Shown here: positions 1 to 64,000 of the stretch, piece after piece
How the letters are laid out: every line of letters begins with the position of its first letter
Position numbering within the stretch: position 1 is the first letter of the stretch
Virus record (IMG/VR): IMGVR_UViG_3300048881_000734
Location: 5,116 to 69,115 of that record
Direction: 5' to 3' (one strand)
From: a virus
Lineage: Duplodnaviria; Caudoviricetes
Length of the DNA: 64,000 bases
Translations under genes and position numbers: made by a program
Notes under the pieces: generated by a model
Database searches by the model: none
What the model was told of the DNA's origin: nothing
What the model saw: only the letters and a program-made list of their open reading frames with translations

Positions 1-120
1 ACAAAAAAAACAGGGAAGATAAAAACTATCAACCCTGCTTTAATTAATTATCGTTTACTCATACTTTCGCATTTTCAACTGCACTTATTATGTCCATATT
101 AGGTTATGGGCCCCTTTAAT

Positions 121-420
121 TTAACGTCTACGTGGCGGACGATAATGCCGCGGTTGATGTTTGTGCTTTGGAGGTGGTGCGTGAACATGCGCCGGAGGAG
201 GCCCATGCCGTTGTGCTCTATAGGATTTCCCGTGAGCTGGATGGAGCCAATGAGCCCTTACCCAACCACCTCTATTCCAGTGACCAGTAATCCATGTCCA
301 GCTCACAACAATCGGACCTGAATTGACAGTCACACCAATGTTTGTAGAGTGCGCATCCGCTGTAGGTGATACAGCAAGAAGACCCACCACTACCAGACTC
401 CCAATGATTTTTGATAGCAT
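121..420 (-). CDS. Secreted His/Pro-rich hypothetical protein
   Basis: N-terminal signal peptide (MLSKIIGSLVVVGLLAVSPTADA); WxxGHW repeats; GGAGG SD upstream. Confidence 0.7.
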   Translation of the reverse strand: MLSKIIGSLVVVGLLAVSPTADAHSTNIGVTVNSGPIVVSWTWITGHWNRGGWVRAHWLHPAHGKSYRAQRHGPPPAHVHAPPPKHKHQPRHYRPPRRR

Positions 421-456
421 TTGCTACCTCCTTCGGCTATCCAGCCATTCAATTAA

Positions 457-484
457 ATAATACACTAATTGGTAAGTTTGTTCA
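457..484 (-). promoter_or_regulatory. Class A (sigma70-like) promoter
   Basis: TGAACA-N16-TATTAT upstream of 121..420. Confidence 0.45.
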
Positions 485-491
485 CGTAAAA

Positions 492-567
492 TGGCTGCCC
501 CTCGCGGGCTCGAACCGCGGACCCAATGATTAACAGTCATTTGCTCTACCAACTGAGCTAAGGGGCA
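492..567 (-). tRNA. tRNA-Asn(GUU), canonical
   Basis: 76 nt cloverleaf, acceptor UGCCCCU/AGGGGCA, loop CU-GUU-AA, encoded CCA. Confidence 0.95.
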
Positions 568-574
568 ATAGTTA
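568..574 (+). promoter_or_regulatory. Class B (putative late) promoter element
   Basis: ATAGTTA 5 nt before ATG at 580. Confidence 0.3.
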
Positions 575-579
575 TTTTT

Positions 580-834
580 ATGGATCGAATCGACCCCGAC
601 TCAAACATACAGGTTGGAGACATTCTTAAATTAAGAGAGAGGTTCCAGGATTCTGCCACATTCGCCATCGTTATCGACATCAACCGAGCAGAAAGCTTTG
701 GGGAAGGTGGCTGGATTTCTTTTGATTATCTCGTCATGAATGAGAAGGAAGAATTAATTCATATCAGCGAAAGCTGCGTTGAGAAAATCCTATACTCAAA
801 TAAAAAAAGACCGGCCATAAATGGCCGGCCTTAA
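580..834 (+). CDS. Small SH3/KOW-like hypothetical protein
   Basis: 84 aa ORF with VGDIL..AIVI beta-rich pattern. Confidence 0.6.
   Translation: MDRIDPDSNIQVGDILKLRERFQDSATFAIVIDINRAESFGEGGWISFDYLVMNEKEELIHISESCVEKILYSNKKRPAINGRP
801..830 (-). terminator. Intrinsic terminator (possibly bidirectional)
   Basis: GGCCGGCCAT-TT-ATGGCCGGTC followed by T7 on the minus strand. Confidence 0.8.
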
Positions 835-844
835 AGGGGGTAAA

Positions 845-1500
845 AAGCGCAGCATACCTCGCCTTTTACTCTCGTGACCCCCAATTTCAGTTGACCTGAA
901 GATGTCCCCTTTCCGGGTTAGAGGTGCACACACCAGCCTGTAAGACTGTTCACGAGCTTTCTCCCTGTTCTTAGGCTGTAATACCTACGGAACAGCACGC
1001 CCTACTATCGTTATGATATTCTGAGCTTCTTTGAGTGAGCTGTACACTTCACCTCGCCGTTGCCCGCCCTGCTTCCAAACCTTGGGAGCATATCCACAGG
1101 ACCCCTTTCGGGACGATGGTCTTGTTGCCAATTCCACCAGAGAGACTTCTATCACCGATAGTTGAATTCTAAAAAGCTTTCGCCCTTCTTCCCAAGACAG
1201 TTGATAGGCTTTCGCCTTGTCTTAGTTTGCCCTTATCCCGTTTTCGCGATGAATCCACAAGTCCGCGAATATCTTCAGTAGCACTTCCCTAGCGGAATAG
1301 GGACTCATACCTTAGATCACTGAACGACTTCAAAGGTTCCACCCTTTTTAACTCGTCCCCTCTCTTAGTCGGGCGGCATACCGTAAGAACGATACCTTCC
1401 CAATCGAGGTTTTCTCTATACCAATCCATCATAGACGGAGAGGCCCCAGGAACCAGTAACTTTACCTGAGTTTTTCTGACCCGAGAACCTGGGTCATGTC
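845..1500 (-). ncRNA. Large structured ncRNA candidate (GOLLD/ROOL-like size and context)
   Basis: ~650 nt with no ORF of 60 aa or more on either strand; several hairpins including GAAA tetraloops; promoter upstream, terminator downstream, inside a tRNA cluster. Confidence 0.65.
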
Positions 1501-1531
1501 ATTTGAGTTGTTAAAGAACGATTGTGATAAG

Positions 1532-1559
1532 ATTATACGCTACATATTGAGAGTGTACA
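1532..1559 (-). promoter_or_regulatory. Class A promoter for the large ncRNA
   Basis: TGTACA-N16-TATAAT. Confidence 0.6.
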
Positions 1560-1587
1560 TAGAGAGATCATCTTTTTTCAAAAAAAA

Positions 1588-1674
1588 CTGGAGCGGAAGG
1601 ATTCGAACCTCCAAGGCGCACAATGCACCACCCGGGAAACAACCGGGCGCGTCTGCCAATTCCGCCACACCCCA
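1588..1674 (-). tRNA. Atypical class II (long variable arm) tRNA with GUU (Asn) anticodon
   Basis: Acceptor UGGGGUG/CGCUCCA plus G73; Leu-like D arm GGCGGAAUUGGCAGACGC; stem CCCGG/CCGGG; loop UU-GUU-UC; T arm GGAGG-UUCGAAU-CCUUC; no encoded CCA. Confidence 0.75.
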
Positions 1675-1678
1675 ATTC

Positions 1679-1753
1679 TGGAGCGGATGACTGGATTCGA
1701 ACCAGCGACCACCACGTTGGCAACGTGGAGCTCTACCACTGAGCTACATCCGC
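1679..1753 (-). tRNA. tRNA-Gly(GCC)
   Basis: Cloverleaf, loop UU-GCC-AA, CCA end. Confidence 0.95.
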
Positions 1754-1758
1754 ATAAA

Positions 1759-1834
1759 TGGTGGAGGATGTCGGACTCGAACCGACGACCTGCTGCGTGC
1801 AAGGCAGCTGCTCTCCCAGCTGAGCTAATCCCCC
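1759..1834 (-). tRNA. tRNA-Ala(UGC)
   Basis: Cloverleaf, G3:U70, loop CU-UGC-AC, CCA end. Confidence 0.95.
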
Positions 1835-1910
1835 TGGAGCCACCGAGAGGACTCGAACCCCCGACCAGCTGATTACAAATCAGCTGCTCTACCAACTGAG
1901 CTACGGTGGC
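1835..1910 (-). tRNA. tRNA-Thr(UGU)
   Basis: Cloverleaf, loop UU-UGU-AA, CCA end; abuts tRNA-Ala with no spacer. Confidence 0.95.
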
Positions 1911-1914
1911 AAAC

Positions 1915-3804
1915 TTATGAGCTGGCGTCTTCGAAATCTGCATCAACCACCTCATCATCGGGATATACAGACGCTACTTCTGGCTCTGTGTCAGGAGGGC
2001 CTTCCTGTTGCGTATACATTTCTTGTGCCGCCTTGTGCAGAATAGCTTCAAGATTTTTATGCGCTGTCTCAAGAACATCTGGGTCATCACTATCCATCGC
2101 AGCTTCAGCTTCTTCACATCCAGCGGTCAGCTGGGTGACAAGCTCGCTGTTAAACTTATCAGAATTCTCTTCAACCATCTTCTTCGTTTGATAAACGAGA
2201 TTGTCAAGCTTATTTCTTCCTTCAATAACACGTAGACGAAGCTTGTCTGCTTCCTCATTTTCTGAGGCTTCATCCACCATTCGCTGAATGTCTTCATCAG
2301 CCAGTGAGCCCCCACCCGTAATAGTGATAGACTGCTCCTTTCCTGTCGCTTGATCTTTCGCAGATACATGAACAATTCCATTTGCGTCAATATCAAATGT
2401 TACCGCAATCTGCGGCATACCGCGGCGAGCGGGAGGAATTCCATCCAATCTGAAATTGCCCAGAGTCCGGTTGTCCCCCGCAAAGTTTCTTTCGCCCTGC
2501 AGAACCTTAATATCCACCGAAGACTGGTTGTCTGTAGCTGTGGAAAACGTCTCGCTCTTCTGACATGGAATTGTCGTATTACGCTCAATAAGCCGTGTCA
2601 TAACACCGCCCAACGTTTCGATGCCCAAAGAGAGGGGCGTCACATCAAGTAAGAGAATATCATGGACATCACCAGAAAATACACCACCCTGAACTGCTGC
2701 GCCAAGAGCTACAACCTCATCCGGATTGACGGAACTATTAGCTTTCTTCCCAAAGTACTTCTCTACGGCGTCTCGAACAGCGGGAATTCGTGTAGAACCA
2801 CCAACAAGAATAATCTCATCAATATCGCTCGGCTTGAGGCCAGCATCCTTTAGAGCGCCCTTTACCGGCGTAAGTGTACGTTTAACAATGGGCTCAATCA
2901 TTTGCTCAAATTTAGAGCGGGCAATACTGATAGCCAAATGCTTGGGACCTGTTTGATTCGCTGTCAAAAACGGAAGATTAATCTCTGTTTGTTGTGCTGC
3001 CGAAAGCTCGATCTTGGCCTTTTCTGCTGCGTCTTTCAAGCGCTGAAGCACCATCTTGTCATTAGAGAGATCGATACCAGTATCCGACTCGAATGTCTTC
3101 AAAAGGTGTCCAATTAAAATTTGGTCAACATCATCACCACCAAGGTGAGTATCTCCATTTGTACTCATTACTTCCACAACATTGTCTGAAATATCTAAGA
3201 CACTCACATCGAATGTTCCGCCGCCTAAGTCAAATACTACAACTTTCTGGTCACCAGACTTGTTGTCCATCCCATAAGCTAACGCGGCTGCTGTAGGTTC
3301 GTTAATAATACGCTTTACCTCCAGACCGGCGATCTTTCCTGCATCCTTCGTGGCTTGGCGTTGGGCATCATTGAAATATGCAGGCACTGTAATAACAGCT
3401 TCCGTCACTTCTTGCCCCAGATACTTCTCGGCGCTTCGCTTGAGCTTCAATAGAATTTGTGCAGAAATTTCCGGTGGGGAAAGTGTCTTGTCATTAACCT
3501 TGATACGACACGTGCCCTCTTTTCCAGAAACAACGCTATATGGCATTTTGCCAGCTTCTTCTTGAATCTCATTAAGCTTCATGCCCATAAAACGCTTCAC
3601 TGAGGAAATCGTATTCGTGGGATTTGTGATAGCTTGCCGTCGAGCAGCAGCTCCAACCAAACGATCCCCATCAGCCGTATACCCGACCATGCTGGGTGTC
3701 GTTCTTGTTCCCTCTTCATTATTAATGACTTTCGGTTCTTTGAGGTCCATTACTGCAACGCAGGAATTTGTAGTACCCAAATCGATTCCGATAACTTTAC
3801 TCAT
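1915..3804 (-). CDS. dnaK: Hsp70 chaperone DnaK
   Basis: [53 protein letters not shown]. Confidence 0.98.
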
Positions 3805-3881
3805 AGGTTTGTTCTCCTTTTACCCAATATTCCAAATTTAAACACAAATTTGACAATGAACACCCTTTATCTTAAAAAAAA

Positions 3882-3957
3882 TGGTGGGCCGCCAGGGACT
3901 CGAACCCTGAACCTACGGATTAAAAGTCCGTTGCTCTGCCTGTTGAGCTAGCAGCCC
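3882..3957 (-). tRNA. tRNA-Lys(UUU)
   Basis: Cloverleaf, loop CU-UUU-AA, CCA end. Confidence 0.95.
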
Positions 3958-3987
3958 TTATCACCGGACCGCTACCTCCAGCAAAAA

Positions 3988-4182
3988 TTACCCTGAATAT
4001 CTCTTTTTCAATCGGGGATCAGCTTCTCGTCCCGTCTTGAACGGAGGCCGCTTTGTTTCTCCCATACAATAATCCAGCTCTTTTTGAAGGCCCTCTGTAT
4101 TTCTACCAGCCTTCTCAAACTTTCTAATCTTCGACATCAGTCGTCTCACATGCTGATTTTGTCGTTGTGCTTTGGAACCCAT
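3988..4182 (-). CDS. Small basic hypothetical protein
   Basis: 64 aa ORF with GGAG SD and its own class A promoter. Confidence 0.65.
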   Translation of the reverse strand: MGSKAQRQNQHVRRLMSKIRKFEKAGRNTEGLQKELDYCMGETKRPPFKTGREADPRLKKRYSG

Positions 4183-4208
4183 TTGCTCTCCTAAGTAAAA
4201 CCTTTGGT

Positions 4209-4236
4209 ATATTATTCGAGGCCGTCGAGTATTACA
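4209..4236 (-). promoter_or_regulatory. Class A promoter
   Basis: TGTAAT-N16-TAATAT. Confidence 0.45.
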
Positions 4237-4847
4237 GGATTTTTTTCAATCTTCTTTCGCAAGACCTTATGTAGCCCAGGATTGACACGAAGGGCTTTGG
4301 GCAAAACCTCATGCCGAATGTAGTTCCGCATGAAGCGAGTGTCCTCGTTACTGGGATCGATAACGTGCGGAATATTATGTCTGTCACACCAATCCTCAAA
4401 TATAGCTTTCCGTGTCATGAGGAAGGGCCTCAAATACCTTCCGCGCCTTGAGGGGATTAATCTACCTTCGCCATGTAGCGAAGTGAACAGCCAGGTTTCT
4501 GCTACGTCATCTAAATGATGGCACGTAATAACAGGCCGGGTGGAATACTCGGGGGTCCAAGACACTTGCTCAAAAAACTCATACCTCTGCTTCCTCCAAA
4601 AATCTTCTTTCGAGTCACCCGGTGGGGGTGTGGTGAGGAGCCGAGATGTCAAGAGGGGTAATCCCCGCTCCTTGCAGAAATCAGTAACAAGTTGCTCAGC
4701 CTCATGTGCATGTGGGGTTCCATGGTTATAGTGAAGTACCATGACGTTCCTACTTTTCGAAAGAAAATCCAGCGCTGCCATTGAGTCCGGACCTCCTGAA
4801 ACGGCAATCGAAATCTTATGAGGAACCGATTCGTTGAGTCTAATCAT
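4212..4847 (-). CDS. tilS: tRNA(Ile)-lysidine synthase, N-terminal catalytic domain only
   Basis: PP-loop AVSGGPDSMA, HHLDDVAET, RPFL, DPSN, RNYIRH; 211 aa, lacks the usual C-terminal domains. Confidence 0.9.
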   Translation of the reverse strand: MIRLNESVPHKISIAVSGGPDSMAALDFLSKSRNVMVLHYNHGTPHAHEAEQLVTDFCKERGLPLLTSRLLTTPPPGDSKEDFWRKQRYEFFEQVSWTPEYSTRPVITCHHLDDVAETWLFTSLHGEGRLIPSRRGRYLRPFLMTRKAIFEDWCDRHNIPHVIDPSNEDTRFMRNYIRHEVLPKALRVNPGLHKVLRKKIEKNPVILDGLE

Positions 4848-4866
4848 TCTATTTCCGGTAAGATGG

Positions 4867-4944
4867 TGGTAGGGCTGCTGGGACTTGAACCCAGAACCAC
4901 CGGTTTATGAGACCGACGCTCTGACCTGATTGAGCTACAGCCCT
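4867..4944 (-). tRNA. tRNA with CAU anticodon, probably tRNA-Ile2
   Basis: Cloverleaf AGGGCUG/CAGCCCU, loop CU-CAU-AA, CCA end; directly upstream of tilS. Ile2 versus Met is inferred from context. Confidence 0.85.
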
Positions 4945-4952
4945 ATAGGAAT

Positions 4953-4980
4953 ATAGTAAGCAATCTTATGAGTGTTTACA
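4953..4980 (-). promoter_or_regulatory. Class A promoter for the tRNA(CAU)-tilS unit
   Basis: TGTAAA-N16-TACTAT. Confidence 0.55.
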
Positions 4981-5326
4981 AGCCTTCAAGGGGCTCTAAA
5001 TGACGAAAATCATATCCTTCTAGAGCAATCCGGGCGCCGTCGTAAAGAAAGACATGATGCTTCTTTAAGCCGCCAACAAGCTTTTTGAGCCAAATGGGCC
5101 CGATATAAAACAGGGGTGTAAGTCGATCTTTGTCTCGTTGTCGCTTATTTGGCCACGCATGTGGAGGTGGGTCCTGATGAATCCATGCAGGCATCAAAAA
5201 GCCAGGAATGAATCCGGCCTCGAAGCATGTGTCTAATTCGTGTTGAGTAAGATTCTTAGTGTAGGATCTCGGTATACGTCCTTTCGCACAAAGAATTTGG
5301 CCTGGTTGGGCTTCACCGACTTTCAT
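4976..5326 (-). CDS. Hypothetical protein
   Basis: 116 aa ORF in a run of overlapping genes. Confidence 0.6.
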   Translation of the reverse strand: MKVGEAQPGQILCAKGRIPRSYTKNLTQHELDTCFEAGFIPGFLMPAWIHQDPPPHAWPNKRQRDKDRLTPLFYIGPIWLKKLVGGLKKHHVFLYDGARIALEGYDFRHLEPLEGL

Positions 5327-5507
5327 TTCGACGAAGCCTCCGGCGCTTAAGCTTAGCAGCCAGGGGAATTGTTACACATTCAGCCAAGGTACCAGCTATA
5401 CAGATCGCAAACCCTGCGTAAATAACGATAACAGCGCCGAGTATCTTTTGCGACAAGGGTTTGTTCCTGTATTCTTCTCTACGAGAATTCTCACTCCACG
5501 GCTCCAT
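5313..5507 (-). CDS. Small membrane protein
   Basis: One hydrophobic segment; GGAGG SD. Confidence 0.6.
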   Translation of the reverse strand: MEPWSENSRREEYRNKPLSQKILGAVIVIYAGFAICIAGTLAECVTIPLAAKLKRRRLRRNESR

Positions 5508-5533
5508 CGCAACCTCCTAAGTCTAAGTAATTA

Positions 5534-5561
5534 AATCTAAGAGAATTTCTAGCAATTTACA
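5534..5561 (-). promoter_or_regulatory. Class A promoter
   Basis: TGTAAA-N16-TAGATT. Confidence 0.45.
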
Positions 5562-5563
5562 CA

Positions 5564-5773
5564 CTAGTCCAAATCAGCTCTCATCAGATCAGACAAATCG
5601 TGTGTCACCACTGTTCCGTCACGATACTGCACAGCAGCTAATTGTCGTCCAGTGGGCGAACCCTCAGTCATCCATACATTGGCAGTTTTGTCTGTTGTTA
5701 TCTCCACGACAGTACCAATTTTCGCCATATTGAGATAATGATATACCGGTGTACCCACCTTAATATTCTGCAT
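5564..5773 (-). CDS. Small SH3/KOW-like hypothetical protein
   Basis: IKVGTPVY..KIGTVVEI. Confidence 0.65.
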   Translation of the reverse strand: MQNIKVGTPVYHYLNMAKIGTVVEITTDKTANVWMTEGSPTGRQLAAVQYRDGTVVTHDLSDLMRADLD

Positions 5774-5963
5774 TCGACTCTTCCTCCAGTCTTCTTGCTA
5801 ATCTTAACACATCTTTTGAAAATGTATCCGTAAATAACCACGGGAAAATCGAGTGAATAGTACAAGTGATGCTTAACTTGAGCGCCCACAGCGCGAATTT
5901 AACAGCTCGAATGGCATGTTGGAAGTATGTCATATTGACTTCTTTAAGATGTTGAATTGGCAC
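5760..5963 (-). CDS. Small conserved hypothetical (DUF6356-like)
   Basis: TYFQH..A...IHSIFPWLF pattern; real start probably at MTYFQH. Confidence 0.55.
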   Translation of the reverse strand: MPIQHLKEVNMTYFQHAIRAVKFALWALKLSITCTIHSIFPWLFTDTFSKDVLRLARRLEEESNAEY

Positions 5964-6157
5964 TAGTTCCCTCCAGACTTCAAGATATCAAAATCATCTC
6001 GGTCTAATGGATAAGTACCATGAGGAAAACTAACAAGCCAGTGGACTTGGCCAATTTTTTCTAAAATAATTCCCACACTTCCAGTGTCAAGACAGATCAC
6101 CAAATCACCCTGCTTCGGGGTGCGCGACTTTCTACCTTTCTTCCTTGCTCCAGACAT
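5963..6157 (-). CDS. Small SH3/KOW-like hypothetical protein
   Basis: KQGDLVIC..GSVGIILE. Confidence 0.6.
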   Translation of the reverse strand: MSGARKKGRKSRTPKQGDLVICLDTGSVGIILEKIGQVHWLVSFPHGTYPLDRDDFDILKSGGN

Positions 6158-6503
6158 ACTTCACCCATGAATATAGTTTGCGATCTTTAAGATAATCTAA
6201 ATCTTGATCGTTCGCATAAGCTTCCTGCTCAAACGGAATCATTTCATATGCACGGGCGCCGTTCCTATATCGTATTAGTCCTACAATCCAGAAGAGAGGA
6301 TACAATATAAGGAAACCCAGGAGCAAAAGCTCCACCCATTGTTTGAAGTGTATTGTCTCGTGATTCTTTCCCTCTTCGCTTAATTCGCCACGACAAAAAA
6401 CAAAGAGACCCAGGCTTATGGCCCATATATCGATGGGTGACACTTTCGAAAGAATCACAGGTAACCTGGAGTTTTCTACAAAAACTGGAAAAAAGTTCTT
6501 CAC
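6132..6503 (-). CDS. Membrane-associated HExxH metallopeptidase-like protein
   Basis: NHETIHFKQWVE followed by a TM segment and FEQEAY. Confidence 0.6.
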   Translation of the reverse strand: MKNFFPVFVENSRLPVILSKVSPIDIWAISLGLFVFCRGELSEEGKNHETIHFKQWVELLLLGFLILYPLFWIVGLIRYRNGARAYEMIPFEQEAYANDQDLDYLKDRKLYSWVKYVWSKEER

Positions 6504-6607
6504 CTGGCTTTCCCTGCTCGAGAGCGGAATGTTAGATTATTAGTCGTGGTCAACATTCTCACAAAAACTCCCAGGAAAACCATTGGTAAATATATCACAA
6601 CTCATCG

Positions 6608-6614
6608 ATAGTTA
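6608..6614 (+). promoter_or_regulatory. Class B promoter element
   Basis: ATAGTTA upstream of the protease gene. Confidence 0.35.
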
Positions 6615-6617
6615 ATA

Positions 6618-7322
6618 TTGGAGGCATCCCTTATGAAAAAAATTCTCTCTTTCTTCTTCTTAGCGCTTATCGTTCTTATCTCGCCTGCTCAATCGGAAGA
6701 GCCATCAATACCAAGCGCTACTGTAATCGACGGAACAGCCGATGTCTTATTTACCAACGCCCAACGAGCAAGTCGAAGCAGCGCAGTAAAAGTGGAGGGA
6801 TTAGAGGGAGGCCACGGTTCTGGTACATATCTCGAAATGTCCGGTCACCATCTGGTCATTACAGCAAGACATGTGGTGGATCGAAATGATATATACTACA
6901 TCTCCACAGGCTCTGAAAAAGTCGTTGGACAAGTTATCTGGAAATCGCAGACGAAAGACATGGCTGTCCTTAAAATACCAAGGTTAACATCTCGGACGGC
7001 TGTTACTCTTGCTCGTACAGGCGAGCTCGTTGTAGGCGAAGAAATCACCTACACAGGTTACCCCTCTGACTATCAATTATTGACCACAAAGGCGCACGTG
7101 GCTGGCTTTGAAAATAGCCCACGCTCGACGCTACTACAGGGGTTTGTTTGGTTTGGGTACTCAGGCTCAGGAGGCTTTGACAATTCGGGAAGGCTTCGTA
7201 CGATTATTTTTGCCATCGCAGTTGAAAACTTTCGTGGTCACCCTGCATTGTTAGAGACTCTGGTTTATACTCATGAAATAAGCAGAAAAGAGGTCGCTCA
7301 AATACGCGCTGCGCTTGACTAG
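6618..7322 (+). CDS. Secreted trypsin-like (S1) serine protease
   Basis: Signal peptide; GSG, ITARHVV (His), KDMAVL (Asp), GYSGSG (Ser); likely start at MKKIL. Confidence 0.85.
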   Translation: MEASLMKKILSFFFLALIVLISPAQSEEPSIPSATVIDGTADVLFTNAQRASRSSAVKVEGLEGGHGSGTYLEMSGHHLVITARHVVDRNDIYYISTGSEKVVGQVIWKSQTKDMAVLKIPRLTSRTAVTLARTGELVVGEEITYTGYPSDYQLLTTKAHVAGFENSPRSTLLQGFVWFGYSGSGGFDNSGRLRTIIFAIAVENFRGHPALLETLVYTHEISRKEVAQIRAALD

Positions 7323-9271
7323 GGAGCCATCTGCTCCATTTGAGTGTACAGCTTCGATCGCAATTTATCCAGAGTGGGATCATCTTCGGGTAATTGCTCC
7401 CAGTAATGACGAATTGCGTTTGGGAGCTGTGGGTCATCTAAATCGAAGCCATGCCTCAGCATATCCATAGCATCCTCTTTACCATAAACAGCTAGCAGGT
7501 CCTCGGCCCCATCATGTGCATGCGCATCAATCTCAATATGCGAGCGCAGATAGTCTTGAATGTAAAGTTTCTTTCTACCCTCTTTGCGAATTTTTTCGTT
7601 TCCTTCTTCGTCAAACTCACCAGTGGGCTCATACACTTCCCAGTATTTCGGGTCATTATCATCGGGGACCTGGGACGGATCTTGAATCATTTCTTCAAAT
7701 GCCTCGGCATCATCCAGGCCCTTCTTTTCTCCCTGTTTCTTCATTTGCTTATAGTGGACAAGCTCATGACGGACGGTCTGAGCTATATGCCTCGTCAGCG
7801 CATTCGGGTCCAAAGCTGGAAGATCGACTTCTGCTGTCATGCTTTCCATGTCAATGGTGTTTCTCCCGGGGTTTTGTTTGGAAACATACCAGCGAGCGTC
7901 AGTAAGCCACCTATTAGGATATGCCGGATGGTCGGGGTGGAGTGTCATCCCGTCAATGTCTGTAGTGTCGTGAGAATTAATGACGACATCAATATCTAGC
8001 TCTAATTCATCAAAAATATCCTGAAGAGCTATGGTCAGCGCTTCCATTGCTGGGGTGGCATTCACTGAACCAGCTCTCGTAGAAATTAAGTCAATATCCT
8101 CTTGAGAATTTGGCTCATCCCAAAATCTAGATGCCAAGATAGCGGCATCTATTTTTTTGAAATATGCTTCGGGTAATGTAGTCACTTCTAATAAAATACC
8201 TCTCACATATTCTCTGAGCAATGCTTCATTCATTTCTTCTTCATCCCACTTCTCGTGGCCGAGCCAGATGTCTTTTATCTCGGAATGTTCTTGTTGATTA
8301 ATCTTACCAACATCAACATAGTTGTTCAAATAACTGTCCACTAATTGCTCTATGGCCAAACCTGAGTCAGCAGCTTCTCCTCTAAAGCCGATAAGAAATG
8401 CTGGAACTTCGCACGCTTGCGTGAAGTAATGGAAATAGCTGTCTCCCTCGGTTGGCGGAGGAACTGGACAATTAGGACGCTCAAACGGTTTGCCGCGCTG
8501 GGTAAGATGATGAATTTCATGCGGTATAACATTGGATAATTCTTGCCTCAGCTTTTTCAATAGATCAGGCGTCATCTCTAGCGCTGGTGAAAACTCTGCC
8601 CTAACAGTTATAAGAGCCTCAGCGCTTTCACCATAGCCAGCATCGGCATCAATATTCCACCCGGGGTGATCGGCAGAAAAATCAGCAAATGATATGTCTA
8701 CATCAACGTCGAAAAAAGCACCGCCTTCGTCTTCCCAATTTTCAGCCCACGTATCAGGCGCAATGGGATAGTCCCACGTGTATGTATTTAGAAGCCTCTG
8801 CTCCTCAAGCCCTGCAGTGAAGACTTCCATAATTTCCTCGATGATGGGAACGGCAACATCTGAATAATGAAAATTAGGATCCGACAGACTAAAGGCAGCT
8901 GCCTCAAACAAGCTCGTTGAACTTGCCAAAAGCCCCTGGACAATGTCTCCAACTGTGATACCCTTATCAGTAAACCAGCCCTTGTTCGCTTCGAGGGCAA
9001 ACATCGCTGGTCCAGCAGAGGGAATACCCAGCATGTTGTGTGGCTCCATATCTTCTATGTTGAGGATGGTACCTTCCGAATCAAGATATGCAATAGAAAG
9101 AGGGATGTACGTATTCTTCATCCAGAAGCTTCGCTCTTCCGAATTGGGAAAAGAGAAAAGCATCCCAGAATCAGTGGGAAGGAAGTTTCTATACATCAGA
9201 CCGAGCTGCCTTGCTGCGTGGTCATCAGCTCTTTCGACATTTATGGAACTACCATTAATGACAAGCTTCAT
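7319..9271 (-). CDS. Multidomain protein: DUF192 plus two HExxH domains joined by the LLREY-type linker
   Basis: RQLGLMYR..GMLF..FWMKNTYIPLSIAY; PHEIHH; RHELVH; internal NEALLREYVRGILLE. Confidence 0.8.
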   Translation of the reverse strand: MKLVINGSSINVERADDHAARQLGLMYRNFLPTDSGMLFSFPNSEERSFWMKNTYIPLSIAYLDSEGTILNIEDMEPHNMLGIPSAGPAMFALEANKGWFTDKGITVGDIVQGLLASSTSLFEAAAFSLSDPNFHYSDVAVPIIEEIMEVFTAGLEEQRLLNTYTWDYPIAPDTWAENWEDEGGAFFDVDVDISFADFSADHPGWNIDADAGYGESAEALITVRAEFSPALEMTPDLLKKLRQELSNVIPHEIHHLTQRGKPFERPNCPVPPPTEGDSYFHYFTQACEVPAFLIGFRGEAADSGLAIEQLVDSYLNNYVDVGKINQQEHSEIKDIWLGHEKWDEEEMNEALLREYVRGILLEVTTLPEAYFKKIDAAILASRFWDEPNSQEDIDLISTRAGSVNATPAMEALTIALQDIFDELELDIDVVINSHDTTDIDGMTLHPDHPAYPNRWLTDARWYVSKQNPGRNTIDMESMTAEVDLPALDPNALTRHIAQTVRHELVHYKQMKKQGEKKGLDDAEAFEEMIQDPSQVPDDNDPKYWEVYEPTGEFDEEGNEKIRKEGRKKLYIQDYLRSHIEIDAHAHDGAEDLLAVYGKEDAMDMLRHGFDLDDPQLPNAIRHYWEQLPEDDPTLDKLRSKLYTQMEQMAP

Positions 9272-9274
9272 CTG

Positions 9275-10126
9275 TCACCCTCTATTGATTATGATTCCCT
9301 TGTGCCTAAATAGGTCGTTATCAATAGTATATGACAGGTGCATCCTCTCTATGTCGTAAATAATCCTATCATCAGTCGGCCCGTCAAAATCATACCCAAA
9401 AATAGTCAGCTCTCTGTTGAAGAACTTTTGAACAATTTCCTTGGAAGCCGAATCATAATAATTTCTATAATCTTTCTTCCGGCGGTGGCTGACATTTGTT
9501 TTCTCAGCTGGTGGATGTTCGATATCTTCAAAGCCAGCAGCGGAGAGAAGATGCTCCATTCCTTCTTCCAGGTGCTCGGCTCTAACTACAAAATCCACAA
9601 CAGCAGAGCCGCCCTGACCAAACCACTGAGAGTACATCATCCTCTTCCAGTAAGACGTATTGAGAGCATGATTCCACGCGACCTTAGGACTACAGAACTT
9701 TTCTACGAACTCAGGAAAACTTCTGATCCCATAGATGTAATTAACATTCCCCCATCCATCCTCTGTTTCTGGAGTTCCATGGAGATACCAGCTCACAAGC
9801 CAAGAGAATGGATTTCTCGTAAGAGAAAATTTCAGCATATTATCCCATGTATTCGGTCGGAGTGGATAGCTTTGCTGGACTTGAAGTTTTATATCGATTC
9901 CATCAACTCTCCCAAAAATGGGTGTTGTAAGCTGTTCAACTTTAAGGAAGGGAAAGGGGTGAGGGTCGGCAATGTGGTATGTCTCTATCCCGCGCTGGTT
10001 GAGGTACCACTTCACAGCCGTCCCTGCAGTCTTTGGAACATGAATGAAAAACACGCGCTGGGTTTCTGGAAGAATGCCCCACCGTGACGCAACCCTCTCT
10101 TCAAATCCTTCAGGATATTCTTGCAT
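9275..10126 (-). CDS. Sulfotransferase family 2 protein
   Basis: FFIHVPKTAGTAV (5'-PSB loop), RNPFSWLVSWY (3'-PB), DFVVRAEHL. Confidence 0.85.
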   Translation of the reverse strand: MQEYPEGFEERVASRWGILPETQRVFFIHVPKTAGTAVKWYLNQRGIETYHIADPHPFPFLKVEQLTTPIFGRVDGIDIKLQVQQSYPLRPNTWDNMLKFSLTRNPFSWLVSWYLHGTPETEDGWGNVNYIYGIRSFPEFVEKFCSPKVAWNHALNTSYWKRMMYSQWFGQGGSAVVDFVVRAEHLEEGMEHLLSAAGFEDIEHPPAEKTNVSHRRKKDYRNYYDSASKEIVQKFFNRELTIFGYDFDGPTDDRIIYDIERMHLSYTIDNDLFRHKGIIINRG

Positions 10127-10306
10127 TCTTAAACTCCTGTTGGATTTTAAGAGAATTGAAGAAGATGTACTACCCTAGCGCTGCAACAACCATCGCATAT
10201 ACCAAAAAAGACGTCATCGTACAAAGGGTCCCCAAAGCAAGAGCCCCACACACGACGTCTTTAAGAGTTACCCCCCGCCAGTGCATCCATTTTTTTATTC
10301 TTTTTA

Positions 10307-10636
10307 TCATTTCTCATACTTCTCCGCGTATCCTTCTGCAAGCAGCCAATCGTTAATACACTCGTCCTCGAGCCAGATTTCTCCAAGCCAACGACCGTAT
10401 TTCCCTTTTTTGTCTTGTTGCGTTTTTAGCTTTATCCACTTGCTACCGATCTTTCCCCGCAGTGCGTCTCTTGATTTGAGTCCTTCTGGGCGCTCTGGGC
10501 CACGCACTTCGGGAGTGTTAATCCTGAGGAGACGAATCTTCTGCTTATGAAGCACAATATCAAAGCCCAAGTCGATGTCAACTGTGATTGTGTCACCATC
10601 ATAGACTTTCCTCACGTATGCCCTATATTCGTACAT
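10307..10636 (-). CDS. Thermonuclease (SNase-like)
   Basis: VYDGDTITVDIDLGF, RLLRINTPE, GKYGRWLG. Confidence 0.9.
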   Translation of the reverse strand: MYEYRAYVRKVYDGDTITVDIDLGFDIVLHKQKIRLLRINTPEVRGPERPEGLKSRDALRGKIGSKWIKLKTQQDKKGKYGRWLGEIWLEDECINDWLLAEGYAEKYEK

Positions 10637-11097
10637 TATACCCTCGCATCACGTTGTCGCATCGTACCAAGTAGCTCTTCGTCCCATGGACCTTCATACC
10701 CTGACAAATAACACTTATTCATCGCTTCCTCAGCGGTAAACTCATCAGTGACTTCAGGCTGATACATGTCATAATAAACGTCTTTTGGAATTCCGTCCGG
10801 CTTCGTTATCTTTGTCTGATCATCGAAAACCAAGTCGCCCATCTCAACCCATGCATGGACGATAGGTTTCGGCGGCCGCTTCCACTTGTCAGTCACCTTC
10901 CCATGTACGACCTTGAACTTGTCCATGTTGCCAAGATCCGGATGCTTGGTGCCTGACTGGTCTGGGTCATCAGGTGGAGTGTAGTGATCCTCAAACCACT
11001 CCTCAGCTTTCTGAATTGTGAATGGAAAGCACATGCCTTGAGCTAAAACCTTCTGCTCGCGCAGAAGCTCTCTTATGTATTTACGCAGCAGACTCAT
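10636..11097 (-). CDS. Tagged papain/transglutaminase-like Cys-His protein
   Basis: N-terminal MSLLRKYIRELLRE; GMCF, VVHG, HAWVE. Confidence 0.6.
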   Translation of the reverse strand: MSLLRKYIRELLREQKVLAQGMCFPFTIQKAEEWFEDHYTPPDDPDQSGTKHPDLGNMDKFKVVHGKVTDKWKRPPKPIVHAWVEMGDLVFDDQTKITKPDGIPKDVYYDMYQPEVTDEFTAEEAMNKCYLSGYEGPWDEELLGTMRQRDARV

Positions 11098-12782
11098 CTT
11101 CTTGCCCACTTCTTTAAGGCTTCCCAATCCCGGTGTTCGCGGGGGAACTTTCCTTGTGGGTTTTTTCGAGGGTGATTGGTGAAAGCCACCGCCCCTGGAT
11201 ATTGATAACTCATCTGCATGAGCGATCGGAAGTTCCGAAATCCCGAAATAGTCGAATCACCGAGTATTTCATTTGGGTTCATATCAGATTGCCAATTCAT
11301 ATGAATGAGTTCCATGACGTCAATGTGTCTCTTATTGAATTCATTATGCGCTGGCACTTCGTGCAGTGGTCCTTCACGACCGATAACTGGACCCTCTGCA
11401 ACTTCTTGGCCTTGCTCTAGATACGCATCGACCAGATCAACAATAGCGTTTAGATGCTCAGCTAGCTCTTCAGCGCCGGGTATCATTTCAGCTATCTGGA
11501 TACCCTGATTAGCAGTATCCCAAAACATTCGAAGGATCTTCTCATGCGTTTCATCATCGATGGCTTCATTCAATAGCCCCCTTATGTACTCACGTAACAG
11601 GCTCTCTCCAACGATCTCATCATATGCGACCATCTCTGCGTCTATCAACGCTTTTCCAAGATCCGGACCCTTTATTCCTTGAGCCATAAGCTCTTGGGGA
11701 TTTCCTGCTTGTGGCGCAGCGACATAGTCTAAAAACTTTTTAGCAGCAGCAGGAGTAGGAACACCGAAAACTGCCGCAAATTCCGTTATAACCGCAGGGT
11801 CAAGCTTGAATCGCTTAAAGTCTTTTTTGAGCTGTGGCGCAGTTTCTCTTGACATGCCCTTAAACGCCACGAGAAACTGAACCAGTTTCGATTCGTCGTT
11901 TGAGTATCTTATTTTTTTTAGAGTGGTGCCTACAGCTGGTGGGTCGTTATTTCCCAATAGCGAAGCTGTCTGGATTATGGCGTTTTGCGTCGTTGGTCCA
12001 GATATGTCGACATCAAGACCTGGAAAAATCTGCTCGAACAGGCCGAGCTCTTCCGTCAGCTCCAGGAAGTAACCAACATCCTGAGCCGATGTTATTCCCT
12101 TGGTAAATTCATCTCTTATCCGTTCTGGCGACACTTCTCTCAATTCATTGTCATCGAGAATCGCTTGCTTTGTTTCCTCATCTAACTCAGACCCAGTACG
12201 TCCCGCAAATCTAACCGCTCGTAGAATTCGAAGCGGGTCTTCTGCAAATCTGTCTGCAGCTGCGCCAACGGGTCGAACGATGCCGTCCTCAATATCCTGA
12301 ATACCCCCAACGAAATCAATAACTTCCTGAGAAGACATGTCGTAGAAAAGAGCATTCATTGTAAGGTCTCTACGTTGGGCGTCTGTTTCCATGTCTGTAA
12401 AGCTCACATCATCCGGTCGTCGGCCGGAGCCAATGTCTTCCCGGAATGTAGCAACTTCATATTCATTCCCAGCAGGTGTCTTTACAAGCACCACACCAAA
12501 TGACTCGCCAACCGGCTTAATTTGAAGCTGAGGATCTCGCTGAAGAATCTTGGTAACTTTCTCAGGTGGAGCGTTGGTAGCCACATCATAATCTTTTGGT
12601 GATTGACCCATGAGGGCATCTCGTACTGCGCCGCCGACAAGATAAAGTTCCATGCCCGCTGATTCCATTCTCTTTTGAATATCTTGAAGATCAGCAGGGA
12701 CTGATATGTTGAGTGATTGCCGAACCGGTCCGGCTTCGTCACCCTCTACAATAACTTTGATATATTGATGCAACAGGTTCAT
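11094..12782 (-). CDS. cca: CCA-adding enzyme / tRNA nucleotidyltransferase with tagged C-terminal extra domain
   Basis: LVGGAVRD, KDYDVAT, RRDLTMNAL, EDPLRILRAVRF; N-terminal MNLLHQYIKVIVE and internal ESLLREYIRGLLNE. CCA versus poly(A) activity not resolved. Confidence 0.85.
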   Translation of the reverse strand: MNLLHQYIKVIVEGDEAGPVRQSLNISVPADLQDIQKRMESAGMELYLVGGAVRDALMGQSPKDYDVATNAPPEKVTKILQRDPQLQIKPVGESFGVVLVKTPAGNEYEVATFREDIGSGRRPDDVSFTDMETDAQRRDLTMNALFYDMSSQEVIDFVGGIQDIEDGIVRPVGAAADRFAEDPLRILRAVRFAGRTGSELDEETKQAILDDNELREVSPERIRDEFTKGITSAQDVGYFLELTEELGLFEQIFPGLDVDISGPTTQNAIIQTASLLGNNDPPAVGTTLKKIRYSNDESKLVQFLVAFKGMSRETAPQLKKDFKRFKLDPAVITEFAAVFGVPTPAAAKKFLDYVAAPQAGNPQELMAQGIKGPDLGKALIDAEMVAYDEIVGESLLREYIRGLLNEAIDDETHEKILRMFWDTANQGIQIAEMIPGAEELAEHLNAIVDLVDAYLEQGQEVAEGPVIGREGPLHEVPAHNEFNKRHIDVMELIHMNWQSDMNPNEILGDSTISGFRNFRSLMQMSYQYPGAVAFTNHPRKNPQGKFPREHRDWEALKKWARR

Positions 12783-13297
12783 GCTTTCACCTTCCCCATA
12801 CTGAAAGCGACCGGCTTAAACTTGGACCAGTTTTTGCCGCCCTTCTTATCAGCAATGAAAACATTGATGGTGGCTATCTCTATTTCTTCGCCCTTCGGAA
12901 TCCTTACCTCGCTTTCATCTGAAAACATACCTGGCTCTTCACCGGCAGCCTGCGGGTCATACCCGAAATCATTCGGTACTTTGCCCCAAAACATTACATG
13001 AAGGGTCTTGCCTCGATTAGTCGCGGACCACACATCGGCAAAGCTTGAAGCAACATCCATATCTAGTGTCCAGGACTCGCCAATCTCTTCATTTTCCAGC
13101 TGAGCCATGATAAATGAGCCAGCCTCACGTTCACTTAACGCGGAGGATTGGTTTCTGGCGAGCTTTCTTATTTGTGACGCTAGACCCGCAGAGGGCATAT
13201 CAATCTTCATTCCGCGATAAATGTATCTGAAACCTGGTCCGGCGGAGTTATCTCTTTCTGTTATTATCTCTCTTATGTATTCACGTAATAGATTCAT
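12779..13297 (-). CDS. Tagged ADP-ribosyltransferase-like protein (R-S-E)
   Basis: MNLLREYIREIITE; YRG, ESWT, ESEVRI. Confidence 0.6.
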   Translation of the reverse strand: MNLLREYIREIITERDNSAGPGFRYIYRGMKIDMPSAGLASQIRKLARNQSSALSEREAGSFIMAQLENEEIGESWTLDMDVASSFADVWSATNRGKTLHVMFWGKVPNDFGYDPQAAGEEPGMFSDESEVRIPKGEEIEIATINVFIADKKGGKNWSKFKPVAFSMGKVKA

Positions 13298-13731
13298 TTT
13301 GGCTCCCTGATCATATGCCCATAATCATTAGTGCTGGGGACAAATCCAACGGAGCCATAAAACCTATAAAGATCATCGTGTTCTGCGCCAAACTCTCCGT
13401 ATGCCCCTACCTCTAGCTCAAGCGTAATATCGTACATGTCTGCTTTATTTACAACTGTTTCCATTACATTTCTGGCGTATCCTTTTTTGTAACACTCATC
13501 AGACTCCCGACCTTTTGAATCTACGGTCTCTATAAAGTCAAACCGGACTGTGTCAGAATCTGTATGATCTTTGAGGCTTATTCTTACCTCGCACCCATCG
13601 GGAAACTTTTCTACCAAAGTACCTTTTGGACCGCTGTAAAAGCTAGCTTTCATCTCATCAAGGAACATATTCGCTGGACCATTCCGCTCTGTAAGAAGTA
13701 TCTGTCTTATGTATTCACGCAGCAGATTCAT
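13294..13731 (-). CDS. Tagged GNAT acetyltransferase
   Basis: MNLLREYIRQILLTE; KKGYARNVM, LYRFYGSVGF. Confidence 0.65.
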   Translation of the reverse strand: MNLLREYIRQILLTERNGPANMFLDEMKASFYSGPKGTLVEKFPDGCEVRISLKDHTDSDTVRFDFIETVDSKGRESDECYKKGYARNVMETVVNKADMYDITLELEVGAYGEFGAEHDDLYRFYGSVGFVPSTNDYGHMIREPK

Positions 13732-14746
13732 CTTTACAACCCTCATCTGCGCTTATCAGCTCTTTTATTCCAGATGCGTTCCATACACAGCCTGACGCGA
13801 CATCCCACCCGTAATACCAGTCTGAATCCATCCGCATGTCATGCAGATAGGGGCAGATCTCAATACCATCATAGTGACTTGCAACCTTTGGCCAGTCAAT
13901 CTTGATATCTCCATAGCTGTTGGTAGTAACACCATACATCTTATTAAACTTCTTGAAGTCGTCGTTATTTGTTATGAATAGAATCTCATAATCATTCAAA
14001 ATAACATCATACGAACTATCATACCTGCTTGCGCCGTCAGTTAGACCCGTCCTACAAAACTCCTTCCAGTCGATGGAGCTACCGTCTTGGCACTCGTACC
14101 ACAGACCATCGGGCTTGTAACCAATCTCCTGGGAAAACCCACTAACCTGTGGTTCTTTACCATCTCGAGTATCTTGTCGACTGTGGTGGATACGTACCTT
14201 CTCACCGCCAGTCAAGGGGAAGTGAGATTCACGAATAAGCTCTCTTATGTATTCACGGAGTAAGGATTCTTTCATCGGGCGTAGCGAGCCAGGCCGGACC
14301 AAGAGTTCGTCCTCCACAAAATCGCCGGCCGGCCAGAGATGTTCAACTGAAACTAGAACATCAGAACGATTCACCATATATGATGCGACGGTGGCGCCCT
14401 TGCCGCCATAATAGCCACCGCTACAGCCCCCATCAGCAACTCTCTTGTTAGTCGTCACCGATGTTACGTCACCGGCTAATCCGCCGCATCGCCAAACTTG
14501 AATCTCGTCTGGAAAATCAGAGGCTATGGCAGCCTGAGTTTTCTGATACATCTCATCGGCAGCTGCTTGAACGTCTTCCATCCGTACAGTGTTTAGATCA
14601 TATTGAGTAGCGAAATAATCCAGCACATCTTCCTGATTCGGATCAGCCCAAAGATATGATATGTTTTCAGATTGACAACAGCCATCATCTGCTATTGTTT
14701 GTGCCAGCCAGCTCTGAAATGACATGAATTTCATTCCGGGCTCCAT
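13715..14746 (-). CDS. Two-domain protein: ART-like domain, linker, unknown domain
   Basis: VWRCG, TSVTT, EDELLV; internal KESLLREYIRELIRE; C-terminal KPDGLW..YDGI..WDVASG domain. Confidence 0.6.
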   Translation of the reverse strand: MEPGMKFMSFQSWLAQTIADDGCCQSENISYLWADPNQEDVLDYFATQYDLNTVRMEDVQAAADEMYQKTQAAIASDFPDEIQVWRCGGLAGDVTSVTTNKRVADGGCSGGYYGGKGATVASYMVNRSDVLVSVEHLWPAGDFVEDELLVRPGSLRPMKESLLREYIRELIRESHFPLTGGEKVRIHHSRQDTRDGKEPQVSGFSQEIGYKPDGLWYECQDGSSIDWKEFCRTGLTDGASRYDSSYDVILNDYEILFITNNDDFKKFNKMYGVTTNSYGDIKIDWPKVASHYDGIEICPYLHDMRMDSDWYYGWDVASGCVWNASGIKELISADEGCKDESAA

Positions 14747-16224
14747 AGCTCTTCGCGCGCAGTGTTGTAAATCGGTACCCCAAATTCGGAAGCCACTCTG
14801 AATATCTCGCCAATCTTACCGGGAGCCTCGACTGTATCACCAGCTTCGCCCCATTCAATAACTCTCTCTTCCCACTCGGCACTGACGGCGATGACACCAA
14901 CCGCATTCCAATTATCAACCAGCGCTTCGTTGCCACCAGACCGGCTTTGTGAAGGATCCCATGTAGACTGGTCCACTACATACGGAATGCTTCGTGCCAT
15001 CCGCTCTCCAAACTCGGACCCCGGCTTGAGCATCCCATACCTGCTAAAGTCTTTCGACATTGTGGGACGCTTGTTGATACCGGAGGATTTTTTCTGCTGT
15101 TCGTACTCTTCATCAGTCACATCGCTGGTAAGCCCCGGCATGTAATCATACATGTGACCGCTGTACAAGGCATCTTGATCGTTAGCTGCTAACGTAATTC
15201 GACCCTTGATCCACAGTCCAAACTTGTAGTCTCCGAGAGGACGAAGCCACCCCTCACCCGGGGGAGTCATTGTGGCTGACAACTCGTCTTTGCCGCTGCC
15301 GGGCAGATGGGCCAATGAATAAATGTCCTTCGCCCAGTGTACCGTGTCTAAAGTGGATAGCCACTCATGGTCAGCGTTTACTCTGAATGCATCCTTGATC
15401 GCCTTCCCACCAGCCTTCCCGATTTCGCCACCATAAAAGTGTTCTCCCTCTGGATCCATCTTATCAGAAGCCTTGGCCAGGTCTTGGACGAAGCCCATCG
15501 GGTCTTCAAGAAGTAACGCTTCAGCCAATCCCATGTCCTTATACCAATTAACGATAACGTCATTGGTGTTTTGTCCAACCCAATTTTTCTTCTGTCTGCC
15601 TTTTGCCTTACCGTCTTGACCCATGGTTTTTCTATCGGCCTTGTCCCAGCCGTATTCATTGACTTCTAAAAGCATCTCGCGAATGTACGACCTCAATGCG
15701 CTCTCAATAACAACATCAGCGTCTATGTCACACGGGGCATCTAAAACCTGATTGACGAAATGCGGAATAGCTTCCAAGCCCAGACCCTCGATCATCTTTA
15801 CGAAAGTTTCTAAATGATTCGATCTATCATCCCAAACTTGTACAACTTCTAAATCAGGCATGCCTGCTATAAACTGCTCCATCATCGATGATTTCCACGG
15901 TGCTGTTCCACCCCCGGGCTTCAAATGGACTTCGTCAAAAGACAAACCTGCACCTGCTATCAATTCTTCCACTCGTGCTGACAGCTCGGGGGAAGCGCCA
16001 CGGCCTGTCATCAGAACCGTGTACACTTCAGGATTCCCTATACTTTCCATAGCATCTGATACTGTGCTGTTAATCCACATCCCACTTGGATCGACAACAC
16101 ATGGCGGAGTAAGCGACTGAAGTGTATCATACCAACTACCAATGTGCCCTTCCCAATCATCTGGATGCATAGGGCTCATGAAGAGAGTCGCATCAAAATC
16201 GTATATGTGAAGTTCTCTAATCAT
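14731..16224 (-). CDS. HAD phosphatase (Swiss-army-knife RNA-repair-like), linker, unknown domain
   Basis: IYDFDATLF, LMTGR, LKP, VWDDR; internal IESALRSYIREMLLE. Confidence 0.75.
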   Translation of the reverse strand: MIRELHIYDFDATLFMSPMHPDDWEGHIGSWYDTLQSLTPPCVVDPSGMWINSTVSDAMESIGNPEVYTVLMTGRGASPELSARVEELIAGAGLSFDEVHLKPGGGTAPWKSSMMEQFIAGMPDLEVVQVWDDRSNHLETFVKMIEGLGLEAIPHFVNQVLDAPCDIDADVVIESALRSYIREMLLEVNEYGWDKADRKTMGQDGKAKGRQKKNWVGQNTNDVIVNWYKDMGLAEALLLEDPMGFVQDLAKASDKMDPEGEHFYGGEIGKAGGKAIKDAFRVNADHEWLSTLDTVHWAKDIYSLAHLPGSGKDELSATMTPPGEGWLRPLGDYKFGLWIKGRITLAANDQDALYSGHMYDYMPGLTSDVTDEEYEQQKKSSGINKRPTMSKDFSRYGMLKPGSEFGERMARSIPYVVDQSTWDPSQSRSGGNEALVDNWNAVGVIAVSAEWEERVIEWGEAGDTVEAPGKIGEIFRVASEFGVPIYNTAREELWSPE

Positions 16225-16907
16225 AACTTGCTTGTCTGCCTTGCGAGAAAGCCCTCTCGATCACCCGGAGCACCGTGGTCGTAATCACGAATCCAGAATG
16301 AGTATGAATTAGGGTGGCGGGATATGTTAACCGTAAACTCCCCAGACATCGCAACTGTGAAAGGATGCACTTTCTCCCATACTTCTGGAGTGTCAGTATC
16401 GCCGACAAATCCGTCAACATTCTCAACGAACTCGTCTGGTGGTATTTCTACAGTCACCGACGTCGAGGCTTGGGCACGATTCGTATATCGCACTTCTACG
16501 TTCGTGCCTTCTAGTGAATTAAAGAGCTCAACAGCCTGTTGTATGTAATCTTCATCTTGAGTTTTTATCAACTCAAAAATTGGCTCAAGGTCCGCGGGGC
16601 TAGACTGTAGTATGGGGGACTCCATCAAAAGTAGCTCACGAACATATGCTCGAAGAGACTCAAGGACAGACGGGTCTGCCATCAACGCGTGGTCCAGCTT
16701 TTCGAACCACTCTTCTTTTGTTTTGGGTCTGGTTTCGGGAGAATTGAGGTCGATGGCTTCTTTTCCATTGACGAGTATAATACCTTCTTCTCGGTTTATC
16801 ATCACAGACACGCCTGGGTTCTTTCGCTTCCACTGCATCTTGATGCTCTTCGCCATGAGTTCATCAGTCTTATCAATTCTTTCTTGTAGCGTCAGTTTGC
16901 TCATCAC
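16221..16907 (-). CDS. Two-part hypothetical protein with internal linker
   Basis: Internal VLESLRAYVRELLLME. Confidence 0.7.
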   Translation of the reverse strand: MMSKLTLQERIDKTDELMAKSIKMQWKRKNPGVSVMINREEGIILVNGKEAIDLNSPETRPKTKEEWFEKLDHALMADPSVLESLRAYVRELLLMESPILQSSPADLEPIFELIKTQDEDYIQQAVELFNSLEGTNVEVRYTNRAQASTSVTVEIPPDEFVENVDGFVGDTDTPEVWEKVHPFTVAMSGEFTVNISRHPNSYSFWIRDYDHGAPGDREGFLARQTSKL

Positions 16908-17611
16908 ACATTCCCCACAATTATCTTCAAGTGCTCTTCGCCGGCGCCGTAACTTCTAGAATACCACCCATCCTTTCCAGGACCGTAGTCTTTGGTAGGA
17001 TGTTTTCCTACCCACTCCATGTCTCGCTGAATCAGAGCTCTCGCTTTTTCTTCGTCGGTGACAACGGGTACTCCGGCTGACATTGCAATTTCTGCAGGCT
17101 TACCAGAAACTTCAGCAAACGTACCAGGCTGCTGGACGAGTTCAAGCAACCTTGAAATGCTGATTCTCTTGCCAGCTCCCCCGTCATGACCCATGCCACC
17201 AATCTTTAAATTAGATCCGCGCATTTTTCCGAAGACCACAGCATCGGGTGCAGGGTCATCATCCACATCCACCACATCAAAAAATGTGTACTCACCCGGT
17301 AGCATCTCAGCAGACTTCACTTTTAGATTTCCGCCCTCAAGACCAGCGTATGCTGCTTGGACCAGATCAAAAATCTCATCATCAAGGTCAATCTCTGGAG
17401 TATGTACTGCAATCTCTTCTTCAGGAACATCCATCCACTGACCGCTCGTTGGATTGAGGTCGGCAAACTTCTTCTCGCTTATTATCTCTCTTAGAAATCC
17501 CCTGAGTAGTGCTTCATTCACAACCTCTTGTTCTAGCGTATCAAGAATATCAGCGGCCACAGGGACATTTTGCGTATTGACTTGTGTAAAGATTTCCTGT
17601 TTTTTTCTCAT
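16904..17611 (-). CDS. Tagged hypothetical protein
   Basis: NEALLRGFLREIISE near the N-terminus; ATGA overlap with upstream gene suggests start at MRKKQ. Confidence 0.7.
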   Translation of the reverse strand: MRKKQEIFTQVNTQNVPVAADILDTLEQEVVNEALLRGFLREIISEKKFADLNPTSGQWMDVPEEEIAVHTPEIDLDDEIFDLVQAAYAGLEGGNLKVKSAEMLPGEYTFFDVVDVDDDPAPDAVVFGKMRGSNLKIGGMGHDGGAGKRISISRLLELVQQPGTFAEVSGKPAEIAMSAGVPVVTDEEKARALIQRDMEWVGKHPTKDYGPGKDGWYSRSYGAGEEHLKIIVGNV

Positions 17612-17955
17612 AATCCACTCTCTGTCTCGAGATCCCACGGACCCCAGTGGCCGTAATCTAGGATCTTCGTGCGGGCTTCTTCCCACGGATACTCAATGAC
17701 ATTATCGATTCTATCAATCTGCCCGATCGTGTAATAAAGCTGGACCGGCATTGAGATGTCTCTCCCGTTTGATTTGTCGATGACAGTCGAACCATCGAGT
17801 ACCCAAGCATGCCCAAATGGTATTCCAGCGATGGGACCTTGACCCATAACTTCACCATGCACGAGAATAAACTGGCAGTCATCTGGATTTCCAAATCCGC
17901 ATTTGTCCATTATGAACTTGCCTGCTGCTTCATAACAATCGCCGCCTGTACTCAT
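17608..17955 (-). CDS. Papain/transglutaminase-like Cys-His protein (paralog of 10636..11097)
   Basis: GDCYEAA, LVHG, HAWV. Confidence 0.6.
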   Translation of the reverse strand: MSTGGDCYEAAGKFIMDKCGFGNPDDCQFILVHGEVMGQGPIAGIPFGHAWVLDGSTVIDKSNGRDISMPVQLYYTIGQIDRIDNVIEYPWEEARTKILDYGHWGPWDLETESGL

Positions 17956-18476
17956 TAGAAATACTCCGCCCCCTTCGTCTTGATGTCCGGATATTTCTCT
18001 GCCATCTTGTCTTTCAGGTGGCCGATCTCTTTCCGCATCATCTTACCAAAATTAACGTAGTCACCCGGTTGGGGGATCGTTTGGTAGAACTCGTCGATTA
18101 ACTTACTAGCAACACCGCTGCCTTGGGAATCTCCCCGAGTTTTCATGTAATCGATGTACCAAAACGTAGCGCCGCTGGAAACCTCACCCTCGCTATGGTA
18201 GTCTAAAAATCCGATGATGCAAACATCGCTAACCCCAGGGACTATTTCATCAAGAACTGGCTTTTTTAATCGCTTTCCACCCTTTGAGTACTTTCGCCAA
18301 TTTTCCCATTCCTTAAAATAAGCATCACGTTTTTCTGGTGGGTCTGTCACTCCGGTGTCACAATATGCGATGCGCTTTACGTTGCTCGCACGGTTGTAGG
18401 TAAGCGGAGAATCAACTTCTCGAAACTCGACACTCTCTCTTAAAAATTCTTTTAGATACTCTCTGAGAAGGCTCAT
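17955..18476 (-). CDS. Tagged GNAT acetyltransferase
   Basis: MSLLREYLKEFLRE; YIDYMKT..QGSGVASKLI (motif A). Confidence 0.65.
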   Translation of the reverse strand: MSLLREYLKEFLRESVEFREVDSPLTYNRASNVKRIAYCDTGVTDPPEKRDAYFKEWENWRKYSKGGKRLKKPVLDEIVPGVSDVCIIGFLDYHSEGEVSSGATFWYIDYMKTRGDSQGSGVASKLIDEFYQTIPQPGDYVNFGKMMRKEIGHLKDKMAEKYPDIKTKGAEYF

Positions 18477-18775
18477 TAATTCCTCCGTACTGAATAAGCT
18501 TTCCCTGCCGGTGGGGGAGCGGGAGCAAGTTGGTCCATTGTCTTCTTGAGAATGTCCCCAACACTCCATGTCGGGCCCGCGTTAGTGCATTCATACTCTA
18601 CAACTTTTCCCTGGTCGTCAGGAAGCTCCCCCACAGACAAAACAATCCCCTCGCTACCCTGGTGCTTGCAATTATCGTTTATATTGATAATCGCGTCGCC
18701 TTCCATGGGCTCGAAGGTGTGGCTTTGAAAAGTTTCCCTAAGTATACTTCGAATATACTCTCTTAGGATGTTCAT
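18476..18775 (-). CDS. Tagged small SH3-like protein
   Basis: MNILREYIRSILRE; EGDAII..GIVLSV. Confidence 0.7.
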   Translation of the reverse strand: MNILREYIRSILRETFQSHTFEPMEGDAIININDNCKHQGSEGIVLSVGELPDDQGKVVEYECTNAGPTWSVGDILKKTMDQLAPAPPPAGKAYSVRRN

Positions 18776-18779
18776 ACAC

Positions 18780-19526
18780 TTATCCCCGCAATACTGACAT
18801 AAGTATTTTGCGGAGACGGTCTTTTATCCCTTCTTTACAAGTTTGAGGTGCTGCAGCGCTTCCATTTGTGACCTGATATGCTGAAACCTTCACATTTGGG
18901 GAATATTGTTTACATAATTGGGCCACAGCCCTTACATTCCGCTCACTGTCATCGTAGAAAATTAATTCTTCTGGTTGGTGCTGATCTATGTACTGTGCGA
19001 GGACAGAAGCCTTCCCAGCCGGCGTTTCGCCGTCCATATCGCCCACTGTGTGCAACTGATCGTCCCCAATGCCTACTCCATTGTTGTTTAAGAACTCGAG
19101 GATCTGCTGCCGGTTCTGGGGCATTATATTCGTCCCCTGAGCGGGGCTGAACATCTCTTTATTACCCGCTCGAGCTGTCACAACTAAAGCTACAGCCTCA
19201 GGGTCGGCCTGGGCCTCTGCCAACTTTGATAACATCGAGCTAATCCCGGTTGAGAGCTCCATATCAATCGATGCTGTTCCAGAATAATCTATTTCATCCT
19301 CAGCACCCTTAGGGACTGCAAGATCTTCAAATAATGCGAAGTTCGCGGAATCAAGCCACCAGAAATCTTGTTCATTTCTGACGTATTGAATATTGTTGTC
19401 TAATAGAAAGTCTTCAAACGCGGGATCAGGCGATCCATCGGCCAAAAGCCTTCGGACGCCGATGGTAGAAACGGTTTGAGCTAAAGTATCATCGAAATCA
19501 AATGCTATGATTCTCTTAATAGGCAT
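18780..19526 (-). CDS. HAD-family phosphatase
   Basis: FDFDDTL, VTAR, FYDDSERN; C-terminal RLRKILMSVLRG. Confidence 0.8.
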   Translation of the reverse strand: MPIKRIIAFDFDDTLAQTVSTIGVRRLLADGSPDPAFEDFLLDNNIQYVRNEQDFWWLDSANFALFEDLAVPKGAEDEIDYSGTASIDMELSTGISSMLSKLAEAQADPEAVALVVTARAGNKEMFSPAQGTNIMPQNRQQILEFLNNNGVGIGDDQLHTVGDMDGETPAGKASVLAQYIDQHQPEELIFYDDSERNVRAVAQLCKQYSPNVKVSAYQVTNGSAAAPQTCKEGIKDRLRKILMSVLRG

Positions 19527-19531
19527 ATCCT

Positions 19532-19538
19532 TAAATAT
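19532..19538 (-). promoter_or_regulatory. Class B promoter element
   Basis: ATATTTA heading the tagged-gene run. Confidence 0.45.
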
Positions 19539-19568
19539 ATTGTAGAGAAAGACCTATAAATGTACAGC

Positions 19569-20483
19569 TCACCCTTCTGGACGTTCTACAACTCGAATAT
19601 TGATCTGGGGCTCGTGGCCTTCAGGTGTTTTGTCGATAACACCTTCAAAATCGCATTCTTTAGGGAAATAATAAAAAACAAACTCCTTGTCTGGCAAGTG
19701 CATCGCAACCTGAGAGGTTGTCATCATGCCCGTGTCAGGAAGCGTCCGGCGGAGCATGTTATTATTAGACTCTGGCTCTAGATGTTGTTGAGCGATGGCG
19801 GGAGCGATCTCTTCAAACTCACTAACGTCAGCTAATTCAACTTCAGCTTGAGCTTTCCTAATCTTGGAAGACATATAGTCATCTGGCCGTCTTTCTGGTG
19901 AATATCCGGCGCCGACGTGTTCATGACCGTGATTTGTACGTACGTCATAGCCGGTGGTTGGGTCCAACTTATTAATAATTGGAGTATGCTCAGAGGACAT
20001 TTCAATGCTGTATAAAGAAGTAGGGTTCCCAACGAACGTGTGACCCTTAATTCCGCCCATATAGCCAACAAGAGACTTTATAGCTTCATCTATGTCTTGA
20101 AACTGCAGTGCGTTAATCATTCTAGGGCCATCATCTGACGAGACCTTCCCTTTCGTTTTATCTTTGATAGCTTTTTCATCATCTGATATTGAAAGAGCAG
20201 AATTAATAACACCGAGTCCATGAGAATTCATACCCTCGGCATATCCGGTATCGAGATCCTCAAAATAAACCACCTCTGTCCCATCCGGCAGAAGGTCTCT
20301 AACAATCTCAATACGAGCGTGATAATTTCGGTCTCTGGATTTCGCCAAAACATGGCCCCCGTCAGCAGAACCGGCCACGATTATACACTCATCCATCCTT
20401 CGGTAATTGTTCAACCGTGCTAGCACAGCTTCCAATAATCGTATTTCGTTCACGGGGACTCCAGAAAAAATAAGTGAAGACAT
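19569..20483 (-). CDS. Ntn-hydrolase (peptidase C45-like) with propeptide
   Basis: MDE|CIIVAG..LAKSRD, EGMNSHGL, RTNHG; possible GTG start at 20453 with GGAG SD. Confidence 0.7.
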   Translation of the reverse strand: MSSLIFSGVPVNEIRLLEAVLARLNNYRRMDECIIVAGSADGGHVLAKSRDRNYHARIEIVRDLLPDGTEVVYFEDLDTGYAEGMNSHGLGVINSALSISDDEKAIKDKTKGKVSSDDGPRMINALQFQDIDEAIKSLVGYMGGIKGHTFVGNPTSLYSIEMSSEHTPIINKLDPTTGYDVRTNHGHEHVGAGYSPERRPDDYMSSKIRKAQAEVELADVSEFEEIAPAIAQQHLEPESNNNMLRRTLPDTGMMTTSQVAMHLPDKEFVFYYFPKECDFEGVIDKTPEGHEPQINIRVVERPEG

Positions 20484-20486
20484 CTC

Positions 20487-20493
20487 TAAATAT
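20487..20493 (-). promoter_or_regulatory. Class B promoter element
   Basis: ATATTTA. Confidence 0.4.
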
Positions 20494-20547
20494 GTTGTAA
20501 AAATCGTGATGTTGATAAATATAATAAGAAAAACCAAACCTTTTCAT

Positions 20548-20884
20548 GGGGGCGTAAGGGCTTCGACGGGGTAGAACTAAGGGGAGAGTGCAAGCAGGTA
20601 AGATACGACCTAAACTGTTCAAAAACAATAGTTGCAAATAACAACACACACTACGAATACGCCCTCGCGGCATAGTCGGGTGGTCGCCTAAAACCATCTA
20701 TCCAAGATAGGCTTGAGCAGTTGACCCTGCTGACCAATAAAAGGTCACCAGTCCTCACTCGGTCACAGCGGAGGCAAAAAATGCAGTGACTATCCTACTG
20801 ATCGGAGAAATGATCAGACAAGCTTGTGGATGACTCAAACTGAAGCTATTGCGGACGCGGGTTCGACTCCCGCCGCCTCCACCA
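20548..20884 (+). ncRNA. ssrA: tmRNA
   Basis: 5' GGGGGCG pairs with 3' CGCCUCC-A-CCA with G3:U; T arm GCGGGUUCGACUCCCGC; tag ORF 20634..20675 ANNNTHYEYALAA*. Confidence 0.95.
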
Positions 20885-20899
20885 CTTTAGGAATTCAGC

Positions 20900-21301
20900 A
20901 TGAATCAAAATTTACAAAACAAACTATTCGCAAAGTATCCAAAAATCTTTCGGCAAAAAGATCTTTCTATGCAAGAGACTTGCATGTGCTGGGGAATAAC
21001 ATGCGGAGATGGATGGTATGATTTGCTCGATCGATTGTGCAGTCAAATCCAGTCTCATGTAGATCGGAGAAACGAGCCACAGATCGAAGCCACACAAGTA
21101 AAGACAAAATGGGGCGGATTGAGATTCTATACTAACCGGTCGAATGATTATATCGATGGCTTGATTGCTATGGCTGAGGAAATGTCATATAAGATAAAAG
21201 AGGAAACTCCGTTTGAAAAATATCTTGACAAAGCTATCCAAAACCAAGTGGAAGAATACGAAGAAGAAATCGATCTCTACAAAACCTACGGCGGAGATTA
21301 A
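20900..21301 (+). CDS. Conserved phage hypothetical protein
   Basis: CGDGWYDLL..QVKTKWGGLRFY pattern. Confidence 0.75.
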   Translation: MNQNLQNKLFAKYPKIFRQKDLSMQETCMCWGITCGDGWYDLLDRLCSQIQSHVDRRNEPQIEATQVKTKWGGLRFYTNRSNDYIDGLIAMAEEMSYKIKEETPFEKYLDKAIQNQVEEYEEEIDLYKTYGGD

Positions 21302-21376
21302 CACAGCCGTCATCTCCTATACACTTGAATTGGAGCTTGCTCCAACTCATTTCACACACACACAAAGGAGAATAAA

Positions 21377-21592
21377 ATGAGTGATAAAAACAAAAGCGGG
21401 TACCAGCTTCGCGCAGATATGCTGGGAATGGCTACAGGTATTGTAGTAGACAGGACTAATCGTCTTGAACAAAATGAGCATTTTAAAGCAGAAAATGATC
21501 AAGGATACTGTCGAGAGGAAGTAGCACCTTATACTGCTGAGGATGTTATTGCTGAGGCTGAGAAGCTTTACGCATTCGTTCAAAAGAAGTAA
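21377..21592 (+). CDS. Small phage hypothetical protein
   Basis: AGGAG SD; YQLRADML..EDVIAEAEKLYAFV. Confidence 0.75.
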   Translation: MSDKNKSGYQLRADMLGMATGIVVDRTNRLEQNEHFKAENDQGYCREEVAPYTAEDVIAEAEKLYAFVQKK

Positions 21593-21608
21593 ATAAGATA
21601 TCCGCAGG

Positions 21609-21647
21609 GAGGCCCGGGGTTATAGGGGTCTCATTTTTTATTTTTTT
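21609..21647 (+). terminator. Intrinsic terminator
   Basis: GAGGCCC..GGGGTCTC stem followed by T-rich run. Confidence 0.6.
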
Positions 21648-21664
21648 CCTGATCTAGTTAGAAT

Positions 21665-21940
21665 ATGGGCATGAGTAAAGAAGGAAAAACGAAATATCTG
21701 TGCAACATTTATGATGACCGGCCGGAAACGTGTAGAAAATATCCGTGGAATCATGCAAACCAGATATTCCCTGAGTGCATCTTTTATGATAAAGAAAATC
21801 AAAAGCTCAGGACACAGGAAGAGCAATTAACGCTCAACACAGAGAAGGAAATTAGCGACTATTGCGTTGATTGTGGACGATGTTGTTTTTTCGGCCCGGC
21901 AGCATGCAGCATGTTACGTATCGTAAGAACAGATAATTAA
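21665..21940 (+). CDS. YkgJ-like Cys-cluster protein, apparently circularly permuted
   Basis: CNIYDDRPETCRKYP precedes CVDCGRCC. Confidence 0.65.
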   Translation: MGMSKEGKTKYLCNIYDDRPETCRKYPWNHANQIFPECIFYDKENQKLRTQEEQLTLNTEKEISDYCVDCGRCCFFGPAACSMLRIVRTDN

Positions 21941-21951
21941 CCATAAACCGC

Positions 21952-21958
21952 ATATTTA
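21952..21958 (+). promoter_or_regulatory. Class B promoter element
   Basis: ATATTTA upstream of the tubulin-like gene. Confidence 0.45.
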
Positions 21959-21996
21959 ATATAGGAATGTGGGGCCAGATTATCGGAGAATAAACA

Positions 21997-23208
21997 ATGG
22001 CTTCGGGAACCTGGACCCTTAGAGGAATAAAATTCAATGATTACTCAGGAATGTCTCAATCAGATTTGCTTGAAATTCTTGAAACCCTCATCCCAGATGA
22101 GATAATAAAAGAGGAAAAACATATGTCACCAACCAACGGAAACAAAGACGACACATATATCAACGCACCGGATGCAGGCGATGATTTCGATTTTGTCATG
22201 GCTTACGATGATGATCCAGCGGAAGCTGATGAGAGATTATTGCCTGAAAATGTAGCTGCATCAGCTATCTCGTGCGGATTTATTGGCGTCGGCGGAGGTG
22301 GGGGAAAGTTAGCAAAAGCTTTCCTTGATCTTGGGTTCAACAAGACGATTCTTGTTAACACGACAGAGAAGGATCAGCCTGGTGGACTCGATGCATCTCA
22401 CTTCGTGTTGGTGCCTGGAGCTGATGGAGTTGGTAAAGATATTACACTCGGAAAGCAGGTACTTCAAGAAAACAGCGCGTTCGTTGAAGACGCGGTGAGA
22501 ACGCGGTTGGGGCAAATAGACTGGCTATTCGTTTGTGCCGGTGGTGGTGGCGGGACTGGTAGCGCGTGCCATGAGCTGCACGGCTCACTGAGCAGATACC
22601 TTTCCTCGATCGAGTCTTCAGGCAAGGTTGTTTATATTATCACCAAGCCTACAGCACAAGAGATGCTCAACCCCACGATTTCTAAAAATTACAAATCCTT
22701 GATGGAAGACATCAGCGAAACTCCCCACATTTTGATCGATAACGAAAAGCAGTTACAACTGTTGAGAGGTAAGGTAGGAATGATGAATATGTTCCCATCT
22801 GCGAATCGTAACTTTGCAAAGCTCTTGGCTCAAGTTCTTAAACTCGCCGATGAGCATACAGAGATCCAAACTTTCGACACAAAAGATTTAGAAAAATGCT
22901 TAAGCACTGACGGACGAATGGTCATTGGAAGCACTGTCGTTAGAGATGTAACAAGGAGCGATCTCGGGTCGTTGGTCTACCAGGGATGTCTCCGGTCATC
23001 GCCATGTCCCACTCCCACAAGCGGTGGAGCGACGGGTACTCTTCTCCTCATCGTCAATAGCAGCATGGCAACAGATCCTGATGTAAGTCGAAGACTCGAG
23101 TCCGCGTTCTCTTACGTGGGTGGAAGAGCAGCAACGTTATTCTCAGGAGTGTATGTAAAGGAAGGAATTCCGGGATTGATCGCAATCACATTACTCGGCG
23201 GATTGTAA
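21997..23208 (+). CDS. Tubulin/FtsZ-superfamily GTPase (PhuZ/TubZ/CetZ-like)
   Basis: FIGVGGGGGK, VNT, GADGVGKD, AGGGGGTGS signature, TFDxxD T7 loop; second SD-ATG at 22123. Confidence 0.85.
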   Translation: MASGTWTLRGIKFNDYSGMSQSDLLEILETLIPDEIIKEEKHMSPTNGNKDDTYINAPDAGDDFDFVMAYDDDPAEADERLLPENVAASAISCGFIGVGGGGGKLAKAFLDLGFNKTILVNTTEKDQPGGLDASHFVLVPGADGVGKDITLGKQVLQENSAFVEDAVRTRLGQIDWLFVCAGGGGGTGSACHELHGSLSRYLSSIESSGKVVYIITKPTAQEMLNPTISKNYKSLMEDISETPHILIDNEKQLQLLRGKVGMMNMFPSANRNFAKLLAQVLKLADEHTEIQTFDTKDLEKCLSTDGRMVIGSTVVRDVTRSDLGSLVYQGCLRSSPCPTPTSGGATGTLLLIVNSSMATDPDVSRRLESAFSYVGGRAATLFSGVYVKEGIPGLIAITLLGGL

Positions 23209-23209
23209 A

Positions 23210-24199
23210 ATGAGCTTCACTGAAAACAGGCTACTTCAAATAATCAGAGAAGAAGTCCTCCACCACCAAAAGCGAAAGATTAACGAGGCTCTCTTTGGGT
23301 TAATCGTAGAGGGAGTCTATGATCCGGGTATTTTGAAAGCCGTCTTTATGGCGGGTGGACCTGGTAGTGGAAAGTCTTACACTGCGAAAGATATTTTCGG
23401 TGGGATTAACAAAGTCGAAGACAAAGAAGCGATGCAAGCGCTTATCGACAACGACATAGAAGTAACTGAAACAATTCTAAAAGACGCAACTAATTCCATG
23501 AGCACAGAGTATGGATTACGTCTCGTAAATTCTGACCCTGCCTTTGAAAAATTCTTAAGAGATATGGGAATCGAGCCGAGTGAGCTAGCTGGTATGAGTG
23601 ATGAAGAATTTGAAGCGCTCACAGAGCCTGATGACTCACCCCGAGGCAGAGCAAAGACGATGAAAGGGCATCAACAGTCGCAATACATGAAGGGTCGGAT
23701 TGGACTTATTGTTGATGGAACTGGTGATGACTATCCCAAGATGGCAGCAAAAAAAGCTCAGGTTGAAGCGATCGGTTACGACACTGCGATGATCTTTGTT
23801 AACACATCTCTTGAAGTTGCCCTTGACCGAAACAGAAAACGTGATCGTGTCTTAAAAGATGAGCTGGTAGAAGAAATCTGGACAAAAGTCCAGGCAAACT
23901 TGGACCAATTCCAGAATTTATTTGGGAGCGACTTTATAGTTGTCAACAACACCAGCTACAGTACCGATGAAGCAAAAGTAGCGGCGATGGACGCTGCGCG
24001 GGCCTTTGTTGAATCGCCTATCGAAAATCCTATCGGAAGAAAATGGGTCGAATCTGAACTAGCCTGGAAAGAATTTGAACGCGGTCCCGAAGATGAGCAA
24101 CGGAAAGCGCCGTTTCAGAGAGAACGGACTCTTGGTGATCCTGACGATCCTGACAGGGAAGAAAAGTCAGGTACCGGCAGTCGGCGACGCAACGCTTGA
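23210..24199 (+). CDS. P-loop kinase (zeta-toxin/Pnkp kinase-like) with tag-like N-terminus
   Basis: MAGGPGSGKS, IVDGTG, FVNTSLEVALDRNRKR; N-terminal RLLQIIREEV. Confidence 0.75.
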   Translation: MSFTENRLLQIIREEVLHHQKRKINEALFGLIVEGVYDPGILKAVFMAGGPGSGKSYTAKDIFGGINKVEDKEAMQALIDNDIEVTETILKDATNSMSTEYGLRLVNSDPAFEKFLRDMGIEPSELAGMSDEEFEALTEPDDSPRGRAKTMKGHQQSQYMKGRIGLIVDGTGDDYPKMAAKKAQVEAIGYDTAMIFVNTSLEVALDRNRKRDRVLKDELVEEIWTKVQANLDQFQNLFGSDFIVVNNTSYSTDEAKVAAMDAARAFVESPIENPIGRKWVESELAWKEFERGPEDEQRKAPFQRERTLGDPDDPDREEKSGTGSRRRNA

Positions 24200-24949
24200 G
24201 GGTTCTGATAACACCTCAACATCAACGACTTCTGTGAGGGTAGTCTCTTTAGTCTCCCACAGAACTCGAACATAAGTGGTCACCGCGCCCCGGACCTTCT
24301 CAAGTACAATTCCAATCCGGTCTGTTATTGGACACCTGACTGTTGATCCTTTTCTTGCTTTCATGTTTGTTCCCCTTAATTGTTCTCGGATCACTGATCT
24401 CAATGTTCTCATTTCTGCGGATTCGGTGAGGGCTGTCAATTCTTTCCAGTGGGTTAATGCCACGCCGGTTGGCATGCCACCAGACGCTTGAGTTACTTGA
24501 GCAATCGCATCTTTATATTTTGCTTTCTGGCTGTCGGTTGGAGCAGTTGAAAGATTATGAAGCATATCTGCTAGCTTAACACGAAGTGCCAAAGGCTCAC
24601 CCAACAAAGAAATCATGTATGCTCCGTAATCGCTACCTGATTCGTGTGTTAGAGTTTGAACTGCATTTATCACTTCTTCACCAGCCGCAGGGTCTCCAAT
24701 AGAGCCGCGGATAAAAGACTCCATTTCCTCTATCGAAGAAACAGTTGCACCAGGTGCATCCTCCAAAGAATCGTGAAGCAAAGCGACCATCTGCGCGGCG
24801 TAATCATCCGGATAATACCGCCGAACGATATTCCTTACTTCTGATGGATGTGTGAAATATTCAGCCCCGCTCCTACGCTTTTGACCCATGTGAGCCATTT
24901 GAGCGGTAGAATAAACGTCTTCGAAATCTTCTCGAGTGAAACCGGGCAT
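24167..24949 (-). CDS. HD-domain (p)ppGpp hydrolase-like protein (small alarmone hydrolase) plus SH3-like tail
   Basis: AHMGQKRRSGAEYFTHP, LLHDSLED, VKLADMLHNL; TLRSVIREQL linker. Confidence 0.8.
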   Translation of the reverse strand: MPGFTREDFEDVYSTAQMAHMGQKRRSGAEYFTHPSEVRNIVRRYYPDDYAAQMVALLHDSLEDAPGATVSSIEEMESFIRGSIGDPAAGEEVINAVQTLTHESGSDYGAYMISLLGEPLALRVKLADMLHNLSTAPTDSQKAKYKDAIAQVTQASGGMPTGVALTHWKELTALTESAEMRTLRSVIREQLRGTNMKARKGSTVRCPITDRIGIVLEKVRGAVTTYVRVLWETKETTLTEVVDVEVLSEPSSVASPTAGT

Positions 24950-24954
24950 GTCTA

Positions 24955-24961
24955 TAAATAT
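24955..24961 (-). promoter_or_regulatory. Class B promoter element
   Basis: ATATTTA 5 nt before ATG. Confidence 0.4.
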
Positions 24962-25308
24962 CACATAAAGAGCTGGATGGCTAAAATGGCGAATGATAAT
25001 ATCACGCATAGCATAGTCTTAATGGTGAACATCGATTCGCCCAAAAAATAATAGGTGAAAAACGGAAATATGAAATATGATAACGCAAAAGCAAAAAACC
25101 TGACGCCCCACGCGGACTCTCCTAACGCGGCGTAGCCGTACCGAGTTCCATAATATGCTAAAAGAGTAATGGGGACTGCCAAAGATAACGTGACGTAAAT
25201 ACTCTTAGCTTCCCAATATTCATTGACAAGCTGTAGATTTGCTGAAAACCAAACCATGACATGCAGAGCTATAAAACAGAATGCACAATACAGAAGATTC
25301 ATATTCAT
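24961..25308 (-). CDS. Four-TM small membrane protein
   Basis: Four hydrophobic segments, DMT-like size. Confidence 0.7.
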   Translation of the reverse strand: MNMNLLYCAFCFIALHVMVWFSANLQLVNEYWEAKSIYVTLSLAVPITLLAYYGTRYGYAALGESAWGVRFFAFALSYFIFPFFTYYFLGESMFTIKTMLCVILSFAILAIQLFM

Positions 25309-25490
25309 TAATCACCCTTCGTTGAAATCACTTCAGCAATATCTGCATCGATGATGTCCATCGATTCCCCGTCGACGATCACAGAGTAAAAAACCCCAAG
25401 AGCTGAACCGGCATTGGTGATCTTTGTCACCAACGCAATCCTGCCGTCGAATCGTAAGCGTACAACAGTTCCGACACCTATTATGCCCAT
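25308..25490 (-). CDS. Small SH3/KOW-like protein
   Basis: VGTVVRL..IALVTKI. Confidence 0.55.
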   Translation of the reverse strand: MGIIGVGTVVRLRFDGRIALVTKITNAGSALGVFYSVIVDGESMDIIDADIAEVISTKGD

Positions 25491-25675
25491 GCGACTAAAT
25501 ATTCTCTTGAAAGGGTATAGATTGCGCCTAAATAAAGCACTTCAAAAGTCGGGCGGCGAGTATTATACACTTCCCGCAGACACAGCACAATTTCACCACC
25601 CATAAAAATAGAATTACCCCAAAGCGAAAGCTGTAATGGATGCGCAAAAGTAACGATGCCCAATTCACCAATCAT
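25481..25675 (-). CDS. Small hypothetical protein
   Basis: ATGA overlap with upstream gene. Confidence 0.5.
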   Translation of the reverse strand: MIGELGIVTFAHPLQLSLWGNSIFMGGEIVLCLREVYNTRRPTFEVLYLGAIYTLSREYLVAWA

Positions 25676-25965
25676 TTCTTCACCTCTTCGAACGCGCTAA
25701 TATCACACGGACCATGCCATACTCCATCGCAAATTACTTCAATGGATTTCTTAAGCGCAATAAAGTTGGACTTCGGATTGTAGTTTCTGTCATGAGTGCT
25801 CAAGTCAGATTCTTTCGGGCCAGATGTGACAATGCATAGGGAACGCTCAGGTGGGTAGAGCTCAACTAGCTTGTCATGTCTCAGTCCCAAGCTTAGTACA
25901 CAATAGTCATTAGACCACCGCTTTACCAAGGTTCCCTTCTTAATCATATCTCCATCTCCTCCCAC
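25672..25965 (-). CDS. Small hypothetical protein
   Basis: KKGTLVKR; probable start at MIKKG. Confidence 0.55.
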   Translation of the reverse strand: MGGDGDMIKKGTLVKRWSNDYCVLSLGLRHDKLVELYPPERSLCIVTSGPKESDLSTHDRNYNPKSNFIALKKSIEVICDGVWHGPCDISAFEEVKK

Positions 25966-26300
25966 TCGCCTGACCAGTTGGTATATCTTACCTTGCTAAT
26001 TCCAGCCTTACGAATCTGCTCTACACAAAGCGCGCAGGGTCGGGCCATGGTCCGCTCGTGATTGCACTTTCTGAAACGAATCACTTCAAGCTCATCACCC
26101 GGTTGGGCAAATCGAAGTACATTCATTTCTGCATGCATGTGAGAGCCCCATGTCCCATCGGCATACTGCCGCTTGTATTTGGGGTGCGTTTTATAAGTGT
26201 TCTCACCGATCTTAACAACTTTTCCACGCCGCCTTAAGATAGCAGCGATATGATAAGACCTCCCATTATTCAACGCAAGATTTTTAGCTCGATAGTACAC
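25944..26300 (-). CDS. Zinc-dependent deaminase (cytidine/dCMP deaminase fold)
   Basis: HAEMNVL and RPCALC. Confidence 0.8.
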   Translation of the reverse strand: MYYRAKNLALNNGRSYHIAAILRRRGKVVKIGENTYKTHPKYKRQYADGTWGSHMHAEMNVLRFAQPGDELEVIRFRKCNHERTMARPCALCVEQIRKAGISKVRYTNWSGEWEEMEI

Positions 26301-26308
26301 TGGGCATC

Positions 26309-26653
26309 TTAGGCTCCTATGTCTGAAATTTTATTAACTCTATCTGTTACTATCGTGTCTATTATCTTACGAATATTCTTACATTCTTCAGAGTAAGACT
26401 CGTAGAAATCACGAACCCAATATTTGTAGACATCAGCATGATACGACACATTCTCTGGTTTGAGCTCGGTGATCTTTACCACCCACTCGCGAATTGACTC
26501 TCTATCATCGCCCTTTAATTCTGCCGGACATTTCCCGGACGGGATTACAAGATTACGATGAGGAGATCTTGTCTTTACGCTTCCCTCCGCGGGTCGTCCC
26601 CACTTAGAAGTGTTCGCTTTCCGAATCCGGGATGTTCTCTTTTTTTTAGCCAT
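26309..26653 (-). CDS. Hypothetical protein
   Basis: Probable start at MAKKKR within the longer ORF 26309..26815. Confidence 0.6.
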   Translation of the reverse strand: MAKKKRTSRIRKANTSKWGRPAEGSVKTRSPHRNLVIPSGKCPAELKGDDRESIREWVVKITELKPENVSYHADVYKYWVRDFYESYSEECKNIRKIIDTIVTDRVNKISDIGA

Positions 26654-26912
26654 CCTGATGAACCCAAACGACCATATACGTCGCTGAGGTGTCATATCGA
26701 TCCTTTTCAGCGATTGCGGTCGATGGAACAGTGTAGGGGGTAAAGCCAGTAGACGATTGCCATCCCGTCTGTGCCAAAGCTGTACAGTCTGATTGTAGCA
26801 TGATGGCTCTTCCATCCAGGTCTGGATAGAAAAAACCCCTCTCGCCCGCGACAGATCTACGGACGGTCTCTCCTCGTTTAAGCTCGATGATAGTCATGTT
26901 TAGTTTCTCCAA
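26646..26912 (-). CDS. Hypothetical protein
   Basis: 88 aa ORF filling the gap in the gene run. Confidence 0.55.
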   Translation of the reverse strand: MEKLNMTIIELKRGETVRRSVAGERGFFYPDLDGRAIMLQSDCTALAQTGWQSSTGFTPYTVPSTAIAEKDRYDTSATYMVVWVHQDG

Positions 26913-27211
26913 TAAATCAATTCGATGGTGTTCCCAAACGGATCACTCCTATAAACATAACAACTACCGTCCCGATGTTCATGATAATCAGGACCTAAAT
27001 CTTCAAGACAATTAACGCGAAATGCCGTGTGCGGAGGGTGCTGACCCGGGATGGTTAGCGCTATACTAATTCCATTCACGTCTAGCATTGCCCATGTTTC
27101 GTCGACATATTTAACTGTTGCATTGAGATCACCAACGTACCAATCAACGGCCAGCTTTATATCATCAACGTTTATAGCTACATGATCAAACTCTAGTGTT
27201 GTGTCACTCAT
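26900..27211 (-). CDS. VOC/glyoxalase-family protein
   Basis: FDHVAINVDD..WY, HTAF, DPFGNTIEL. Confidence 0.85.
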   Translation of the reverse strand: MSDTTLEFDHVAINVDDIKLAVDWYVGDLNATVKYVDETWAMLDVNGISIALTIPGQHPPHTAFRVNCLEDLGPDYHEHRDGSCYVYRSDPFGNTIELIYWRN

Positions 27212-27557
27212 CGGGTGTCTCCGCCAGTGTCAATTCATCAGGGAGGAAAAAATTAACGTCACCACCGTCCTCCAGGACCGCGATGACGCGTAAGTCAGAA
27301 AATGACCCAGATAAAATAGGCCCCAAGTTTCCAAGTTCCGAAGAAGCGGCATGACCTAAACAAAGATACACCTTCCCATCCTTTTCATCCACCCAGATGT
27401 CTTCCTTAACAATAGAGTTATAGACAACAATGTCTCCGGGCGATAACGGATTATTACCGCTTGGATCTTTTGTGTTTTCTCCTCGGCTTCGGCTTCCTTT
27501 TCTTCGAGTGAGTGGTTTTGCTTTTTTTGTCATTGTAAACCATCTGCAATTCGGCAT
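27204..27557 (-). CDS. SH3-like hypothetical protein
   Basis: SPGDIVVY; 5' end overlaps def, start uncertain. Confidence 0.45.
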   Translation of the reverse strand: MPNCRWFTMTKKAKPLTRRKGSRSRGENTKDPSGNNPLSPGDIVVYNSIVKEDIWVDEKDGKVYLCLGHAASSELGNLGPILSGSFSDLRVIAVLEDGGDVNFFLPDELTLAETPDE

Positions 27558-28098
27558 GATCTCTCTCGAAATCTGCGGTCGTCTCCTTTCTCAGACGAGA
27601 AATTCTCTTCATTTCTTTTTTTATTTTCTTCGTAAGAAGCTGACGCTTCAGTCTTGAAAGCTTATCAAGGTAAAGCACTCCATCGAGATGGTCTACCTCA
27701 TGCTGAATGCATGCGGCAGCGAGGCCCTTTAAGTTAAACCAGCGCTCTTCCCATTTCTCATTATAGAAGACAACTTTACATTGTGAATATCTTGGAACTC
27801 TCTCCATAACAAATGGCACAGAAAAACAAGCTTCTTCAGATTGCCACATTTCACCAGACAAAGTCAGCGAAGGATTAATCATCACGAGACTTTCTCCATC
27901 CTCGAAATCCAAATGGCTGGGATTCACCACGATAACCCTTCTGTAAATTCCAATCTGCGGTGCTGCTAAACCAAGACCACCCGTGACATTGAACGTATCA
28001 AGAAGGTCATCAACAATAGGCCCGTAATCCTCTTTGGTCAGCGGGGTAGATTTCTGTTTAAGTGACAAGTCGGGCCACTGAATAACTTTTCTGAACAT
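27454..28098 (-). CDS. def: Peptide deformylase with basic C-terminal tail
   Basis: GLGLAAPQIG, EACFS, QHEVDHLDG. Confidence 0.95.
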   Translation of the reverse strand: MFRKVIQWPDLSLKQKSTPLTKEDYGPIVDDLLDTFNVTGGLGLAAPQIGIYRRVIVVNPSHLDFEDGESLVMINPSLTLSGEMWQSEEACFSVPFVMERVPRYSQCKVVFYNEKWEERWFNLKGLAAACIQHEVDHLDGVLYLDKLSRLKRQLLTKKIKKEMKRISRLRKETTADFERDHAELQMVYNDKKSKTTHSKKRKPKPRRKHKRSKR

Positions 28099-28103
28099 AA
28101 ATC

Positions 28104-28289
28104 CTACTTTTCAGCTAGCTGTGAATACCAGACACCGAAGCAGAGCAGCGATGTAATAAAACTAAAAATTGCCTGTATTTGAAAATCTGCTGAAACGAAA
28201 TATGTTCCAAGCCCAACGTTAATAAACGTTAAAAAGAGAAATATTGCCTCCCGAATGGAGGTAGGAAAAAGCTTTACCAATATCCTCAC
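28104..28289 (-). CDS. Small two-TM membrane protein
   Basis: GTGA overlap start; two hydrophobic segments. Confidence 0.55.
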   Translation of the reverse strand: MRILVKLFPTSIREAIFLFLTFINVGLGTYFVSADFQIQAIFSFITSLLCFGVWYSQLAEK

Positions 28290-28585
28290 TTGGTGTTCTT
28301 CTTCTTCTGTCGCGTAGACTTCTTGGTGGCAGACTTGCGCAAGGGTCGTTCTGCAGCTGGAACATGCCACGTTTCGTTAGACGTATCTTCAGACAACTTA
28401 ATCTTAACATTGGCGGCTACACCAGCTGAAGGTGTGTCAAGAAATACCGGATATGCTGGTGCGTCAACGTCATGCTGCGCACACCACTCCGCTAAATCAA
28501 GATCTGTCGTAATTCCCTTATCAACAAAATACTGCTTTACATCTTTAATTCTTCGGCGATGCAAAAATCTTTCAAAAGTTCTCAT
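28286..28585 (-). CDS. Hypothetical protein with basic tail
   Basis: 99 aa ORF in operon-like run. Confidence 0.65.
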   Translation of the reverse strand: MRTFERFLHRRRIKDVKQYFVDKGITTDLDLAEWCAQHDVDAPAYPVFLDTPSAGVAANVKIKLSEDTSNETWHVPAAERPLRKSATKKSTRQKKKNTK

Positions 28586-28933
28586 TTAATTCCACTCCGT
28601 TCCTGGATCTTCTTCATTTCTTCGAGCACCGGGCAATGCAAATTTGTTTTGTCCCTTCTGAAAAACCTCTTGCTTCACTTCATGCTCTAATCTGCGAATC
28701 TTCTTTTCTACGACAAGCCACACGTTGGAGGGCATTTCGCTGTCGCCGAAACAGTCCCACGGTGTATTCTTGAGCCAGAACAAAGCTTTCTCAACATTGG
28801 GAGGTGCAGCCATTAGCATTGCTTTCAGCTCATCCAAAAATTCCCCCATTAGATCTTCATCCCAGTTTAACGCTTCAAGTAGCTCAGTGTGACCGCGGAG
28901 GTCATCTAAATACCCAAGAATATGGTTAATCAC
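28586..28933 (-). CDS. Hypothetical protein
   Basis: ATGA overlap. Confidence 0.65.
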   Translation of the reverse strand: MINHILGYLDDLRGHTELLEALNWDEDLMGEFLDELKAMLMAAPPNVEKALFWLKNTPWDCFGDSEMPSNVWLVVEKKIRRLEHEVKQEVFQKGQNKFALPGARRNEEDPGTEWN

Positions 28934-29211
28934 AGCTTGATACCTTCAGCCTCGATAATATCAGCCACTGACTCTTGGAATCGCGGGTCGAGAGCAATCC
29001 GATCGATCTCGTCCTTTGACATCCCCTGCATTTCACAGATAGGTTCAGCTAGCTTTCTCATCCCAGACAAGAAATAATTACGTGCTGCCGAATGCTTCAT
29101 GGGAAATCCATCATTCGTCATAATTTCGGCAATTTCGCGGTAACCTTTACCACCGCGGTCGCCTACAGTTGCGTAGCCATTGTCGGCCTTAAATCCCTTG
29201 GGCATGCTCAT
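28930..29211 (-). CDS. Putative HTH DNA-binding protein
   Basis: GYREIAEIMT..HSAARNYF; co-transcribed with the sigma factor. Confidence 0.55.
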   Translation of the reverse strand: MSMPKGFKADNGYATVGDRGGKGYREIAEIMTNDGFPMKHSAARNYFLSGMRKLAEPICEMQGMSKDEIDRIALDPRFQESVADIIEAEGIKL

Positions 29212-29969
29212 CGTGTACCTCGCTTCTTAAGCTGCTTATACTCTTTGTTTTTAATTGGAAAATTCTCATGGTCTGCACAGTCTTCAGACAGACCAAACCG
29301 TAGCCTAATAATCTTTTCTTCACGCGAAGACAATGACTTCAGGGACTGGATAAGAGTCTGTCGGATGACAGTCTTATCCATCTCATCACCCGGATCTCTA
29401 TCATCCACCCCTCCCACAACCTCTGCAAAGGTACGGCTACCGGAGTCGTCCTTACTCATAGGACGATCAAGAGAGAGCGCATGCGCGCCCGACTTTCGGA
29501 TAGCCTTTAGTGTCTCAACAGGCACACCTACCGCTGTCGCAATTTCTTGTGGAGAAGGCTCACACTTGAATTGTTCCAGATACTCTTCGCGGAACTTGTA
29601 CGCCTTATACATCACCGCTCGGGCAGAAGTTGGCATCTTGATAGCTCCCGACTGGCCGGCAACATGAGACTGCACCGCCTGACGAATCCACCACACAGCA
29701 TATGTGCTAAACTTAAACCCTTTACGCCAATCAAATCGATCAACTGCTCGAATCAAGCCAATATTGGACTCTTGCACCAGGTCCTCAAACGAGCACCCCT
29801 TGTCGCGGAAATTCTTTGCAATTGAAATCGCGAGTCGGAGATTCGCTGAGATCATTCGATCTCTTGCGCGCTGATCTCCAGCCTCAATTGCTTTTGCTAG
29901 CTCAACCTCCTCTGCACGAGACAGAAGATTGTGTTTTCCAACTTCCTTAAAATAACTTTCTAGAACCAA
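29208..29969 (-). CDS. Sigma-70 family sigma factor (regions 1.2-4)
   Basis: YFKEV..LLSRAEEVELA, ANLRLA, DLVQESNIGLIRAVDRFD..KGFKFSTYAVWWIRQ, REEKIIRLRFGL; TTG start with GGAGGT SD. Confidence 0.93.
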   Translation of the reverse strand: MVLESYFKEVGKHNLLSRAEEVELAKAIEAGDQRARDRMISANLRLAISIAKNFRDKGCSFEDLVQESNIGLIRAVDRFDWRKGFKFSTYAVWWIRQAVQSHVAGQSGAIKMPTSARAVMYKAYKFREEYLEQFKCEPSPQEIATAVGVPVETLKAIRKSGAHALSLDRPMSKDDSGSRTFAEVVGGVDDRDPGDEMDKTVIRQTLIQSLKSLSSREEKIIRLRFGLSEDCADHENFPIKNKEYKQLKKRGTR

Positions 29970-30026
29970 GTCGACCTCCGTGGACAGTTAAAACAGTGGG
30001 TGCTGTATAGTCCCACCATCATTATT

Positions 30027-30055
30027 ATTATACACTATTTTAGCGGCGATTTGCA
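30027..30055 (-). promoter_or_regulatory. Class A promoter for the sigma gene
   Basis: TGCAAA-N17-TATAAT. Confidence 0.5.
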
Positions 30056-30315
30056 CGATTTTTTGAAAACTTTTTATTTTTTTGATACTCTGCATGAGCA
30101 TCACGGCGAGCTACTCTGTGCTCTAATTCTCGGTAAAGATAGCAGATCTCTGTCTCCACTTTCAAGAGTCTTTCTTGAAGAATCTCATCTTTCCTATTAC
30201 GCTTGAGGTCATGCATCAGACGGTCTCGCTTGTAAGAAAGGCCGCTCATCTCGCGGCTGAGTCGATCTTCACGAACATACGGAATATCATTAGTGGCAAC
30301 TGTCATTTTTTCCAT
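30040..30315 (-). CDS. Coiled-coil hypothetical protein
   Basis: 91 aa ORF. Confidence 0.65.
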   Translation of the reverse strand: MEKMTVATNDIPYVREDRLSREMSGLSYKRDRLMHDLKRNRKDEILQERLLKVETEICYLYRELEHRVARRDAHAEYQKNKKFSKNRANRR

Positions 30316-30354
30316 CCTTGTTTAATTATAGCAACGTACAAAAACCAGCTCTCT

Positions 30355-31935
30355 TTACTCATCATCCCTGACCATTGCGCAGCCAATTGATAGTAAATTG
30401 ATAGAAACACTTGAAGCGTTTTGAAGCGCTAAACGCGTAACTTTCGCGGGGTCAACTATTCCTGCTTTCATTAGATTGCAGACGTCTCCATTATTTCCAT
30501 TATAACCGAAATTCTTAGGTTTTTCAATAATTCTCTCTAAAATAACCTCGGGAACCGAGCCACAATTTGCTGCAATCTGTTTGAGTGGTTCACATGCAGC
30601 GCTGTATAAAATTTTATGACCAATCGAGATATCAGGGTCTGCTCTCATCTTAGACTTTGCAATACGTGCAACCAACGAACCACCACCCGCTACGATTCCC
30701 TCTTGCATTGCGGCTTTTGTCGCATAAAGAGCATCTTCCACGCGGTCTTTTCGCTCACTAATCTCAGACTCTGTTGCACCACCGACTCTTAGGATGCCAA
30801 TACCACTGTTCATTCTCTTGACACGACGATTTAAGACATTCATCATTTCCATATCATCAGAATATTCTAACGATGCTTGCTTTATTTGTAGCACCCTTTC
30901 CTCTATTGCCGCTTTAGAACCCGCCACCCCAATAAAAATAGTTCTGAATCGATATGACGACATTTTTTTGCATGATCCGAGATCGACCAGCTTTTTCCCT
31001 CGCCATCCGGATGGTTCGCCAGTAAGTGTCTCAGTCCCAAGCAAAATTGCCAAATCATGCAAAGACTCCAGTCTAGAACTTCCAAATTCTGGGGCAGCTA
31101 AAACGCAAGCACGAATAAGATTTTTTGAATGGTTAAGAATCAAGCCCTGTAGAGCGTCACCAGTGGTTTCGGGCCCAATAATTACAAGCGGTCGATTCTC
31201 TCTAGCGGCTTCTTCCATAAAATGCATAAGATCATGAACAGAACTAATCCTTTGGTCAGTTACGAGGATGGCTGGATTAAACAGCTCACATGACATTCTT
31301 GCGGGCTTGTTAACAAAGTATGGTGATACATACCCACGGTCAAGCTCACACCCATCAACAATCTCTAGCGAAGATTCGAAACCCTTCGCCTCATCGACCG
31401 TAACTGTTCCGTGATCACCCACAGCCTTTATTGCCTGCACAATCAAGTCCGCCAAGTCCGGCTCATTATTAACAGAGATATTTGCGACGCGTCGTAAGTC
31501 TTCGTCAGACTTCACGGGTACGGCGGAGTTCCTTATTTCGTCGCATAAGGTTTCTGTCGCTGCTCGAATACCCGAGCGGATATCCCTTAATTCATGGCCT
31601 CCAGCCAGCGCCTTCAGTCCTTCTTGAAAAATTGCGCATGCCAATACAGTGGCTGTGGTAGTACCATCACCTGCTTCTTCGGCGGTCCGTTGAGCTGCTT
31701 CTCTTACAAGCTGAACACCGAGATTCGCGAACCGATCTCGAAGATTAATTGCACGAGCAACCGTAACACCATCTTTCGTCAAAATTGGTGGCGCATCATC
31801 CTGCTCGATCAAGACATTCTTTCCGCTTGGGCCCATCGTTACTCGCACAGCGTCAGCAAGCTTTTCAACTCCGACCCTGATTAGGTCTCGAGATTCTTCG
31901 GAAAACGTAATGACCCGATTACTCTGAGAGATCAT
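30355..31935 (-). CDS. groEL: GroEL-like chaperonin
   Basis: TMGPSGKNV, TKDGVTVA, GDGTTTATVLA, GGATE, DALYAT..GIVAGGG. Confidence 0.95.
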   Translation of the reverse strand: MISQSNRVITFSEESRDLIRVGVEKLADAVRVTMGPSGKNVLIEQDDAPPILTKDGVTVARAINLRDRFANLGVQLVREAAQRTAEEAGDGTTTATVLACAIFQEGLKALAGGHELRDIRSGIRAATETLCDEIRNSAVPVKSDEDLRRVANISVNNEPDLADLIVQAIKAVGDHGTVTVDEAKGFESSLEIVDGCELDRGYVSPYFVNKPARMSCELFNPAILVTDQRISSVHDLMHFMEEAARENRPLVIIGPETTGDALQGLILNHSKNLIRACVLAAPEFGSSRLESLHDLAILLGTETLTGEPSGWRGKKLVDLGSCKKMSSYRFRTIFIGVAGSKAAIEERVLQIKQASLEYSDDMEMMNVLNRRVKRMNSGIGILRVGGATESEISERKDRVEDALYATKAAMQEGIVAGGGSLVARIAKSKMRADPDISIGHKILYSAACEPLKQIAANCGSVPEVILERIIEKPKNFGYNGNNGDVCNLMKAGIVDPAKVTRLALQNASSVSINLLSIGCAMVRDDE

Positions 31936-32120
31936 CCCTTTAGTAGCCTCTTATTGGTAGAAGATTCCTGGAGCGGGGTCGTCAACAACCTTTTCGCACC
32001 AGTAATTACATTCACAGCAACCAATAGATCCCCATCCTGAACTGCAACTTCATCGCCCTCCAGAATTCCGAGAGCTCTCATTTCAACCAGTTTTTCATCC
32101 GGTAAAGTATTTCCTGCCAT
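31932..32120 (-). CDS. Small hypothetical protein
   Basis: 62 aa, ATGA overlap with groEL; no GroES motifs. Confidence 0.6.
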   Translation of the reverse strand: MAGNTLPDEKLVEMRALGILEGDEVAVQDGDLLVAVNVITGAKRLLTTPLQESSTNKRLLKG

Positions 32121-32934
32121 CTTTCAACTCCATAAATGGCGTGGAAAATTTATTCCACGCAGCATCACTAATCATACTCTTAAATTTTAACAACGTAAAG
32201 GTATCACGTAAAGTCTCAAGTGGCATCTCTGGGAATGAATATTCGACCTGCAGACGCTCGGTACTAGAGAACGAATCTAGTGCAATCATTTCAAGGTTTT
32301 CAAGATATTTGACTCTAGCTTCAGGCTTCTTCTCAAAAAAAGCTTCAAGGTTTTTCCCTTCCAGAAGAGCAGCTGCGCGCTTATTCCCTATCCCGGGGAT
32401 TCCCGAAATATTATCAGATGAATCCCCACGTAGGGCTTTCCAGCGTGCATATGGATACTCTGGTACCTCTCTGAAGTCTTTCTTGATAGGATTGTATAGT
32501 AACGTGTTGTCAGCATCCTGACACAACTGGATAAAGTCTGTGTCACTGGAAACAATAACCTTTTCATCTTCTGCGGGTATCAACCCCAGCACCAGGTCAG
32601 CGATTACATCGTCTGCCTCTGCCTCTGGATGTCGCGCAGTTACAAATGGTACTGAGGTCTTGATAATCTTCTCAGCTTCTTTCTTTTGCGCTCGGAACCC
32701 ATCTTTATCATGATAAACTCGAGTCCCCTTATAGGAAGCCTGAAGCTCCATCCGCTTTTTGGGATACCCATCCAGCACAAAATAGACATAGTCTGGAGAA
32801 AATTTCTCTATGATGGGTTTCAGGCTTCGAAAGAATGTATGAATAATAACATTATCATACTTCCGCTGATAGCATGAGTGCCGTGCCCGGAATAATAGAT
32901 TGTTAGCGTCTAGAATCAGATGCTTCATAATCAC
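32095..32934 (-). CDS. 5'-3' exonuclease / flap endonuclease (T4 RNase H-like)
   Basis: LILDANNL, EADDVI, SSDTDF, GDSSDNISGIPGIG. Confidence 0.92.
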   Translation of the reverse strand: MIMKHLILDANNLLFRARHSCYQRKYDNVIIHTFFRSLKPIIEKFSPDYVYFVLDGYPKKRMELQASYKGTRVYHDKDGFRAQKKEAEKIIKTSVPFVTARHPEAEADDVIADLVLGLIPAEDEKVIVSSDTDFIQLCQDADNTLLYNPIKKDFREVPEYPYARWKALRGDSSDNISGIPGIGNKRAAALLEGKNLEAFFEKKPEARVKYLENLEMIALDSFSSTERLQVEYSFPEMPLETLRDTFTLLKFKSMISDAAWNKFSTPFMELKDGRKYFTG

Positions 32935-33332
32935 ATCCTCAGCTTTGCTACCTGACCGCCTTCTAAAACGACCTCAGCATATTCACCCTCGCTCGGGACT
33001 GGAAGTTTTTGATCAACACTCGCCGGAACAAAAGTTTTCGAGGCCTCAACGGCTGCTGATACTAAGCCATCGATCGCCCTAGTTGTGCGTTCAATCATAA
33101 ACGCCTTAATCTCTTCGGGAGTCGCAAATAAGTCCACCGTCGCAGGATCCACCTCAACCGACTTGAGGTTCTTTCCTGAGCGTACCTGTAAGACATACGT
33201 GACCTTCGAAGAATTTTCCATTGATGTTCGTACGATTTTCTCCGAAACTAGCGCAGGAATAACTTGTTCTGTTTTACTTGAGATAAAATAAACAATGGCA
33301 CCGACGCTAAAATGCTCATTAGCAGATTTCAT
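32931..33332 (-). CDS. Hypothetical protein
   Basis: VGAIVYF; ATGA overlap. Confidence 0.65.
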   Translation of the reverse strand: MKSANEHFSVGAIVYFISSKTEQVIPALVSEKIVRTSMENSSKVTYVLQVRSGKNLKSVEVDPATVDLFATPEEIKAFMIERTTRAIDGLVSAAVEASKTFVPASVDQKLPVPSEGEYAEVVLEGGQVAKLRM

Positions 33333-33984
33333 TTAGATCCTCCAGCTGTATTCGAAATTGTGATGTTTTATTATACCACATCTCAAGCTTTTGTGCAGCT
33401 GTTTCTCTCTCTTTTTCGGTTTCCGCGGTGGACATAGCTTCTTCATATTTTGTCATATACTCAAGACGCTTATCAACAAACCCACCTACAAGCGGGATGC
33501 ACTTCTTAAAAGCGAGATGCTTATTTAGCCGAGCTTTTCCTCTGGAGCCTGGAGAGGGATCCTTAAAATCATCGGGTGTCAATGATGGAAACAAAAACAC
33601 ACCAACTCGCTCATGCTTTCGGTCAAACATTAGATAAAGGAAATCACAGCTTCCCTTCTTTTCCAGCGTGGCTTTATCGGTCTGAAGATGCCATGATCCC
33701 GTCTTTCCCTGGCACACTACCTTGCACTCAAGCTCCCTATCACCCAGGCAGCTGATTACGATATCAGCCATACCTGTACGGCCGTCATTCTTGCACTCAC
33801 CAAATGACTCGTGGATGGCCTTGGCAAAAAAATGCTCTTGAGCGGCTGAGATTAGAATGTTTTGGCGCCCAACATCACCCGTGATATCAATGCCATGGCT
33901 ATGATATAGCCCCTTAATATCTGAAAATAGTTGATTAATATTTCGAATCGCGCGAACAGATGAATCTCTAGTGAGATATTGCAT
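33319..33984 (-). CDS. PD-(D/E)xK restriction-endonuclease-like protein
   Basis: E...ADIVI..ELECKV, DFLYL. Confidence 0.55.
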   Translation of the reverse strand: MQYLTRDSSVRAIRNINQLFSDIKGLYHSHGIDITGDVGRQNILISAAQEHFFAKAIHESFGECKNDGRTGMADIVISCLGDRELECKVVCQGKTGSWHLQTDKATLEKKGSCDFLYLMFDRKHERVGVFLFPSLTPDDFKDPSPGSRGKARLNKHLAFKKCIPLVGGFVDKRLEYMTKYEEAMSTAETEKERETAAQKLEMWYNKTSQFRIQLEDLNEIC

Positions 33985-34026
33985 AGATTGCTCCTATGGG
34001 CCTATATGTGGGTCTTCCACATTCTT

Positions 34027-34054
34027 ATTATACCCCAATGTAAGCAATTTTACA
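34027..34054 (-). promoter_or_regulatory. Class A promoter
   Basis: TGTAAA-N16-TATAAT. Confidence 0.6.
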
Positions 34055-34061
34055 CAATTAT

Positions 34062-34424
34062 TCAATCTCCCAACACATTATTTCGCACTTTTTCAGTGAT
34101 TGCCATACCCTTCGGTATTGCTGTCGCGAGGGGATCCAACCCAAGCACTAAACGAACCTTATCATAAATTTCCTGAGGCAAACCGGTTCTCAAAACATTC
34201 ATGTCTGCATACTGATGTAGATCCAAGTTTACGATAGGGATTGGTTCCCCAGTTGGCCCCGGTTCAAACTCCCCTGTCTCACACGCCTCAAAGATAAACA
34301 AAACATTGGGCATTTTCTCTGTAGGGGGTACATCTATGAACGGTATCTTTGACGTCAACCCATCATCAGCTTCTTCATAACAAATTTCTGGCACCCAATG
34401 GGTGGCTCTTTCTTCAAATGACAC
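34062..34424 (-). CDS. Hypothetical protein
   Basis: GGAG SD, 120 aa. Confidence 0.7.
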   Translation of the reverse strand: MSFEERATHWVPEICYEEADDGLTSKIPFIDVPPTEKMPNVLFIFEACETGEFEPGPTGEPIPIVNLDLHQYADMNVLRTGLPQEIYDKVRLVLGLDPLATAIPKGMAITEKVRNNVLGD

Positions 34425-34477
34425 AAATCCCTCCGTCTCTGTGGATTATATTAAAAAAGCGAACAGATTAAAGTAAA

Positions 34478-35749
34478 TCACATTGACAATAGGTCTTCTT
34501 CTAAACCCAGAATAATGTCTGCGAATTCTTTTCCCTTTGGTCCGGTCTTGGCAATCGTTTCTAAATCTGCACGTGGCATTTCAGCAACGAAGCCGATTAA
34601 TTCGCCCAAACTCTGTTGCTTTGCTTGCGTAACAACATCACCAAACGCAGCAGCGATAACGCCTTGCTCTATAATTGGGTCCCAAGCCTCTGGCGGAGCA
34701 TCATCAGGTATTGCACCACCATCCGGCAGTTGCTTCAAGTCTTCCAGTATTTTTTCAGCCTCTTCGCCGCCGGCGGCAATAATATCTTTCTGTTCCTGGA
34801 TTGCTTTTTCAGTTTCAGCGGCTTGAGGCTGAAGATCGATTCCAGCTTGTGCGAGGGGGGGAATAAGCTGGAATAATTCGTCAAGTGACTTCGCTTGTGT
34901 GACGGCATTTAAGCCCTCAAGCATCTCTCCGTACTGAGCTTTTACGGCTTCAACTTCAGCTTTTTTATTAGCGATTATATCGTCAGCGTAGCCCCCTATT
35001 TTTTCGCCTGCACCTGAATTTTCTAGCCAGTCGGCAGCCATTTCTTCCATCTCGGAGTCGTTAAAGTCAACATCTTTCTTCTCTTCCTCACCTTCACGGA
35101 GGATCATTTCTAGTTCATCTATCTCATCCAAGCCCTCAGATTGGCCAGTGCGTACGCCCATATTAGCTGTTGTCAACCCCATATCAGGGCCAAAGAATAA
35201 GTTCTTTAAGTCGTCCATTATCCCTCGAATTGGACCCTTGTCACCGGCTTGAGCTTTAGCTGGAATGTATCCTGAACCAAGACCCATCATTTTACCCATG
35301 TTTCCGAACTTATCTCCCAAGAACTCAGTAACAGGCTCTGCTGTTTCCGCCACCTCTTTCCCAAGCACGCCACCCAAATAGACTCCGGGGTTCATCATGA
35401 ACATGATCAACTGCGCATCAGGAGATGATAAAGCCTCGACTGTCGAAGACATTGCTGTTTTCATTTCCCCCTTGTATTTTTCTCGATCGGACCGGAACTT
35501 ATCCATTAATTGCTTCTGCTTCTCGGGATTAAATGTGAACGCAGACTCAATCGTTGTAAGAGTACCTGCAGCCACATCTTTAACGGCAACCTGGGCTACC
35601 TTGAATACGTCAACGAAGGGACCTATGAATGTGTTGTAAAACTCATCTGCAGAGGGTGGGACAAGATCACCCCATGTAACATCTTCGAGCTGTTCACTTA
35701 AGATTTTTCGAATCTCATTTCTTACAAATATTTCGTCAAGCTCTCTCAT
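34478..35749 (-). CDS. Acidic helical protein with tag-like N-terminus (virion candidate)
   Basis: FVRNEIRKILSE; very E/D/A-rich. Confidence 0.7.
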   Translation of the reverse strand: MRELDEIFVRNEIRKILSEQLEDVTWGDLVPPSADEFYNTFIGPFVDVFKVAQVAVKDVAAGTLTTIESAFTFNPEKQKQLMDKFRSDREKYKGEMKTAMSSTVEALSSPDAQLIMFMMNPGVYLGGVLGKEVAETAEPVTEFLGDKFGNMGKMMGLGSGYIPAKAQAGDKGPIRGIMDDLKNLFFGPDMGLTTANMGVRTGQSEGLDEIDELEMILREGEEEKKDVDFNDSEMEEMAADWLENSGAGEKIGGYADDIIANKKAEVEAVKAQYGEMLEGLNAVTQAKSLDELFQLIPPLAQAGIDLQPQAAETEKAIQEQKDIIAAGGEEAEKILEDLKQLPDGGAIPDDAPPEAWDPIIEQGVIAAAFGDVVTQAKQQSLGELIGFVAEMPRADLETIAKTGPKGKEFADIILGLEEDLLSM

Positions 35750-35997
35750 GGTACTACAAATCCTTCTTTCTCTGGTTCATTCAACCTTACACCGGTTTGT
35801 ATCCAATAATTATCAATCAAGTTCGCCTCGAATTTATTTAATCGCTGCTTTTTTGTCTTTGGGTCTCTAGTAGAAAAATTCGAACGATCTTGTGGCGATA
35901 ATGTCACCAGCAAAACTTTCTTTAATTCTACCCAGTTCTCGACGCCCAAGACACGACCCAGGGAAACCGCTTCTTTTATTATTTCGTACTCAGTCAT
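35746..35997 (-). CDS. Hypothetical protein
   Basis: ATGA overlap. Confidence 0.65.
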   Translation of the reverse strand: MTEYEIIKEAVSLGRVLGVENWVELKKVLLVTLSPQDRSNFSTRDPKTKKQRLNKFEANLIDNYWIQTGVRLNEPEKEGFVVP

Positions 35998-36833
35998 TTA
36001 AGCAATCCTGATATGGGCAGTGGCGGCAAGTCGACTTTCTTCTGCTGCTTCTTTTCAATCAAAAATTGCTCGCTTCTTATACTATATGTGCTCTCTTTGA
36101 ATTTGAAATAGAAACCCGGGTTAGAAGCGAGAGGAATAGCAAAATTACTCTCTAATATACCGTCAATAAAGTCCTCAATAACTTCTCGCGAATAGGAGCT
36201 GAGCCCTGGTGTGGAAGAAAAACTCTTTCCCTCTGTAAGGTGCATCATCCCACGGACCTGCTCTTGAAAGTCCGCAAAAACCCCTACACCCGAAATATTC
36301 GAAAGCTTAATAACTGGATCAGGGATCAAGCGAAAATCTTCCCCGAGCTCGCCAGAGTCTAAATCACCCTTTAATTTCTCGAACATTCTTTCCAGTAATG
36401 GTGTTGTGACCTGCTGACCTCGAGAATTTAATCTAACGGCTTTTCTAAAAATCACCATCGGTGTATTACTGGATCCAGCCATTCGAATTTCTGGGTGGAG
36501 GATTTCCAATAAAACCCAACTAGATGAACCCGCAGAAAAAGGCCAAATATCCGTGCACGTTTTTTCAACTTCGGTGAGCGCGCTCAAAACAATCAGCTCA
36601 CGATTTTTAGTCTTCATGCGCTCAGCGATATCACGTGCGGAAACAACACTGGTCCCCAGATCAAGTGGGTGACGCGCGTGAGTGAACCGGCCCGACTCGT
36701 GGAGCCGCACATAGACCTTCACACACTCGAAAACCGGTCGAACGATAGGACATTGATGACAAAGAAAATCAGCTATCTCTAAAAGATCAGAATTGTCAAT
36801 ATCAGCTAGCTTGTATCGTTCTTCTACCAGCAT
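35994..36833 (-). CDS. Hypothetical protein
   Basis: 279 aa ORF. Confidence 0.7.
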   Translation of the reverse strand: MLVEERYKLADIDNSDLLEIADFLCHQCPIVRPVFECVKVYVRLHESGRFTHARHPLDLGTSVVSARDIAERMKTKNRELIVLSALTEVEKTCTDIWPFSAGSSSWVLLEILHPEIRMAGSSNTPMVIFRKAVRLNSRGQQVTTPLLERMFEKLKGDLDSGELGEDFRLIPDPVIKLSNISGVGVFADFQEQVRGMMHLTEGKSFSSTPGLSSYSREVIEDFIDGILESNFAIPLASNPGFYFKFKESTYSIRSEQFLIEKKQQKKVDLPPLPISGLLK

Positions 36834-37862
36834 CTATGCAGAATCCGCTAAGTTTAACTTCGATTGTAGTTTTAGTTCATCATCCTGCTTCGAAATCTTA
36901 TTAGCGGCGCGTAATTTCTGACGAAGGTATTTGAGAGTACCATTCAAGCTAGATCTATCAGCCGTACCTCTCTTCAGCCCATCACGTTGATCAGCTGTAT
37001 CATCAATCCGGCTTGTCAAATCCTTAATACAAGCAGAGCTTCCAAAATCTACAATCTGCCCACCAACACAACGATGAGAGTCTGAAGCAGAATAGTTCTC
37101 TAAAACGATTCGTAACTGCAGAGATTTGTCGGCAATTTCACCAACAATAATCGGTGCCTCGCCCGGGGGGAGGTTATCAATCCCAACTTCTTCGGGCTCG
37201 CCAGCTGGAGTTTGGGATTTTTCTTTATCTTCCGGCTTGGATATCTTTATCCCCATCTGACTTGGACGCGGGGCATCCTCACCAGAGGTTCCGCCAGTTA
37301 AGATGGCTCCGATTGCAGCAAGATATGCGAAGAGCGCATCAGTCTCGCCATGGCCAAGCTCATCAAAGTAATCTTCTAATGCTCCGGAAATTTCCTCATC
37401 TTTGAGGCTTTTTCCTGCCCTCAGATTATTGATCTGCTTTTCTATTTGTGCATAGGAAATCATGGCAGGAAGAACATCAGGAGCCTGGACTTCGAAGTCT
37501 CCCTCATTCCCTTCATCTTCATCATCACCGCCGGGCTTCGGCTTAGCTTCTATCTTGCCTTCATCTTCATCTTCATCTTCATCATCATCATCATCTCCCT
37601 CATCGGTAATTTCTTCTTTCTTCGCCTTTGGGGGAGCGCGGAGTTTTTCATCATCAATTAACTTAGAAAGCGCAGCTTGCTTAGATTCTTCATCGGCTAT
37701 CTGAAATTCTTCCAATAAAATTGTTGAAGCAATGATGCCAGCGATTTCATTTAGATTTCTTTTCATTTTTTCCTCGTATCCATCGAACTGAATTTTGCCA
37801 TCGCTCAGAATAAAGCCGCACTCTCTCTCGCTGAACGTGATGCTGATCATCCTTCGCGACAC
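36834..37862 (-). CDS. Acidic low-complexity protein
   Basis: DDDDDEDEDEDE tract; TILLEE; start uncertain (possibly MKRNL). Confidence 0.7.
   Translation of the reverse strand: MSRRMISITFSERECGFILSDGKIQFDGYEEKMKRNLNEIAGIIASTILLEEFQIADEESKQAALSKLIDDEKLRAPPKAKKEEITDEGDDDDDEDEDEDEGKIEAKPKPGGDDEDEGNEGDFEVQAPDVLPAMISYAQIEKQINNLRAGKSLKDEEISGALEDYFDELGHGETDALFAYLAAIGAILTGGTSGEDAPRPSQMGIKISKPEDKEKSQTPAGEPEEVGIDNLPPGEAPIIVGEIADKSLQLRIVLENYSASDSHRCVGGQIVDFGSSACIKDLTSRIDDTADQRDGLKRGTADRSSLNGTLKYLRQKLRAANKISKQDDELKLQSKLNLADSA
37561..37596. repeat. Coding (TCATCT)n/(TCA)n microsatellite
   Basis: Encodes the D/E tract. Confidence 0.8.
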
Positions 37863-37944
37863 TCTCTTGCGCTTTCCTTTTCCGAGCCTGTTTCTCCTCG
37901 ATATCTTTCATGAATTTTTCAAAATACGACATTGTCTCCTCCAA
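37747..37944 (-). CDS. Small basic hypothetical protein
   Basis: GGAG SD before MSYFE. Confidence 0.5.
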   Translation of the reverse strand: MEETMSYFEKFMKDIEEKQARKRKAQESVAKDDQHHVQRERVRLYSERWQNSVRWIRGKNEKKSK

Positions 37945-38374
37945 ATGTTAAGCTAAGCAAAAACTGATGAGGAGCTAGTTTCATAAAGTCCCAGCATTCT
38001 AAGACTGTATTATTACAAGAAAAACCCGCAGCTCCATTTAGCTTGATATTAATTTCTTCATCGTTGGACATAGAACCGTGAAGGCGCTTAAGCACATCCT
38101 GTGTGATATTGGTTACCTCAAATGAGAGAATCATTTTATCATTTAACTGACGGATGGTGTGTAGGGTTCCAGGCAACTCGACCATATCCATAACATCATC
38201 AATGCCAGAGATGAACAGCGCGTGGCTGTCGGCGGAAGAGAGCGGTGTTTGGCGCTGGCCAGCAGCCCCATCCATTAATTCTCGCAAACCCTCTGACATG
38301 ATCATGTTATCTGGATTCCCCAACACGCGCTCATATTCTTCATTTATTACTCTTATGTTATTATCTGTAGCCAT
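37919..38374 (-). CDS. Hypothetical protein
   Basis: 151 aa ORF. Confidence 0.65.
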   Translation of the reverse strand: MATDNNIRVINEEYERVLGNPDNMIMSEGLRELMDGAAGQRQTPLSSADSHALFISGIDDVMDMVELPGTLHTIRQLNDKMILSFEVTNITQDVLKRLHGSMSNDEEINIKLNGAAGFSCNNTVLECWDFMKLAPHQFLLSLTFGGDNVVF

Positions 38375-38768
38375 ATCCTACATCTCCCAATAGACTCACG
38401 TCATTAAAAATATCATCGCACCGGCTTGCATACTCTAAATCAAGCTCTGTCACAGCATCTAAATCATGAGTCCAGACCTCAACCACAACACCCATCCCAT
38501 CGGCTAAAATGCGGCCGTTGTGGCCTGATTGCACTTCATCTTCCAATAATTCTTTCAAGAACCAATTCCGCCTTTCGATATCTTCAAAATCAAACTTCCT
38601 CACCAAGCGCTCAGGGTCGGCGGCAACCGCCCAAGTACTTTCTTCAGCAGAAAGGGGGAGCTCGTCCACATGCTCGACGACTAAACCAAACATGTCTCCG
38701 TCAGGAGACTTTTGTTTATTAAGATAGTTTTTCATCACTGATCGAAGCATCATTAATCCTCCTGTCAC
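38361..38768 (-). CDS. Pterin-4a-carbinolamine dehydratase-like protein
   Basis: LVRKFDF..GHN..VEVWTHD..VTELDLEYA. Confidence 0.7.
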   Translation of the reverse strand: MTGGLMMLRSVMKNYLNKQKSPDGDMFGLVVEHVDELPLSAEESTWAVAADPERLVRKFDFEDIERRNWFLKELLEDEVQSGHNGRILADGMGVVVEVWTHDLDAVTELDLEYASRCDDIFNDVSLLGDVGYGYR

Positions 38769-39802
38769 CCACGTACATTCATCGCATCTACGACAGATTG
38801 CATTAGTTTAGAGTGAGGTAATCCATCAAAGTAGGCTTTGGCTCTGTCGGCAAGATTGCCTTTTCCGTCGGCTGCTGGCAGATCTTTTAATTCTTTCACA
38901 GGATCCAGACCAAGCTTCTTAGCATCCCGGACCATCTTGTTATACACATTAGTCAAGAATCCATCCCATATAAAAAACTTCAGTGGGTCCCAACCTCGAG
39001 CTGCATCTGGTGCTGACTTGAGCTCATCTGCATCTTGCTGCTCAATCGCTTCCAGCTCAAGCAAAGCATTCGCGAAGAAGTCTAGCGCCCACACGTGGAT
39101 CTGATCCATATCACCAGGGAAATCATCGTATATTAATCTGAAGTGCTTCAGCGCGTCGCCCTCAATCTTCTTTACGCCGCTGGTACTGAGGCCCATCTCC
39201 TGAGCAATTTGATCAAGCGTTACTTCACCAGCATGTGGATCCCCTCGATCTATCGCTTCTAAGTCATCATCAGATGGGCCCCAATCATCGTCGTCGTCGT
39301 CGTCGAAGCGTGAGCCAAGCTTAAATTCGTCCCATCGGCCCTGTTCGCTGAGCAATGAAAGTAGCAGCTGGTTTTTGATTATTGCTCGAGCTTCTTGTAC
39401 TTCTTCAGGTTCATTCATGCCACCCTGATCAACAACTTCCACACTTACGACTTCATGGTCATCGACAAACTTCTTAAATTTCGCGTAGGTCTTTTCGGCA
39501 ATTTCGGCATCGTCTGGTAACTTCTGTGCCAGTGCATAAAGGGCACGGGCGAGATCTTGGTTATTGACTGGCGCGTATTCGGGATCATCCACCGGTGGCA
39601 TATCTTCGCTTAACTGCGTTGACATCTGGGGCTGTGGACTGATTGGCATTGTGAGAGGATCTTCTTCCTCTGGGCCATCATCTACAAATTGCGTACCGGC
39701 TCTCTCGCCGTCAGCCCAACTCGACTCGCTATATTTCGGATATGTATCTTCGAAAAGTAGCTTTCTAGCTTGGTGCCTTAAATTGTTAAAGTTCTTTCTC
39801 AT
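38765..39802 (-). CDS. Acidic protein with tag-like segments and a short HTH-like motif
   Basis: LRHQARKLLFE; SLLSE; TLDQIAQEMGLSTSGVKKIE. Confidence 0.65.
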   Translation of the reverse strand: MRKNFNNLRHQARKLLFEDTYPKYSESSWADGERAGTQFVDDGPEEEDPLTMPISPQPQMSTQLSEDMPPVDDPEYAPVNNQDLARALYALAQKLPDDAEIAEKTYAKFKKFVDDHEVVSVEVVDQGGMNEPEEVQEARAIIKNQLLLSLLSEQGRWDEFKLGSRFDDDDDDDWGPSDDDLEAIDRGDPHAGEVTLDQIAQEMGLSTSGVKKIEGDALKHFRLIYDDFPGDMDQIHVWALDFFANALLELEAIEQQDADELKSAPDAARGWDPLKFFIWDGFLTNVYNKMVRDAKKLGLDPVKELKDLPAADGKGNLADRAKAYFDGLPHSKLMQSVVDAMNVRG

Positions 39803-39820
39803 TACGAACCACCTCACTAC

Positions 39821-39827
39821 TAAATAT
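39821..39827 (-). promoter_or_regulatory. Class B promoter element
   Basis: ATATTTA, then GAGGTG SD. Confidence 0.45.
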
Positions 39828-39847
39828 GAAGAAGTTTAGTAGTTTTT

Positions 39848-40297
39848 CTATTGACCTGCAGCTTGATTCATCGCAACGCCTGCTCCGATAGTAATTCCCA
39901 CACCGGTAACGATTCCAATGATCAAAACCCACTCCGGAGACAGCTTCGGTTTGGTGAGCCTTTCTTCTAAGAAAATGCTGTAATCTCTATAACCTGTAAG
40001 CTGCGTTTCGTAAAGATCGGTTCGTATCTGAAAATTTGAGTTACACGTATCAAGCTCTAATTGCTTAGCGGCCAGAGCGGTTGAGACCGCTAAGTCGATA
40101 TTCGCTTGACAACGTGCCTGTTGCTGCTCAAGATTCGCGAGCAGAACCGCGGCATCGGTGGTGGTCAGAATCACCCCATCAAATGGAGCGGGGTCTCCTT
40201 CCTTGATAGGAATAGGCTCTGCACCGTAAGAAATTGTAGGGTAAAATATAAGGAACGCGCATATCCACGCGACCATTATTGTCTGAAATAATTTCAT
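39848..40297 (-). CDS. Exported coiled-coil protein with C-terminal TM (lysis accessory candidate)
   Basis: Signal peptide, APFDGVIL, C-terminal hydrophobic helix. Confidence 0.5.
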   Translation of the reverse strand: MKLFQTIMVAWICAFLIFYPTISYGAEPIPIKEGDPAPFDGVILTTTDAAVLLANLEQQQARCQANIDLAVSTALAAKQLELDTCNSNFQIRTDLYETQLTGYRDYSIFLEERLTKPKLSPEWVLIIGIVTGVGITIGAGVAMNQAAGQ

Positions 40298-40314
40298 ACC
40301 AAACTGTATGAAAA

Positions 40315-41346
40315 TTAGCTGTTTAGTAAACCAGCAAGCTTACGCCAGCGCTCAAGGACGAGGTCACCATCAACGTGCTGCGATTCTTTCTTTCCAGTCC
40401 GACCTTTCAGCTCTTCTTCCTTCGCACCGCCCGTGGGCGCGCCAATTCCCTCTTGGCCCTCTTCCCAACCGTAAGGTTCATTTACGTCAACCTCACCTGC
40501 CGAGAGAGCCGCCACTGCTTCCGGAACATCGGGCTCATCAATAACGGGCATATCTTCGCGCGTCGGGGCACTACCAGGAAGATCGAAGCTCACTGCTCCA
40601 AGGTTCGTTACAAACTTATCAACCGCAGCGTCGACTGCTGCTTCACCCACTTCGTCTGTCCACTTTTCGATGGTCGACTGTACGACATCGGGGTCCATCT
40701 GATACGCACCGTTCTGAAGATACTTTTCTAGCTGATCGCGAATCGGACCCTCTTCAAACTGATCGAAGCCGCCGGTTGCGGGCTTACCCGCTGTAACGCC
40801 AAACCGTCCTACGGTCAATGCGTTCAAAACAGGAATCAACTGGTCAGCTGGAAAATCAACACCATAACCACCGATTTGAGCAGAGGGATCTACCATAGCT
40901 GTTGCAACCCAGCGGTGGTGGCCATCCATGATATGCTTATCGCTAGAAATGAATGCGCCAAGGTCCCCACCGGCTTTGTCGTCTCTGATCATACCAAGAG
41001 CCATGCTAAGCGCTTTCTCAATATTCATACTGGATTGAGAGGGCTTTAAGTCACCAACTGAAAACGAAGCGCCCCCAACATTGATTACATCATCCGCACT
41101 TCCGCCATCAGTTTCATCCTTACCAGACGAGACTACTGCATGAGCCTTATCAACATCACTAGCAACTGCCGAAAGTGGAAGTGGAAAGCGTGCCGTATCA
41201 ACTTTCTTAGGATCGGCATCCTCTCTTAAAACTTCTCGAATTTCTTTTAAGATCACATTTCGTAATTGGTTGCTACCCACTCTCGTGGGTGTGGATGTTG
41301 TAGACTTCATCCCTAAAGCTTCTTTTAGTGTTCTTCTTCTTTTCAT
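40315..41346 (-). CDS. ParB/sulfiredoxin-like domain protein with tag-like segment
   Basis: LKPSQ, IMDGHHRW; LRNVILKEIREVLRE; C-terminal ERWRKLAGLL. Confidence 0.7.
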   Translation of the reverse strand: MKRRRTLKEALGMKSTTSTPTRVGSNQLRNVILKEIREVLREDADPKKVDTARFPLPLSAVASDVDKAHAVVSSGKDETDGGSADDVINVGGASFSVGDLKPSQSSMNIEKALSMALGMIRDDKAGGDLGAFISSDKHIMDGHHRWVATAMVDPSAQIGGYGVDFPADQLIPVLNALTVGRFGVTAGKPATGGFDQFEEGPIRDQLEKYLQNGAYQMDPDVVQSTIEKWTDEVGEAAVDAAVDKFVTNLGAVSFDLPGSAPTREDMPVIDEPDVPEAVAALSAGEVDVNEPYGWEEGQEGIGAPTGGAKEEELKGRTGKKESQHVDGDLVLERWRKLAGLLNS

Positions 41347-41375
41347 TTCAATCCCCTTGGGCGGTTCAATATCAT

Positions 41376-41382
41376 TAAATAT
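41376..41382 (-). promoter_or_regulatory. Class B promoter element
   Basis: ATATTTA. Confidence 0.45.
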
Positions 41383-41387
41383 TCGCT

Positions 41388-41792
41388 CTAATGCAAATAT
41401 TCCTTAAGCTTCGAAGCAATATCTTCTTCTGGTGATTCAGAGGCAAGAATTTCTTTTACTCTTTTTCTCTTCTCTTCATCAAGCGCCTCAAGCTTTTTCT
41501 GAAATTCCTCTTCCGCTTCCTCATTCGAGGAAAGAAATTTCTCTAGATTTTTGCGGAGTGCCTCTCTCTCTTTTTCAGAAGCCTCCGCCTCAGAGTCAAG
41601 TAATAAATCGACAAGCTTATTTTTCTCTTCCAAAACTTTCCTGGCATCACTACCTCGTCGTGTAATCGCTAGCATCCCCAAGATCCCTACGACAACCCCG
41701 ACCAGAAGCTCCCACCTTTCCCTACACCACGAAAGAAAAGAAGCCCATCCGGCCTTAATAGCTAACCACGTTATCACTTGCCGTGTCTCCAA
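41388..41792 (-). CDS. N-terminal TM plus coiled coil (i-spanin-like topology)
   Basis: LLVGVVVGILGMLAIT followed by E/K-rich helix. Confidence 0.45.
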   Translation of the reverse strand: METRQVITWLAIKAGWASFLSWCRERWELLVGVVVGILGMLAITRRGSDARKVLEEKNKLVDLLLDSEAEASEKEREALRKNLEKFLSSNEEAEEEFQKKLEALDEEKRKRVKEILASESPEEDIASKLKEYLH

Positions 41793-42034
41793 GCGATCGC
41801 TGCGTCAATGACAGATTGACCGCCGATGTAAATCATTGCAATCATTCCCCACGTTTCGCTATCCAGGCTGGCCCAAGCCAGCAATCCGGTTGCTGTTAAA
41901 AACACAAAAAATTTCCGAGATATGACTCGGCCAACAATTCTATCCAGAAGCCCTAGCTTTTCGCCCTCAATAAGCGCTTGCGCTTCTTTCATACCAATTT
42001 CATTATCACCCATTGTAGCTCCTGGTTTTGCCAT
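41774..42034 (-). CDS. Two-TM holin-like protein
   Basis: SRKFFVFLTATGLL..WGMIAMIYIGGQSVID; AGGAG SD favours start at 42013. Confidence 0.5.
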   Translation of the reverse strand: MAKPGATMGDNEIGMKEAQALIEGEKLGLLDRIVGRVISRKFFVFLTATGLLAWASLDSETWGMIAMIYIGGQSVIDAAIAWRHGK

Positions 42035-42041
42035 TAAGTAT
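42035..42041 (-). promoter_or_regulatory. Class B promoter element
   Basis: ATACTTA. Confidence 0.35.
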
Positions 42042-42048
42042 ATCCAAA

Positions 42049-42312
42049 TTAATTATCGTCACGCGTGTTGGAAAACCCAAACATTAACTGAGCAGGGTCT
42101 ATTTCTGTTAAAAAATGTGTTACCATCTCTTGAATATTTCGAACATCATTAGCAACCAAATCATTGTTCCTAGAAATTGCTACTATCGCGCTCTGTAAAT
42201 TTTGCAGCGTCAATGACAGCGATCGGTAGTCTCTCTCTAACTGAGTGATTCGTTCCAATGCCGCTTTGAGTTCCTCATCTTTTTTTTTATCTTTAGAAGA
42301 TGACCACCACAT
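42049..42312 (-). CDS. Coiled-coil hypothetical protein
   Basis: 87 aa heptad pattern. Confidence 0.6.
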   Translation of the reverse strand: MWWSSSKDKKKDEELKAALERITQLERDYRSLSLTLQNLQSAIVAISRNNDLVANDVRNIQEMVTHFLTEIDPAQLMFGFSNTRDDN

Positions 42313-42313
42313 T

Positions 42314-42601
42314 TTATTTCTCCGCAGAAGAATCTTTTAGAATATCATACTTTTCGATTACATCAAAAACGCTTTCTGCATCGGTACCGACAACCTTGCG
42401 TAATTCTTTGTCACCCTTCTCACTAGATATCTTCTCCACTATTTTAACCAAAGCGGGGTCTCCGTTAACCAACCGAGAAATAAGACCCTCTACAATCTCT
42501 TGCATCGAAAGCTTTTTCCGGAAAGCAAGTACTCGGAATTCGGCGTGGGTCTCTGTAAGAAGATTAAAGTGTACCGACTTCTTGCGCACCCAGTTGCTCA
42601 T
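42314..42601 (-). CDS. Ribbon-helix-helix-like small protein
   Basis: KSVHFNL..HAEFRVLA..SMQEIVEGLI. Confidence 0.55.
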   Translation of the reverse strand: MSNWVRKKSVHFNLLTETHAEFRVLAFRKKLSMQEIVEGLISRLVNGDPALVKIVEKISSEKGDKELRKVVGTDAESVFDVIEKYDILKDSSAEK

Positions 42602-43251
42602 ACACCGGCGCCCGCTGAAGCTCCTACAGCGATAGGCACTTGCTCATCGTACTCTTCACGAGTTGCCTTTTCTTCTTCTTTTCGCGCGATGTCGTGGCGA
42701 GTAGACAATAATTCTTCAACTTCATCTGCCACTTCCTCGCCATACTTGTCCAAGAGGAAGCTACGCGCTTTTGACATAATCATTTCTTCGATGTCAAAGA
42801 ACGCATCAAAATTTAATATAATACGAGCGGTCTCAGCGGCAAATCTATCTACATCAATTGCAATATCGTCCTGCTCTCTTAACAGTAGCCGCTTCAAAGA
42901 ATACCCTTCTTCCTGGACTTGAGCACTTTTTATAGAGTCAGACTCAATATCAACAAAGATGGCTTGAAGTTGATCGTCTAGCGATTTTTCATATCTGATC
43001 TTGTCGGACTCTTCTGCTTTCGGACCTTCATCTTCTTCCTCATCGCCACCCTCTTCTTCGCCGCCCTCTTCTTCGCCACCTTCTTCGTCGCCACCCTCTT
43101 CTTCGTCGCCGCCAAATGGATCGTCACCGCCCTCTTCTTCGCCGCCGCCTTCTTCTTCTTCTTCTTCACCGCCACCGAATGGATCATCCTGCTCTAGCAA
43201 AACACCACTATAAGCTTTTCGGAAAAATTCTTTCAAATCATCTCTCTTCAT
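42598..43251 (-). CDS. Acidic Gly/Glu-repeat protein with tag-like segments
   Basis: GVLLEQDD, RLLLREQDD, (GGEEE)n. Confidence 0.75.
   Translation of the reverse strand: MKRDDLKEFFRKAYSGVLLEQDDPFGGGEEEEEEGGGEEEGGDDPFGGDEEEGGDEEGGEEEGGEEEGGDEEEDEGPKAEESDKIRYEKSLDDQLQAIFVDIESDSIKSAQVQEEGYSLKRLLLREQDDIAIDVDRFAAETARIILNFDAFFDIEEMIMSKARSFLLDKYGEEVADEVEELLSTRHDIARKEEEKATREEYDEQVPIAVGASAGAGV
43028..43190. repeat. Coding tandem repeat (GGE/DEEE)
   Basis: Imperfect CCCTCTTCTTCGCCGCC-type units. Confidence 0.8.
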
Positions 43252-43967
43252 TTTTCACTCCCAAGGCCGGCTGACAGGATTTTTCCAAGCTTATCAGCCC
43301 GGCGAACTCTCAGCTCAATAAGGTTCCAATTTAATTCTTTCATCATGGCAAAGATATATTGCCGGCGATCGTTAAGATAGTCTCTAAAATACGCTCGCTC
43401 TTGGACCGATAACACAATAACAGGATACGAGTTCATGGGAATCCCCACTTCGTTTCCATCAACGAAAATGTTAATATAGCGATCAATGAACCCATTATAG
43501 ATTGTGCAAACCCACCCGTCTCGAGATGCCATCCCACATGCAATGAAGTCCTTCTGCCAATCTTCAAAGGTCCCAAAGTCGCGGGCGAGTCTCATATACA
43601 CCAGACTATCCATCGTAATCTTGGAAGTGGGGTCAGCAATATTATCGAAATAATAAGCAGACAAAAATGATCCATTCATGTTATAAGTTTCTTCCTGCTT
43701 AATTCCCCTGAAGGAAGAATCCTTTGGGTTGGAAGCAGAGCGATCCACCGAATCAAGCTTCGCAGAAACGTCGTTAAGGGCATCGACATACTCATGAAGA
43801 TTTTCTACGTTGGCCGTGATGGCTTTTTTGCTAAGCATGTCGGTATTGAGATCATATTTCTTTGCTTGCACAACATAAGACTCAGACAACTGCTTCTCTT
43901 CTTTCTTAGAGTCTTTATACAGCGTCTCGTTTATGGCTTTCAGTATCTCTTGTTCGTTAATTGGCAT
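43248..43967 (-). CDS. Fe/Mn superoxide dismutase-fold protein lacking metal ligands
   Basis: YVDALN, FGTFEDWQKDF, GWV, PVIVLSVQERAYFRDY, LNWNLI. Confidence 0.75.
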   Translation of the reverse strand: MPINEQEILKAINETLYKDSKKEEKQLSESYVVQAKKYDLNTDMLSKKAITANVENLHEYVDALNDVSAKLDSVDRSASNPKDSSFRGIKQEETYNMNGSFLSAYYFDNIADPTSKITMDSLVYMRLARDFGTFEDWQKDFIACGMASRDGWVCTIYNGFIDRYINIFVDGNEVGIPMNSYPVIVLSVQERAYFRDYLNDRRQYIFAMMKELNWNLIELRVRRADKLGKILSAGLGSEK

Positions 43968-44456
43968 TTAATCCACCTCATATTCTTTTTCAAATTCTTC
44001 TTGATCGACCACAAAAACGATTTCATCTTTCGGTTCTTCTGGCAAGTCACCAATGGCCTGGACTCGGGCGTCGATGTCTACCTCAGCGCTTGGGTCTAGC
44101 AAATCTGGAATCCTTGGATCAGCTTCTTCTTCATTAAGCGCTCCAATATCATCGGGTCCACCTAACACTTCTTCTCCCCCACCGGGTGGGTCAAATCTCG
44201 GCTCCTCGGGCTCACGAAGAACAATCTGAACCTGCCCGGGCTTGTCACCCTTCACATGAGCGATTGTGTATTCATACCCAGACTTCTTGTGTCGAACCTT
44301 CAAGTCTGGTGAAAGCACCAGGTTACCGCGGTCGTCAAATACTTCTGATTCTCCGAGCACCTCGTTAAGACGGTTTTCATATTCGAGTCTAAATATTTCT
44401 AAAAGGAATGCTGAATCTGCCATTATCTTCTCCGGATACCTGCTAATACTTCCCAT
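43968..44456 (-). CDS. Acidic hypothetical protein
   Basis: VRHKKSGYEYTI; probable start at MADSA. Confidence 0.65.
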   Translation of the reverse strand: MGSISRYPEKIMADSAFLLEIFRLEYENRLNEVLGESEVFDDRGNLVLSPDLKVRHKKSGYEYTIAHVKGDKPGQVQIVLREPEEPRFDPPGGGEEVLGGPDDIGALNEEEADPRIPDLLDPSAEVDIDARVQAIGDLPEEPKDEIVFVVDQEEFEKEYEVD

Positions 44457-46447
44457 CGAGCTGATTCGATCAACACTCCTTGCTGACCAAACCTTCTGTC
44501 CAAGTAACGATGTACTGATTTACGCACCATTCCGCGGGTTAACCGAACGTTACTTTCTGCTGTAACTTTCAACATTTGTGCAGCAATCTGTGGAATTAAT
44601 TCAGACAAAGAATCAAAATTCTTCTTTGCAAAACGCTTACTCTTTGTCAGCGTCTCTTCATGCTCTCCGCGCCACATATCAATTGCAGCCTGAACTTCAC
44701 CCTCGATCGCTTTAGCGGCATCTTCGAGAGCTGTATTGACGAGATCTTTAAGACCACCAATTCTGTCTTTAGCTTGGAGAGATTTTTGAGAAGTATCAGA
44801 CAGTCCACCCATCCAGTTGTCTAATGCTGCTGCGACAGCGACAGCTGGTGGTTGTTCCTGGCTGGCGGCTTCCTTGGCGGCGGTCTCAAGCTCAGTCTGT
44901 GCAAGCTCCTGCTCTTCGGCAGCTTCCTCTTCGGAAACGGGAGCGCCTTCTTCACCGTCGGCACCTTCTTCTCCAGCAACCGCGATTTTTTTATCGAGCA
45001 ATTCTTGATCATTCACATCAGTAGCCCACGCGGTTACACCTTTTTCATCTGGTGCAGCTCCAGTCGTCTTACCAATCGTTACAAATGCATTCAGGACATC
45101 TTCAAAGGGGATTCCTTCCTCCTCTTGCTCAAATAGTAAAGATGTCAAACTATTCTCATGAAGCAGAGGTCTTTTTCGTTCCCAGTGAGCCACAAACAAT
45201 TTGCTTGCTTCTTCGTCGCTTAAAAGATTCTTTACAAGTTCCCCGCCCGCATCGCCGAGGTGCTTATCACCAAGATCAGCCAGCGCATCCAGGTTCTTGA
45301 AATTCGAGGCAATTTCTTCATCGGCGGCATCAACGGCCTCGGGCGCGATTTCTGCAACTTGCTCAGGTGTTGAGCCATCCGGACCAGACTGGAACATTTG
45401 TAATATCTTGGCAGCCATTGCCTGTTGTCTGGCTGTCAAAGAATCCAGCTTCCCTTGAAGCGCGGAATCGAATGCAGCTGCATCGGCTGGCTCAAGAGAT
45501 CCCTTAACAGCTGCTGAAACTTCTTTTGCCGTATCTGCATCTTGAGCCAGAGCTTCAGCACCAGCTTGAGCTGCTTTCATATCAGGGGCGGCGGCAGCCA
45601 TCTTTTGTCCCTGCTGAGCAGCGGCTGCTGCAGCTGAGGTCTCAGAAGTTTCTGTCGCAATTTGCTCGGTCGATCCTACCAGCGCAGTTTGCACACCCTG
45701 GAGATTTACAGCAGTAAATTCTTCAAAGGGAGAAGAAAGGATGGCAGCGAGTATTACCTCATCTTCGACAAGGTTACCGGAATCATCTCCACCGAAAAGC
45801 TTTGAAATAAAGCCCATCACCTTGTCAAAAAAGCCTCCGCCTTCGGCTTCAGCTGCTTTAGACCCTGTCTCCCAAGCTTTGTTAAACCAATCGGGAACGA
45901 CGTACGTCTTTTCTACTGCTTTCTCAATATCTTCGACTGTCGGAAACTCGGGAGCATCATCCCCGCCTTCCCCAGCAGCATTTGCCAAATCGCCGATCGT
46001 TTGGGTAGGATCCTCTGGCTTCGCACCGGAAATCTCTCCCTTAACCGCTTCAACACACTGAACGACAGCTGCCATCTCACCACAAACATCTTGAATCTTC
46101 GTCGTTAAATCTGCGGCTGCATCGGCGCGTTTCTTCGGGTCAGACTTCTCATCATATAACGCAGAGAAATCCACCTTCGATGCTGCCTCTATTGCCTGGA
46201 TGACCGCCTGCCACTCTGGCGTGTCAGGAAGCGATGAACCTAAGTCATCCAAGGCGCCTAAAAATGCCTGAACACCTTCATCCATCTCGCCCTTATCTTC
46301 ATCGTTAAGTGCTTCGGTCAATAAGCCTTGAAGGCTACCGCCTCGTATAAAATCTTCTGAAAACAAATCAACCTGAGTCTTGATAAACATAGACACACAT
46401 TGCTTGGATAAATCGTGAACTAACCCACTCATGTTTCGAAACTCCAT
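44423..46447 (-). CDS. Large acidic Ala-rich protein (virion candidate)
   Basis: GLLTE, SLLFE; C-terminal ARWEVLAGI. Confidence 0.75.
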   Translation of the reverse strand: MEFRNMSGLVHDLSKQCVSMFIKTQVDLFSEDFIRGGSLQGLLTEALNDEDKGEMDEGVQAFLGALDDLGSSLPDTPEWQAVIQAIEAASKVDFSALYDEKSDPKKRADAAADLTTKIQDVCGEMAAVVQCVEAVKGEISGAKPEDPTQTIGDLANAAGEGGDDAPEFPTVEDIEKAVEKTYVVPDWFNKAWETGSKAAEAEGGGFFDKVMGFISKLFGGDDSGNLVEDEVILAAILSSPFEEFTAVNLQGVQTALVGSTEQIATETSETSAAAAAAQQGQKMAAAAPDMKAAQAGAEALAQDADTAKEVSAAVKGSLEPADAAAFDSALQGKLDSLTARQQAMAAKILQMFQSGPDGSTPEQVAEIAPEAVDAADEEIASNFKNLDALADLGDKHLGDAGGELVKNLLSDEEASKLFVAHWERKRPLLHENSLTSLLFEQEEEGIPFEDVLNAFVTIGKTTGAAPDEKGVTAWATDVNDQELLDKKIAVAGEEGADGEEGAPVSEEEAAEEQELAQTELETAAKEAASQEQPPAVAVAAALDNWMGGLSDTSQKSLQAKDRIGGLKDLVNTALEDAAKAIEGEVQAAIDMWRGEHEETLTKSKRFAKKNFDSLSELIPQIAAQMLKVTAESNVRLTRGMVRKSVHRYLDRRFGQQGVLIESARWEVLAGIRRR

Positions 46448-46469
46448 CTGCTAATATAACGCTTAGAAC

Positions 46470-46487
46470 TAAATATGGAGTAAATAT
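46470..46487 (-). promoter_or_regulatory. Tandem class B promoter elements
   Basis: ATATTTA twice (46470..46476 and 46481..46487). Confidence 0.5.
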
Positions 46488-46495
46488 GTCTGGTG

Positions 46496-46915
46496 CTACG
46501 TTGTGTAACGTCTAACCGCAACTCCCGCAGACATAAGTAGTTCGACTCCGGACAGATCCCTATATTCTTCATCATAAACAACTTCTTTTATACCGCCGTT
46601 AATCATGGCTTTTGCACACATCTTGCATGGGCTTAGGGTCACATACATGATTTTCTTCCCGCGGATATTATAGTCGCACTTTAACAAAGCGTTAATCTCA
46701 GCGTGGATCATTCCTGAATTTCCTGGCTCTATAGACTCTACTTCGTTTGGGCCACCCGAATAATTTCCGTTGTAGCCTACAGCCAGCACCTGTGTGTTTT
46801 CTTTCGTAACAATGACCGCACCTACCTGGTACCGCGGATCATACGACCGACGAGCAATGGAATGGGCAAAGCCCATCCATATTTCATCCCACGGGGGTCT
46901 ACCAACCGAGCTCAC
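46496..46915 (-). CDS. dCMP deaminase
   Basis: RPPWDE, VGAVIV, GYNG, HAEINAL, LSPCKMC. Confidence 0.92.
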   Translation of the reverse strand: MSSVGRPPWDEIWMGFAHSIARRSYDPRYQVGAVIVTKENTQVLAVGYNGNYSGGPNEVESIEPGNSGMIHAEINALLKCDYNIRGKKIMYVTLSPCKMCAKAMINGGIKEVVYDEEYRDLSGVELLMSAGVAVRRYTT

Positions 46916-47549
46916 TTAGATACCTCTTTAGACTATCACAACTCTCAACTTCATCACCCCACACAGACCAGCCCGCAAGCTGCTGACGACCAAAAAGCTC
47001 AACCTTCGACTGGTCGGGAAACATTTGCTCAATCCGAGCTCTAACTTCATCAGGTTTCTTGCTGTGCTGCTCTCGCATATGCTCAAGATATTGTCTGACA
47101 TTTCGGGCACCCCTGGGACGTGGAATCTTTCCGTTCTTTCCTACCAAGCAAAGCTCACACTGAGACATGGTATAAAATCCTGGATTGACTCTCATCTTGT
47201 TCCAGACAAAAGCCACCGTAGAGTATTTTAAGCCCCAGCTTTTTAGAAGCTCAATGCCCTGGTCCAGGTGTGGGTTTGTACACCACATGAAAACAAGAGA
47301 ATCTTCATTCAGAAGCTTCTGCATTGGAAACTGCTTGAGCTGTTTTAGCTTGAGTGTACCATAATGCTTGCGAGCGCCACCTGTATCCCCCATTCCAGGC
47401 TTAGAATGTTGTAGCTGACCTTTGTAATCCCATGGTGGATCCAAATAGACAATGTCAAACCTCGGGTTCTGCGTCGTCAAAAAGTTCTTCAATGTGTTTC
47501 TCCTTAGGCAAAGTAAACCCTGCTGCTTTCTTGTGGCCACCGCCACCAA
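46899..47549 (-). CDS. MT-A70 family N6-adenine methyltransferase
   Basis: DIVYLDPPW, LVFMW, HSKKP, VELFGR; start uncertain. Confidence 0.9.
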   Translation of the reverse strand: MVAVATRKQQGLLCLRRNTLKNFLTTQNPRFDIVYLDPPWDYKGQLQHSKPGMGDTGGARKHYGTLKLKQLKQFPMQKLLNEDSLVFMWCTNPHLDQGIELLKSWGLKYSTVAFVWNKMRVNPGFYTMSQCELCLVGKNGKIPRPRGARNVRQYLEHMREQHSKKPDEVRARIEQMFPDQSKVELFGRQQLAGWSVWGDEVESCDSLKRYLSELGW

Positions 47550-48309
47550 ATCCCTTTGCTATTTCAGAGACATCAACCATCTCATGAAATGCTCGTAAAC
47601 TTACTTTAGTGTTTTGACTCTCATGATCCCAATACCAAATCAAAGCGAAATCGCAATCCGGTGCAAGGCGGGCTCCAATCTCAGACATCCAATGTGATGA
47701 ATTTACAACGAGTACCTCTTTGCCACCCATTTTTCTTTTTTGAGCTTGCTCACAAACTTTCTTAACTACTGTCTTGGAATAGGCCAAAATATACGAGCCC
47801 CGCTTACAAGCGTCATCAAAAACAGAGTCATCTTCAAACTTTTCAAATTCTTCGAACTCAAAAGGAACCATGTCGAAAGCAGCGCTGAACTCTTTGGAAT
47901 ACTCTAGCTTCCACTCCCAGAGGTCGCGGTCTTGAATATACTTGATAAATTTCGGTGGCTCCTTACCTGGATGGAAATATTCCCAAGCAAGTATTGCACC
48001 ACTCTTTGTCATATCGAAATGAGTGTTTGAAATATCGTGTAGCTCTACCATCGCCGACTTGTGATGATCAATAATAAGCAGGTTCTTTGCTTTTTTTATC
48101 ATTTTTTTTGTAGTTGTTTTGCCATAAGAGAAATCAAGTATCACCACATTTTTTCCCTTTACGTCGGGTGGTGGTGTTCCATGTTTACAGGCAAAATACT
48201 CTGCCCTATTTCCAAGCTGTTTCCAGGCTGCATAAGCAGCCCCGAATCCATCAGTGCAATCTGCATGATAAATGACTACGTTAACTGAATTGGGGTCCAT
48301 TGAACTCAT
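47455..48309 (-). CDS. DHH/DHHA1 phosphoesterase
   Basis: YHADCTDG, LDFS, IDHH, GGGGHKKAAGF. Confidence 0.9.
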   Translation of the reverse strand: MSSMDPNSVNVVIYHADCTDGFGAAYAAWKQLGNRAEYFACKHGTPPPDVKGKNVVILDFSYGKTTTKKMIKKAKNLLIIDHHKSAMVELHDISNTHFDMTKSGAILAWEYFHPGKEPPKFIKYIQDRDLWEWKLEYSKEFSAAFDMVPFEFEEFEKFEDDSVFDDACKRGSYILAYSKTVVKKVCEQAQKRKMGGKEVLVVNSSHWMSEIGARLAPDCDFALIWYWDHESQNTKVSLRAFHEMVDVSEIAKGFGGGGHKKAAGFTLPKEKHIEELFDDAEPEV

Positions 48310-48329
48310 AATAATCCTGGGATAGAATT

Positions 48330-48761
48330 TTAATTATCATTTTCTGGGTGAACGTACGTATACCTCGTGTCATCAATAACTTCTCTACCATAATCATCCT
48401 CCAAGCGGACAGCTTCGCTACCGTATCCCGAGGATATTTCGAACACAACACTGTCATCGATGGCGGTCAGTCTATAAGCGCAGCCTGCCTGTACGTTCAA
48501 CAGACTTCCCTTTTCTAAGCGCACAATTCTGGCAGGTTCCGCGGTGGGATCCTGAAAATGTTTTTCATCAGCAATCTCAGCTTTAATCACGCCGTGCTGT
48601 ATGTAGAGCACTTCAGATTTGCAAGGATGAAACTTTAAACTAGTGCGGTGGCCGGCCAGGAGGTGGATTTCTTTTCCTTGAAATATTCCACCCCACGTAA
48701 TTTCGAAGCCCCACGGTTTTTCCGTGGACTTCGCTTCACCGGTCCAGATGCATCTATTCAT
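48330..48761 (-). CDS. Cupin, mannose-6-phosphate isomerase-like
   Basis: EKPWG, TSLKFH..KSEVLYI, RLEDDYGR. Confidence 0.8.
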   Translation of the reverse strand: MNRCIWTGEAKSTEKPWGFEITWGGIFQGKEIHLLAGHRTSLKFHPCKSEVLYIQHGVIKAEIADEKHFQDPTAEPARIVRLEKGSLLNVQAGCAYRLTAIDDSVVFEISSGYGSEAVRLEDDYGREVIDDTRYTYVHPENDN

Positions 48762-49774
48762 TACTCAATTAGCTCCCACCATTTCAATGTCCTTCCTAGT
48801 CCGTCCCAAAATTGTACTTGAGGGCTCCACCCAATTTCTCTACCAATTTTATTTATACACGCGAGTGTGTGCTTAACATCGCCGGCGCGTTCGGGTGCAT
48901 TGGTAACTGCTAAATCAGAAAAATGCTCCTTCAATGTGGCCAAAATTTGGTTATTAGAAACCGACTCACCAGTGGCCACGTTATAGACTTCAAATCCAAT
49001 TGGAGTATCATGATCTGCCACGACCAGCATTGCGGTGGCGATATCTTTCACATATACCATATCACGGGTTTGTTCGCCGTCGCCATCGCTACGGAGGGGT
49101 TCATTCTTAGAAAGACGAGTACACCACGCTGCAATTGCTGTAGAGTATGGTGAGTCCCCCAGCTGACCAGGACCATAGACATTAAAAAAGCGCAATGCTA
49201 CGAAGTCCATCTCATACAGCTTATTATACATTTCACCAAATTGCTCCACAACAAGCTTTTGTAGCCCGTAGGGAGATGTCGGATCCTCAGCTTGACCCTC
49301 ATTTGTTGGCAACTGGGATACCTCACCATAGCATGCTGAGGAAGATGCAAATACAAACCGGTCAATGTTGTGAATTGCTGCTGACATTAATTCAATTGTC
49401 TTCTGAACGTTCGTATGCGTGGTCAGTGCTGGATACTTTACTGAAAATTCCACTCGCGGATTAGCAGCTAAGTGGAAAATAACATCATATCGAGATTTCG
49501 CCACACGAGACAACACTGGCCCAGCGGCAAAATCAGAAGTTATCACCAATAACTTTCCGGGAGTGGCAGCGATTGCAGGCGCTTGTTCTTTATCATATAG
49601 ATGAAGAAGATGCTCAGTGACAGTCCTAAATTCCAGCCCCTCAAGAGCTGTTAAGTCTCCGTTAGAAAGGTCATCAACCCCTTCAACATCCCAACCGGCA
49701 GCTATAAGCTGCCTGGTTACGTGACTTCCAATAAACCCACAGCAACCTGTGACCAATGCTTTACGTGTGTGCAC
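48761..49774 (-). CDS. NAD-dependent nucleotide-sugar epimerase (GalE/WbpP-like)
   Basis: LVTGCCGFIGS, FHLAA, ASSSACYG, YGLQK, RFFNVYGP. Confidence 0.93.
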   Translation of the reverse strand: MHTRKALVTGCCGFIGSHVTRQLIAAGWDVEGVDDLSNGDLTALEGLEFRTVTEHLLHLYDKEQAPAIAATPGKLLVITSDFAAGPVLSRVAKSRYDVIFHLAANPRVEFSVKYPALTTHTNVQKTIELMSAAIHNIDRFVFASSSACYGEVSQLPTNEGQAEDPTSPYGLQKLVVEQFGEMYNKLYEMDFVALRFFNVYGPGQLGDSPYSTAIAAWCTRLSKNEPLRSDGDGEQTRDMVYVKDIATAMLVVADHDTPIGFEVYNVATGESVSNNQILATLKEHFSDLAVTNAPERAGDVKHTLACINKIGREIGWSPQVQFWDGLGRTLKWWELIE

Positions 49775-50318
49775 AAAAATCCTCCGCCTTCCAATTTTTA
49801 TTAATTCCTAAGAACATTTTAATCTTTTTCACCTGTTTGTTCAAGTCCATGTCATCTGTTTCCAAAATCAGAAAATCACATCCCGTATATTCTGCAAACT
49901 CACGATAATTAGCGTCCAATATTCTTAACATCTCAGGTGGCAATTGATCAGGATATTGGTCATCGATTAAGCCAGAATAATCCTGTCGTAAGCAAATGAT
50001 AAACTTTCCACCAACTTCACGAAAATTCTTATCCATCCAATCAATCGCCGACATATCGGTACCCCGACCGAATGCAGTTGCGTACACAAGCTCACATGGG
50101 TAAAAGCGATCCAAGATAACCGATATATTCGTTTGACGAATAAAGTCCATCAAAAATGGGCCGCCATATCGGAGCAAATTAAGAAAATAATCCGAACTAT
50201 CAAGCTGTGTCTTCCATTCACCAGAGTTTTTGAACACAGGAAGTCCCGTCTGACGAGAGAGCTCTTCAGCAATGTTCGACTTTCCAGTCATGTCTGGTCC
50301 GATAAACGCAAGCTTCAT
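49761..50318 (-). CDS. Thymidylate-kinase-like dNMP kinase
   Basis: GPDMTGKS, LDRFYPCELVY. Confidence 0.85.
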   Translation of the reverse strand: MKLAFIGPDMTGKSNIAEELSRQTGLPVFKNSGEWKTQLDSSDYFLNLLRYGGPFLMDFIRQTNISVILDRFYPCELVYATAFGRGTDMSAIDWMDKNFREVGGKFIICLRQDYSGLIDDQYPDQLPPEMLRILDANYREFAEYTGCDFLILETDDMDLNKQVKKIKMFLGINKNWKAEDFCAHT

Positions 50319-51370
50319 GCCTGGTAGTCCCCCAGAAAGTGCTCGAGAAGATCTACCCTATACTCAGGCCTTGGATCGATTACAGTCCTCAGAGCCTCCT
50401 CCTGTGCATCAACCAAAGCTTTCCGCTCAGCGGCATTTAAAGTTGCGATCCACCTCACCTTTTCAATAACATCTGTAATAGAATCGACAAGAAGCGATCC
50501 ATCAGTCAGACCAACGGGAACAGCATGTTCAAACTCAGTTGGAATCAAGGCTGGAACATTACTCTTTATCGCTTCGAAAAAACGACCTGTGATGTTCCCA
50601 AAGGGTGTGTACGCATCTTTGGTGATGTGTGTAACAGTAAGAGAAGAATTTAATACGCCAAAAATATCTTTATACGCCAAGCGGGGTCCGAAAGCAACAT
50701 GCGGAGTTTGAGCGATCAAGACGCCTGGGTCTGTTCGTTCCGGAGATTTATTGAGCCAATTTCCATAAATTGAAGTTTGAATACCGTGCATTCGCAAATA
50801 TTTGCTTGGCTCAACATAGTACTTGTTGAACTGGTACTCTCGCTCGTAATTGTTCCCAACGTATGTATAGTTGTAAGAATACTCAACTGGGTCATAATAC
50901 CGCTTCATATAATTGCACCATGGGATAGTAATACGCTTTCGAGTCTGGTGTTGCGGGGCGACGCATGCATCTGCAAGAATTGCATTCGGCCACCTTTCTT
51001 CTTCTTCGGGAGTCATCTTTAGATCTCCGTCCACAATCACAATCGGAATGCCTTGCTCATGATAATAATCTAGAACTTCGCACTGGCGTTTGTAGTCCGG
51101 CTCTACTGGATTCTCTCCCGAGTTTTTCCATGTTGGCCAGCGCCACTCGACATAAAGAATATCCCCATCGGGATAGCCTGTATTGTCATATTGCACACCC
51201 GGATATTGCTCATCATCGCGGAGCATTTGTAGCTGTATTGGCGTGTGGCCACGCTTTAGCAATTCATTAACAAAATCAACTCGATTTCCACGTTCACCGT
51301 CTGGGGTCTCAACAATGCTGTTCTTCTCGAGCGGGGTAATAAAGCCCCAAAAACTATACAATACCTTCAT
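50315..51370 (-). CDS. GT-B glycosyltransferase resembling T4 DNA beta-glucosyltransferase
   Basis: 351 aa; YGNW, ITGRFFEAIKSNVPALIPTEFE, RKALVDAQEEAL align by eye with the T4 BGT C-terminal domain as recalled (FGNA, ITLRVWETMASDAVMLIDEEFD, RKEMLSIQHDIL). Confidence 0.7.
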   Translation of the reverse strand: MKVLYSFWGFITPLEKNSIVETPDGERGNRVDFVNELLKRGHTPIQLQMLRDDEQYPGVQYDNTGYPDGDILYVEWRWPTWKNSGENPVEPDYKRQCEVLDYYHEQGIPIVIVDGDLKMTPEEEERWPNAILADACVAPQHQTRKRITIPWCNYMKRYYDPVEYSYNYTYVGNNYEREYQFNKYYVEPSKYLRMHGIQTSIYGNWLNKSPERTDPGVLIAQTPHVAFGPRLAYKDIFGVLNSSLTVTHITKDAYTPFGNITGRFFEAIKSNVPALIPTEFEHAVPVGLTDGSLLVDSITDVIEKVRWIATLNAAERKALVDAQEEALRTVIDPRPEYRVDLLEHFLGDYQA

Positions 51371-51385
51371 TTTTTCTCCATAATA

Positions 51386-52516
51386 TTATTCATTATAACC
51401 GATCCAGCCACGGTTTTCAAGTTCACGCTTGGCTTTTACCAAAGCGGAGCCGATCACCTGGTGCATATCGTAATACTTGTACTCTGACAATCTTCCCCCG
51501 AAGATAACACCTTCTTCCGCATATGCCATTGCAGCATATTTCTTGTACATGGTACTGTTCTTCTCATCATTGATTGGATAGTAGGGTGTTTTACCACGGA
51601 CATATTCATCTGAATACTCTCGAGTAACAATCGTATTCTTCAGCTTCTTAGCTTCATTAGGCAAAAAATGCTTGTGCTCAACAATCCGAGTGAAGGGAAT
51701 ATCTGGATGGGTATAATTTACCACAGCGTTCCCCTGAAAGTCTCCGTCGAGCTCTTCATGCTCAAAGCGAAGTGTCCGATACTCCAGCTCCCCATGACAG
51801 AAATTAAAGTACTCATCAATCTTACCCGTAAAAACAACTTTTTCTGCCAGCATATCATATACTTCACGATGTTCAAAGTAGTCTGAGTCTGTTTTTACCT
51901 CAATCCCTTCCAGCATATTAGCGACCATCGCAGTGTACCCGTCAACCGGAATTCCCTGGTATTTATCAAAGAAATAATTTTCATCGAAGGTAAGACGAAT
52001 TGGAAGCCGCTTTATAATTGACGCAGGAAGCTCCTTTGGATCGCGCTGCCACTGCTTCATGGTATACCCCTTGATGAAAGTCTCGTACACTTCACGCCCT
52101 ACCTGCGATAGAATCCAATCCTCAAGATTATCAGGATTTTCGCAGGGGATACGCACTTCTTCTAGCTTTTTCTCTGCTTCTGCGGGTGTCTTCACACCCC
52201 AGAGCTGGTGAAGCGTCATTAAGTTAATGGGGAAGGAAAAAATTCGATCCTTGAAACGGATCTTTGGTTTGTTGACATAATTGTTGAACGTTGCAAAGCG
52301 ATTAACGTACTTCCAAATTTTCTCATTGTTCGTGTGGAAAATATGAGCGCCATACACATGCACATCGATTCCGTTCCTCTTTTCTGAATAAACATTTCCG
52401 CCGATGTGTGGACGCTTGTCAAGCACGATACACTTGTAACCGGAATCTGTCATTTCCCTGGCAAACGTTGCACCGAATATTCCAGCGCCTACGATTAGAT
52501 AGTCGAATTCTTTCAC
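51386..52516 (-). CDS. glf: UDP-galactopyranose mutase
   Basis: IVGAGIFG, HIGGN, HVYGAHIFHT, YTMKQW, YQGIP, TRIVEHKHF, PYYP, GRLSEYKYYDM. Confidence 0.96.
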   Translation of the reverse strand: MKEFDYLIVGAGIFGATFAREMTDSGYKCIVLDKRPHIGGNVYSEKRNGIDVHVYGAHIFHTNNEKIWKYVNRFATFNNYVNKPKIRFKDRIFSFPINLMTLHQLWGVKTPAEAEKKLEEVRIPCENPDNLEDWILSQVGREVYETFIKGYTMKQWQRDPKELPASIIKRLPIRLTFDENYFFDKYQGIPVDGYTAMVANMLEGIEVKTDSDYFEHREVYDMLAEKVVFTGKIDEYFNFCHGELEYRTLRFEHEELDGDFQGNAVVNYTHPDIPFTRIVEHKHFLPNEAKKLKNTIVTREYSDEYVRGKTPYYPINDEKNSTMYKKYAAMAYAEEGVIFGGRLSEYKYYDMHQVIGSALVKAKRELENRGWIGYNE

Positions 52517-53544
52517 TTCTTTCTCCTTGTGTTGAATGCATAACCACTGAATCTTAAATCTCTAAGAAGGTTTGCTGCTTCTTCTTTTTGGTCTAGCTTC
52601 CTCAGGCGATCTGCCGCTAAAATGACGGCCCAATCAGCCCAAACAAAAGCCGATGCCGAAGGATATGCAAACGATCGTCGTAAGCTTGATTCAACTGCGT
52701 CTAAACTGGTGGCAGTAGAAATATCATCCTCAAACTCCATTAGTCGATCGATCCAAAACGAAAGCTCGTCGCGAGAGGTACACTCAACTGCTGGCATTGC
52801 GCGGTGGCGCTTATATAATTCAAACTGAGACTTATTGACATTGGCAGTTTTCAGAATCGTTTCTGCCATATGAAAATGTCGCTCATATATGTGCAGAGAA
52901 TTACTCATATGAGTATAGGCACCAAGCTCCACACCAAGCTCATTCGCAAGAAGCTCCTGGAATAGAGTGAATGCTGGAATGTCATAAGCAATCCCAAAGA
53001 TCACATCTGAACTCCTCATATTGACAATCTGATGGAGCTTTCCGTCTCTAATAAAAAATTGAAGAGCCAGTGTGCATGGGACGTCTAGCTTGGCATCAAC
53101 GCTATCGTCAGGTACTCGCAAATGCATGACCGCTCTACGAGAGTCTGGGTCTCGCTTCAATTCGTTAACAACGTATTCCCACTGATTAAGCCTTCCACCC
53201 GCAATCTTGGGGTGCTCTTTGAAAAGACGAGCGCCATACGCAGAATTTGCAGTTACCCCATCATCACTAATATCTTTCCAGAACTTCGAGTATTTCGCGA
53301 TCCACTCTGTCTTGTCATTACCAGAAAGATACCACAGCAATTCAGCAACCATATAGGTCACGCTAAACTTTCGGCCGGCGACATAGGGGATGCGATCCCG
53401 GGGATTTAGAATCGTAAAAGAAGCCGCAAGAATTTCTTTAACCTTTTGTCCTCGGGGCGCCGCTTCAAAATCCGGGGTCTCATAAACATTTCTGACAAGT
53501 GCTAGATAGCAATGCGTGAAAGATTGATAGGTTCCAATGTGCAC
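52513..53544 (-). CDS. Thymidylate-synthase homolog, dCMP-specific (dCMP hydroxymethylase-like)
   Basis: AELLWYLSG, YGAR, DSRRA, catalytic PCT, MRSSDVIFGIAYD with Asp at the ThyA Asn177 position, SLHIYERH. Confidence 0.85.
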   Translation of the reverse strand: MHIGTYQSFTHCYLALVRNVYETPDFEAAPRGQKVKEILAASFTILNPRDRIPYVAGRKFSVTYMVAELLWYLSGNDKTEWIAKYSKFWKDISDDGVTANSAYGARLFKEHPKIAGGRLNQWEYVVNELKRDPDSRRAVMHLRVPDDSVDAKLDVPCTLALQFFIRDGKLHQIVNMRSSDVIFGIAYDIPAFTLFQELLANELGVELGAYTHMSNSLHIYERHFHMAETILKTANVNKSQFELYKRHRAMPAVECTSRDELSFWIDRLMEFEDDISTATSLDAVESSLRRSFAYPSASAFVWADWAVILAADRLRKLDQKEEAANLLRDLRFSGYAFNTRRKK

Positions 53545-53580
53545 TTTTTACTCCACTTAATAGTGATTGTAGACTTTTTT

Positions 53581-53608
53581 ATCATATACGAAGACGCTTA
53601 ACTTTACT
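53581..53608 (-). promoter_or_regulatory. Class A promoter heading the modification operon
   Basis: AGTAAA-N16-TATGAT. Confidence 0.45.
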
Positions 53609-56600
53609 CATAGATGTTTGATATCCGAAATCATTTTTCTTAATTTCGGCAACACACAGACTGTACAGCGGCAGTTCAGTTTCACCATCCCATCCCCAAC
53701 AAAACATTCGAAAATTCTTTCCGTCAAGGCCAGTTGCTGTGACAAGAAGATAGGGCCTCTTGTTCTTTGTAAGCTTTTCCTTCACATCTGAAACAAGGAA
53801 CCAATAGAGGTCATGGCCATTAGCTTCGATACCATCGATACACTGGATCCCTTTCTCCACCAAACGCTCCTGAACTTCACCGCTAATCAATGTCGAGGCG
53901 TTAAAAGAACCGAAGTGCTTGACGCTGTTTTCCACCCGCTCTCGGCGTGACCAGCGACCGGACCCCTGAGTATCAAGAAGAGCTTCTTTGAAGTTATTCT
54001 TTCCACGCTCAGGATCTCGTTTGGTCCATTTCTTAATATCGGTGTTGCGATTTATGAGCACCTCATGCATGTGCTTATAGCTTTCAAACATATTCCCAGG
54101 ACCGACCAAATTCATGGACTCAAATGCCCGGATGTTGATGAGCGCCTCAAGAGCACGTTTGTTAAACTTTGAGTGTCTCCATTTTCCTTCTTCGGTCCAC
54201 AGCAAGTCATCAATATTCTCATAAGGTCGATTCATAACGAGCTCATCAATCGCTGCTTCGCCAATTCCCTTGCAAGACAAGAGGGAGGGCATAAACTTCT
54301 TACCTTCAAGGATGGTCCACTTCTTCGTGGCGTAATTGATGTCAAGCGGAACTACGTCATAGCCAAGTGCCTTAACTTCTGCAAACGCTTTTGCGCGCTT
54401 CTTGTCATTCCCAGACATTGCTTCTAGATATGCACAGAGCCATTCTTCCTCGTAGTATGTGAGTAACCAAGCGCAATAATACGAGTCGATTGCATACGAA
54501 ACAGCATGCGCTTTGTTAAACCCGTAGCCTGAGAAATACAGAATCTTTTCGTACAAGTCATCTGCAAGCTGCTCATCTACTCCGTTACTCACAGCCCCGG
54601 CGACGAATCGAGTCTTGATCCCTCGAGCCTGAGCTAGTGACTCAGCTGCCTCTGACGCTTTTCGCTTCATAATGCTACGGCGAACAGTGTCAGTTTCTTC
54701 TTCAGGGAAACCAGCCACAACAGAACACAACTTCATGATCTGCTCTTGGAAAACAATCATACCATACGTTTCTTCAAGGACCTCTTTGATCAGTGGGTGG
54801 CCATAATCCACGCTTTCAGGATTGTTCTTGGCCTTGATATAGTGCCTGTCTACCTTCGCTGTGAGTGGGCCAGGCCGGTAAATCGATGTCAACGTTGCAA
54901 TATCAACGATGCTTTTCGGCTTCGCCTTTCGAAACAGGTTTCTAGACCCACGGTTCGCTAACTGGAACACACCGGGAAAACGACCCTCAGCATAAACGTG
55001 TGTGTAAACATGTTGATCATTCATATCCAGAACTTTCGGATCCATATGATTGTTAAACCATTCATAGACTTGGTCAAATGTTGGGTCTTCAATCCCTTCC
55101 TTCCGGTGCAAGATTAATTCGATTGTTCTTTGAATAATACGCAATGTCTCTAGCCCAAGCAAGTCAAACTTAATCCAGCCAAAAGTTTCTAAATGCTTGT
55201 AATTCATCCCCTCAGCCCAAGGCGTCTGGAGCTCTCCCCTTGCCTTAATGAGTGGCATCCGCTCTGCAATATCTTCAGCAACAATGCAACCACCTGCGTG
55301 CCGGCCCAAGGCTTTGTTCTGCTTGAACAGGACCTGAATCGGTTCAGCCACTTCTGGATGCATCGCGATGAATGTACTAAATTTCTTTGAATGAGCTAAC
55401 GCATCTTCATAAAGAAGAACGAATAGGTTCTTATCAGTACCAGGCTTGAAGACTGCGCGCCTGACATCTTCGTCGACAGAGGAAAGAGCTTTGTTGACTT
55501 CGTTAAAGGGGATGCCATAAAAGCGCGAAATATCTTTCACCAACGACTTCAATTTGAAAGTGTTGTAGTTAGAGATCGGAACAATATTGGCATCTCCCCA
55601 CTCCTCCTTCATCATATGAAGCAGAAGATCGCGGTCGCCGACATCTGTGTCAATATCGGGAGCACCTTTTCGTGATGGGTTCAAAAACCTCTCAAACATC
55701 AGATCATATTCAAATGGATCGACGTCCGTTAGACGAAGAACATACGCCACCAAGCTTCCCGCGGCGGAGCCCCGACCTGGTCCGACGAGCATTGCCTTCT
55801 TAGCAATGTTGATGATTGCGGTCATGGTTAAAAAGTATCTAGAAAACTTCTTATCCTTAATGACTTGAAGCTCATATTTCAATCGTTCGATATACTTTTG
55901 ATCACCTGCGAGTCCGCGCTCAATGAGCCCCTCCTTACATGCTTCGAGAAGCGCTCTGTCATCAGTCTGCCCTTCGGGAACAACATAAGATGGAAGCTTC
56001 ATCGTGCGGTCTGGGGAAATCTCTTGGATCTCTTCATGGACAATCTGGTGTGGTCGTTCGATGGCGGCTTTCACCAGCTCATCATCATAAAACTCCATAC
56101 CCTCAGTGCTTTTAAGATATGTGTCCCACAGCTGCTCCGCATTCTTTGGATAGAGCTCGCACTTCAAGTCGTCTTTCGACTTAGGGAGCTTGGACGGATC
56201 AAAATCCCGATAGTTAAGCCACCCAAGCTTTTTGTAGAGCTCACGCTCACGCCAATGTTCTGGACGTGCATAATGTGAATCAGTTGTCACGACAAGCTTG
56301 TCTTCAATACCCTCTTGCTGCGCAAACTCAATGATGGCTCGATTCACAAGATGTTGGGCAGGGAGCTGGTTAAATTGAATCTCAAGATGTACATCCTTCA
56401 TACCCACCGCATCAACTAGCCCCTGATAAGCATTCCCGACGCCAGTCATAACATTGTTACGAAACGATGGATCGTTCATTAACTTATAGCTTAAATCATC
56501 AAACTCGACCTGCTGCGCGTGGCGGAAGACCTCATAAGCAAGAGGGCCGCCAATACAAGCCGTCGAGACCATCAGGTGGCCACCTTCGGCCGCTTCCCTT

Positions 56601-57202
56601 AACATCCTATAGTCGATGCGCGGAAACCTATAGAAACCCTCTCTGTAGCCTCGACTTACAAGGTGGAATAATCTTTGGAGACCCTCACTTGTCTTAGGCA
56701 AAACCACCAGGTGGTGCCGGCGCTTGACGGGATCATAAAACTTCGAAGACTTTGTCTCATCTTCGTTCTCAATTGTCAAGCCGATGTCATCGCTTCCAAT
56801 ATCAATAATCTCATCATCACCATCAACAATAGCTGTAAGAGGTGTGGCGATTGCTTCTCGCCGAGCGCGTAATTCAAACAGCGCCTTCTTATCACCCTTC
56901 TTTGCTGCTTGGCGAATATCATAATCCAAGTGCCAGGCTTCCAGGTCTGGATGGACATACATCTCACACCCTGGAACGAATTTAAACTTTCCCCCTCGCT
57001 TCTGAATCTTCTCTGCGTGGAGAAAAGCATGGCCGAATGAATTCATGTGACCATGATTCGTAAGACACCAGCCATCCATTCCATTCTCTATAACAAAATC
57101 GATATGTTCTTGCGGGTACCCAAGGCCATCAAATGTGCTGAACCCATCATGTGCATGAAGGGAAATAAACTTACTGGGGGGCGTAAGTAATGTCTTTCTC
57201 AT
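53582..57202 (-). CDS. dnaE: DNA polymerase III alpha subunit (family C)
   Basis: PHP domain (HAHDGFS, TNHG, PGCE), GPGRGSAAGSLV, PDIDTD, RHAGG, KFDLLGL, SGYGFNKAHAVSY, C-terminal OB-like region. Confidence 0.97.
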   Translation of the reverse strand: MRKTLLTPPSKFISLHAHDGFSTFDGLGYPQEHIDFVIENGMDGWCLTNHGHMNSFGHAFLHAEKIQKRGGKFKFVPGCEMYVHPDLEAWHLDYDIRQAAKKGDKKALFELRARREAIATPLTAIVDGDDEIIDIGSDDIGLTIENEDETKSSKFYDPVKRRHHLVVLPKTSEGLQRLFHLVSRGYREGFYRFPRIDYRMLREAAEGGHLMVSTACIGGPLAYEVFRHAQQVEFDDLSYKLMNDPSFRNNVMTGVGNAYQGLVDAVGMKDVHLEIQFNQLPAQHLVNRAIIEFAQQEGIEDKLVVTTDSHYARPEHWRERELYKKLGWLNYRDFDPSKLPKSKDDLKCELYPKNAEQLWDTYLKSTEGMEFYDDELVKAAIERPHQIVHEEIQEISPDRTMKLPSYVVPEGQTDDRALLEACKEGLIERGLAGDQKYIERLKYELQVIKDKKFSRYFLTMTAIINIAKKAMLVGPGRGSAAGSLVAYVLRLTDVDPFEYDLMFERFLNPSRKGAPDIDTDVGDRDLLLHMMKEEWGDANIVPISNYNTFKLKSLVKDISRFYGIPFNEVNKALSSVDEDVRRAVFKPGTDKNLFVLLYEDALAHSKKFSTFIAMHPEVAEPIQVLFKQNKALGRHAGGCIVAEDIAERMPLIKARGELQTPWAEGMNYKHLETFGWIKFDLLGLETLRIIQRTIELILHRKEGIEDPTFDQVYEWFNNHMDPKVLDMNDQHVYTHVYAEGRFPGVFQLANRGSRNLFRKAKPKSIVDIATLTSIYRPGPLTAKVDRHYIKAKNNPESVDYGHPLIKEVLEETYGMIVFQEQIMKLCSVVAGFPEEETDTVRRSIMKRKASEAAESLAQARGIKTRFVAGAVSNGVDEQLADDLYEKILYFSGYGFNKAHAVSYAIDSYYCAWLLTYYEEEWLCAYLEAMSGNDKKRAKAFAEVKALGYDVVPLDINYATKKWTILEGKKFMPSLLSCKGIGEAAIDELVMNRPYENIDDLLWTEEGKWRHSKFNKRALEALINIRAFESMNLVGPGNMFESYKHMHEVLINRNTDIKKWTKRDPERGKNNFKEALLDTQGSGRWSRRERVENSVKHFGSFNASTLISGEVQERLVEKGIQCIDGIEANGHDLYWFLVSDVKEKLTKNKRPYLLVTATGLDGKNFRMFCWGWDGETELPLYSLCVAEIKKNDFGYQTSMSKVKRLRI

Positions 57203-57221
57203 AATATCTCCGAATTAGAGT

Positions 57222-57249
57222 ATTCTAAAAGAATATAAGCATATTTTCA
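57222..57249 (-). promoter_or_regulatory. Class A promoter for dnaE
   Basis: TGAAAA-N16-TAGAAT. Confidence 0.45.
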
Positions 57250-57435
57250 GGAGAAAGCCGGGTGAGGGGGTATTTTTTCTATGGACGTCCTCTGGACATA
57301 AATGACGTGATTAGATATCAATAAAGCGGCCCAGTCTTCTTCTAGAGAAATAACGAGCCCGAAATCTCCTGGGTGGAGCAGGTAGGTGGCATTATCGTCA
57401 CCAACCCCAACATGCTCATCCATAAGCACTGCCAT
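57247..57435 (-). CDS. Small SH3-like protein
   Basis: HPGDFGLVIS. Confidence 0.5.
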   Translation of the reverse strand: MAVLMDEHVGVGDDNATYLLHPGDFGLVISLEEDWAALLISNHVIYVQRTSIEKIPPHPAFS

Positions 57436-57449
57436 GTCACCCGGGCGTG

Positions 57450-58145
57450 TCAGGGCTCACCTCGCTCTGACAAAAGCTGTTCTGCCTGCTCTTCAGTAAG
57501 AGAAAACCCACGAGATGAAAGAAGAGTCCGAAGCATTTTTGCCCTTAATGAGGGAACCCCCAAAGACTCTCCCCATTGCCACTCTTCCGTATTTTCGACT
57601 GTGGCGATATCTTCTCGAATATTTTTAATCTTAGTGGTCAATAACGGGATGAGAGCTTCGTCATTCATGTCTGCCTCGATATCTAATTCGACTGCTACAC
57701 CGATGAGGTCATCAAGCTTACCGGCCTCGAGAGCTTTACTCGCACGTAAAAAACTCTGCCGAAGCTTTTCCCTCAACCCATCATCACTGATTCTGTCAGG
57801 ATGCGTCATTAGAGCAATCTTCTTAAATAACTTTCGAGCCCACCCTGGTGCTTCAGACTTTTTAGGCCCTGCTTTCTCAGGAAAATATTCTGCATCTCTC
57901 GCTCTGTAGTCTGGGTCATCTCTCGCTAAATCAAATATCTTGTGTTCATTTTCGGCAGTGCTTTCATCATCCACTCTTTCAGTAATTTCACCGGCTCTGT
58001 TGGTAAAAAATGTCAGGTCCCTCAGATATTCGTTCTTATATTCTTCATGCAATTCCACTATTTGGAAATAATAATGATGAAGCATTTGAAGCTCGGATTG
58101 TAACAGCCTGATTTTTCGTCGGGCAATTCTTGGGGGAATATGCAT
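57450..58145 (-). CDS. J-domain co-chaperone-like protein
   Basis: LFKKIALMTHPDR (helix II plus HPD). Confidence 0.75.
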   Translation of the reverse strand: MHIPPRIARRKIRLLQSELQMLHHYYFQIVELHEEYKNEYLRDLTFFTNRAGEITERVDDESTAENEHKIFDLARDDPDYRARDAEYFPEKAGPKKSEAPGWARKLFKKIALMTHPDRISDDGLREKLRQSFLRASKALEAGKLDDLIGVAVELDIEADMNDEALIPLLTTKIKNIREDIATVENTEEWQWGESLGVPSLRAKMLRTLLSSRGFSLTEEQAEQLLSERGEP

Positions 58146-58156
58146 AGCATCTCTAA

Positions 58157-58546
58157 CTATGCATTCAGTCGATCACATATAATCTCATGTTTCCTTATGT
58201 AAGCATCAAAAAATTCTTTATGGTCAACTCCAGCTAACACAATTATTGCCATAAAATAATTGAACGCATCAATCATTTCTTCAAGAAATTCTTCGCGATT
58301 GAAGTCTGGCATCCCATAGGTCGCTTCCCTGTGGTCTTTCCAATTCTTCAAATGTAAAAGGGCTTCAAAAAGCTCTTCCATTCCACGAAAAGCAAGTTCT
58401 CGAATAGCTTGCTGATTTTGTTTTTTGCTGAGGTCAACCGGCCACTCAGGATACGCATCAGGTACCCTCTCATTTATCATCCGCATGAACTCTTCACGCA
58501 GAGAAAACATTTCCTCTAATTTATTCTGCTGTGGCTTCATCGGCAT
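58157..58546 (-). CDS. Dimeric all-alpha dNTP pyrophosphatase (dUTPase/dCTPase, MazG-like)
   Basis: EELFEAL..KNWK, LEEMIDAFNY. Confidence 0.8.
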   Translation of the reverse strand: MPMKPQQNKLEEMFSLREEFMRMINERVPDAYPEWPVDLSKKQNQQAIRELAFRGMEELFEALLHLKNWKDHREATYGMPDFNREEFLEEMIDAFNYFMAIIVLAGVDHKEFFDAYIRKHEIICDRLNA

Positions 58547-58781
58547 CAGCGCTATGATCTGCTTCGCGGAGCTCAGTCATCATCTTTTCCAGGTTGCCAT
58601 TAAAGTTTTCAGCATATGCTGGATCTAGATTGATCGTACCTGTGACGTTATCAATCGTAAACTGCACAGCTCTAAAATGATCAATGATATCTGTACCGGT
58701 CAGCATAGCAAGCTGCAAAAGCTGTGCGACATGACCAATCGTTGTATCAGACATAGTGTGGACATTTGTTGTAGGTTCCAT
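58521..58781 (-). CDS. Small hypothetical protein
   Basis: AGGAG SD; QLLQLAMLTGTDIID. Confidence 0.7.
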   Translation of the reverse strand: MEPTTNVHTMSDTTIGHVAQLLQLAMLTGTDIIDHFRAVQFTIDNVTGTINLDPAYAENFNGNLEKMMTELREADHSADADEATAE

Positions 58782-58802
58782 TTTTTCTCCTTAACTAGAC
58801 GT

Positions 58803-58831
58803 ATTATAGTCACATCTTACGATAGTGTACA
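58803..58831 (-). promoter_or_regulatory. Class A promoter
   Basis: TGTACA-N17-TATAAT. Confidence 0.5.
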
Positions 58832-59239
58832 TAGAAAAGTGTGATAATCCACTAAGGCATGATCGACCGGGTCGACATCTTGCCACTCACCCTTTATGAA
58901 TATTCGATGAGCATCATCAGCATATTTTCCGCACCCATAAAGCTCAATTACATTACTCCACCGCTTAGTGACAAACTCTTCGCTAAATGCCTTAAGTGTT
59001 CTAACTCTGCGATTTACTAGCCCAAGCGGCTTCAGGATTGCACGTAGGTCTTCTTCAACTGCTTCAACCACTGCTTCCGGATTAGGAAAAAGTTGAAAGA
59101 ATGTTGCTATCATCGGCTCAACTTGCTTTCTTGCGGTCTGGTTCAGTAGAAGACAAACCACAAGCATCTTCCACTCGTCCGGCCAATAGCGTTCTTGCAA
59201 GAGATCGAATGGAGATTCGGGTGGGATCCATGTTACCAT
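58817..59239 (-). CDS. MBD4-like HhH-GPD DNA glycosylase
   Basis: WKMLVVCLLLNQT, LKPLGL, ELYGCGKYADD, EWQDVDPVDH. Confidence 0.85.
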   Translation of the reverse strand: MVTWIPPESPFDLLQERYWPDEWKMLVVCLLLNQTARKQVEPMIATFFQLFPNPEAVVEAVEEDLRAILKPLGLVNRRVRTLKAFSEEFVTKRWSNVIELYGCGKYADDAHRIFIKGEWQDVDPVDHALVDYHTFLCTLS

Positions 59240-59244
59240 ATGTT

Positions 59245-59272
59245 ATGATAACAGTTTTCTCTGTTTTTTACA
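59245..59272 (-). promoter_or_regulatory. Class A promoter
   Basis: TGTAAA-N16-TATCAT. Confidence 0.5.
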
Positions 59273-59588
59273 GATAATTCATCGCCCAAGCAAAGGCGGC
59301 CATAGCAAATTGGACCACTGCAAAAACAGTGACTGCTTTTGTCTTAAAAACCTTGAGGTCTTCCACTTCTTTGACCATTGTGCTCAGCTGTGTTGGGGAC
59401 GCCACTTCGTCGATCTTCTCTTTCCAAGCCTTGAGATCATCAACACGATCTTCTCTTTCACGCATTCTAGCAATTTCCTGCTTAAGCTCTTGAATTTCTG
59501 AATTCAGAGATTGAATGCTGCTAGCTAGCGTCTCAAGTTCTTTAAGAACCAGACGTGAATATTCACTCCAGCCACTATCTTCAGGCAT
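59268..59588 (-). CDS. Coiled coil with C-terminal TM helix
   Basis: Heptad repeats, then AVTVFAVVQFAMAAFAWA. Confidence 0.7.
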   Translation of the reverse strand: MPEDSGWSEYSRLVLKELETLASSIQSLNSEIQELKQEIARMREREDRVDDLKAWKEKIDEVASPTQLSTMVKEVEDLKVFKTKAVTVFAVVQFAMAAFAWAMNYL

Positions 59589-59844
59589 TGTCTTCCTCCG
59601 TTGTGGCTTCTGGTAAAGCGCAAAGTTGTCTTAAGATATTCTCTATCCGGGTCTTACACCAAGTGCATCGTGGATCCTTCTCATGCGGAGCCTCTAATTC
59701 ACCAAGCACGTCTTGAAGCTCACTGATGACAAAGTCTCTAACTTCAAACCCAGCCTTCCATTCCACTGACTTGCTACACAGCTGGTCTCTCAAATTGCGA
59801 AGCTTCGCCACTCTCTCTTGAAAACAGTCAGAATCACTAGACAT
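59581..59844 (-). CDS. Small hypothetical protein
   Basis: 87 aa with CxxC. Confidence 0.6.
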   Translation of the reverse strand: MSSDSDCFQERVAKLRNLRDQLCSKSVEWKAGFEVRDFVISELQDVLGELEAPHEKDPRCTWCKTRIENILRQLCALPEATTEEDNA

Positions 59845-59895
59845 ACAGATACTCCAAACAAACGCTACGCAGAATATGCATTCTTAATTATACGT

Positions 59896-60600
59896 TTATC
59901 TGCGATTTTCTTTATATGCGCTGATTGTTTCGGGCCAAATTTCTTCTGCGATCTGTAGACACGCTTTAGCTAGCTGCTGTATCTCCCACTGGGCACCTTC
60001 GTGAATTCGAAGCTCAATAAATTTTAGAAGATTGTTGAGATTAACCGTGCCATAATACTCTGAATAGAGATTCTGGGGAAGCACTCCTCGCGCCTGCTCA
60101 CGACAAACTCCGTTCTTCATCAAGTCATTGTAGAGTCTTAAAGACAGTTGATGGTGCTGAGCTACGCAGTACGAAGCCGTCAGCCCGTAATCTGTATCAC
60201 TCAAGTCTGGAATTATGACTGGGTCAATTTTGTTTTTTAAATTGGAGGCTTGACGATTTGACTTGTGCTGTGTCCGAAATTCTTTTGGCTCGTAAAAGCG
60301 AATATCGACGTCTGTATATCGACGAGATATCTCGTTGTATGACCAAGTTCTATGCCGATGATGCTGGCTACGCACGAACAGAGGCACAATAAAGCGAAAC
60401 GTAATCACATTATGCTCGAAGGTGGATGTATGCTTGTGCTTGATAAGATATCTGATAAGCTTCTTATCTTTTTCGTCAAGCTCTGCCCGTGTTTTTCCAA
60501 ATGAAACTCGAGCGCTATTAACAATCGTTAAGTCGGTTCCCATGTGCTCCACATATTCAACGGCCCCAATGCCGTCGTCATAAAGCTCAATTCTCTTCAT
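59896..60600 (-). CDS. thyX: Flavin-dependent thymidylate synthase
   Basis: VNSARVSF, HTSTFEH, RSQHHRHRTWSYNEISRRY, REQARGVLP, AQWEI. Confidence 0.96.
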   Translation of the reverse strand: MKRIELYDDGIGAVEYVEHMGTDLTIVNSARVSFGKTRAELDEKDKKLIRYLIKHKHTSTFEHNVITFRFIVPLFVRSQHHRHRTWSYNEISRRYTDVDIRFYEPKEFRTQHKSNRQASNLKNKIDPVIIPDLSDTDYGLTASYCVAQHHQLSLRLYNDLMKNGVCREQARGVLPQNLYSEYYGTVNLNNLLKFIELRIHEGAQWEIQQLAKACLQIAEEIWPETISAYKENRR

Positions 60601-61032
60601 TCAGTACTCCATGTCTTTACGAATTTCTTCTTCACTCTTCGCTCTTTTATCTTCATACTCTTGCTTTACATTAATGATCGGGACCGGCTCACCGTCGCCA
60701 TCAATTCTCACAAACGTCATTTCAACGCTGCACACTGAACGTTGCGATCCGTTTACCACGCTATGCCGTCGAGCCTCAAGCTGAGTTGTGATTGAAGTCG
60801 TGCCAATCTTAATAACATCGCCGTAAATTTTAATGATTTGTCCGGGTCGGACCGGCTTATTGAAGACAACTTCTGATATACATTTCGTCACCATCCGAGG
60901 GGAGCCGCACACCTGCGCCGTGAATGCCGCGCCGGCTTCATCAAGCCACGAAAGCATGACGCCACCGAACAAGTTGCCATGTACCCCGATATTCTGCCCT
61001 TTACAGATATGTGTTGAAATAAGTTGCATCAT
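60601..61032 (-). CDS. Hotdog-fold acyl-CoA thioesterase
   Basis: HGNLFGGVMLSWLDEA, FNKPV, IGTTS. Confidence 0.9.
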   Translation of the reverse strand: MMQLISTHICKGQNIGVHGNLFGGVMLSWLDEAGAAFTAQVCGSPRMVTKCISEVVFNKPVRPGQIIKIYGDVIKIGTTSITTQLEARRHSVVNGSQRSVCSVEMTFVRIDGDGEPVPIINVKQEYEDKRAKSEEEIRKDMEY

Positions 61033-61038
61033 GTTCTT

Positions 61039-61066
61039 ACTCTAATTCTTACATGACAAATTTACA
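61039..61066 (-). promoter_or_regulatory. Class A promoter
   Basis: TGTAAA-N16-TAGAGT. Confidence 0.45.
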
Positions 61067-62059
61067 AAGCTGCAATACCACCTTATAGGGATCGCATCCT
61101 GACGAGGGTCGTCGATCTTCTAAATAACCCTTCCACCCATCTTCAACGACCGCTGTTGGAATCCTGACTGATGTGTCACGGGAGCCGACACCGTAAGTAA
61201 AGCTGCTCAAGCTTGCTGTTTCAAATCCACCAGTGAGGCGGAGGCCGTTATCTTCTCCATACTCAGAGATTGATTCAATGTGACGAGTCTCCATATTGGC
61301 TAATATTCTTTCAAACTCTTCCTCACCACCGGATTCTCGCATTAGCTTTGTGGAGAAATTAGTGTGGCAACCAGAACCATTCCACCCATCATGAGGCTTC
61401 GGATGCCACTCAACACCGATATCCAAATCTTCGCACATAAGCTCAAGTAGATATCGACTTACCCATAAAGAATCAGCGGCTGTAATTGGATTTTCCGCAA
61501 AACACTGGTATTCCCACTGACCGGGAGAAACCTCAGCGTTGTATCCCACAATCTGAATACCGATTCCGTTACAAAATGTTGCATGCTCTCGGACGAGTTT
61601 TTTATATTTTACGCTTCCGCCCGAAGAACAGTAGTATCGAGAATCCTTAATAGGCTCGCCCTGATCGGGCCAAAAAATATTTTTCCCGTTCGCGGTGAAG
61701 AAATACTCTTGCTCAAACCCTACCCAGATTTCCTCTTTTTCAGCTCCTGCAGTCATCACTTCACGGAGCTTTGCTCGATAGTTGGTCCTGTGCGGTGTTC
61801 GATCTGCGTCAGGTAGGCAAACCTCACACATGGCAACATAATGATTATCTGCAATTTGATACAACGCCTGGGGCCTGAGAATTCTTTCCGAATTAGCGGT
61901 CTCCGCTTGGCCGGTCGAAGATCCATCAAAATTCCACTCAGGTACATTTAATTCTACCTCACCCTTTTCATCGGGGGTCAATACAATTGCTTTTGTTTTT
62001 GAACGTATGGATGGGTGCTTAAACCCATCCACCCAAATATAATCCAGATGAACTAACAT
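61049..62059 (-). CDS. glnII: Glutamine synthetase, type II (short form)
   Basis: YIWVDG, WNFDGSSTGQA, GFEQEY, NAEVSPGQWEYQ, HPKP..WNGSGCHTNFS, GYLEDRRP. Confidence 0.93.
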   Translation of the reverse strand: MLVHLDYIWVDGFKHPSIRSKTKAIVLTPDEKGEVELNVPEWNFDGSSTGQAETANSERILRPQALYQIADNHYVAMCEVCLPDADRTPHRTNYRAKLREVMTAGAEKEEIWVGFEQEYFFTANGKNIFWPDQGEPIKDSRYYCSSGGSVKYKKLVREHATFCNGIGIQIVGYNAEVSPGQWEYQCFAENPITAADSLWVSRYLLELMCEDLDIGVEWHPKPHDGWNGSGCHTNFSTKLMRESGGEEEFERILANMETRHIESISEYGEDNGLRLTGGFETASLSSFTYGVGSRDTSVRIPTAVVEDGWKGYLEDRRPSSGCDPYKVVLQLCKFVM

Positions 62060-62974
62060 TTATCTCTCCTTGATTTCCTTTAGCATCTTCACAATGTCTA
62101 GATTTGCACAATCTATTTTTTTCGATGTCTGATGATAATGACTAACAAATCCCTCAAACTTTCCATTTCGTACTGATGACTCCTGTTCCCTACTCGTCAT
62201 AAAGTCTTCATCACCAGACTCTGGGGCCTCAAAAGGGATGTCATAAGCATTATGGCAGGCAGCCCAAAGAGCCTTCAGCGCCTGAAGTTGGACATCATAA
62301 AATCCAGTAAAATCGCTCATCTTCTTTCCGTGAATCTTTCCATCAGTTACAACGGGCCGTTCGCCAAATCCATGACTAACATACCAGCTTTGGTATTTTG
62401 TATAATAAGCATTACTAATCTCTACGCCGATGGCGCACCGATTAACGGTACCGGCGTGCCATGCGCCATGCTGTGTATCCAACATCTGATAAATGGTGCC
62501 ATCGTTGTCAATTAAAAAATGAACAGAAATTCCTCGTTTGTTCAAGACCTTCGCACATGATTCTGAACTTAAGCAAACATCCCAATGGTTGACGAACATG
62601 ATAGGCTCTCTATCTGGCTTTCCAGAATAATCGTAATACGTCCCAGCCTTCGACTTAAACCCATCATCTTCATCCCACAAAACAACCTTGGGCCAATCAA
62701 TCGTGGTGGGGTGCCCGTTACAAATAATGTAGCTTTGGTCCTTCTCCTTCGGACAAGTGTAGATGTAATCGCTTATTTCGGCATCCCTTTCGGTCCACAC
62801 CCTCCGGTAGGTGGCAGGTCCGCACAGCCCATCAGAAGTCAGGCCTCTTTCCTTCTGCCATTTTCTGATAGCACTCACAAGCTTCTCATCATGATGTCTC
62901 ACTCCAAACCACTCGGGTGTCCACCCTAGCGAATCAGCTGAGCTCTTATTATAGAAAACTTTATCAATAGCCAT
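62060..62974 (-). CDS. Endolysin: peptidoglycan-binding domain plus N-acetylmuramoyl-L-alanine amidase
   Basis: WQKERGLTSDGLCGPAT; VNHWD, VHFLIDNDGTIYQ, WHAG, IGVEI, SH. Confidence 0.88.
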   Translation of the reverse strand: MAIDKVFYNKSSADSLGWTPEWFGVRHHDEKLVSAIRKWQKERGLTSDGLCGPATYRRVWTERDAEISDYIYTCPKEKDQSYIICNGHPTTIDWPKVVLWDEDDGFKSKAGTYYDYSGKPDREPIMFVNHWDVCLSSESCAKVLNKRGISVHFLIDNDGTIYQMLDTQHGAWHAGTVNRCAIGVEISNAYYTKYQSWYVSHGFGERPVVTDGKIHGKKMSDFTGFYDVQLQALKALWAACHNAYDIPFEAPESGDEDFMTSREQESSVRNGKFEGFVSHYHQTSKKIDCANLDIVKMLKEIKER

Positions 62975-62982
62975 TTGTGTTC

Positions 62983-63585
62983 CTATCCGAAATCAATATC
63001 GACAGAAACCTTAATCGAAATCTTTGGAACACGAAGATGATTCGCCATCCCGTGCTTCTTCGTTTCTATTGCGTCTAAAAACCAGTCCGCATGTTTCTTC
63101 TTGTCGACTATCTTAAGAAAGTAGTCATCTTTCTTTCCGCAGTTTTGCGCCATCATCTGGTAAACGATTGTGTTTAGCCTATCTGCTTCTAAAGCGCTAG
63201 CCTTCAATTCTTCCACCTTGCCCATATCCATCGATGAAACATCGTGAATCATCAACGTTGCATTGGGATCCATGAATCGATACCCTTGAGTCCCAAACGA
63301 AAAAAGAATCGCACCACAGGACATCGCTTTCCCTTCAATGATCGTGGCAACTGGTAACTCAGAATGCTTAATAGCACTTATCATTGACATGAGGCTATAG
63401 ACTTGACCCCCATATGAATCAATCACAACGGGGATTACCTTTTGTCCCGTATTATGGGCGGTCGCCACTTCTAAAGCAAATTTCTTTGCTGACTCTTCGT
63501 CAAATTTATTCACCCTGATTATTATAGGTTGCTTTCTTAGTTCTACTTCTTTTATTTTGGGATCTATCTCAGATGTCCAATGCAT
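62983..63585 (-). CDS. clpP: ClpP-like protease subunit
   Basis: IDSYGG, AMSCG (Ser), MIHD (His), DWFL (Asp). Confidence 0.88.
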   Translation of the reverse strand: MHWTSEIDPKIKEVELRKQPIIIRVNKFDEESAKKFALEVATAHNTGQKVIPVVIDSYGGQVYSLMSMISAIKHSELPVATIIEGKAMSCGAILFSFGTQGYRFMDPNATLMIHDVSSMDMGKVEELKASALEADRLNTIVYQMMAQNCGKKDDYFLKIVDKKKHADWFLDAIETKKHGMANHLRVPKISIKVSVDIDFG

Positions 63586-63961
63586 TTTGCTTCCTCCTGT
63601 AGTCTTCTATTGCAGCTTTTATTGCATCTTCTGCTAAAACAGAACAATGAATCTTTACGGGCGGGAGACATAATTCTTCAGCAATTTCGATATTCTTGAT
63701 ATCAATAGCTTCTGTTAATGATTTTCCCTTCACCCATGTAGTTACTAAAGAACTCGATGCGATGGCGGACCCACACCCAAATGTCTTAAATTTTGCATCT
63801 TCAATCACGCCGCTGTCATTAATCTTTAATTGAAGCTTCATGACATCCCCGCACGCCGGGGCACCTACAACGCCAGTTCCGACTGCGTTGTCAGACTTAT
63901 CTAACGACCCAACATTTTGTGGATTTTCGAAATGATCGATTACTTTTTCTGAATACGCCAT
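63569..63961 (-). CDS. iscU: Fe-S cluster scaffold IscU
   Basis: YSEKVIDHFENP, GAPACGDVM, FGCGSAIASSS, LPPVKIHCSVLAEDA. Confidence 0.96.
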   Translation of the reverse strand: MAYSEKVIDHFENPQNVGSLDKSDNAVGTGVVGAPACGDVMKLQLKINDSGVIEDAKFKTFGCGSAIASSSLVTTWVKGKSLTEAIDIKNIEIAEELCLPPVKIHCSVLAEDAIKAAIEDYRRKQNALDI

Positions 63962-63970
63962 CTTATCTCC

Positions 63971-64000
63971 TCACCCGCATTTCGCCATACCGCAATTCAA
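63971..64000 (-). CDS. C-terminal end of a gene cut by the window edge (possibly a class II ribonucleotide reductase)
   Basis: ...LNCGMAKCG* resembles the terminal Cys motif of NrdJ; only 9 codons visible. Confidence 0.3.
   Translation of the reverse strand: MNCGMAKCG

Follow-up and report, generated by a model that had tools for sequence, protein, structure and literature searches.

To our knowledge, few bacterial or phage non-coding RNAs of great size and complexity have been recognised (the rRNAs, RNase P, tmRNA, the group I and II introns, OLE, GOLLD, ROOL and raiA), and we know of no solution to what the phage-borne giants amongst them do, even after their structures were obtained by cryo-EM. 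ROOL RNAs are about 600-660 nt long, with many helices and several pseudoknots, and occur in phages and prophages, often near tRNA islands (PMC12286853). In the same cryo-EM work, ROOL forms an octameric nanocage and GOLLD a 14-mer nanocage (D7) (PMC12286853). GOLLD RNAs have been identified in marine metagenomes too; the marine GOLLD env-38 lies downstream of tRNA-Met, and the 3' region of GOLLD is more conserved than the 5' region. A large screen of viral structured RNAs has reported motifs with a mean length of 67 nt.

The locus considered here lies in a 64,000-nt stretch of DNA (the window) from a 69-kb IMG/VR virus record, for which the CheckV completeness estimate is 25%. The window encodes DnaK, a TilS-type PP-loop enzyme, a CCA-adding enzyme, a DnaE-type polymerase and GroEL, as well as eight tRNA or tmRNA genes. 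The tmRNA gene (20419-20884, plus strand) carries the tag ANNNTHYEYALAA; the Rfam model for permuted tmRNA also overlaps it, just above threshold (52 bits versus 47). An earlier note on this DNA had proposed that a hairpin-rich, ORF-free RNA lies inside a tRNA cluster near the start of the window, and that it is either a member of the GOLLD or ROOL class or a new one. The setting is indeed as described, with same-strand tRNA genes at 1587-1910 and 492-567, and the longest ORF within 845-1500 is of 56 aa. We consider it very probable that 1525-807, on the minus strand, is an RNA gene whose product, about 650-700 nt long, is non-coding, stable and highly structured. The gene is made up of a promoter, a boxA-like leader, a structured core (843..1495; about 650 nt, with some 31 helices including pseudoknots) and an intrinsic terminator. 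All features of the gene given below are on the minus strand unless otherwise stated.

A scan for the consensus predicts a sigma-70-like promoter, TGTACA-16-TATAAT, with 10 of 12 matches at 1532..1559, where the earlier note had placed one; transcription would start at about 1525. At the other end, an intrinsic terminator is predicted at 801..832 (801..830 as first proposed), comprising an 11-bp GC-rich hairpin and a U-run, which the terminator scan locates at 832..807. It is common to the RNA gene and to the small convergent ORF discussed below. In alignments with three contigs that have no tRNAs near the RNA (L007, L008 and L009), homology sets in just 3' of the -10 box and extends as far as the terminator, and the flanks are unrelated. 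Since homology is bounded by the promoter and the terminator, the RNA gene can be regarded as a discrete unit. Boxes resembling the -10 element are found 5' of boxA in 57 of 74 relatives; as these leaders are AT-rich, such boxes carry no weight for the generality of the promoter.

More than 130 homologous stretches are present in marine metagenome and IMG/VR contigs. A profile search (nhmmer) of all fetched loci gave 135 matches, 101 of them full length. The full-length members form 72 clusters at 96% identity and are 67-90% identical to the window, and an HMM built without the window has one match in it, at 1525-807 (E = 2e-191). The matches that lasted came from searches with a 16-mer, with a two-block pattern and with a 22-mer (970-949) that was chosen as invariant in the first six sequences; the 22-mer is found exactly in at least 120 marine metagenome contigs, and also in one contig filed as part of a genome (L165, below). 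Two other exact patterns matched only the three nearest relatives. One contig (L158) has two diverged copies of the RNA on the same strand, about 7 kb apart (5407-6115 and 13032-13752), with identities to the window of 78% and 83%. DnaK synteny was also tried as a route to relatives and was rejected; the loci fetched in this way (L001-L005), and their whole records, are without the RNA and without tRNAs beside DnaK. Amongst the GenBank phages of INPHARED, no match to the whole element was found at BLAST sensitivity and the 3' core gave chance matches only, the two best of which were fetched and then rejected. No cultured carrier was found, and full-text literature searches found no description of the RNA family. 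In all likelihood, the RNA is one of a large family, not yet catalogued, whose carriers are marine jumbo phages.

Five of the larger carrier records were checked. They are of 184-316 kb, one with terminal repeats; PolIII alpha is encoded in four of the five and a Gp23-like (T4-like) capsid gene is present in three, and a 223-kb record gave a match to neither. Amongst 185,579 species genomes, the only match is a contig of 305,838 bp (L165, NHDW01000006.1; RNA at E = 8e-189) labelled as belonging to a metagenome-assembled genome (MAG), Methylococcaceae bacterium TMED69. One large contig (C5) of the same MAG has both a Gp23-like capsid gene and a phage-type PolIII alpha, and we take it to be the RNA-carrying L165. 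If this is so, then it looks like a jumbo-phage genome that has been binned into a bacterial MAG, either through mis-binning or as a clue to the host.

The earlier note proposed that covariation be looked for amongst homologues, and it is strong in alignments of both 30 and 72 sequences. The fold of the single sequence already beats that of dinucleotide shuffles (z = -3.05). In the 72-sequence alignment, 243,253 column pairs were scored by an APC-corrected G-test; the top scores belong almost without exception to Watson-Crick covariations (for example UA 43, CG 21, AU 6), and they define about 30 helices. The 164 pairs in 31 helices were transferred to an independent alignment of 30 diverse sequences (A5), with 500 shuffles, and partners slid by one to three columns, as controls. 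Standard pairs are formed by 97.8% of cells, compared with 88.2% in the shuffles and 39-44% in the slid controls. Changes on both sides are seen in 98 of the 164 pairs (shuffled, 56; slid, 21-30) and in 581 cells (shuffled, 165; slid, 53-78). None of the 500 shuffles reached the observed value by any measure. Five crossing helices (7, 10, 15, 16 and 28), at 1378-1375/1231-1228, 1342-1337/1297-1292, 1257-1251/1169-1163, 1196-1190/1087-1081 and 931-926/857-852, have three or four double-change pairs each. The RNA is composed of four domains; the long-range or pseudoknot helices that join them number at least five and are kept by compensatory mutation. One further helix, 1444-1442/1422-1420, falls in columns that are gapped on A5 and hence has no confirmation there.

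The 5' end of the core is formed by a hairpin, H1 (GACCC/GGGUC, 1478..1495), which had been noticed as UGACCC/GGGUCA (1477..1496). The sequence of its stem, 1495-1491/1482-1478, is conserved throughout the family, and that of its loop is invariant. The loop sequence UUCUC (1487-1483) may pair with GAGAA (1416-1412). This candidate pairing is nearly invariant: pair 1483-1416 varies (CG 63, UG 6, UA 3) and the other pairs are constant. The 5' domain proper (1271..1470) holds helices 2, 4-6 and 8-13, amongst which are 1470-1465/1450-1445, 1409-1406/1362-1359, 1403-1399/1373-1369, 1393-1389/1384-1380, 1358-1353/1327-1322, 1347-1343/1336-1332, 1317-1314/1274-1271, 1310-1308/1280-1278 and 1303-1298/1291-1286. 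Compensatory changes are found in all six pairs of helix 2, and in five of the six pairs of 1303-1298/1291-1286, the helix first recognised as CCCUA/UAGGG (~1285..1304). The crossing helix of this domain, 1342-1337/1297-1292, is a loop-loop kissing interaction that is 97.8% paired, with three double-change pairs.

The central region (1163..1269) contains helices 7, 14, 15, 16 and 17, each with three or four double-change pairs. The loop (1257-1251) of its hairpin 1269-1263/1249-1243 pairs with 1169-1163, and two further long-range pairings reach outwards, one from GGCA (1231-1228) to UGCC (1378-1375) and the other from CUUGGGA (1196-1190) to UCCCAAG (1087-1081). The hairpin 1188-1185/1174-1171, proposed as AAGGGC-GAAA-GCUUUU (~1172..1187), has compensatory changes in three of its four pairs. 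The hairpin AGGC-GAAA-GCCU (1217-1206), another of the earlier proposals, is present and has a G-C to C-G swap relative to L007; it is, however, a variable insertion seen only in the sub-clade of the window, the other five proposed helices being conserved in relatives generally.

The multi-helix junction domain (1004..1162; helices 18-24) is closed by 1162-1150/1018-1004. It includes 1139-1134/1119-1114, with a GNRA-capped tip, 1102-1096/1072-1066, 1065-1063/1025-1023, and the hairpin CCC-GAAA-GGG (1112-1103), which had been described as UCCC-GAAA-GGGG (1102..1113) and is borne out as 1112-1110/1105-1103 with a near-invariant GAAA loop. GNRA loops are conserved at 1109-1106 and at about 1128-1125. 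In the same domain, 1055-1053/1035-1033 has a GUACA loop. The conserved sequence UGUACA at this site, the only palindromic loop, was considered as a dimerisation loop and rejected, the variants fitting a local hairpin with an AGU/GCU stem, a closing pair that is U-G, U-A or C-G, and a GUACA pentaloop. The 3' domain (843..995; helices 25-31) is the most conserved part of the RNA. It begins with the hairpin 995-965, in which the outer stem of the proposed CUGUUC..UAGG/CCUA..GAACAG (965..995) is invariant and the inner stem covaries; an 11-nt tetraloop receptor was sought in this hairpin and discarded, because its CCUAAG half is not conserved and the inner stem covaries. The domain also includes the invariant 22-mer and the helix 956-950/877-871, which encloses 948-946/936-934, 924-921/882-879 and 904-900/886-882. 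The pseudoknot 931-926/857-852 crosses 956-950/877-871, and 867-865/845-843 closes the domain.

The tRNA cluster upstream of the RNA (1587..1910) comprises tRNAs for Thr, Ala and Gly and an odd tRNA with a long variable arm (1588-1674; anticodon GUU according to ARAGORN; 42 bits to the tRNA model), which lies directly 5' of the RNA. Similarly long, low-scoring tRNA-like genes adjoin the RNA in relatives (L118:3327-3422, L139:58-146 and L071:1379-1473). A terminator scan found no match between the upstream cluster and the RNA. On the downstream side is tRNA-Asn (492..567). More generally, of the 110 loci surveyed, 59 have at least one tRNA within 1.5 kb of the RNA; these tRNAs number 132, and 129 are on the same strand. 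The survey of relatives found no tRNA inserted inside the RNA. In several contigs 1-6 nt separate the leader from the end of a preceding tRNA, often tRNA-Met, and another tRNA starts 4-5 nt after the last helix. Because the tRNAs abut the RNA in those relatives, its release there by tRNA-processing nucleases is suggested. Of 78 distinct relatives, 29 have a related terminator 3' of the RNA, and in the remainder the RNA leads on into tRNAs.

Conservation in the leader 5' of the first helix is confined to one island, G(T/A/C)TCTTT(A/T/G)A(A/C/T)A. In the window this island is the boxA-like element GTTCTTTAACA (1509..1519), a perfect match to the gamma-proteobacterial consensus GYTCTTTAANA, which is known from rRNA and suhB leaders (Baniulyte et al., PMC5725501). 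In such leaders, boxA binds NusB/NusE and blocks Rho (Baniulyte et al., PMC5725501). The pattern G.TCTTT.A.A is found at the same position in 98 of 102 members, 34 of which have the perfect consensus. On its own, the boxA pattern is as frequent as chance would predict, being no rarer than a reversed control in a 2-Mb genome, and so the case for boxA rests on its fixed position and its conservation. From these we infer a NusB/NusE-binding boxA; another possibility is that the island serves the mature RNA as a tertiary contact or a site for protein binding. The element occurs in a few discrete variants, GTTCTTTAACA, GTTCTTTGAAA and GATCTTTTACA amongst others. If boxA must fit the NusB/NusE of the host, the variant could mark the host lineage of uncultured phages. 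A comparison of the phage boxA with the rRNA leader of a putative host was attempted and set aside, the only cellular match being a MAG without a 16S gene, in which the motif is at chance frequency.

There is an evident likeness to rRNA operon leaders, where boxA likewise belongs to the 5' leader of a structured transcript that is long, untranslated and flanked by tRNAs. Unlike an rRNA operon, the RNA described here is phage-encoded, and no similarity to 16S, 23S or 5S rRNA was detected in it; Nus binding, and any equivalents of boxB and boxC, are putative. The most likely description, in our opinion, is of a Nus-antiterminated RNA that is stable and works as a folded particle during infection. 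Host RNA polymerase would transcribe it, starting at the sigma-70-like promoter of the gene itself or reading through from the tRNA cluster. We lean slightly towards the view, by analogy with rRNA leaders, that boxA in the nascent leader would then recruit host NusB/NusE and other Nus factors, giving protection from Rho and allowing co-transcriptional folding. The ends are probably generated by the intrinsic terminator in the window, and by tRNA-processing nucleases such as RNase P in those relatives that abut tRNAs. We reason that biogenesis combines boxA/Nus action with tRNA processing in this way, and that during infection the folded RNA would act in trans, as a particle made of RNA. The analogy of ROOL and GOLLD suggests that it might assemble into homo-oligomers, some of the apparently tertiary kissing helices being intermolecular; this is possible, and we regard it as somewhat doubtful. 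Covariation cannot separate intramolecular from intermolecular contacts, as was pointed out for ROOL by Kretsch et al.

Otherwise, the RNA would work as a ribonucleoprotein or decoy linked to the surrounding tRNA and translation takeover genes. It might bind NusB/NusE through boxA, a ribosomal protein, or the product of the small convergent gene at its 3' end, rather than forming an RNA-only assembly. Several observations are consistent with this. The boxA would stay on the RNA once an upstream tRNA had been cut off, and H1 and several loops are conserved by sequence and not by covariation. The convergent ORF of 84 aa (580..834, plus strand) ends inside the terminator, and its homologues, 31-67% identical, are encoded on the strand opposite to the RNA; they lie 0-4 nt from its 3' end or overlap it in nine other loci, and in at least 15 the distance is about 1 kb or less. 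The 84-aa protein has no Pfam or PHROG match. Its AlphaFold model (pLDDT 79.7) is a small SH3/Tudor-like barrel, and amongst its best fold matches are the KOW-like domains of eIF5A/EF-P and the Tudor-like domains by which CarD, Mfd and UvrD interact with RNA polymerase. As these fold matches are weak (E >= 0.07), we assign no function to the protein. The commonest protein-coding neighbour of the RNA is a gene for an FKBP-type peptidyl-prolyl isomerase, found at about 38-48 loci (for example L148:4466-5125), mostly downstream and on the same strand. In the record of the window it lies about 0.5 kb before the first base of the window (G000:C1:4394-4618, minus strand), and the order is DnaK, tRNAs, RNA, tRNA-Asn and then FKBP. 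The RNA is accordingly in a chaperone-rich stretch, the DnaK and FKBP genes flanking the tRNA/RNA array. TilS is another recurrent neighbour. Against the idea of a protein partner is the fact that these neighbour genes are present in a minority of loci, as well as the weakness of the fold matches, and on balance we judge a ribonucleoprotein or decoy to be the less likely state of affairs, albeit the strongest of the alternatives.

It is less probable again that the RNA is a ribozyme, acting for instance on neighbouring tRNA precursors or on host RNA. About 190 positions are invariant in the 30 diverse sequences, concentrated in junctions and internal loops; the core, with its several pseudoknots, is of a complexity like that of ribozymes, and the RNA is embedded amongst tRNA genes. 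However, RNase P (RF00010 and relatives) has no match in the record, nor in 700-1700 at E<=10; the Rfam 15 models of group I and II introns, OLE, HEARO, tmRNA and self-cleaving ribozymes have no match over the RNA element, and no signature of a cleavage site was identified. A large number of invariant junction nucleotides in a large (~600 nt), ornate RNA is also reminiscent of OLE (RF01071), which differs in being chromosomal in anaerobic or extremophilic Firmicutes and in working with Oap proteins. In the present case there is no match to the OLE model and none of the partners of OLE is encoded nearby.

The question of whether the RNA is a very divergent GOLLD or ROOL that Rfam models fail to recognise can be answered with more assurance. 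The likenesses are clear. Its size, pseudoknotted ornate fold and tRNA-array setting are those of ROOL, which is a resemblance and not homology. Like GOLLD, it is a giant RNA of phages that lies close to tRNA arrays, and many members of the family come directly after tRNA-Met, like GOLLD env-38, and are most conserved in their 3' half. Yet at the gathering thresholds of Rfam 15 only tRNAs and a tmRNA are reported in the window, and with permissive filters (E<=10) 700-1700 gives only tRNA and terminator-like noise; in 14 diverse relatives, searched with all of Rfam at E<=1, there is no match over the body of the RNA. The GOLLD model (RF02032; gathering threshold 150 bits) has no match in the window, in 700-1700 or the whole record at E<=10, or in the 14 relatives at E<=1. 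The ROOL model (RF03087; gathering threshold 99.1 bits) has no cmscan match in the window, in 700-1700 or in the 14 relatives. A ROOL-only search of the whole record also gave no match, as did its control, and we therefore place weight on cmscan. As GOLLD is known from marine metagenomes, a marine origin should not hide members of that class. There are, moreover, differences from both: the RNA has a conserved boxA-like leader; it is of about 650 nt, compared with more than 800 nt for GOLLD; and, in contrast to ROOL, its carriers are marine jumbo phages, with no cellular genome except for the one apparent binned-phage contig. Kinship with either class thus seems very improbable. Of the two possibilities raised in the earlier note, it is the new class that holds, given the lack of any model match and the strong covariation, and we are confident that the RNA represents a new class of the GOLLD/ROOL kind that belongs, by the available tests, to neither.

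A set of separate small RNA modules, or of cis-regulatory hairpins, that are carried jointly in tRNA arrays might account for the optional hairpin 1217-1206, and is scarcely credible for the whole, because covarying long-range helices (1378-1375/1231-1228, 1257-1251/1169-1163, 1162-1150/1018-1004 and 931-926/857-852) link distant parts, and because every partial match abuts the end of a fetched stretch and the remaining 101 are all full length and collinear. The decayed gene that the earlier note had allowed for, or any unusual protein-coding gene or set of small peptides, has a negligible chance of being correct: there are sense-strand ORFs of 45-56 aa, and the 56-aa ORF, used as a degenerate probe in tblastn, did recover the two first relatives, but these are nearly identical, the variation lacks codon periodicity (period-3 power 1.9 times the median; DnaK control, 629), members differ in the length of their longest stop-free stretch (44 to 114 aa), gap lengths in the alignment are mostly not multiples of three, and substitutions in helices are compensatory. 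The RNA is not protein-coding.

Taken furthest, the preferred reading of a Nus-antiterminated, folded particle would make this a third self-assembling giant phage RNA class, made like ribosomal RNA via the Nus complex and released by tRNA processing, and acting on host tRNA or translation; we offer this fuller version tentatively, and think it unlikely to be correct in all its parts. In this version the phage would commandeer the means by which the host transcribes and folds its rRNA, so as to make the particle in bulk, and boxA, retained on the RNA, might also titrate NusB/NusE away from the synthesis of host rRNA. The finding means that abundant marine jumbo phages carry a major gene that has gone unannotated. 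With more than 100 diverse members, the family provides an independent comparison for the traits that giant RNAs have in common, namely tRNA arrays, kissing loops and perhaps cages. The covariation-supported fold is ready for structural work, and the dependence on boxA and Nus factors, together with release by tRNA processing, offers a testable hypothesis for how such an RNA may be made.

Follow-up and report, generated by a model that had tools for sequence, protein, structure and literature searches.

Copies of a short peptide tag on unrelated proteins of a T4-superfamily jumbo phage: a candidate capsid-targeting leader

The stretch of viral DNA analysed here (64 kb, hereafter the window) comes from a 69-kb contig, 25% complete, of a T4-superfamily jumbo phage. 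Its minus strand carries a run of genes in which 11 tagged genes are found together with untagged ones (Table 1). The tag is a 14-residue peptide, x-LLREYIRxLLxE (consensus M/E-[NSK]-L-L-R-E-Y-I-R-x-L-L-x-E), present 12 times in 11 adjacent minus-strand genes between 8186 and 18775. The initial annotation had reported 12 copies in 11 genes, and all were found at the positions it gave. By chance 0.1-0.6 copies would be expected: a loose regular expression for the tag, run over six frames, gave 11 matches, every one on the minus strand at 8.2-18.8 kb, against 0.6 in DNA shuffles and 0.09 in residue shuffles of the real proteins. A motif HMM, which that annotation had proposed as a check, scored the 12 copies at 13.9-22.5 bits, clearly above the next best match in the entire 69-kb contig (4.8 bits). 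Six copies are N-terminal, with their Met codons at 11097, 12782, 13297, 13731, 18476 and 18775, and six are internal, in proteins of 650, 562, 343, 497, 227 and 235 aa. In three of the six genes with an N-terminal tag the longest ORF begins further upstream; there the tag Met is the likely start, because it directly abuts the preceding gene. The internal copy of the 235-aa protein is preceded by a 32-aa leader ending in ...VVNE, and that of the 227-aa protein has one residue less ahead of its Tyr. A gene for a trypsin-like peptidase with a secretion-type N-terminus adjoins the cluster on the opposite strand.

Table 1. Tag copies, untagged genes and upstream motif of the minus-strand gene run (window positions)
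Feature	Position	Strand	Carrier or remark
Candidate late-promoter motif ATATTTAT	20515..20522	-	31 nt upstream of the run's first ATG (20483)
Probable operon (single-strand gene run) with all 12 tags	7319..20483	-	genes abut or overlap, no strand switch
Untagged Ntn-hydrolase-like gene	19569-20483	-	
Untagged HAD-like gene	18780-19526	-	
N-terminal tag MNILREYIRSILRE	18734..18775	-	99-aa protein, 18476-18775
N-terminal tag MSLLREYLKEFLRE	18435..18476	-	173-aa GNAT-like protein, 17955-18476
Untagged gene, 115-aa protein	17608-17955	-	
Internal tag EALLRGFLREIISE, aa 33-46	17474..17515	-	235-aa protein, 16904-17611
Internal tag ESLRAYVRELLLME, aa 82-95	16620..16661	-	227-aa protein, 16221-16904
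Internal tag ESALRSYIREMLLE, aa 174-187	15664..15705	-	497-aa protein, 14731-16224
Internal tag ESLLREYIRELIRE, aa 160-173	14228..14269	-	343-aa protein, 13715-14746
N-terminal tag MNLLREYIRQILLTE	13687..13731	-	145-aa protein, 13294-13731
N-terminal tag MNLLREYIREIITE	13256..13297	-	172-aa ADP-ribosyltransferase-like protein, 12779-13297
N-terminal tag MNLLHQYIKVIVE, most divergent copy	12744..12782	-	562-aa CCA-adding-type nucleotidyltransferase, 11094-12782
Internal tag ESLLREYIRGLLNE, aa 393-406	11565..11606	-	same 562-aa CCA-type protein, ahead of ~155-aa C-terminal domain
N-terminal tag MSLLRKYIRELLRE	11056..11097	-	153-aa protein, 10636-11097
Untagged SNase-like gene	10307-10636	-	
Untagged sulfotransferase gene	9275-10126	-	
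Internal tag EALLREYVRGILLE, aa 349-362	8186..8227	-	650-aa protein, 7319-9271

The proteins that carry the tag are of many kinds. Three of the domains named in the initial annotation are confirmed by Pfam (the CCA/poly(A)-polymerase head domain, HAD_SAK_1 and DUF192), while the GNAT domain that it listed becomes, for the 173-aa protein, the weaker "GNAT-like", which comes solely from protein-language-model (Atlas) features (score 0.95). The ADP-ribosyltransferase-like cargo that it had also proposed is supported by an R / S-W-T / E-x-E pattern, invariant among 27 homologues of the 172-aa protein (R28, S75-W-T, E128-x-E130), and by fold matches at Z of about 7. In the AF2 model of this protein (overall pLDDT 84.7) the domain at residues 21-172 exceeds 90 and the helix at 2-16 is near 50; residues 21-169 resemble the ART toxins TreX/TreTu, PltA, cholera toxin and pertussis S1, with Z values in the middling range of 6-7.1. 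These results support the prediction that the product is an R-S-E ADP-ribosyltransferase, comparable to the packaged Alt of T4. In the AF2 models, the tag is a low-confidence helix that is detached from confidently folded domains or lies between them: helix 159-170 of the 343-aa protein (pLDDT below 50), for example, runs between two folded domains. In the 497-aa protein the tag separates the HAD_SAK_1 domain from a C-terminal domain, and the 650-aa protein has a DUF192 and HExxH region, the tag, and a second HExxH region, in that order. Internal tags are exposed helices at domain joints.

Related phages offer a wider view of the tag. The five relatives studied closely (G001-G005) have 9-12 tags each, all in one gene run; the closest complete one, G001 (293 kb), has a head module in T4 order with a gp23 homologue. 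Peptidase_S77, the gp21-type prohead protease, was found in 10 of 10 tag-bearing IMG/VR contigs of at least 119 kb (E 1e-25 to 1e-28). The window's own contig, being a 25% fragment, gave no S77 match and no head genes, and the protease assignment for its phage therefore rests on the relatives. Searches for the tag in cultured GenBank phages found none, and the motif string turned up in no paper found. Between genomes, modules are joined, separated and exchanged precisely at the tags. A given cargo may have the tag at its N-terminus, follow a leader plus tag, be flanked by two tags or come with other leader variants. In G001, the 32-aa leader and tag of the 235-aa protein are attached to another cargo, an ADP-ribosyltransferase domain; the two halves of the 497-aa protein occur apart or in other fusions in G001, G002, G004 and G005; the C-terminal half of the 343-aa protein mostly occurs elsewhere as a protein of its own, N-tagged and about 190 aa long; the 153-aa module is fused ahead of the CCA enzyme in G004; and in G003 the post-tag part of the 650-aa protein is a gene of its own that begins with the tag.

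An upstream motif hints at when the tagged genes are expressed. On the coding strand, ATATTTAT occurs only twice in 64 kb. In G001 it lies 20-55 nt ahead of the portal, sheath-like and other large structural-region genes, and both there and in the window it also precedes tag-bearing genes; a search ahead of the tag clusters of G002-G005 did not find it. We infer a late-promoter role for this motif, in which case the tag operon would probably be expressed together with the head genes.

The best-known tag of this general kind is the capsid-targeting sequence (CTS) of T4, which is present on IPI, IPII and IPIII and, like the short propeptide of Alt, is removed by gp21 (Mullaney and Black, 1996; PMC9026906, PMC9958956, PMC3012670). 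T-even internal proteins are described as diverse, with the CTS as their sole common feature (PMC3012670), much as the tag is a short N-terminal leader common to otherwise unrelated proteins, and the variable cluster of tag carriers recalls the polymorphic ip loci of T-even phages. IPII and IPIII of T4 start MKTYQEFIAE|A (Y4, F7, I8, E10), and in IPIII targeting is governed by residues 4 and 7 of the CTS, processing by residues 8 and 10 (PMC9026906). Across 38 N-terminal tags from the window's phage and the five relatives, selected by core only and counted from Met1, Leu is at position 4 in 37, Tyr at 7 in 37, Ile at 8 in 35 and Glu at 10 in 19; tags without E10 have a Glu at 13 to 15 instead. 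The two sequences are in register at the functionally mapped positions, where both have a hydrophobic residue 4, an aromatic residue 7, Ile8 and Glu10. They also share an (L/I)-x-E end, and T4 gp21 cleaves the internal proteins, Alt and gp23 at hydrophobic-x-Glu sites, including ITE-6 and LTE-619 of Alt (PMC5694885). Such a site occurs in all 38 N-terminal tags, with Glu at position 10, 13, 14 or 15, and closes all 12 copies in the window. Of the internal copies in the six phages, 30 in all, 17 start with Glu and 17 are hydrophobic two residues ahead of that position; all six internal copies of the window have this second hydrophobic-x-Glu ahead of the tag. The likeness has its limits: 4-5 of 10 positions are in common, a span too short for a statistical test of homology, and it could have arisen through convergence or chance. 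The candidate leader is longer than the T4 CTS (14 residues against 10) and has a further cleavage motif, L12-x-E14, nested in it. Its carriers are 11 mostly enzyme-sized proteins of a single operon, where T4 has only a few that are small and basic. The tag, unlike the CTS, is also used inside multi-domain proteins, where it forms a joint and another hydrophobic-x-Glu comes before it.

Given these likenesses, to which a gp21-family protease in the lineage and an Alt-like cargo can be added, we consider it rather likely that the tag is a head-loading leader resembling the T4 CTS and doubling as a protease joint. The operon would be expressed along with the head genes, and the amphipathic leader helix would dock its cargo on the scaffolding core of the assembling prohead. 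Once the shell had closed, the gp21-type (Peptidase S77) protease would cut after the Glu of the hydrophobic-x-Glu at the leader's end (I8-x-E10 and L12-x-E14 are candidate sites), releasing mature enzyme within the head, to exit with the DNA at infection. Internal tags would act as protease joints: with the upstream hydrophobic-x-Glu also cut, the tag would be excised and the modules of a polyprotein separated. The sequences show the anatomy and conservation of the tag, its co-occurrence with the protease, its register with the T4 CTS and the shuffling of modules; from there we infer docking, cleavage, packaging and injection of the tagged cargo. A T4-style role had been proposed in the initial annotation, and the S77 protease of the relatives, the CTS register and the terminal hydrophobic-x-Glu all speak for it indirectly; matches in scaffold or core proteins, which it had also predicted, did not appear, as strict tag HMMs match no head or scaffold protein of G001. 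A soft BLOSUM profile gave a modest signal for a 143-aa protein beside the G001 protease: no other untagged N-terminus scored higher for leader 2, where it came 26th of 388, and for leader 1 it came 20th.

The lack of strict-HMM matches in head proteins would also suit a docking helix for some other partner (a multi-enzyme complex, a DnaK or GroEL handle, or a cellular localisation signal), unrelated to the capsid. So would an amphipathic helix rich in Leu, Ile, Tyr and Arg and exposed on every carrier, the DnaK and GroEL that the phage itself encodes, and the many cargoes that are ordinary cytoplasmic enzymes. We regard this as unlikely: it predicts neither the invariant terminal hydrophobic-x-Glu nor the second one before internal copies, it leaves the CTS register and the equivalence of fused and split modules unpredicted, and the S77 protease is the only co-occurring candidate partner found. 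Somewhat less likely still is that the tag is a processing site only, a propeptide or polyprotein joint on proteins that act in the cytoplasm or enter the head, if at all, by other means. The internal copies are bracketed by hydrophobic-x-Glu sites, modules are interchangeable whether fused or as separate genes, and the trypsin-like peptidase gene is close at hand. Yet about three residues would suffice for cleavage, while conservation is strongest at positions 3-9, where the tag agrees with the T4 CTS at its targeting residues; the activity of the gp21-type protease in T4 is confined to proheads (PMC9958956); and the strand and secretion-type N-terminus of the trypsin-like neighbour count against it as the processing enzyme.

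Module swaps exactly at tags also raise the question of whether the tag acts primarily as DNA, as a recombination handle for cargo cassettes with the peptide as a by-product. Three core codons are indeed biased across the six phages: Ile8 is ATA in 40 of 51 (31% background, P = 3e-12), Tyr7 TAC in 36 of 50 and Arg9 AGR in 37 of 43, counts that include orthologues and are thus non-independent. Over the seven core codons, codon identity between copies in the window is no higher than expected from codon usage (92 identities observed, 89.9 expected, P = 0.40), Leu and first-Arg codons vary freely, and amino acids, reading frame, N-terminal position and terminal Glu are all retained. The tag is under peptide-level selection, with the peptide conserved and the seven core codons overall not; a primarily DNA-level role is improbable, and the codon bias more plausibly follows from the tags secondarily, by gene conversion or micro-homology. 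A degron, by which a cellular protease would time the removal of the enzymes, seems if anything a little more improbable. Many of the proteins do have a short Met-polar/basic-hydrophobic-hydrophobic N-terminus in common, and some ClpX N-terminal motifs loosely resemble the start of the tag. Internal and C-terminal copies are unable to serve as N-degrons, and the conserved Glu sites and the association with the S77 protease would be left unexplained. We give next to no credence to a recognition or modification site of a radical-SAM maturase, for which one weak match, below cut-off, lies inside the G002 cluster; PF04055 had no match in the tag-carrying G000 (the window's phage), the complete 293-kb G001, G003 or G005.

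Two other systems bear comparison with the proposed head-loading leader. In phiKZ-like giant phages (SPN3US, phiKZ), propeptides of packaged ejection proteins are cut by an S80 protease at (A/S/G)-x-E (PMC5694885, PMC10052503). Many head-internal proteins, enzymes among them, are processed after Glu in these phages too, with conserved N-termini among paralogues and sometimes several sites per propeptide. Their propeptides are mostly 80-160 residues long, with no single portable short tag, and their protease belongs to a different family with a small P3 residue, whereas in the lineage studied here the protease is closely related to gp21 and P3 is Leu, Ile, Val or Met. Phage P1 packages DarA, DarB, Hdf and others into its head (PMC9024508, PMC12810830). 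Anti-defence proteins or enzymes, they too enter the capsid as a group and are delivered along with the DNA, as is proposed for the tagged cargo. Loading in P1 follows an ordered, protein-dependent hierarchy and is not known to use a common short cleavable tag.

If the tag is a head-loading leader, short cleavable tags of this sort would not be peculiar to T-even coliphages but common, and on a much larger scale, among abundant uncultured jumbo phages, which would deliver RNA-repair-type and tRNA enzymes, ADP-ribosyltransferases and acetyltransferases together with their DNA. Injected effectors could then be predicted from the leader without further data than sequence. This would also be one way to account for some of the additional coding capacity in jumbo phages, and it would supply packaging tags and protease-cut linkers of natural origin that can be moved between proteins. 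A broader and more speculative possibility, tentative as a whole, is that marine T4-like jumbo phages use swappable leaders (LLREYIRxLLxE, MKITKRQLRRIIRE and MKLLxENWRxYLLxE) to load dozens of proteins, including polyproteins cut in the capsid. Cargo might then make up about a tenth of the proteome, with partly homogenised tag DNA serving as a recombination handle through which phages exchange cargo modules. The tag differs from the T4 CTS in belonging to such an interchangeable set: with the second leader counted too, about 40 genes of G001 (about 10%) would be cargo, far more than in T4. The second-leader cargoes are very acidic (median pI 4.35), whereas T4 internal proteins are basic.

The peptide tag x-LLREYIRxLLxE, which recurs along a run of adjacent genes in the window, is probably a head-loading leader like the capsid targeting sequence (CTS) of T4: it would carry its cargo into the head, be cut by a gp21-type prohead protease, and serve at internal positions as a polyprotein joint. 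The initial annotation had counted 12 copies in 11 genes, and this observation was confirmed for a peptide of 13-15 residues. A loose regular expression gave 11 matches, every one inside the run, against chance levels of 0.6 (DNA shuffles) and 0.09 (residue shuffles). The motif HMM scan that the annotation had proposed, carried out over the 69-kb contig, set the 12 copies apart at 13.9-22.5 bits, with all else at 4.8 bits or below. Six copies start a protein (MSLLRKYIRELLRE, MNLLHQYIKVIVE, MNLLREYIREIITE, MNLLREYIRQILLTE, MSLLREYLKEFLRE and MNILREYIRSILRE). The other six are internal and have Glu in place of Met, and the residues ahead of them form a further hydrophobic-x-Glu: MNE/A, VGE/S, MKE/S, VIE/S, VLE/S and VNE/A.

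Positions of the tag run, selected cargo and leader-like features
Feature	Source	Position	Strand	Remarks
Tag gene run	window	7319-20483	minus	abutting genes, single run; untagged genes within it include a sulfotransferase, an SNase-like protein and a HAD-like protein
DUF192 in tagged 650-aa protein	window	7319-9271	minus	Pfam and PHROGs
CCA-adding/poly(A)-polymerase-type nucleotidyltransferase, 562 aa, tagged	window			Pfam and PHROGs
HAD_SAK_1 domain in tagged 497-aa protein	window			Pfam and PHROGs
343-aa protein	window	13715-14746	minus
ATATTTAT copy	window	20515-20522
Trypsin_2 peptidase	window	6618-7322	plus	hydrophobic secretion-type N-terminus; abuts tag-operon end on opposite strand
Tubulin/FtsZ-like protein	window	21997-23208	plus	weak match, 24.6 bits, below cut-off
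Zeta-toxin/AAA-kinase-like protein	window	23210-24199	plus	directly after tubulin/FtsZ-like gene
Three large proteins	window	34478-35749, 38765-39802, 40315-41346	minus	no PHROG match
Leader 2 proteins	G001 (L039, L051)	47.9-57.8 kb, 284.7-286.3 kb		also in G003, G004 and G005 clusters
Small proteins just after prohead protease	G001	172544-172975, 172991-173323		equivalents in L032, L034, L035
Genes ending in a tag	G004 (L057)	about 4754-5290, 5294-6931 (cluster)

Head loading by a short leader is a concept known from T4. The T-even internal proteins are diverse and have the CTS as their sole common part (PMC3012670). In IPIII the first 10 residues are enough for head incorporation (PMC9026906, PMC9958956), with targeting dependent on residues 4 and 7 and processing on residues 8 and 10 (PMC9026906). 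Sequence records give the N-terminus MKTYQEFIAE/A for IPII and IPIII and MKTFKEF...ITE/A for IPI. The tag, numbered from Met1, reads M-N-L-L4-R-E6-Y7-I8-R-E10-L-L-x-E14, and 38 N-terminal copies from six phages, chosen by the tag core alone, retain L4 in 37 cases, E6 in 34, Y7 in 37, I8 in 35, E10 in 19 and E14 in 30; hydrophobic-x-Glu occurs in 38/38, with its Glu at position 10, 13, 14 or 15. The protease gp21 trims IPI-III and Alt, the latter at ITE-6 and LTE-619 (PMC5694885). Alt undergoes C-terminal trimming too. Here, two genes of the relative G004 carry a tag at their very end, directly ahead of the stop codon, so that tags can also be C-terminal; the next gene opens with its own tag variant, MTLLRECVKEMLVE. 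Relative to T4, the novelty lies in the sequence, in the length, with its two nested putative cleavage sites, in cargo of enzyme size, in the joints at internal positions and in the scale.

The cargo named in the initial annotation held up in part. Pfam and PHROGs support the CCA enzyme, HAD and DUF192 domains, and the ART-like assignment (172-aa protein) is supported by pattern and fold: an R / S-W-T / E-x-E pattern is invariant across 27 homologues, and residues 21-169 of the AF2 model (pLDDT 84.7) match R-S-E ADP-ribosyltransferase toxins (Z 6-7.1). Foldseek by itself gave a weak result, and a search of PDB sequences using the ART alignment returned nothing significant. The 173-aa protein is GNAT-like on language-model features alone, and an attempt to identify the 153-aa tagged protein, the putative Cys-His fold, gave no identity. 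In the 650-aa protein, two separate HExxH motifs (HEIHH and HELVH) flank the internal tag, one per side, and these regions may be two metallopeptidase-like modules. For the model of the 343-aa protein, fold matches are weak yet enriched in ADP-ribosyltransferases (ExoS/ExoT, ART2.2, C3), which would fit a second ART-like module.

Between genomes, modules fuse, split and change partners precisely at the tags. The post-tag part of the 650-aa protein is a gene of its own in G003, where it is N-tagged, and the 343-aa protein has a C-terminal half that mostly occurs by itself elsewhere, as a tagged protein of ~190 aa. The ART domain, N-tagged in the window, lies in G001 behind "...LEQEVVNE + tag", a leader that in the window precedes a different cargo. 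Both AF2 models show the tag as a low-confidence helix (pLDDT about 50 or lower), ahead of a confident domain in one and between two domains in the other. One cargo was found behind various leaders, namely tag-2-like MKIKTSQLRHIIRE..., MKITRRQLSKLIRE and a third type, MKLLFENWRQYLLTE, every one ending in hydrophobic-x-Glu. In other metagenomic phages the third leader and tag 1/tag 2 hybrids (MKIKTSQLRHIIRESIILNE) precede the C-terminal domain of the 343-aa protein (homologues P0123, P0134, P0144, P0148, P0152 and P0155).

The window takes up 64 kb of a viral contig that is 69 kb long and has an estimated completeness of 25%. Encoded in the window are DnaK, GroEL, a DnaE-type polymerase and a ThyA-like protein (PHROG "thymidylate synthase"). 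The exact pattern MNLLREYIR was found in IMG/VR at 31 loci on 25 contigs (up to 293 kb in length), many of which have several copies. Five of the tag-bearing contigs were studied closely, and each carries 9-12 tags in a single 4-10-kb run; one of them, G001, is complete (293,409 bp with terminal repeats). A Peptidase_S77 (T4 gp21) prohead protease is present in 10/10 tag-bearing contigs of at least 119 kb (at 171474-172085 in G001), and the head module of G001 runs terminase, portal, protease, small proteins, scaffold-like protein and two gp23-like capsid genes. Besides the portal and the MCP, this module has proteins of 283, 143, 110 and 562 aa (scaffold-like). The closest cultured relatives of the protease are in Microcystis phage Mel-JY01, Flavobacterium phages and T4-like cyanophages. 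Among cultured relatives, megablast and blastn with the region and the protease gene found no match, nor did tblastn searches of 50,697 GenBank phage records with three tagged proteins. In Mel-JY01, the nearest cultured relative as judged by the protease, a loose DNA tag pattern occurred at control level, the pattern being too degenerate to inform. A literature search for the strings LLREYI, LREYIR, KITKRQL and ITKRQLR returned no relevant paper.

Several other roles for the tag were weighed. It could be a recombination handle at the DNA level, as biased codons in the tags of six phages would suggest: three core codons are skewed (ATA 40/51, TAC 36/50, AGR 37/43, orthologues counted in), and from this bias some nucleotide-level homogenisation or recombination among tags does occur. 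Codons for Leu and the first Arg vary freely, however, and over seven core codons of the window copies codon sharing was 92 against 89.9 expected from codon usage (P = 0.40). Since sharing is no higher than codon usage predicts, the tag as a whole is selected as a peptide; a DNA repeat as sole explanation is ruled out despite the three biased codons, and the handle is less likely than a CTS-like leader. In the Tyr-Ile-Arg part of the tags (window, L051, L055-L058) TAC-ATA-AGR is preferred, with ATA in 78% of tags against 31% in the background, which may point to gene conversion among the tags or to a constraint at the mRNA level.

A peptide-level role might also mean docking to another partner, processing alone or a degron, each of which we rate below head loading; for a radical-SAM recognition site there is no evidence, since no such enzyme was found in the window's contig, G001, G003 or G005. 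The points that limit the CTS-like reading are the codon bias, the failure to find a cultured carrier, the very acidic cargo of leader 2 (median pI 4.35) and the head proteins of G001: tag matches had been predicted in scaffold or core proteins, and strict tag HMMs found none there. With a soft profile the best non-tag match was a 143-aa protein beside the protease (MAKISKSMLKGIVKECLVEILAE, kept in four relatives). By eye, with only this soft profile in support, the conserved N-termini of the two small proteins that follow the G001 protease (MAKISKSMLKGIVKECLVEILAE and ...KLTPALLKKLVLEEK) resemble leaders.

Leader 2, MKITKRQLRRIIRE(E), is N-terminal on about 26-28 G001 proteins, mostly small (70-260 aa); its end is I-x-E, and the core xLRxhIRE is common to it and the LLREYIR tag. 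No copy was found in the window's 69-kb contig. Three large window proteins have weak leader-like N-termini with a hydrophobic-x-Glu end (MRELDEIFVRNEIRKILSE, MRKNFNNLRHQARKLLFE and ...NVILKEIREVLRE), which score far under true tags.

The T4 late promoter TATAAATA is not enriched in G001 or in the window's contig and is therefore not counted as evidence. Two promoter-like classes occur in G001: an early, sigma-70-like one (TTCTGTAAAAAA, ~14 nt, TGGTATAAT) and a second motif, ATATTTAT, which lies 20-55 nt ahead of the portal gene, the sheath-like gene and further large genes of the structural region and also precedes three tag-bearing genes. The window copy of ATATTTAT, one of only two on the coding strand, is 31 nt upstream of the ATG that opens the tag operon. 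This placement would tie the operon to structural-gene timing, a point that is only suggestive because the motif was not seen ahead of the G002-G005 tag clusters. Beside the operon's promoter region, the tubulin/FtsZ-like and zeta-toxin/AAA-kinase-like genes sit in a short plus-strand island.

What the first reader, a model, noticed from the sequence alone, without database searches (positions are those of the whole stretch)
8186..17520. Internal tag copies are bracketed by Glu on both sides, suggesting protease-processed polyproteins
Seen: MNE|ALLREYVRGILLE|V (~8190), VGE|SLLREYIRGLLNE|A (~11590), MKE|SLLREYIRELIRE|S (~14250), VIE|SALRSYIREMLLE|V (~15680), VLE|SLRAYVRELLLME|S (~16640), VNE|ALLRGFLREIISE|K (~17500). 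Each has hydrophobic-x-E followed by S or A in front, and five of the six fall at an apparent domain boundary. Inference: cleavage on both sides excises the linker and frees two independent proteins, so one tag carries two cargos. Viral polyprotein logic is rarely described in tailed phages.
Basis: partly seen in the sequence, partly recalled or inferred. Interest (0 to 1): 0.8.

Follow-up and report, generated by a model that had tools for sequence, protein, structure and literature searches.

The report
Cleavable head-loading tags inside phage proteins
An uncultured marine T4-like jumbo phage joins unrelated enzymes through copies of one 12-residue "load me into the capsid" peptide flanked by cutting motifs of the T4-type head protease, so one gene probably delivers two or three separately released proteins into the virion; neither the cutting nor the packaging has been measured.

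Summary
Six minus-strand ORFs between 7.3 and 17.7 kb carry an internal copy of the peptide LLREYIRxLLxE. Five neighbouring genes carry it at the N-terminus.

Across about 14 related IMG/VR contigs, 67 of 69 distinct tags end in Glu, with Leu or Ile two residues before. This is the L/I-X-E rule of T4 protease gp21. Internal copies are also preceded by V/M/I-x-E-S/A in about 11 of 16 junction families, against 0.4% per position by chance.

Seven of ten related contigs encode a gp21-family protease. Their capsid protein keeps T4's L-x-E|A maturation site.

The proposed split-gene test is positive for all six. Each downstream half is a separate tagged gene in some relative. The upstream half of ORF F exists alone with the tag at its C-terminus, and a DNA alignment shows the crossover inside the tag.

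One tagged cargo folds as an ADP-ribosyltransferase, like T4's injected Alt.

- ORF I has only a 34-residue leader in front of the tag.
- ORF C also has an N-terminal tag.
- ORF G has a third, truncated junction.

Cleavage and packaging are inferred, not shown. I class it as a new variant of the T4 capsid-targeting system. This scan has noted similar cargo polyproteins in other uncultured T4-like phages.

The parts
7319..9271 (-). ORF A (650 aa): DUF192 plus a first HExxH module, then the internal tag, then a second HExxH module that starts VTTLPEAY
   Evidence: Pfam DUF192 at aa 10-112. The same fusion occurs in L010. In L006/L014/L020 the two halves are separate genes. The upstream one stops at KWNREEE*. 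The downstream one is N-tagged, MNLLREYIKEVLSE|VTALPQEY.
8186..8233 (-). Internal tag of A with its upstream flank: MNE|A LLREYVRGILLE|V
10636..11097 (-). ORF B (153 aa), N-terminal tag MSLLRKYIRELLRE|Q
   Evidence: homologues are N-tagged in L006, L007 and L010
11094..12782 (-). ORF C (562 aa): degenerate N-terminal tag, CCA-adding enzyme, internal tag, then a 156-aa helical module
   Evidence: Pfam PolyA_pol and PHROG tRNA nucleotidyltransferase. CCA enzymes of other phages match only aa 24-391. L001 has a different module behind the tag. In G002 the enzyme sits inside a polyprotein of about 920 aa.
11565..11612 (-). Internal tag of C: VGE|S LLREYIRGLLNE|A
12779..13297 (-). ORF D (172 aa): N-terminal tag plus an ADP-ribosyltransferase-fold cargo
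   Evidence: AF2 model: tag helix with pLDDT about 56, below 50 at residues 12-16, domain mostly above 90. The top 36 rows by VIA Z are almost all ADP-ribosylating toxins, best Z 7.5, aligned from residue 22. R28, W76, E128 and E130 are invariant. The same cargo sits behind internal tags in P0001, P0018, L010 and G002.
13294..13731 (-). ORF E (145 aa), N-terminal tag MNLLREYIRQILLTE|R
13715..14746 (-). ORF F (343 aa): 161-aa upstream module, internal tag, then a 170-aa module that starts SHFP
   Evidence: Actinophage homologues cover only aa 161/180-338. The SHFP module is a separate N-tagged gene in L001 and L010. The upstream module is a separate gene with a C-terminal tag in G009 (L049 3989-4510) and in P0022-P0024. 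The DNA crossover lies inside the tag.
14228..14275 (-). Internal tag of F: MKE|S LLREYIRELIRE|S
14731..16224 (-). ORF G (497 aa): HAD phosphatase, tag, a 44-aa mini-module that starts VNEYGW, a truncated tag, then a module that starts DPMGF
   Evidence: Pfam HAD_SAK_1. Orthologues in L001, L010 and L022 carry three different third modules behind the same GL(A/M)EA..LLxE joint. The DPMGF module is a separate N-tagged gene in L001, L013, L022 and L049.
15664..15711 (-). Internal tag of G: VIE|S ALRSYIREMLLE|V
15505..15531 (-). Second, truncated junction of G: GLAE|A LLLE|D. It contains two L-x-E motifs.
16221..16907 (-). ORF H (about 227 aa): 82-aa upstream module, tag, then a 132-aa module
   Evidence: An 87%-identical fused form, P0020, occurs in another assembly. 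P0021 is the downstream module alone, behind a second kind of tag, MKITKRQIRNILRE.
16620..16667 (-). Internal tag of H: VLE|S LRAYVRELLLME|S
16904..17611 (-). ORF I (235 aa from the ATG at 17611): 34-aa leader, tag, then a 189-aa module
   Evidence: The same leader plus VVNE[S/A] plus tag sits in front of the ART cargo in G002, and in P0008. The downstream module is N-tagged in G002, L006 and L022.
17474..17521 (-). Internal tag of I: VNE|A LLRGFLREIISE|K
17955..18476 (-). ORF J (173 aa), N-terminal tag MSLLREYLKEFLRE|S. In L001 and L022 its cargo is the third module of the HAD fusion.
18476..18775 (-). ORF K (99 aa), N-terminal tag MNILREYIRSILRE|T. In L022 this cargo is followed by a second tag and another module.

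Best explanation
LLREYIRxLLxE is this phage group's counterpart of the T4 capsid-targeting sequence. It is an amphipathic helix that docks a protein onto the scaffolding core of the prohead, and it ends in an L/I-X-E site for the gp21-family prohead protease.

The tag works at the N-terminus, inside a protein, or at the C-terminus. Tags are similar at the DNA level, so recombination between the tag of one gene and the tag of the next fuses cargo genes in frame, or splits them again. This produces chains of cargo, tag and cargo.

Inside the prohead the protease would cut after the Glu that ends the tag. It would also cut after the Glu of the V/M/I-x-E-S/A motif in front of an internal or C-terminal tag. 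That would free each module and turn the tag into a small peptide that can leave the head. The freed enzymes would then be ejected with the DNA. They include an ADP-ribosyltransferase, a CCA-adding enzyme, HAD and PAP2-type phosphatases, and HExxH proteins.

Shown here: the motifs, their conservation, module shuffling exactly at the tags, split and fused states, and a T4-type protease and capsid-protein site in relatives.

Inferred: docking, both cleavages, packaging and ejection.
For: 1. Tag end. Of 69 distinct tags, 67 have Glu at position 11-13 and none has Asp alone. P3 is Leu 55, Ile 11, Val 1, and P2 is free. That is the L/I-X-E rule of T4 gp21 (PMC9026906; PMC12991175). The T4 propeptides read from the T4 record, MKTYQEFIAE|A (IPII, IPIII) and MAKINELLRE|S (gp24), look like the tag.

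2. Protease and capsid site. Peptidase_S77 is present, above Pfam's cut-off, in 7 of 10 related contigs. These include the close relatives G007 and G008. It is 31% identical to T4 gp21, with His85 and Ser140 aligned. The capsid protein aligns with T4 gp23 with L63, E65 and A66 invariant, so VLRE|A matches T4's FLTE65|A66.

3. Upstream flank. [V/M/I/T/Y]-x-E-[S/A] abuts about 11 of 16 internal junction families, against a 0.42% background. N-terminal tags have Met at the position of that Glu.

4. Split and fused states. All six downstream halves are separate tagged genes in some relative. The upstream half of A is a separate gene that stops exactly at the joint. The upstream half of F is a separate gene with a C-terminal tag behind MKE|S. 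The crossover lies inside the tag DNA.

5. Boundaries. Module boundaries are kept to the residue after the tag's Glu in every architecture, including the truncated joints LLLE|D, LLSE|G, LLAE|K and VIVRLLTE|A.

6. Tag not part of the fold. The tag helix of D has low confidence, and structural matches begin at residue 22.

7. Cargo type. D has an R-S-E ADP-ribosyltransferase fold and motifs, the enzyme class of T4's packaged and processed Alt.
Against: - There are no proteomic or biochemical data for any member, and no cultured relative was found.
- The window's own contig lacks the head genes, so the protease is inferred from relatives.
- The upstream sites mostly have Val or Met at P3, not the Leu or Ile of the T4 rule. 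Four or five junction families lack the motif altogether (QNE|L, EEEW, NEE|Y, AEGP).
- The upstream motif is also conserved in leader-only forms, where no cargo needs freeing. It could therefore be a structural feature of internal tags. Ser, Ala or Asn in front of the helix can act as a helix cap.
- Junction families may not be independent, because the tag could spread as a cassette together with its flank. The binomial figure is therefore an upper bound on significance.
- The fold of fusion protein G was too poor to judge how the linker behaves.
Confidence: 0.6

Rival explanations
1. The tags are capsid-targeting peptides, but only the site at the end of the tag (LLxE|) is cut. The upstream module keeps the tag as a C-terminal tail. 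The V-x-E-S/A motif is a helix-capping or linker feature, not a cleavage site.
For: The tag-end site fits the T4 rule exactly, whereas the upstream P3 is mostly Val or Met. The upstream motif is also present in leader-only forms where cleavage frees nothing. Residue -1 is Asn, Ser or Lys in N-terminal tags; Asn and Ser are good helix caps.
Against: The Glu at -2 and the hydrophobic residue at -4 are specific to internal and C-terminal tags. They recur behind unrelated upstream modules: CCA enzyme, HAD, DUF192/HExxH and orphans. C-terminal tags keep MKE|S. T4 Alt loses a C-terminal propeptide to gp21, and gp21 also cuts non-canonical x-x-E sites more weakly.
Confidence: 0.15
2. The fusions stay intact. 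The peptide is an uncleaved docking or oligomerisation helix, and the proteins are ordinary multidomain 'polyvalent' effectors.
For: Polyvalent multidomain injected proteins are widespread in phages, and some are delivered unprocessed, such as the N4 virion RNA polymerase (PMC5512222). Nothing here measures cleavage.
Against: It does not explain the near-absolute L/I-x-E at the end of every tag, with Asp never substituting. In T4, Asp at that position blocks processing but not targeting. It also does not explain the residue-exact module boundaries behind that Glu, the low-confidence break at the tag end in the D model, or the presence of a gp21-family protease.
Confidence: 0.1
3. The chains are cut by an embedded zincin-like metallopeptidase (the HExxH modules of ORF A and its relatives), as proposed for polyvalent proteins, and not by the prohead protease.
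For: ORF A has two HExxH motifs. Its downstream module has a weak Tox-MPTase3 hit, E 0.018, below the cut-off. Iyer et al. propose such processing.
Against: The hit is below Pfam's threshold. Most tagged chains have no such domain. The junction motif matches the specificity of the serine protease gp21 and the capsid protein's own maturation site.
Confidence: 0.04
4. The peptide has nothing to do with the capsid. It might be an address for another compartment or partner, a degradation or regulatory signal, or the internal copies might be internal translation starts or assembly artefacts.
For: The contig carries a tubulin-like gene (weak Pfam hit). In two of the six internal copies the residue at -4 is an ATG codon.
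Against: Three of the six -4 codons (GTT, GTT, GTC) are not start codons, and no Shine-Dalgarno sequence precedes the ATG in F. The fused forms recur in independent assemblies: L010, L001, L022, G002 and P0020. The tag resembles T4 propeptides and co-occurs with a T4-type head module.
Confidence: 0.08

Closest known systems
[quoted passage not shown]
   Same: A short shared peptide on otherwise unrelated proteins that ends in L/I-X-E. The head module is T4-type: gp23-like capsid protein and gp21-like Peptidase_S77. The cargo set varies between relatives. Four of the first ten residues are identical (MKTYQEFIAE against MNLLREYIRE).
   Different: The tag here is 12-14 residues, with a different sequence. 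It is carried by many more proteins, mostly enzymes of 15-45 kDa. It also occurs inside proteins and at C-termini, with a second cutting motif in front, and links two to four modules in one chain. Homology to the T4 CTS is not established. Nothing has been tested experimentally.
T4 Alt, the packaged and injected ADP-ribosyltransferase trimmed by gp21 at both ends (PMC9026906)
   Same: One tagged cargo (ORF D) has the R-S-E ADP-ribosyltransferase fold and motifs. Propeptides at both termini are a precedent for C-terminal tags (L049, L022).
   Different: There is no detectable sequence similarity to Alt. The closest solved structures are Rhs ART toxins and cholera-toxin-like ARTs at a middling Z of 7.5.
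Engineered T4 'expression-packaging-processing' fusions (IPIII or CTS fused to foreign proteins)
   Same: One targeting element carries a second, unrelated protein into the head, where gp21 processing can release it.
   Different: Those are laboratory constructs. Here the fusions are natural, recurrent and evolutionarily reversible.
Polyvalent proteins of phages and conjugative elements (Iyer, Burroughs, Anand, de Souza & Aravind 2017, PMC5512222)
   Same: Chains of biochemically unrelated effector domains are predicted to enter the host with the DNA. That paper draws the same analogy to viral polyproteins.
   Different: In that class, processing is attributed to embedded zincin-like peptidases, and the anchors are MuF or portal-associated domains. 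Here the joints are repeated targeting tags with prohead-protease motifs, in a T4-type phage.
Prohead-protease processing in giant phages phiKZ, 201phi2-1 and SPN3US (PMC10052503, PMC5694885)
   Same: Many head and ejection proteins are cut after Glu at a three-residue motif, and long propeptides are cut at several sites.
   Different: In SPN3US all identified cuts but one remove N-terminal propeptides, and the exception is the protease's own C-terminal propeptide. No shared short tag and no release of two cargos from one chain is reported there.

Membership tests
T4-type capsid targeting sequence / gp21-processed propeptide | A short peptide shared by otherwise unrelated proteins of one phage | tested here: met
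   There are 12 copies in the window on unrelated modules and 69 distinct tags in relatives.
T4-type capsid targeting sequence / gp21-processed propeptide | The peptide ends in the protease motif L/I-X-E | tested here: met
   67 of 69 tags end in Glu. P3 is Leu or Ile in 66 and Val in 1. None has Asp alone.
T4-type capsid targeting sequence / gp21-processed propeptide | The phage encodes a gp21-family protease and a T4-type head | tested here: met
   Met in relatives only. PF03420 is above its cut-off in 7 of 10 related contigs. The catalytic His and Ser align. The capsid protein is gp23-like with a conserved L-x-E|A site. The window's own contig is 25% complete and has none.
T4-type capsid targeting sequence / gp21-processed propeptide | Sequence homology of the tag to the T4 CTS | tested here: inconclusive
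   Four of ten positions are identical to MKTYQEFIAE. The peptide is too short for a statistical test.
T4-type capsid targeting sequence / gp21-processed propeptide | The tag is necessary and sufficient for packaging and is removed in the head | not testable with these tools
   This needs virion proteomics or a packaging assay.
Viral polyprotein (one precursor, several mature proteins released by a viral protease) | Independent mature products encoded in one ORF | tested here: met
   The halves are encoded separately in relatives for all six ORFs. Homologues from outside the group cover single halves only.
Viral polyprotein (one precursor, several mature proteins released by a viral protease) | Demonstrated proteolytic release at the junctions | not testable with these tools
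   Only the motifs can be read.
Polyvalent proteins (Iyer et al. 2017) | Two or more biochemically disparate domains in one phage polypeptide | tested here: met
   Examples: DUF192 + HExxH + HExxH; CCA enzyme + helical module; HAD + mini-module + DPMGF module; and G002's chain DUF192 | CCA | X | PAP2-like.
Polyvalent proteins (Iyer et al. 2017) | An embedded zincin-like metallopeptidase or a MuF-type anchor | tested here: inconclusive
   There is only a sub-threshold Tox-MPTase3 hit, E 0.018 and 15.7 bits against a cut-off of 25. No MuF domain was looked for.
R-S-E ADP-ribosyltransferases (for cargo D) | ART fold with a catalytic Arg, an S-x-S/T turn and an E-x-E motif | tested here: met
   R28, W76 (in S-W-T), E128 and E130 are invariant in 15 sequences. 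The top 36 VIA rows are almost all ADP-ribosylating toxins, with best Z 7.5, rmsd 3.0 and 104 residues aligned. Z is middling and activity is untested.

The most novel reading that the evidence does not exclude
Marine T4-like jumbo phages run a plug-in cargo system. Two families of position-independent head-loading tags, LLREYIRxLLxE and MKITKRQLRRIIRE, each end in a prohead-protease site. The tags address some 30 or more enzymes per genome to the capsid. They also act as recombination handles that fuse and split cargo genes. The prohead protease then resolves natural polyproteins into separate injected effectors, including tRNA- and RNA-repair-type enzymes and an ADP-ribosyltransferase.
Probability: 0.5. 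Interest if true: 0.75.

Novelty: new variant of a known kind. Interest (0 to 1): 0.6.

Why it matters
If the chains are cut as proposed, the T4 capsid-targeting principle is far more general than the three small internal proteins and Alt of T4. It would become a modular delivery system in which a tag can sit at either end of a cargo or between cargos. The same tag would also let phages reshuffle their injected arsenal by recombination.

Three consequences follow:
- It would give a simple sequence rule, a tag plus L/I-x-E, for predicting which proteins of uncultured T4-like phages enter the host with the DNA.
- It would point to unexpected injected activities: a CCA-adding enzyme, HAD and PAP2 phosphatases, and an ADP-ribosyltransferase. 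These may repair or pre-empt host attacks on tRNA and the transcription machinery at the first moment of infection.
- It would offer natural designs for loading several proteins into phage capsids from one construct.

The idea can be tested directly by co-expressing one protease with one fusion protein.

Tried and rejected
- Internal translation starts: rejected. Three of the six -4 codons (GTT, GTT, GTC) are not start codons, and no Shine-Dalgarno sequence precedes the ATG in F.
- Assembly or frameshift artefact: rejected. The same fusions occur in independent assemblies.
- Nucleotide search of the region against cultured phages: no match.
- tblastn of cargo D against cultured phages: no match. 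No cultured relative with virion proteomics could therefore be used.
- Pfam at E up to 5 on ten isolated modules: nothing above the cut-offs. PHROGs gave only families of unknown function.
- AlphaFold2 of fusion protein G with a 7-sequence alignment: mean pLDDT 39 and pTM 0.26, so it is useless for judging the linker. No PAE or coordinates are returned, so 'helix packs on a domain' could not be tested on a fusion.
- Foldseek alone on the D model: no match at E <= 0.001. The ART assignment rests on the VIA second look and on conserved motifs.
- T4 late-promoter motif TATAAATA: 2 hits against 1.9 expected, none in the cluster. There is no evidence on expression timing.
- Literature: no paper holds 'LLREYIR'. 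None of the 14 papers since 2022 that hold 'capsid targeting sequence' appears, from its title and abstract (two were read in part), to describe natural tag-punctuated polyproteins.
The locus of the C-terminally tagged protein was reached through the search for related loci instead.

Full report
**What is in the window**

The contig is a 69-kb, 25%-complete fragment of an uncultured virus. Earlier notes of this scan place it among marine jumbo phages.

Between 7.3 and 18.8 kb lies a run of tightly packed or overlapping minus-strand genes. A loose pattern for the peptide LLREYIR hits 11 times in the six-frame translation, and a twelfth, more degenerate copy (SLRAYVRELLLME) is read directly. All copies lie in this stretch, on this strand and in frame.

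Five genes carry the peptide right after the start Met: B 10636-11097, D 12779-13297, E 13294-13731, J 17955-18476 and K 18476-18775. ORF C carries a degenerate N-terminal copy.

These are A, C, F, G, H and I, with tags at 8186-8233, 11565-11612, 14228-14275, 15664-15711, 16620-16667 and 17474-17521. The codons of the tag vary synonymously, so the peptide is what is conserved.

**Are the internal copies at module boundaries?**

Yes, for all six.

- A: Pfam finds DUF192 at the start.
- C: Pfam finds the CCA-adding (tRNA nucleotidyltransferase) head and RNA-binding domains at aa 46-257. The CCA enzymes of 508 cultured-phage records match at most aa 16-391 of C, mostly 24-391. The internal tag starts at aa 395, behind the VGES flank at 391-394.
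- F: homologues in actinophages cover only aa 161/180-338, which is the half behind the tag.
- G: Pfam finds a HAD_SAK_1 phosphatase domain at aa 46-153.
- I: the likely start is the ATG at 17611. The part in front of the tag is therefore a 34-residue leader, not a domain. The same leader occurs in front of other cargos.

**Relatives**

A DNA pattern taken from the tag found 22 stretches on about 14 IMG/VR contigs. One of them is a complete 293-kb genome with terminal repeats (G002), which I fetched whole.

A small HMM of the tag, run on all stop-to-stop frames of these loci, gave 69 distinct clear tags. Most are N-terminal and follow M-[N/K/S/R].

In G002 the tagged genes cluster at the genome ends and near 283-292 kb.

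Each downstream half is a separate tagged gene in some relative.

- A: the half that starts VTTLPEAY is a separate N-tagged gene in L006, L014, L017 and L020. Their upstream DUF192/HExxH module is a separate, untagged gene that stops at KWNREEE*, exactly where A continues KWDEEE-MNEA-tag. L010 keeps the fusion.
- C: L001 has a different module behind the same VGES-tag. Distant members of that module family are N-tagged genes.
- F: the half that starts SHFP is a separate N-tagged gene in L001 and L010.
- G: orthologues in L001, L010 and L022 share the HAD domain, the tag and a VNEYGW mini-module. They then pass through a joint GL(A/M)EA..LLxE into three different third modules: DPMGF in the window, (G/S)VEF.E.DSP in L001 and L022, and KDNSAG in L010. 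Each third module starts at the very residue where it starts when it is an N-tagged gene.
- H: an 87%-identical fused form occurs in another assembly. The downstream module also occurs alone behind a different tag, MKITKRQIRNILRE.
- I: the downstream module is N-tagged in G002, L006 and L022.

G002 also has a chain of about 920 residues: DUF192 | YSES-tag | CCA enzyme | IGES-VIVRLLTE | a module | tag | a PAP2-like phosphatase.

**A tag at the C-terminus, and the crossover**

The upstream module of F occurs as a separate gene in G009 (L049 3989-4510). It ends ...LRPMKE|SLLREYIRGLLEV-stop, and an N-tagged gene starts two bases later. Three database clusters of 168 residues end the same way. L022 has another protein with a C-terminal tag.

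A DNA alignment shows how F arose. The window's F follows the G009 gene up to the middle of the tag, and from there follows the N-tagged SHFP gene of L001. The fusion therefore looks like a recombination between a C-terminal tag and an N-terminal tag.

**Do the flanks look like protease sites, and is there a protease?**

Of the 69 tags, 67 have Glu at position 11-13 and none has Asp alone. The residue two before that Glu is Leu (55), Ile (11) or Val (1), and the residue between them is free. This is the L/I-X-E rule of T4 gp21 (PMC9026906; PMC12991175). In T4, Asp at that place blocks processing but not targeting.

T4's own propeptides, read from the T4 record, are MKTYQEFIAE|A (IPII, IPIII) and MAKINELLRE|S (gp24).

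A Peptidase_S77 gene scores above Pfam's cut-off in 7 of 10 related contigs. These include G007 and G008, which share the window's fusions at 65-89% identity. The G002 enzyme is 31% identical to gp21, with His85 and Ser140 aligned.

The G002 capsid protein is gp23-like. It aligns with L63, E65 and A66 of T4 gp23 invariant, so VLRE|A matches T4's FLTE65|A66. T4 removes 65 residues from gp23.

In front of internal and C-terminal tags, [V/M/I/T/Y]-x-E-[S/A] abuts about 11 of 16 junction families, against 0.42% per position by chance. N-terminal tags have the start Met where internal tags have that Glu. The junction families may not be independent, so the very small binomial figure should not be taken at face value.

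**Is the tag part of a fold, and what is the cargo?**

For ORF D, AlphaFold2 with a 15-sequence alignment gives a confident domain, mostly above 90 from residue 21. The tag is a low-confidence helix with pLDDT about 56, and confidence falls below 50 at residues 12-16, where the cut is proposed.

Foldseek's best matches are weak, but they are ADP-ribosylating toxins. In the VIA second look, the top 36 rows are almost all ADP-ribosylating toxins. The best is Z 7.5, rmsd 3.0 and 104 residues, and all align from model residue 21-25 onward.

R28, W76 (in S-W-T), E128 and E130 are invariant in the family. T4's Alt, which is packaged, processed and injected, belongs to this enzyme class.

The same ADP-ribosyltransferase cargo occurs in several settings: N-tagged, behind the leader plus tag, behind a 160-residue upstream module plus tag (P0001), as the third module of the HAD chain (L010), and with another N-terminal motif.

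**Best reading**

The peptide is this group's version of the T4 capsid-targeting sequence and can be used at any position in a protein. Recombination between tags fuses and splits cargo genes. The prohead protease probably resolves the chains at both flanks of each tag. I put this at about 0.6 overall:
- higher for 'targeting tag removed at its end' and for 'fusions arise by recombination at tags';
- about even for 'the upstream site is also cut'.

**Rivals**

- Cutting only at the tag end, 0.15.
- No cutting, 0.1.
- Cutting by an embedded HExxH peptidase as proposed for polyvalent proteins, 0.04. There is only a sub-threshold hit.
- A role unrelated to the capsid, or an artefact, 0.08. Internal starts are excluded for at least three of the six.

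**Comparison with what is known**

The T4 capsid-targeting sequence, gp21 processing, Alt's propeptides at both ends and Black's engineered IPIII fusions supply every element of the mechanism. Iyer et al. (PMC5512222) already compared multidomain injected 'polyvalent proteins' with viral polyproteins, but with embedded metallopeptidases doing the processing. In SPN3US all identified cuts but one remove N-terminal propeptides, and the exception is the protease's own C-terminal propeptide.

I found no paper that describes natural chains punctuated by repeated targeting tags, or C-terminal tags. I therefore class this as a new variant of a known kind.

This scan's own notes list similar 'cargo polyproteins' in several other uncultured T4-like phages. 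That suggests the theme is widespread, but those notes are not independent evidence.

**Limits**

Everything about docking, cleavage, packaging and ejection is inference. The window's own contig has no head genes. The fold of a fusion protein failed.

Noticed in passing
G002 (IMGVR_UViG_3300007513_000001) 47.9-57 kb and 284-286.5 kb; L049 849-2616; L001 11613-12122: There is a second, more numerous tag family, MKITKRQLRRIIRE, which also ends in I-x-E. It sits on about 20 small proteins of the complete relative, and a few copies are internal. The downstream module of window ORF H occurs behind this tag (P0021), so the two tags look interchangeable. None was found in the window.
   Followed up: partly
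window 12779-13297 (-): Tagged ORF D is a predicted ADP-ribosyltransferase. It has the R / S-W-T / E-x-E motifs, and its closest solved folds are Rhs ART toxins and cholera-toxin-like enzymes. It is a likely functional analogue of T4 Alt.
   Followed up: yes
L049 3989-4510 (G009) and L022, reverse-strand frame 4146-5027: These proteins carry the tag at the C-terminus, followed by 1-3 residues and a stop. The L022 protein also starts with a truncated tag, MRSLLLE|K, so it has tag-like peptides at both ends.
   Followed up: partly
G002 286552-289344 (+): One chain of about 920 residues links DUF192, a CCA-adding enzyme, an unknown module and a PAP2-like phosphatase through three tag or mini-tag joints.
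   Followed up: partly
window 7319-9271 (-): ORF A has two HExxH motifs, HEIHH and HELVH, one in each half. The downstream half has a sub-threshold Tox-MPTase3 hit. These may be zincin-like peptidases, and the two halves may be paralogous.
   Followed up: no
window 21997-24199 (+): A tubulin/FtsZ-like gene (weak Pfam hit) is followed by a Zeta-toxin/AAA kinase-like gene. The N-terminus of the latter, MSFTENRLLQIIREE, resembles the second tag family. The pair is conserved in L001.
   Followed up: no
G002 176269-180150 (+) and 172544-173323 (+): There are two tandem gp23-like capsid protein paralogues whose printed first 90 residues are identical. Small proteins next to the protease have tag-like N-terminal helices, for example SMLKGIVKECLVEILAE|G. 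These are candidates for the core proteins that the tags dock onto.
   Followed up: no
window 9275-10636 and 17608-17955 (-): Untagged genes sit inside the tagged run: a sulfotransferase, a staphylococcal-nuclease homologue, and a 115-aa paralogue of the ORF B cargo.
   Followed up: no
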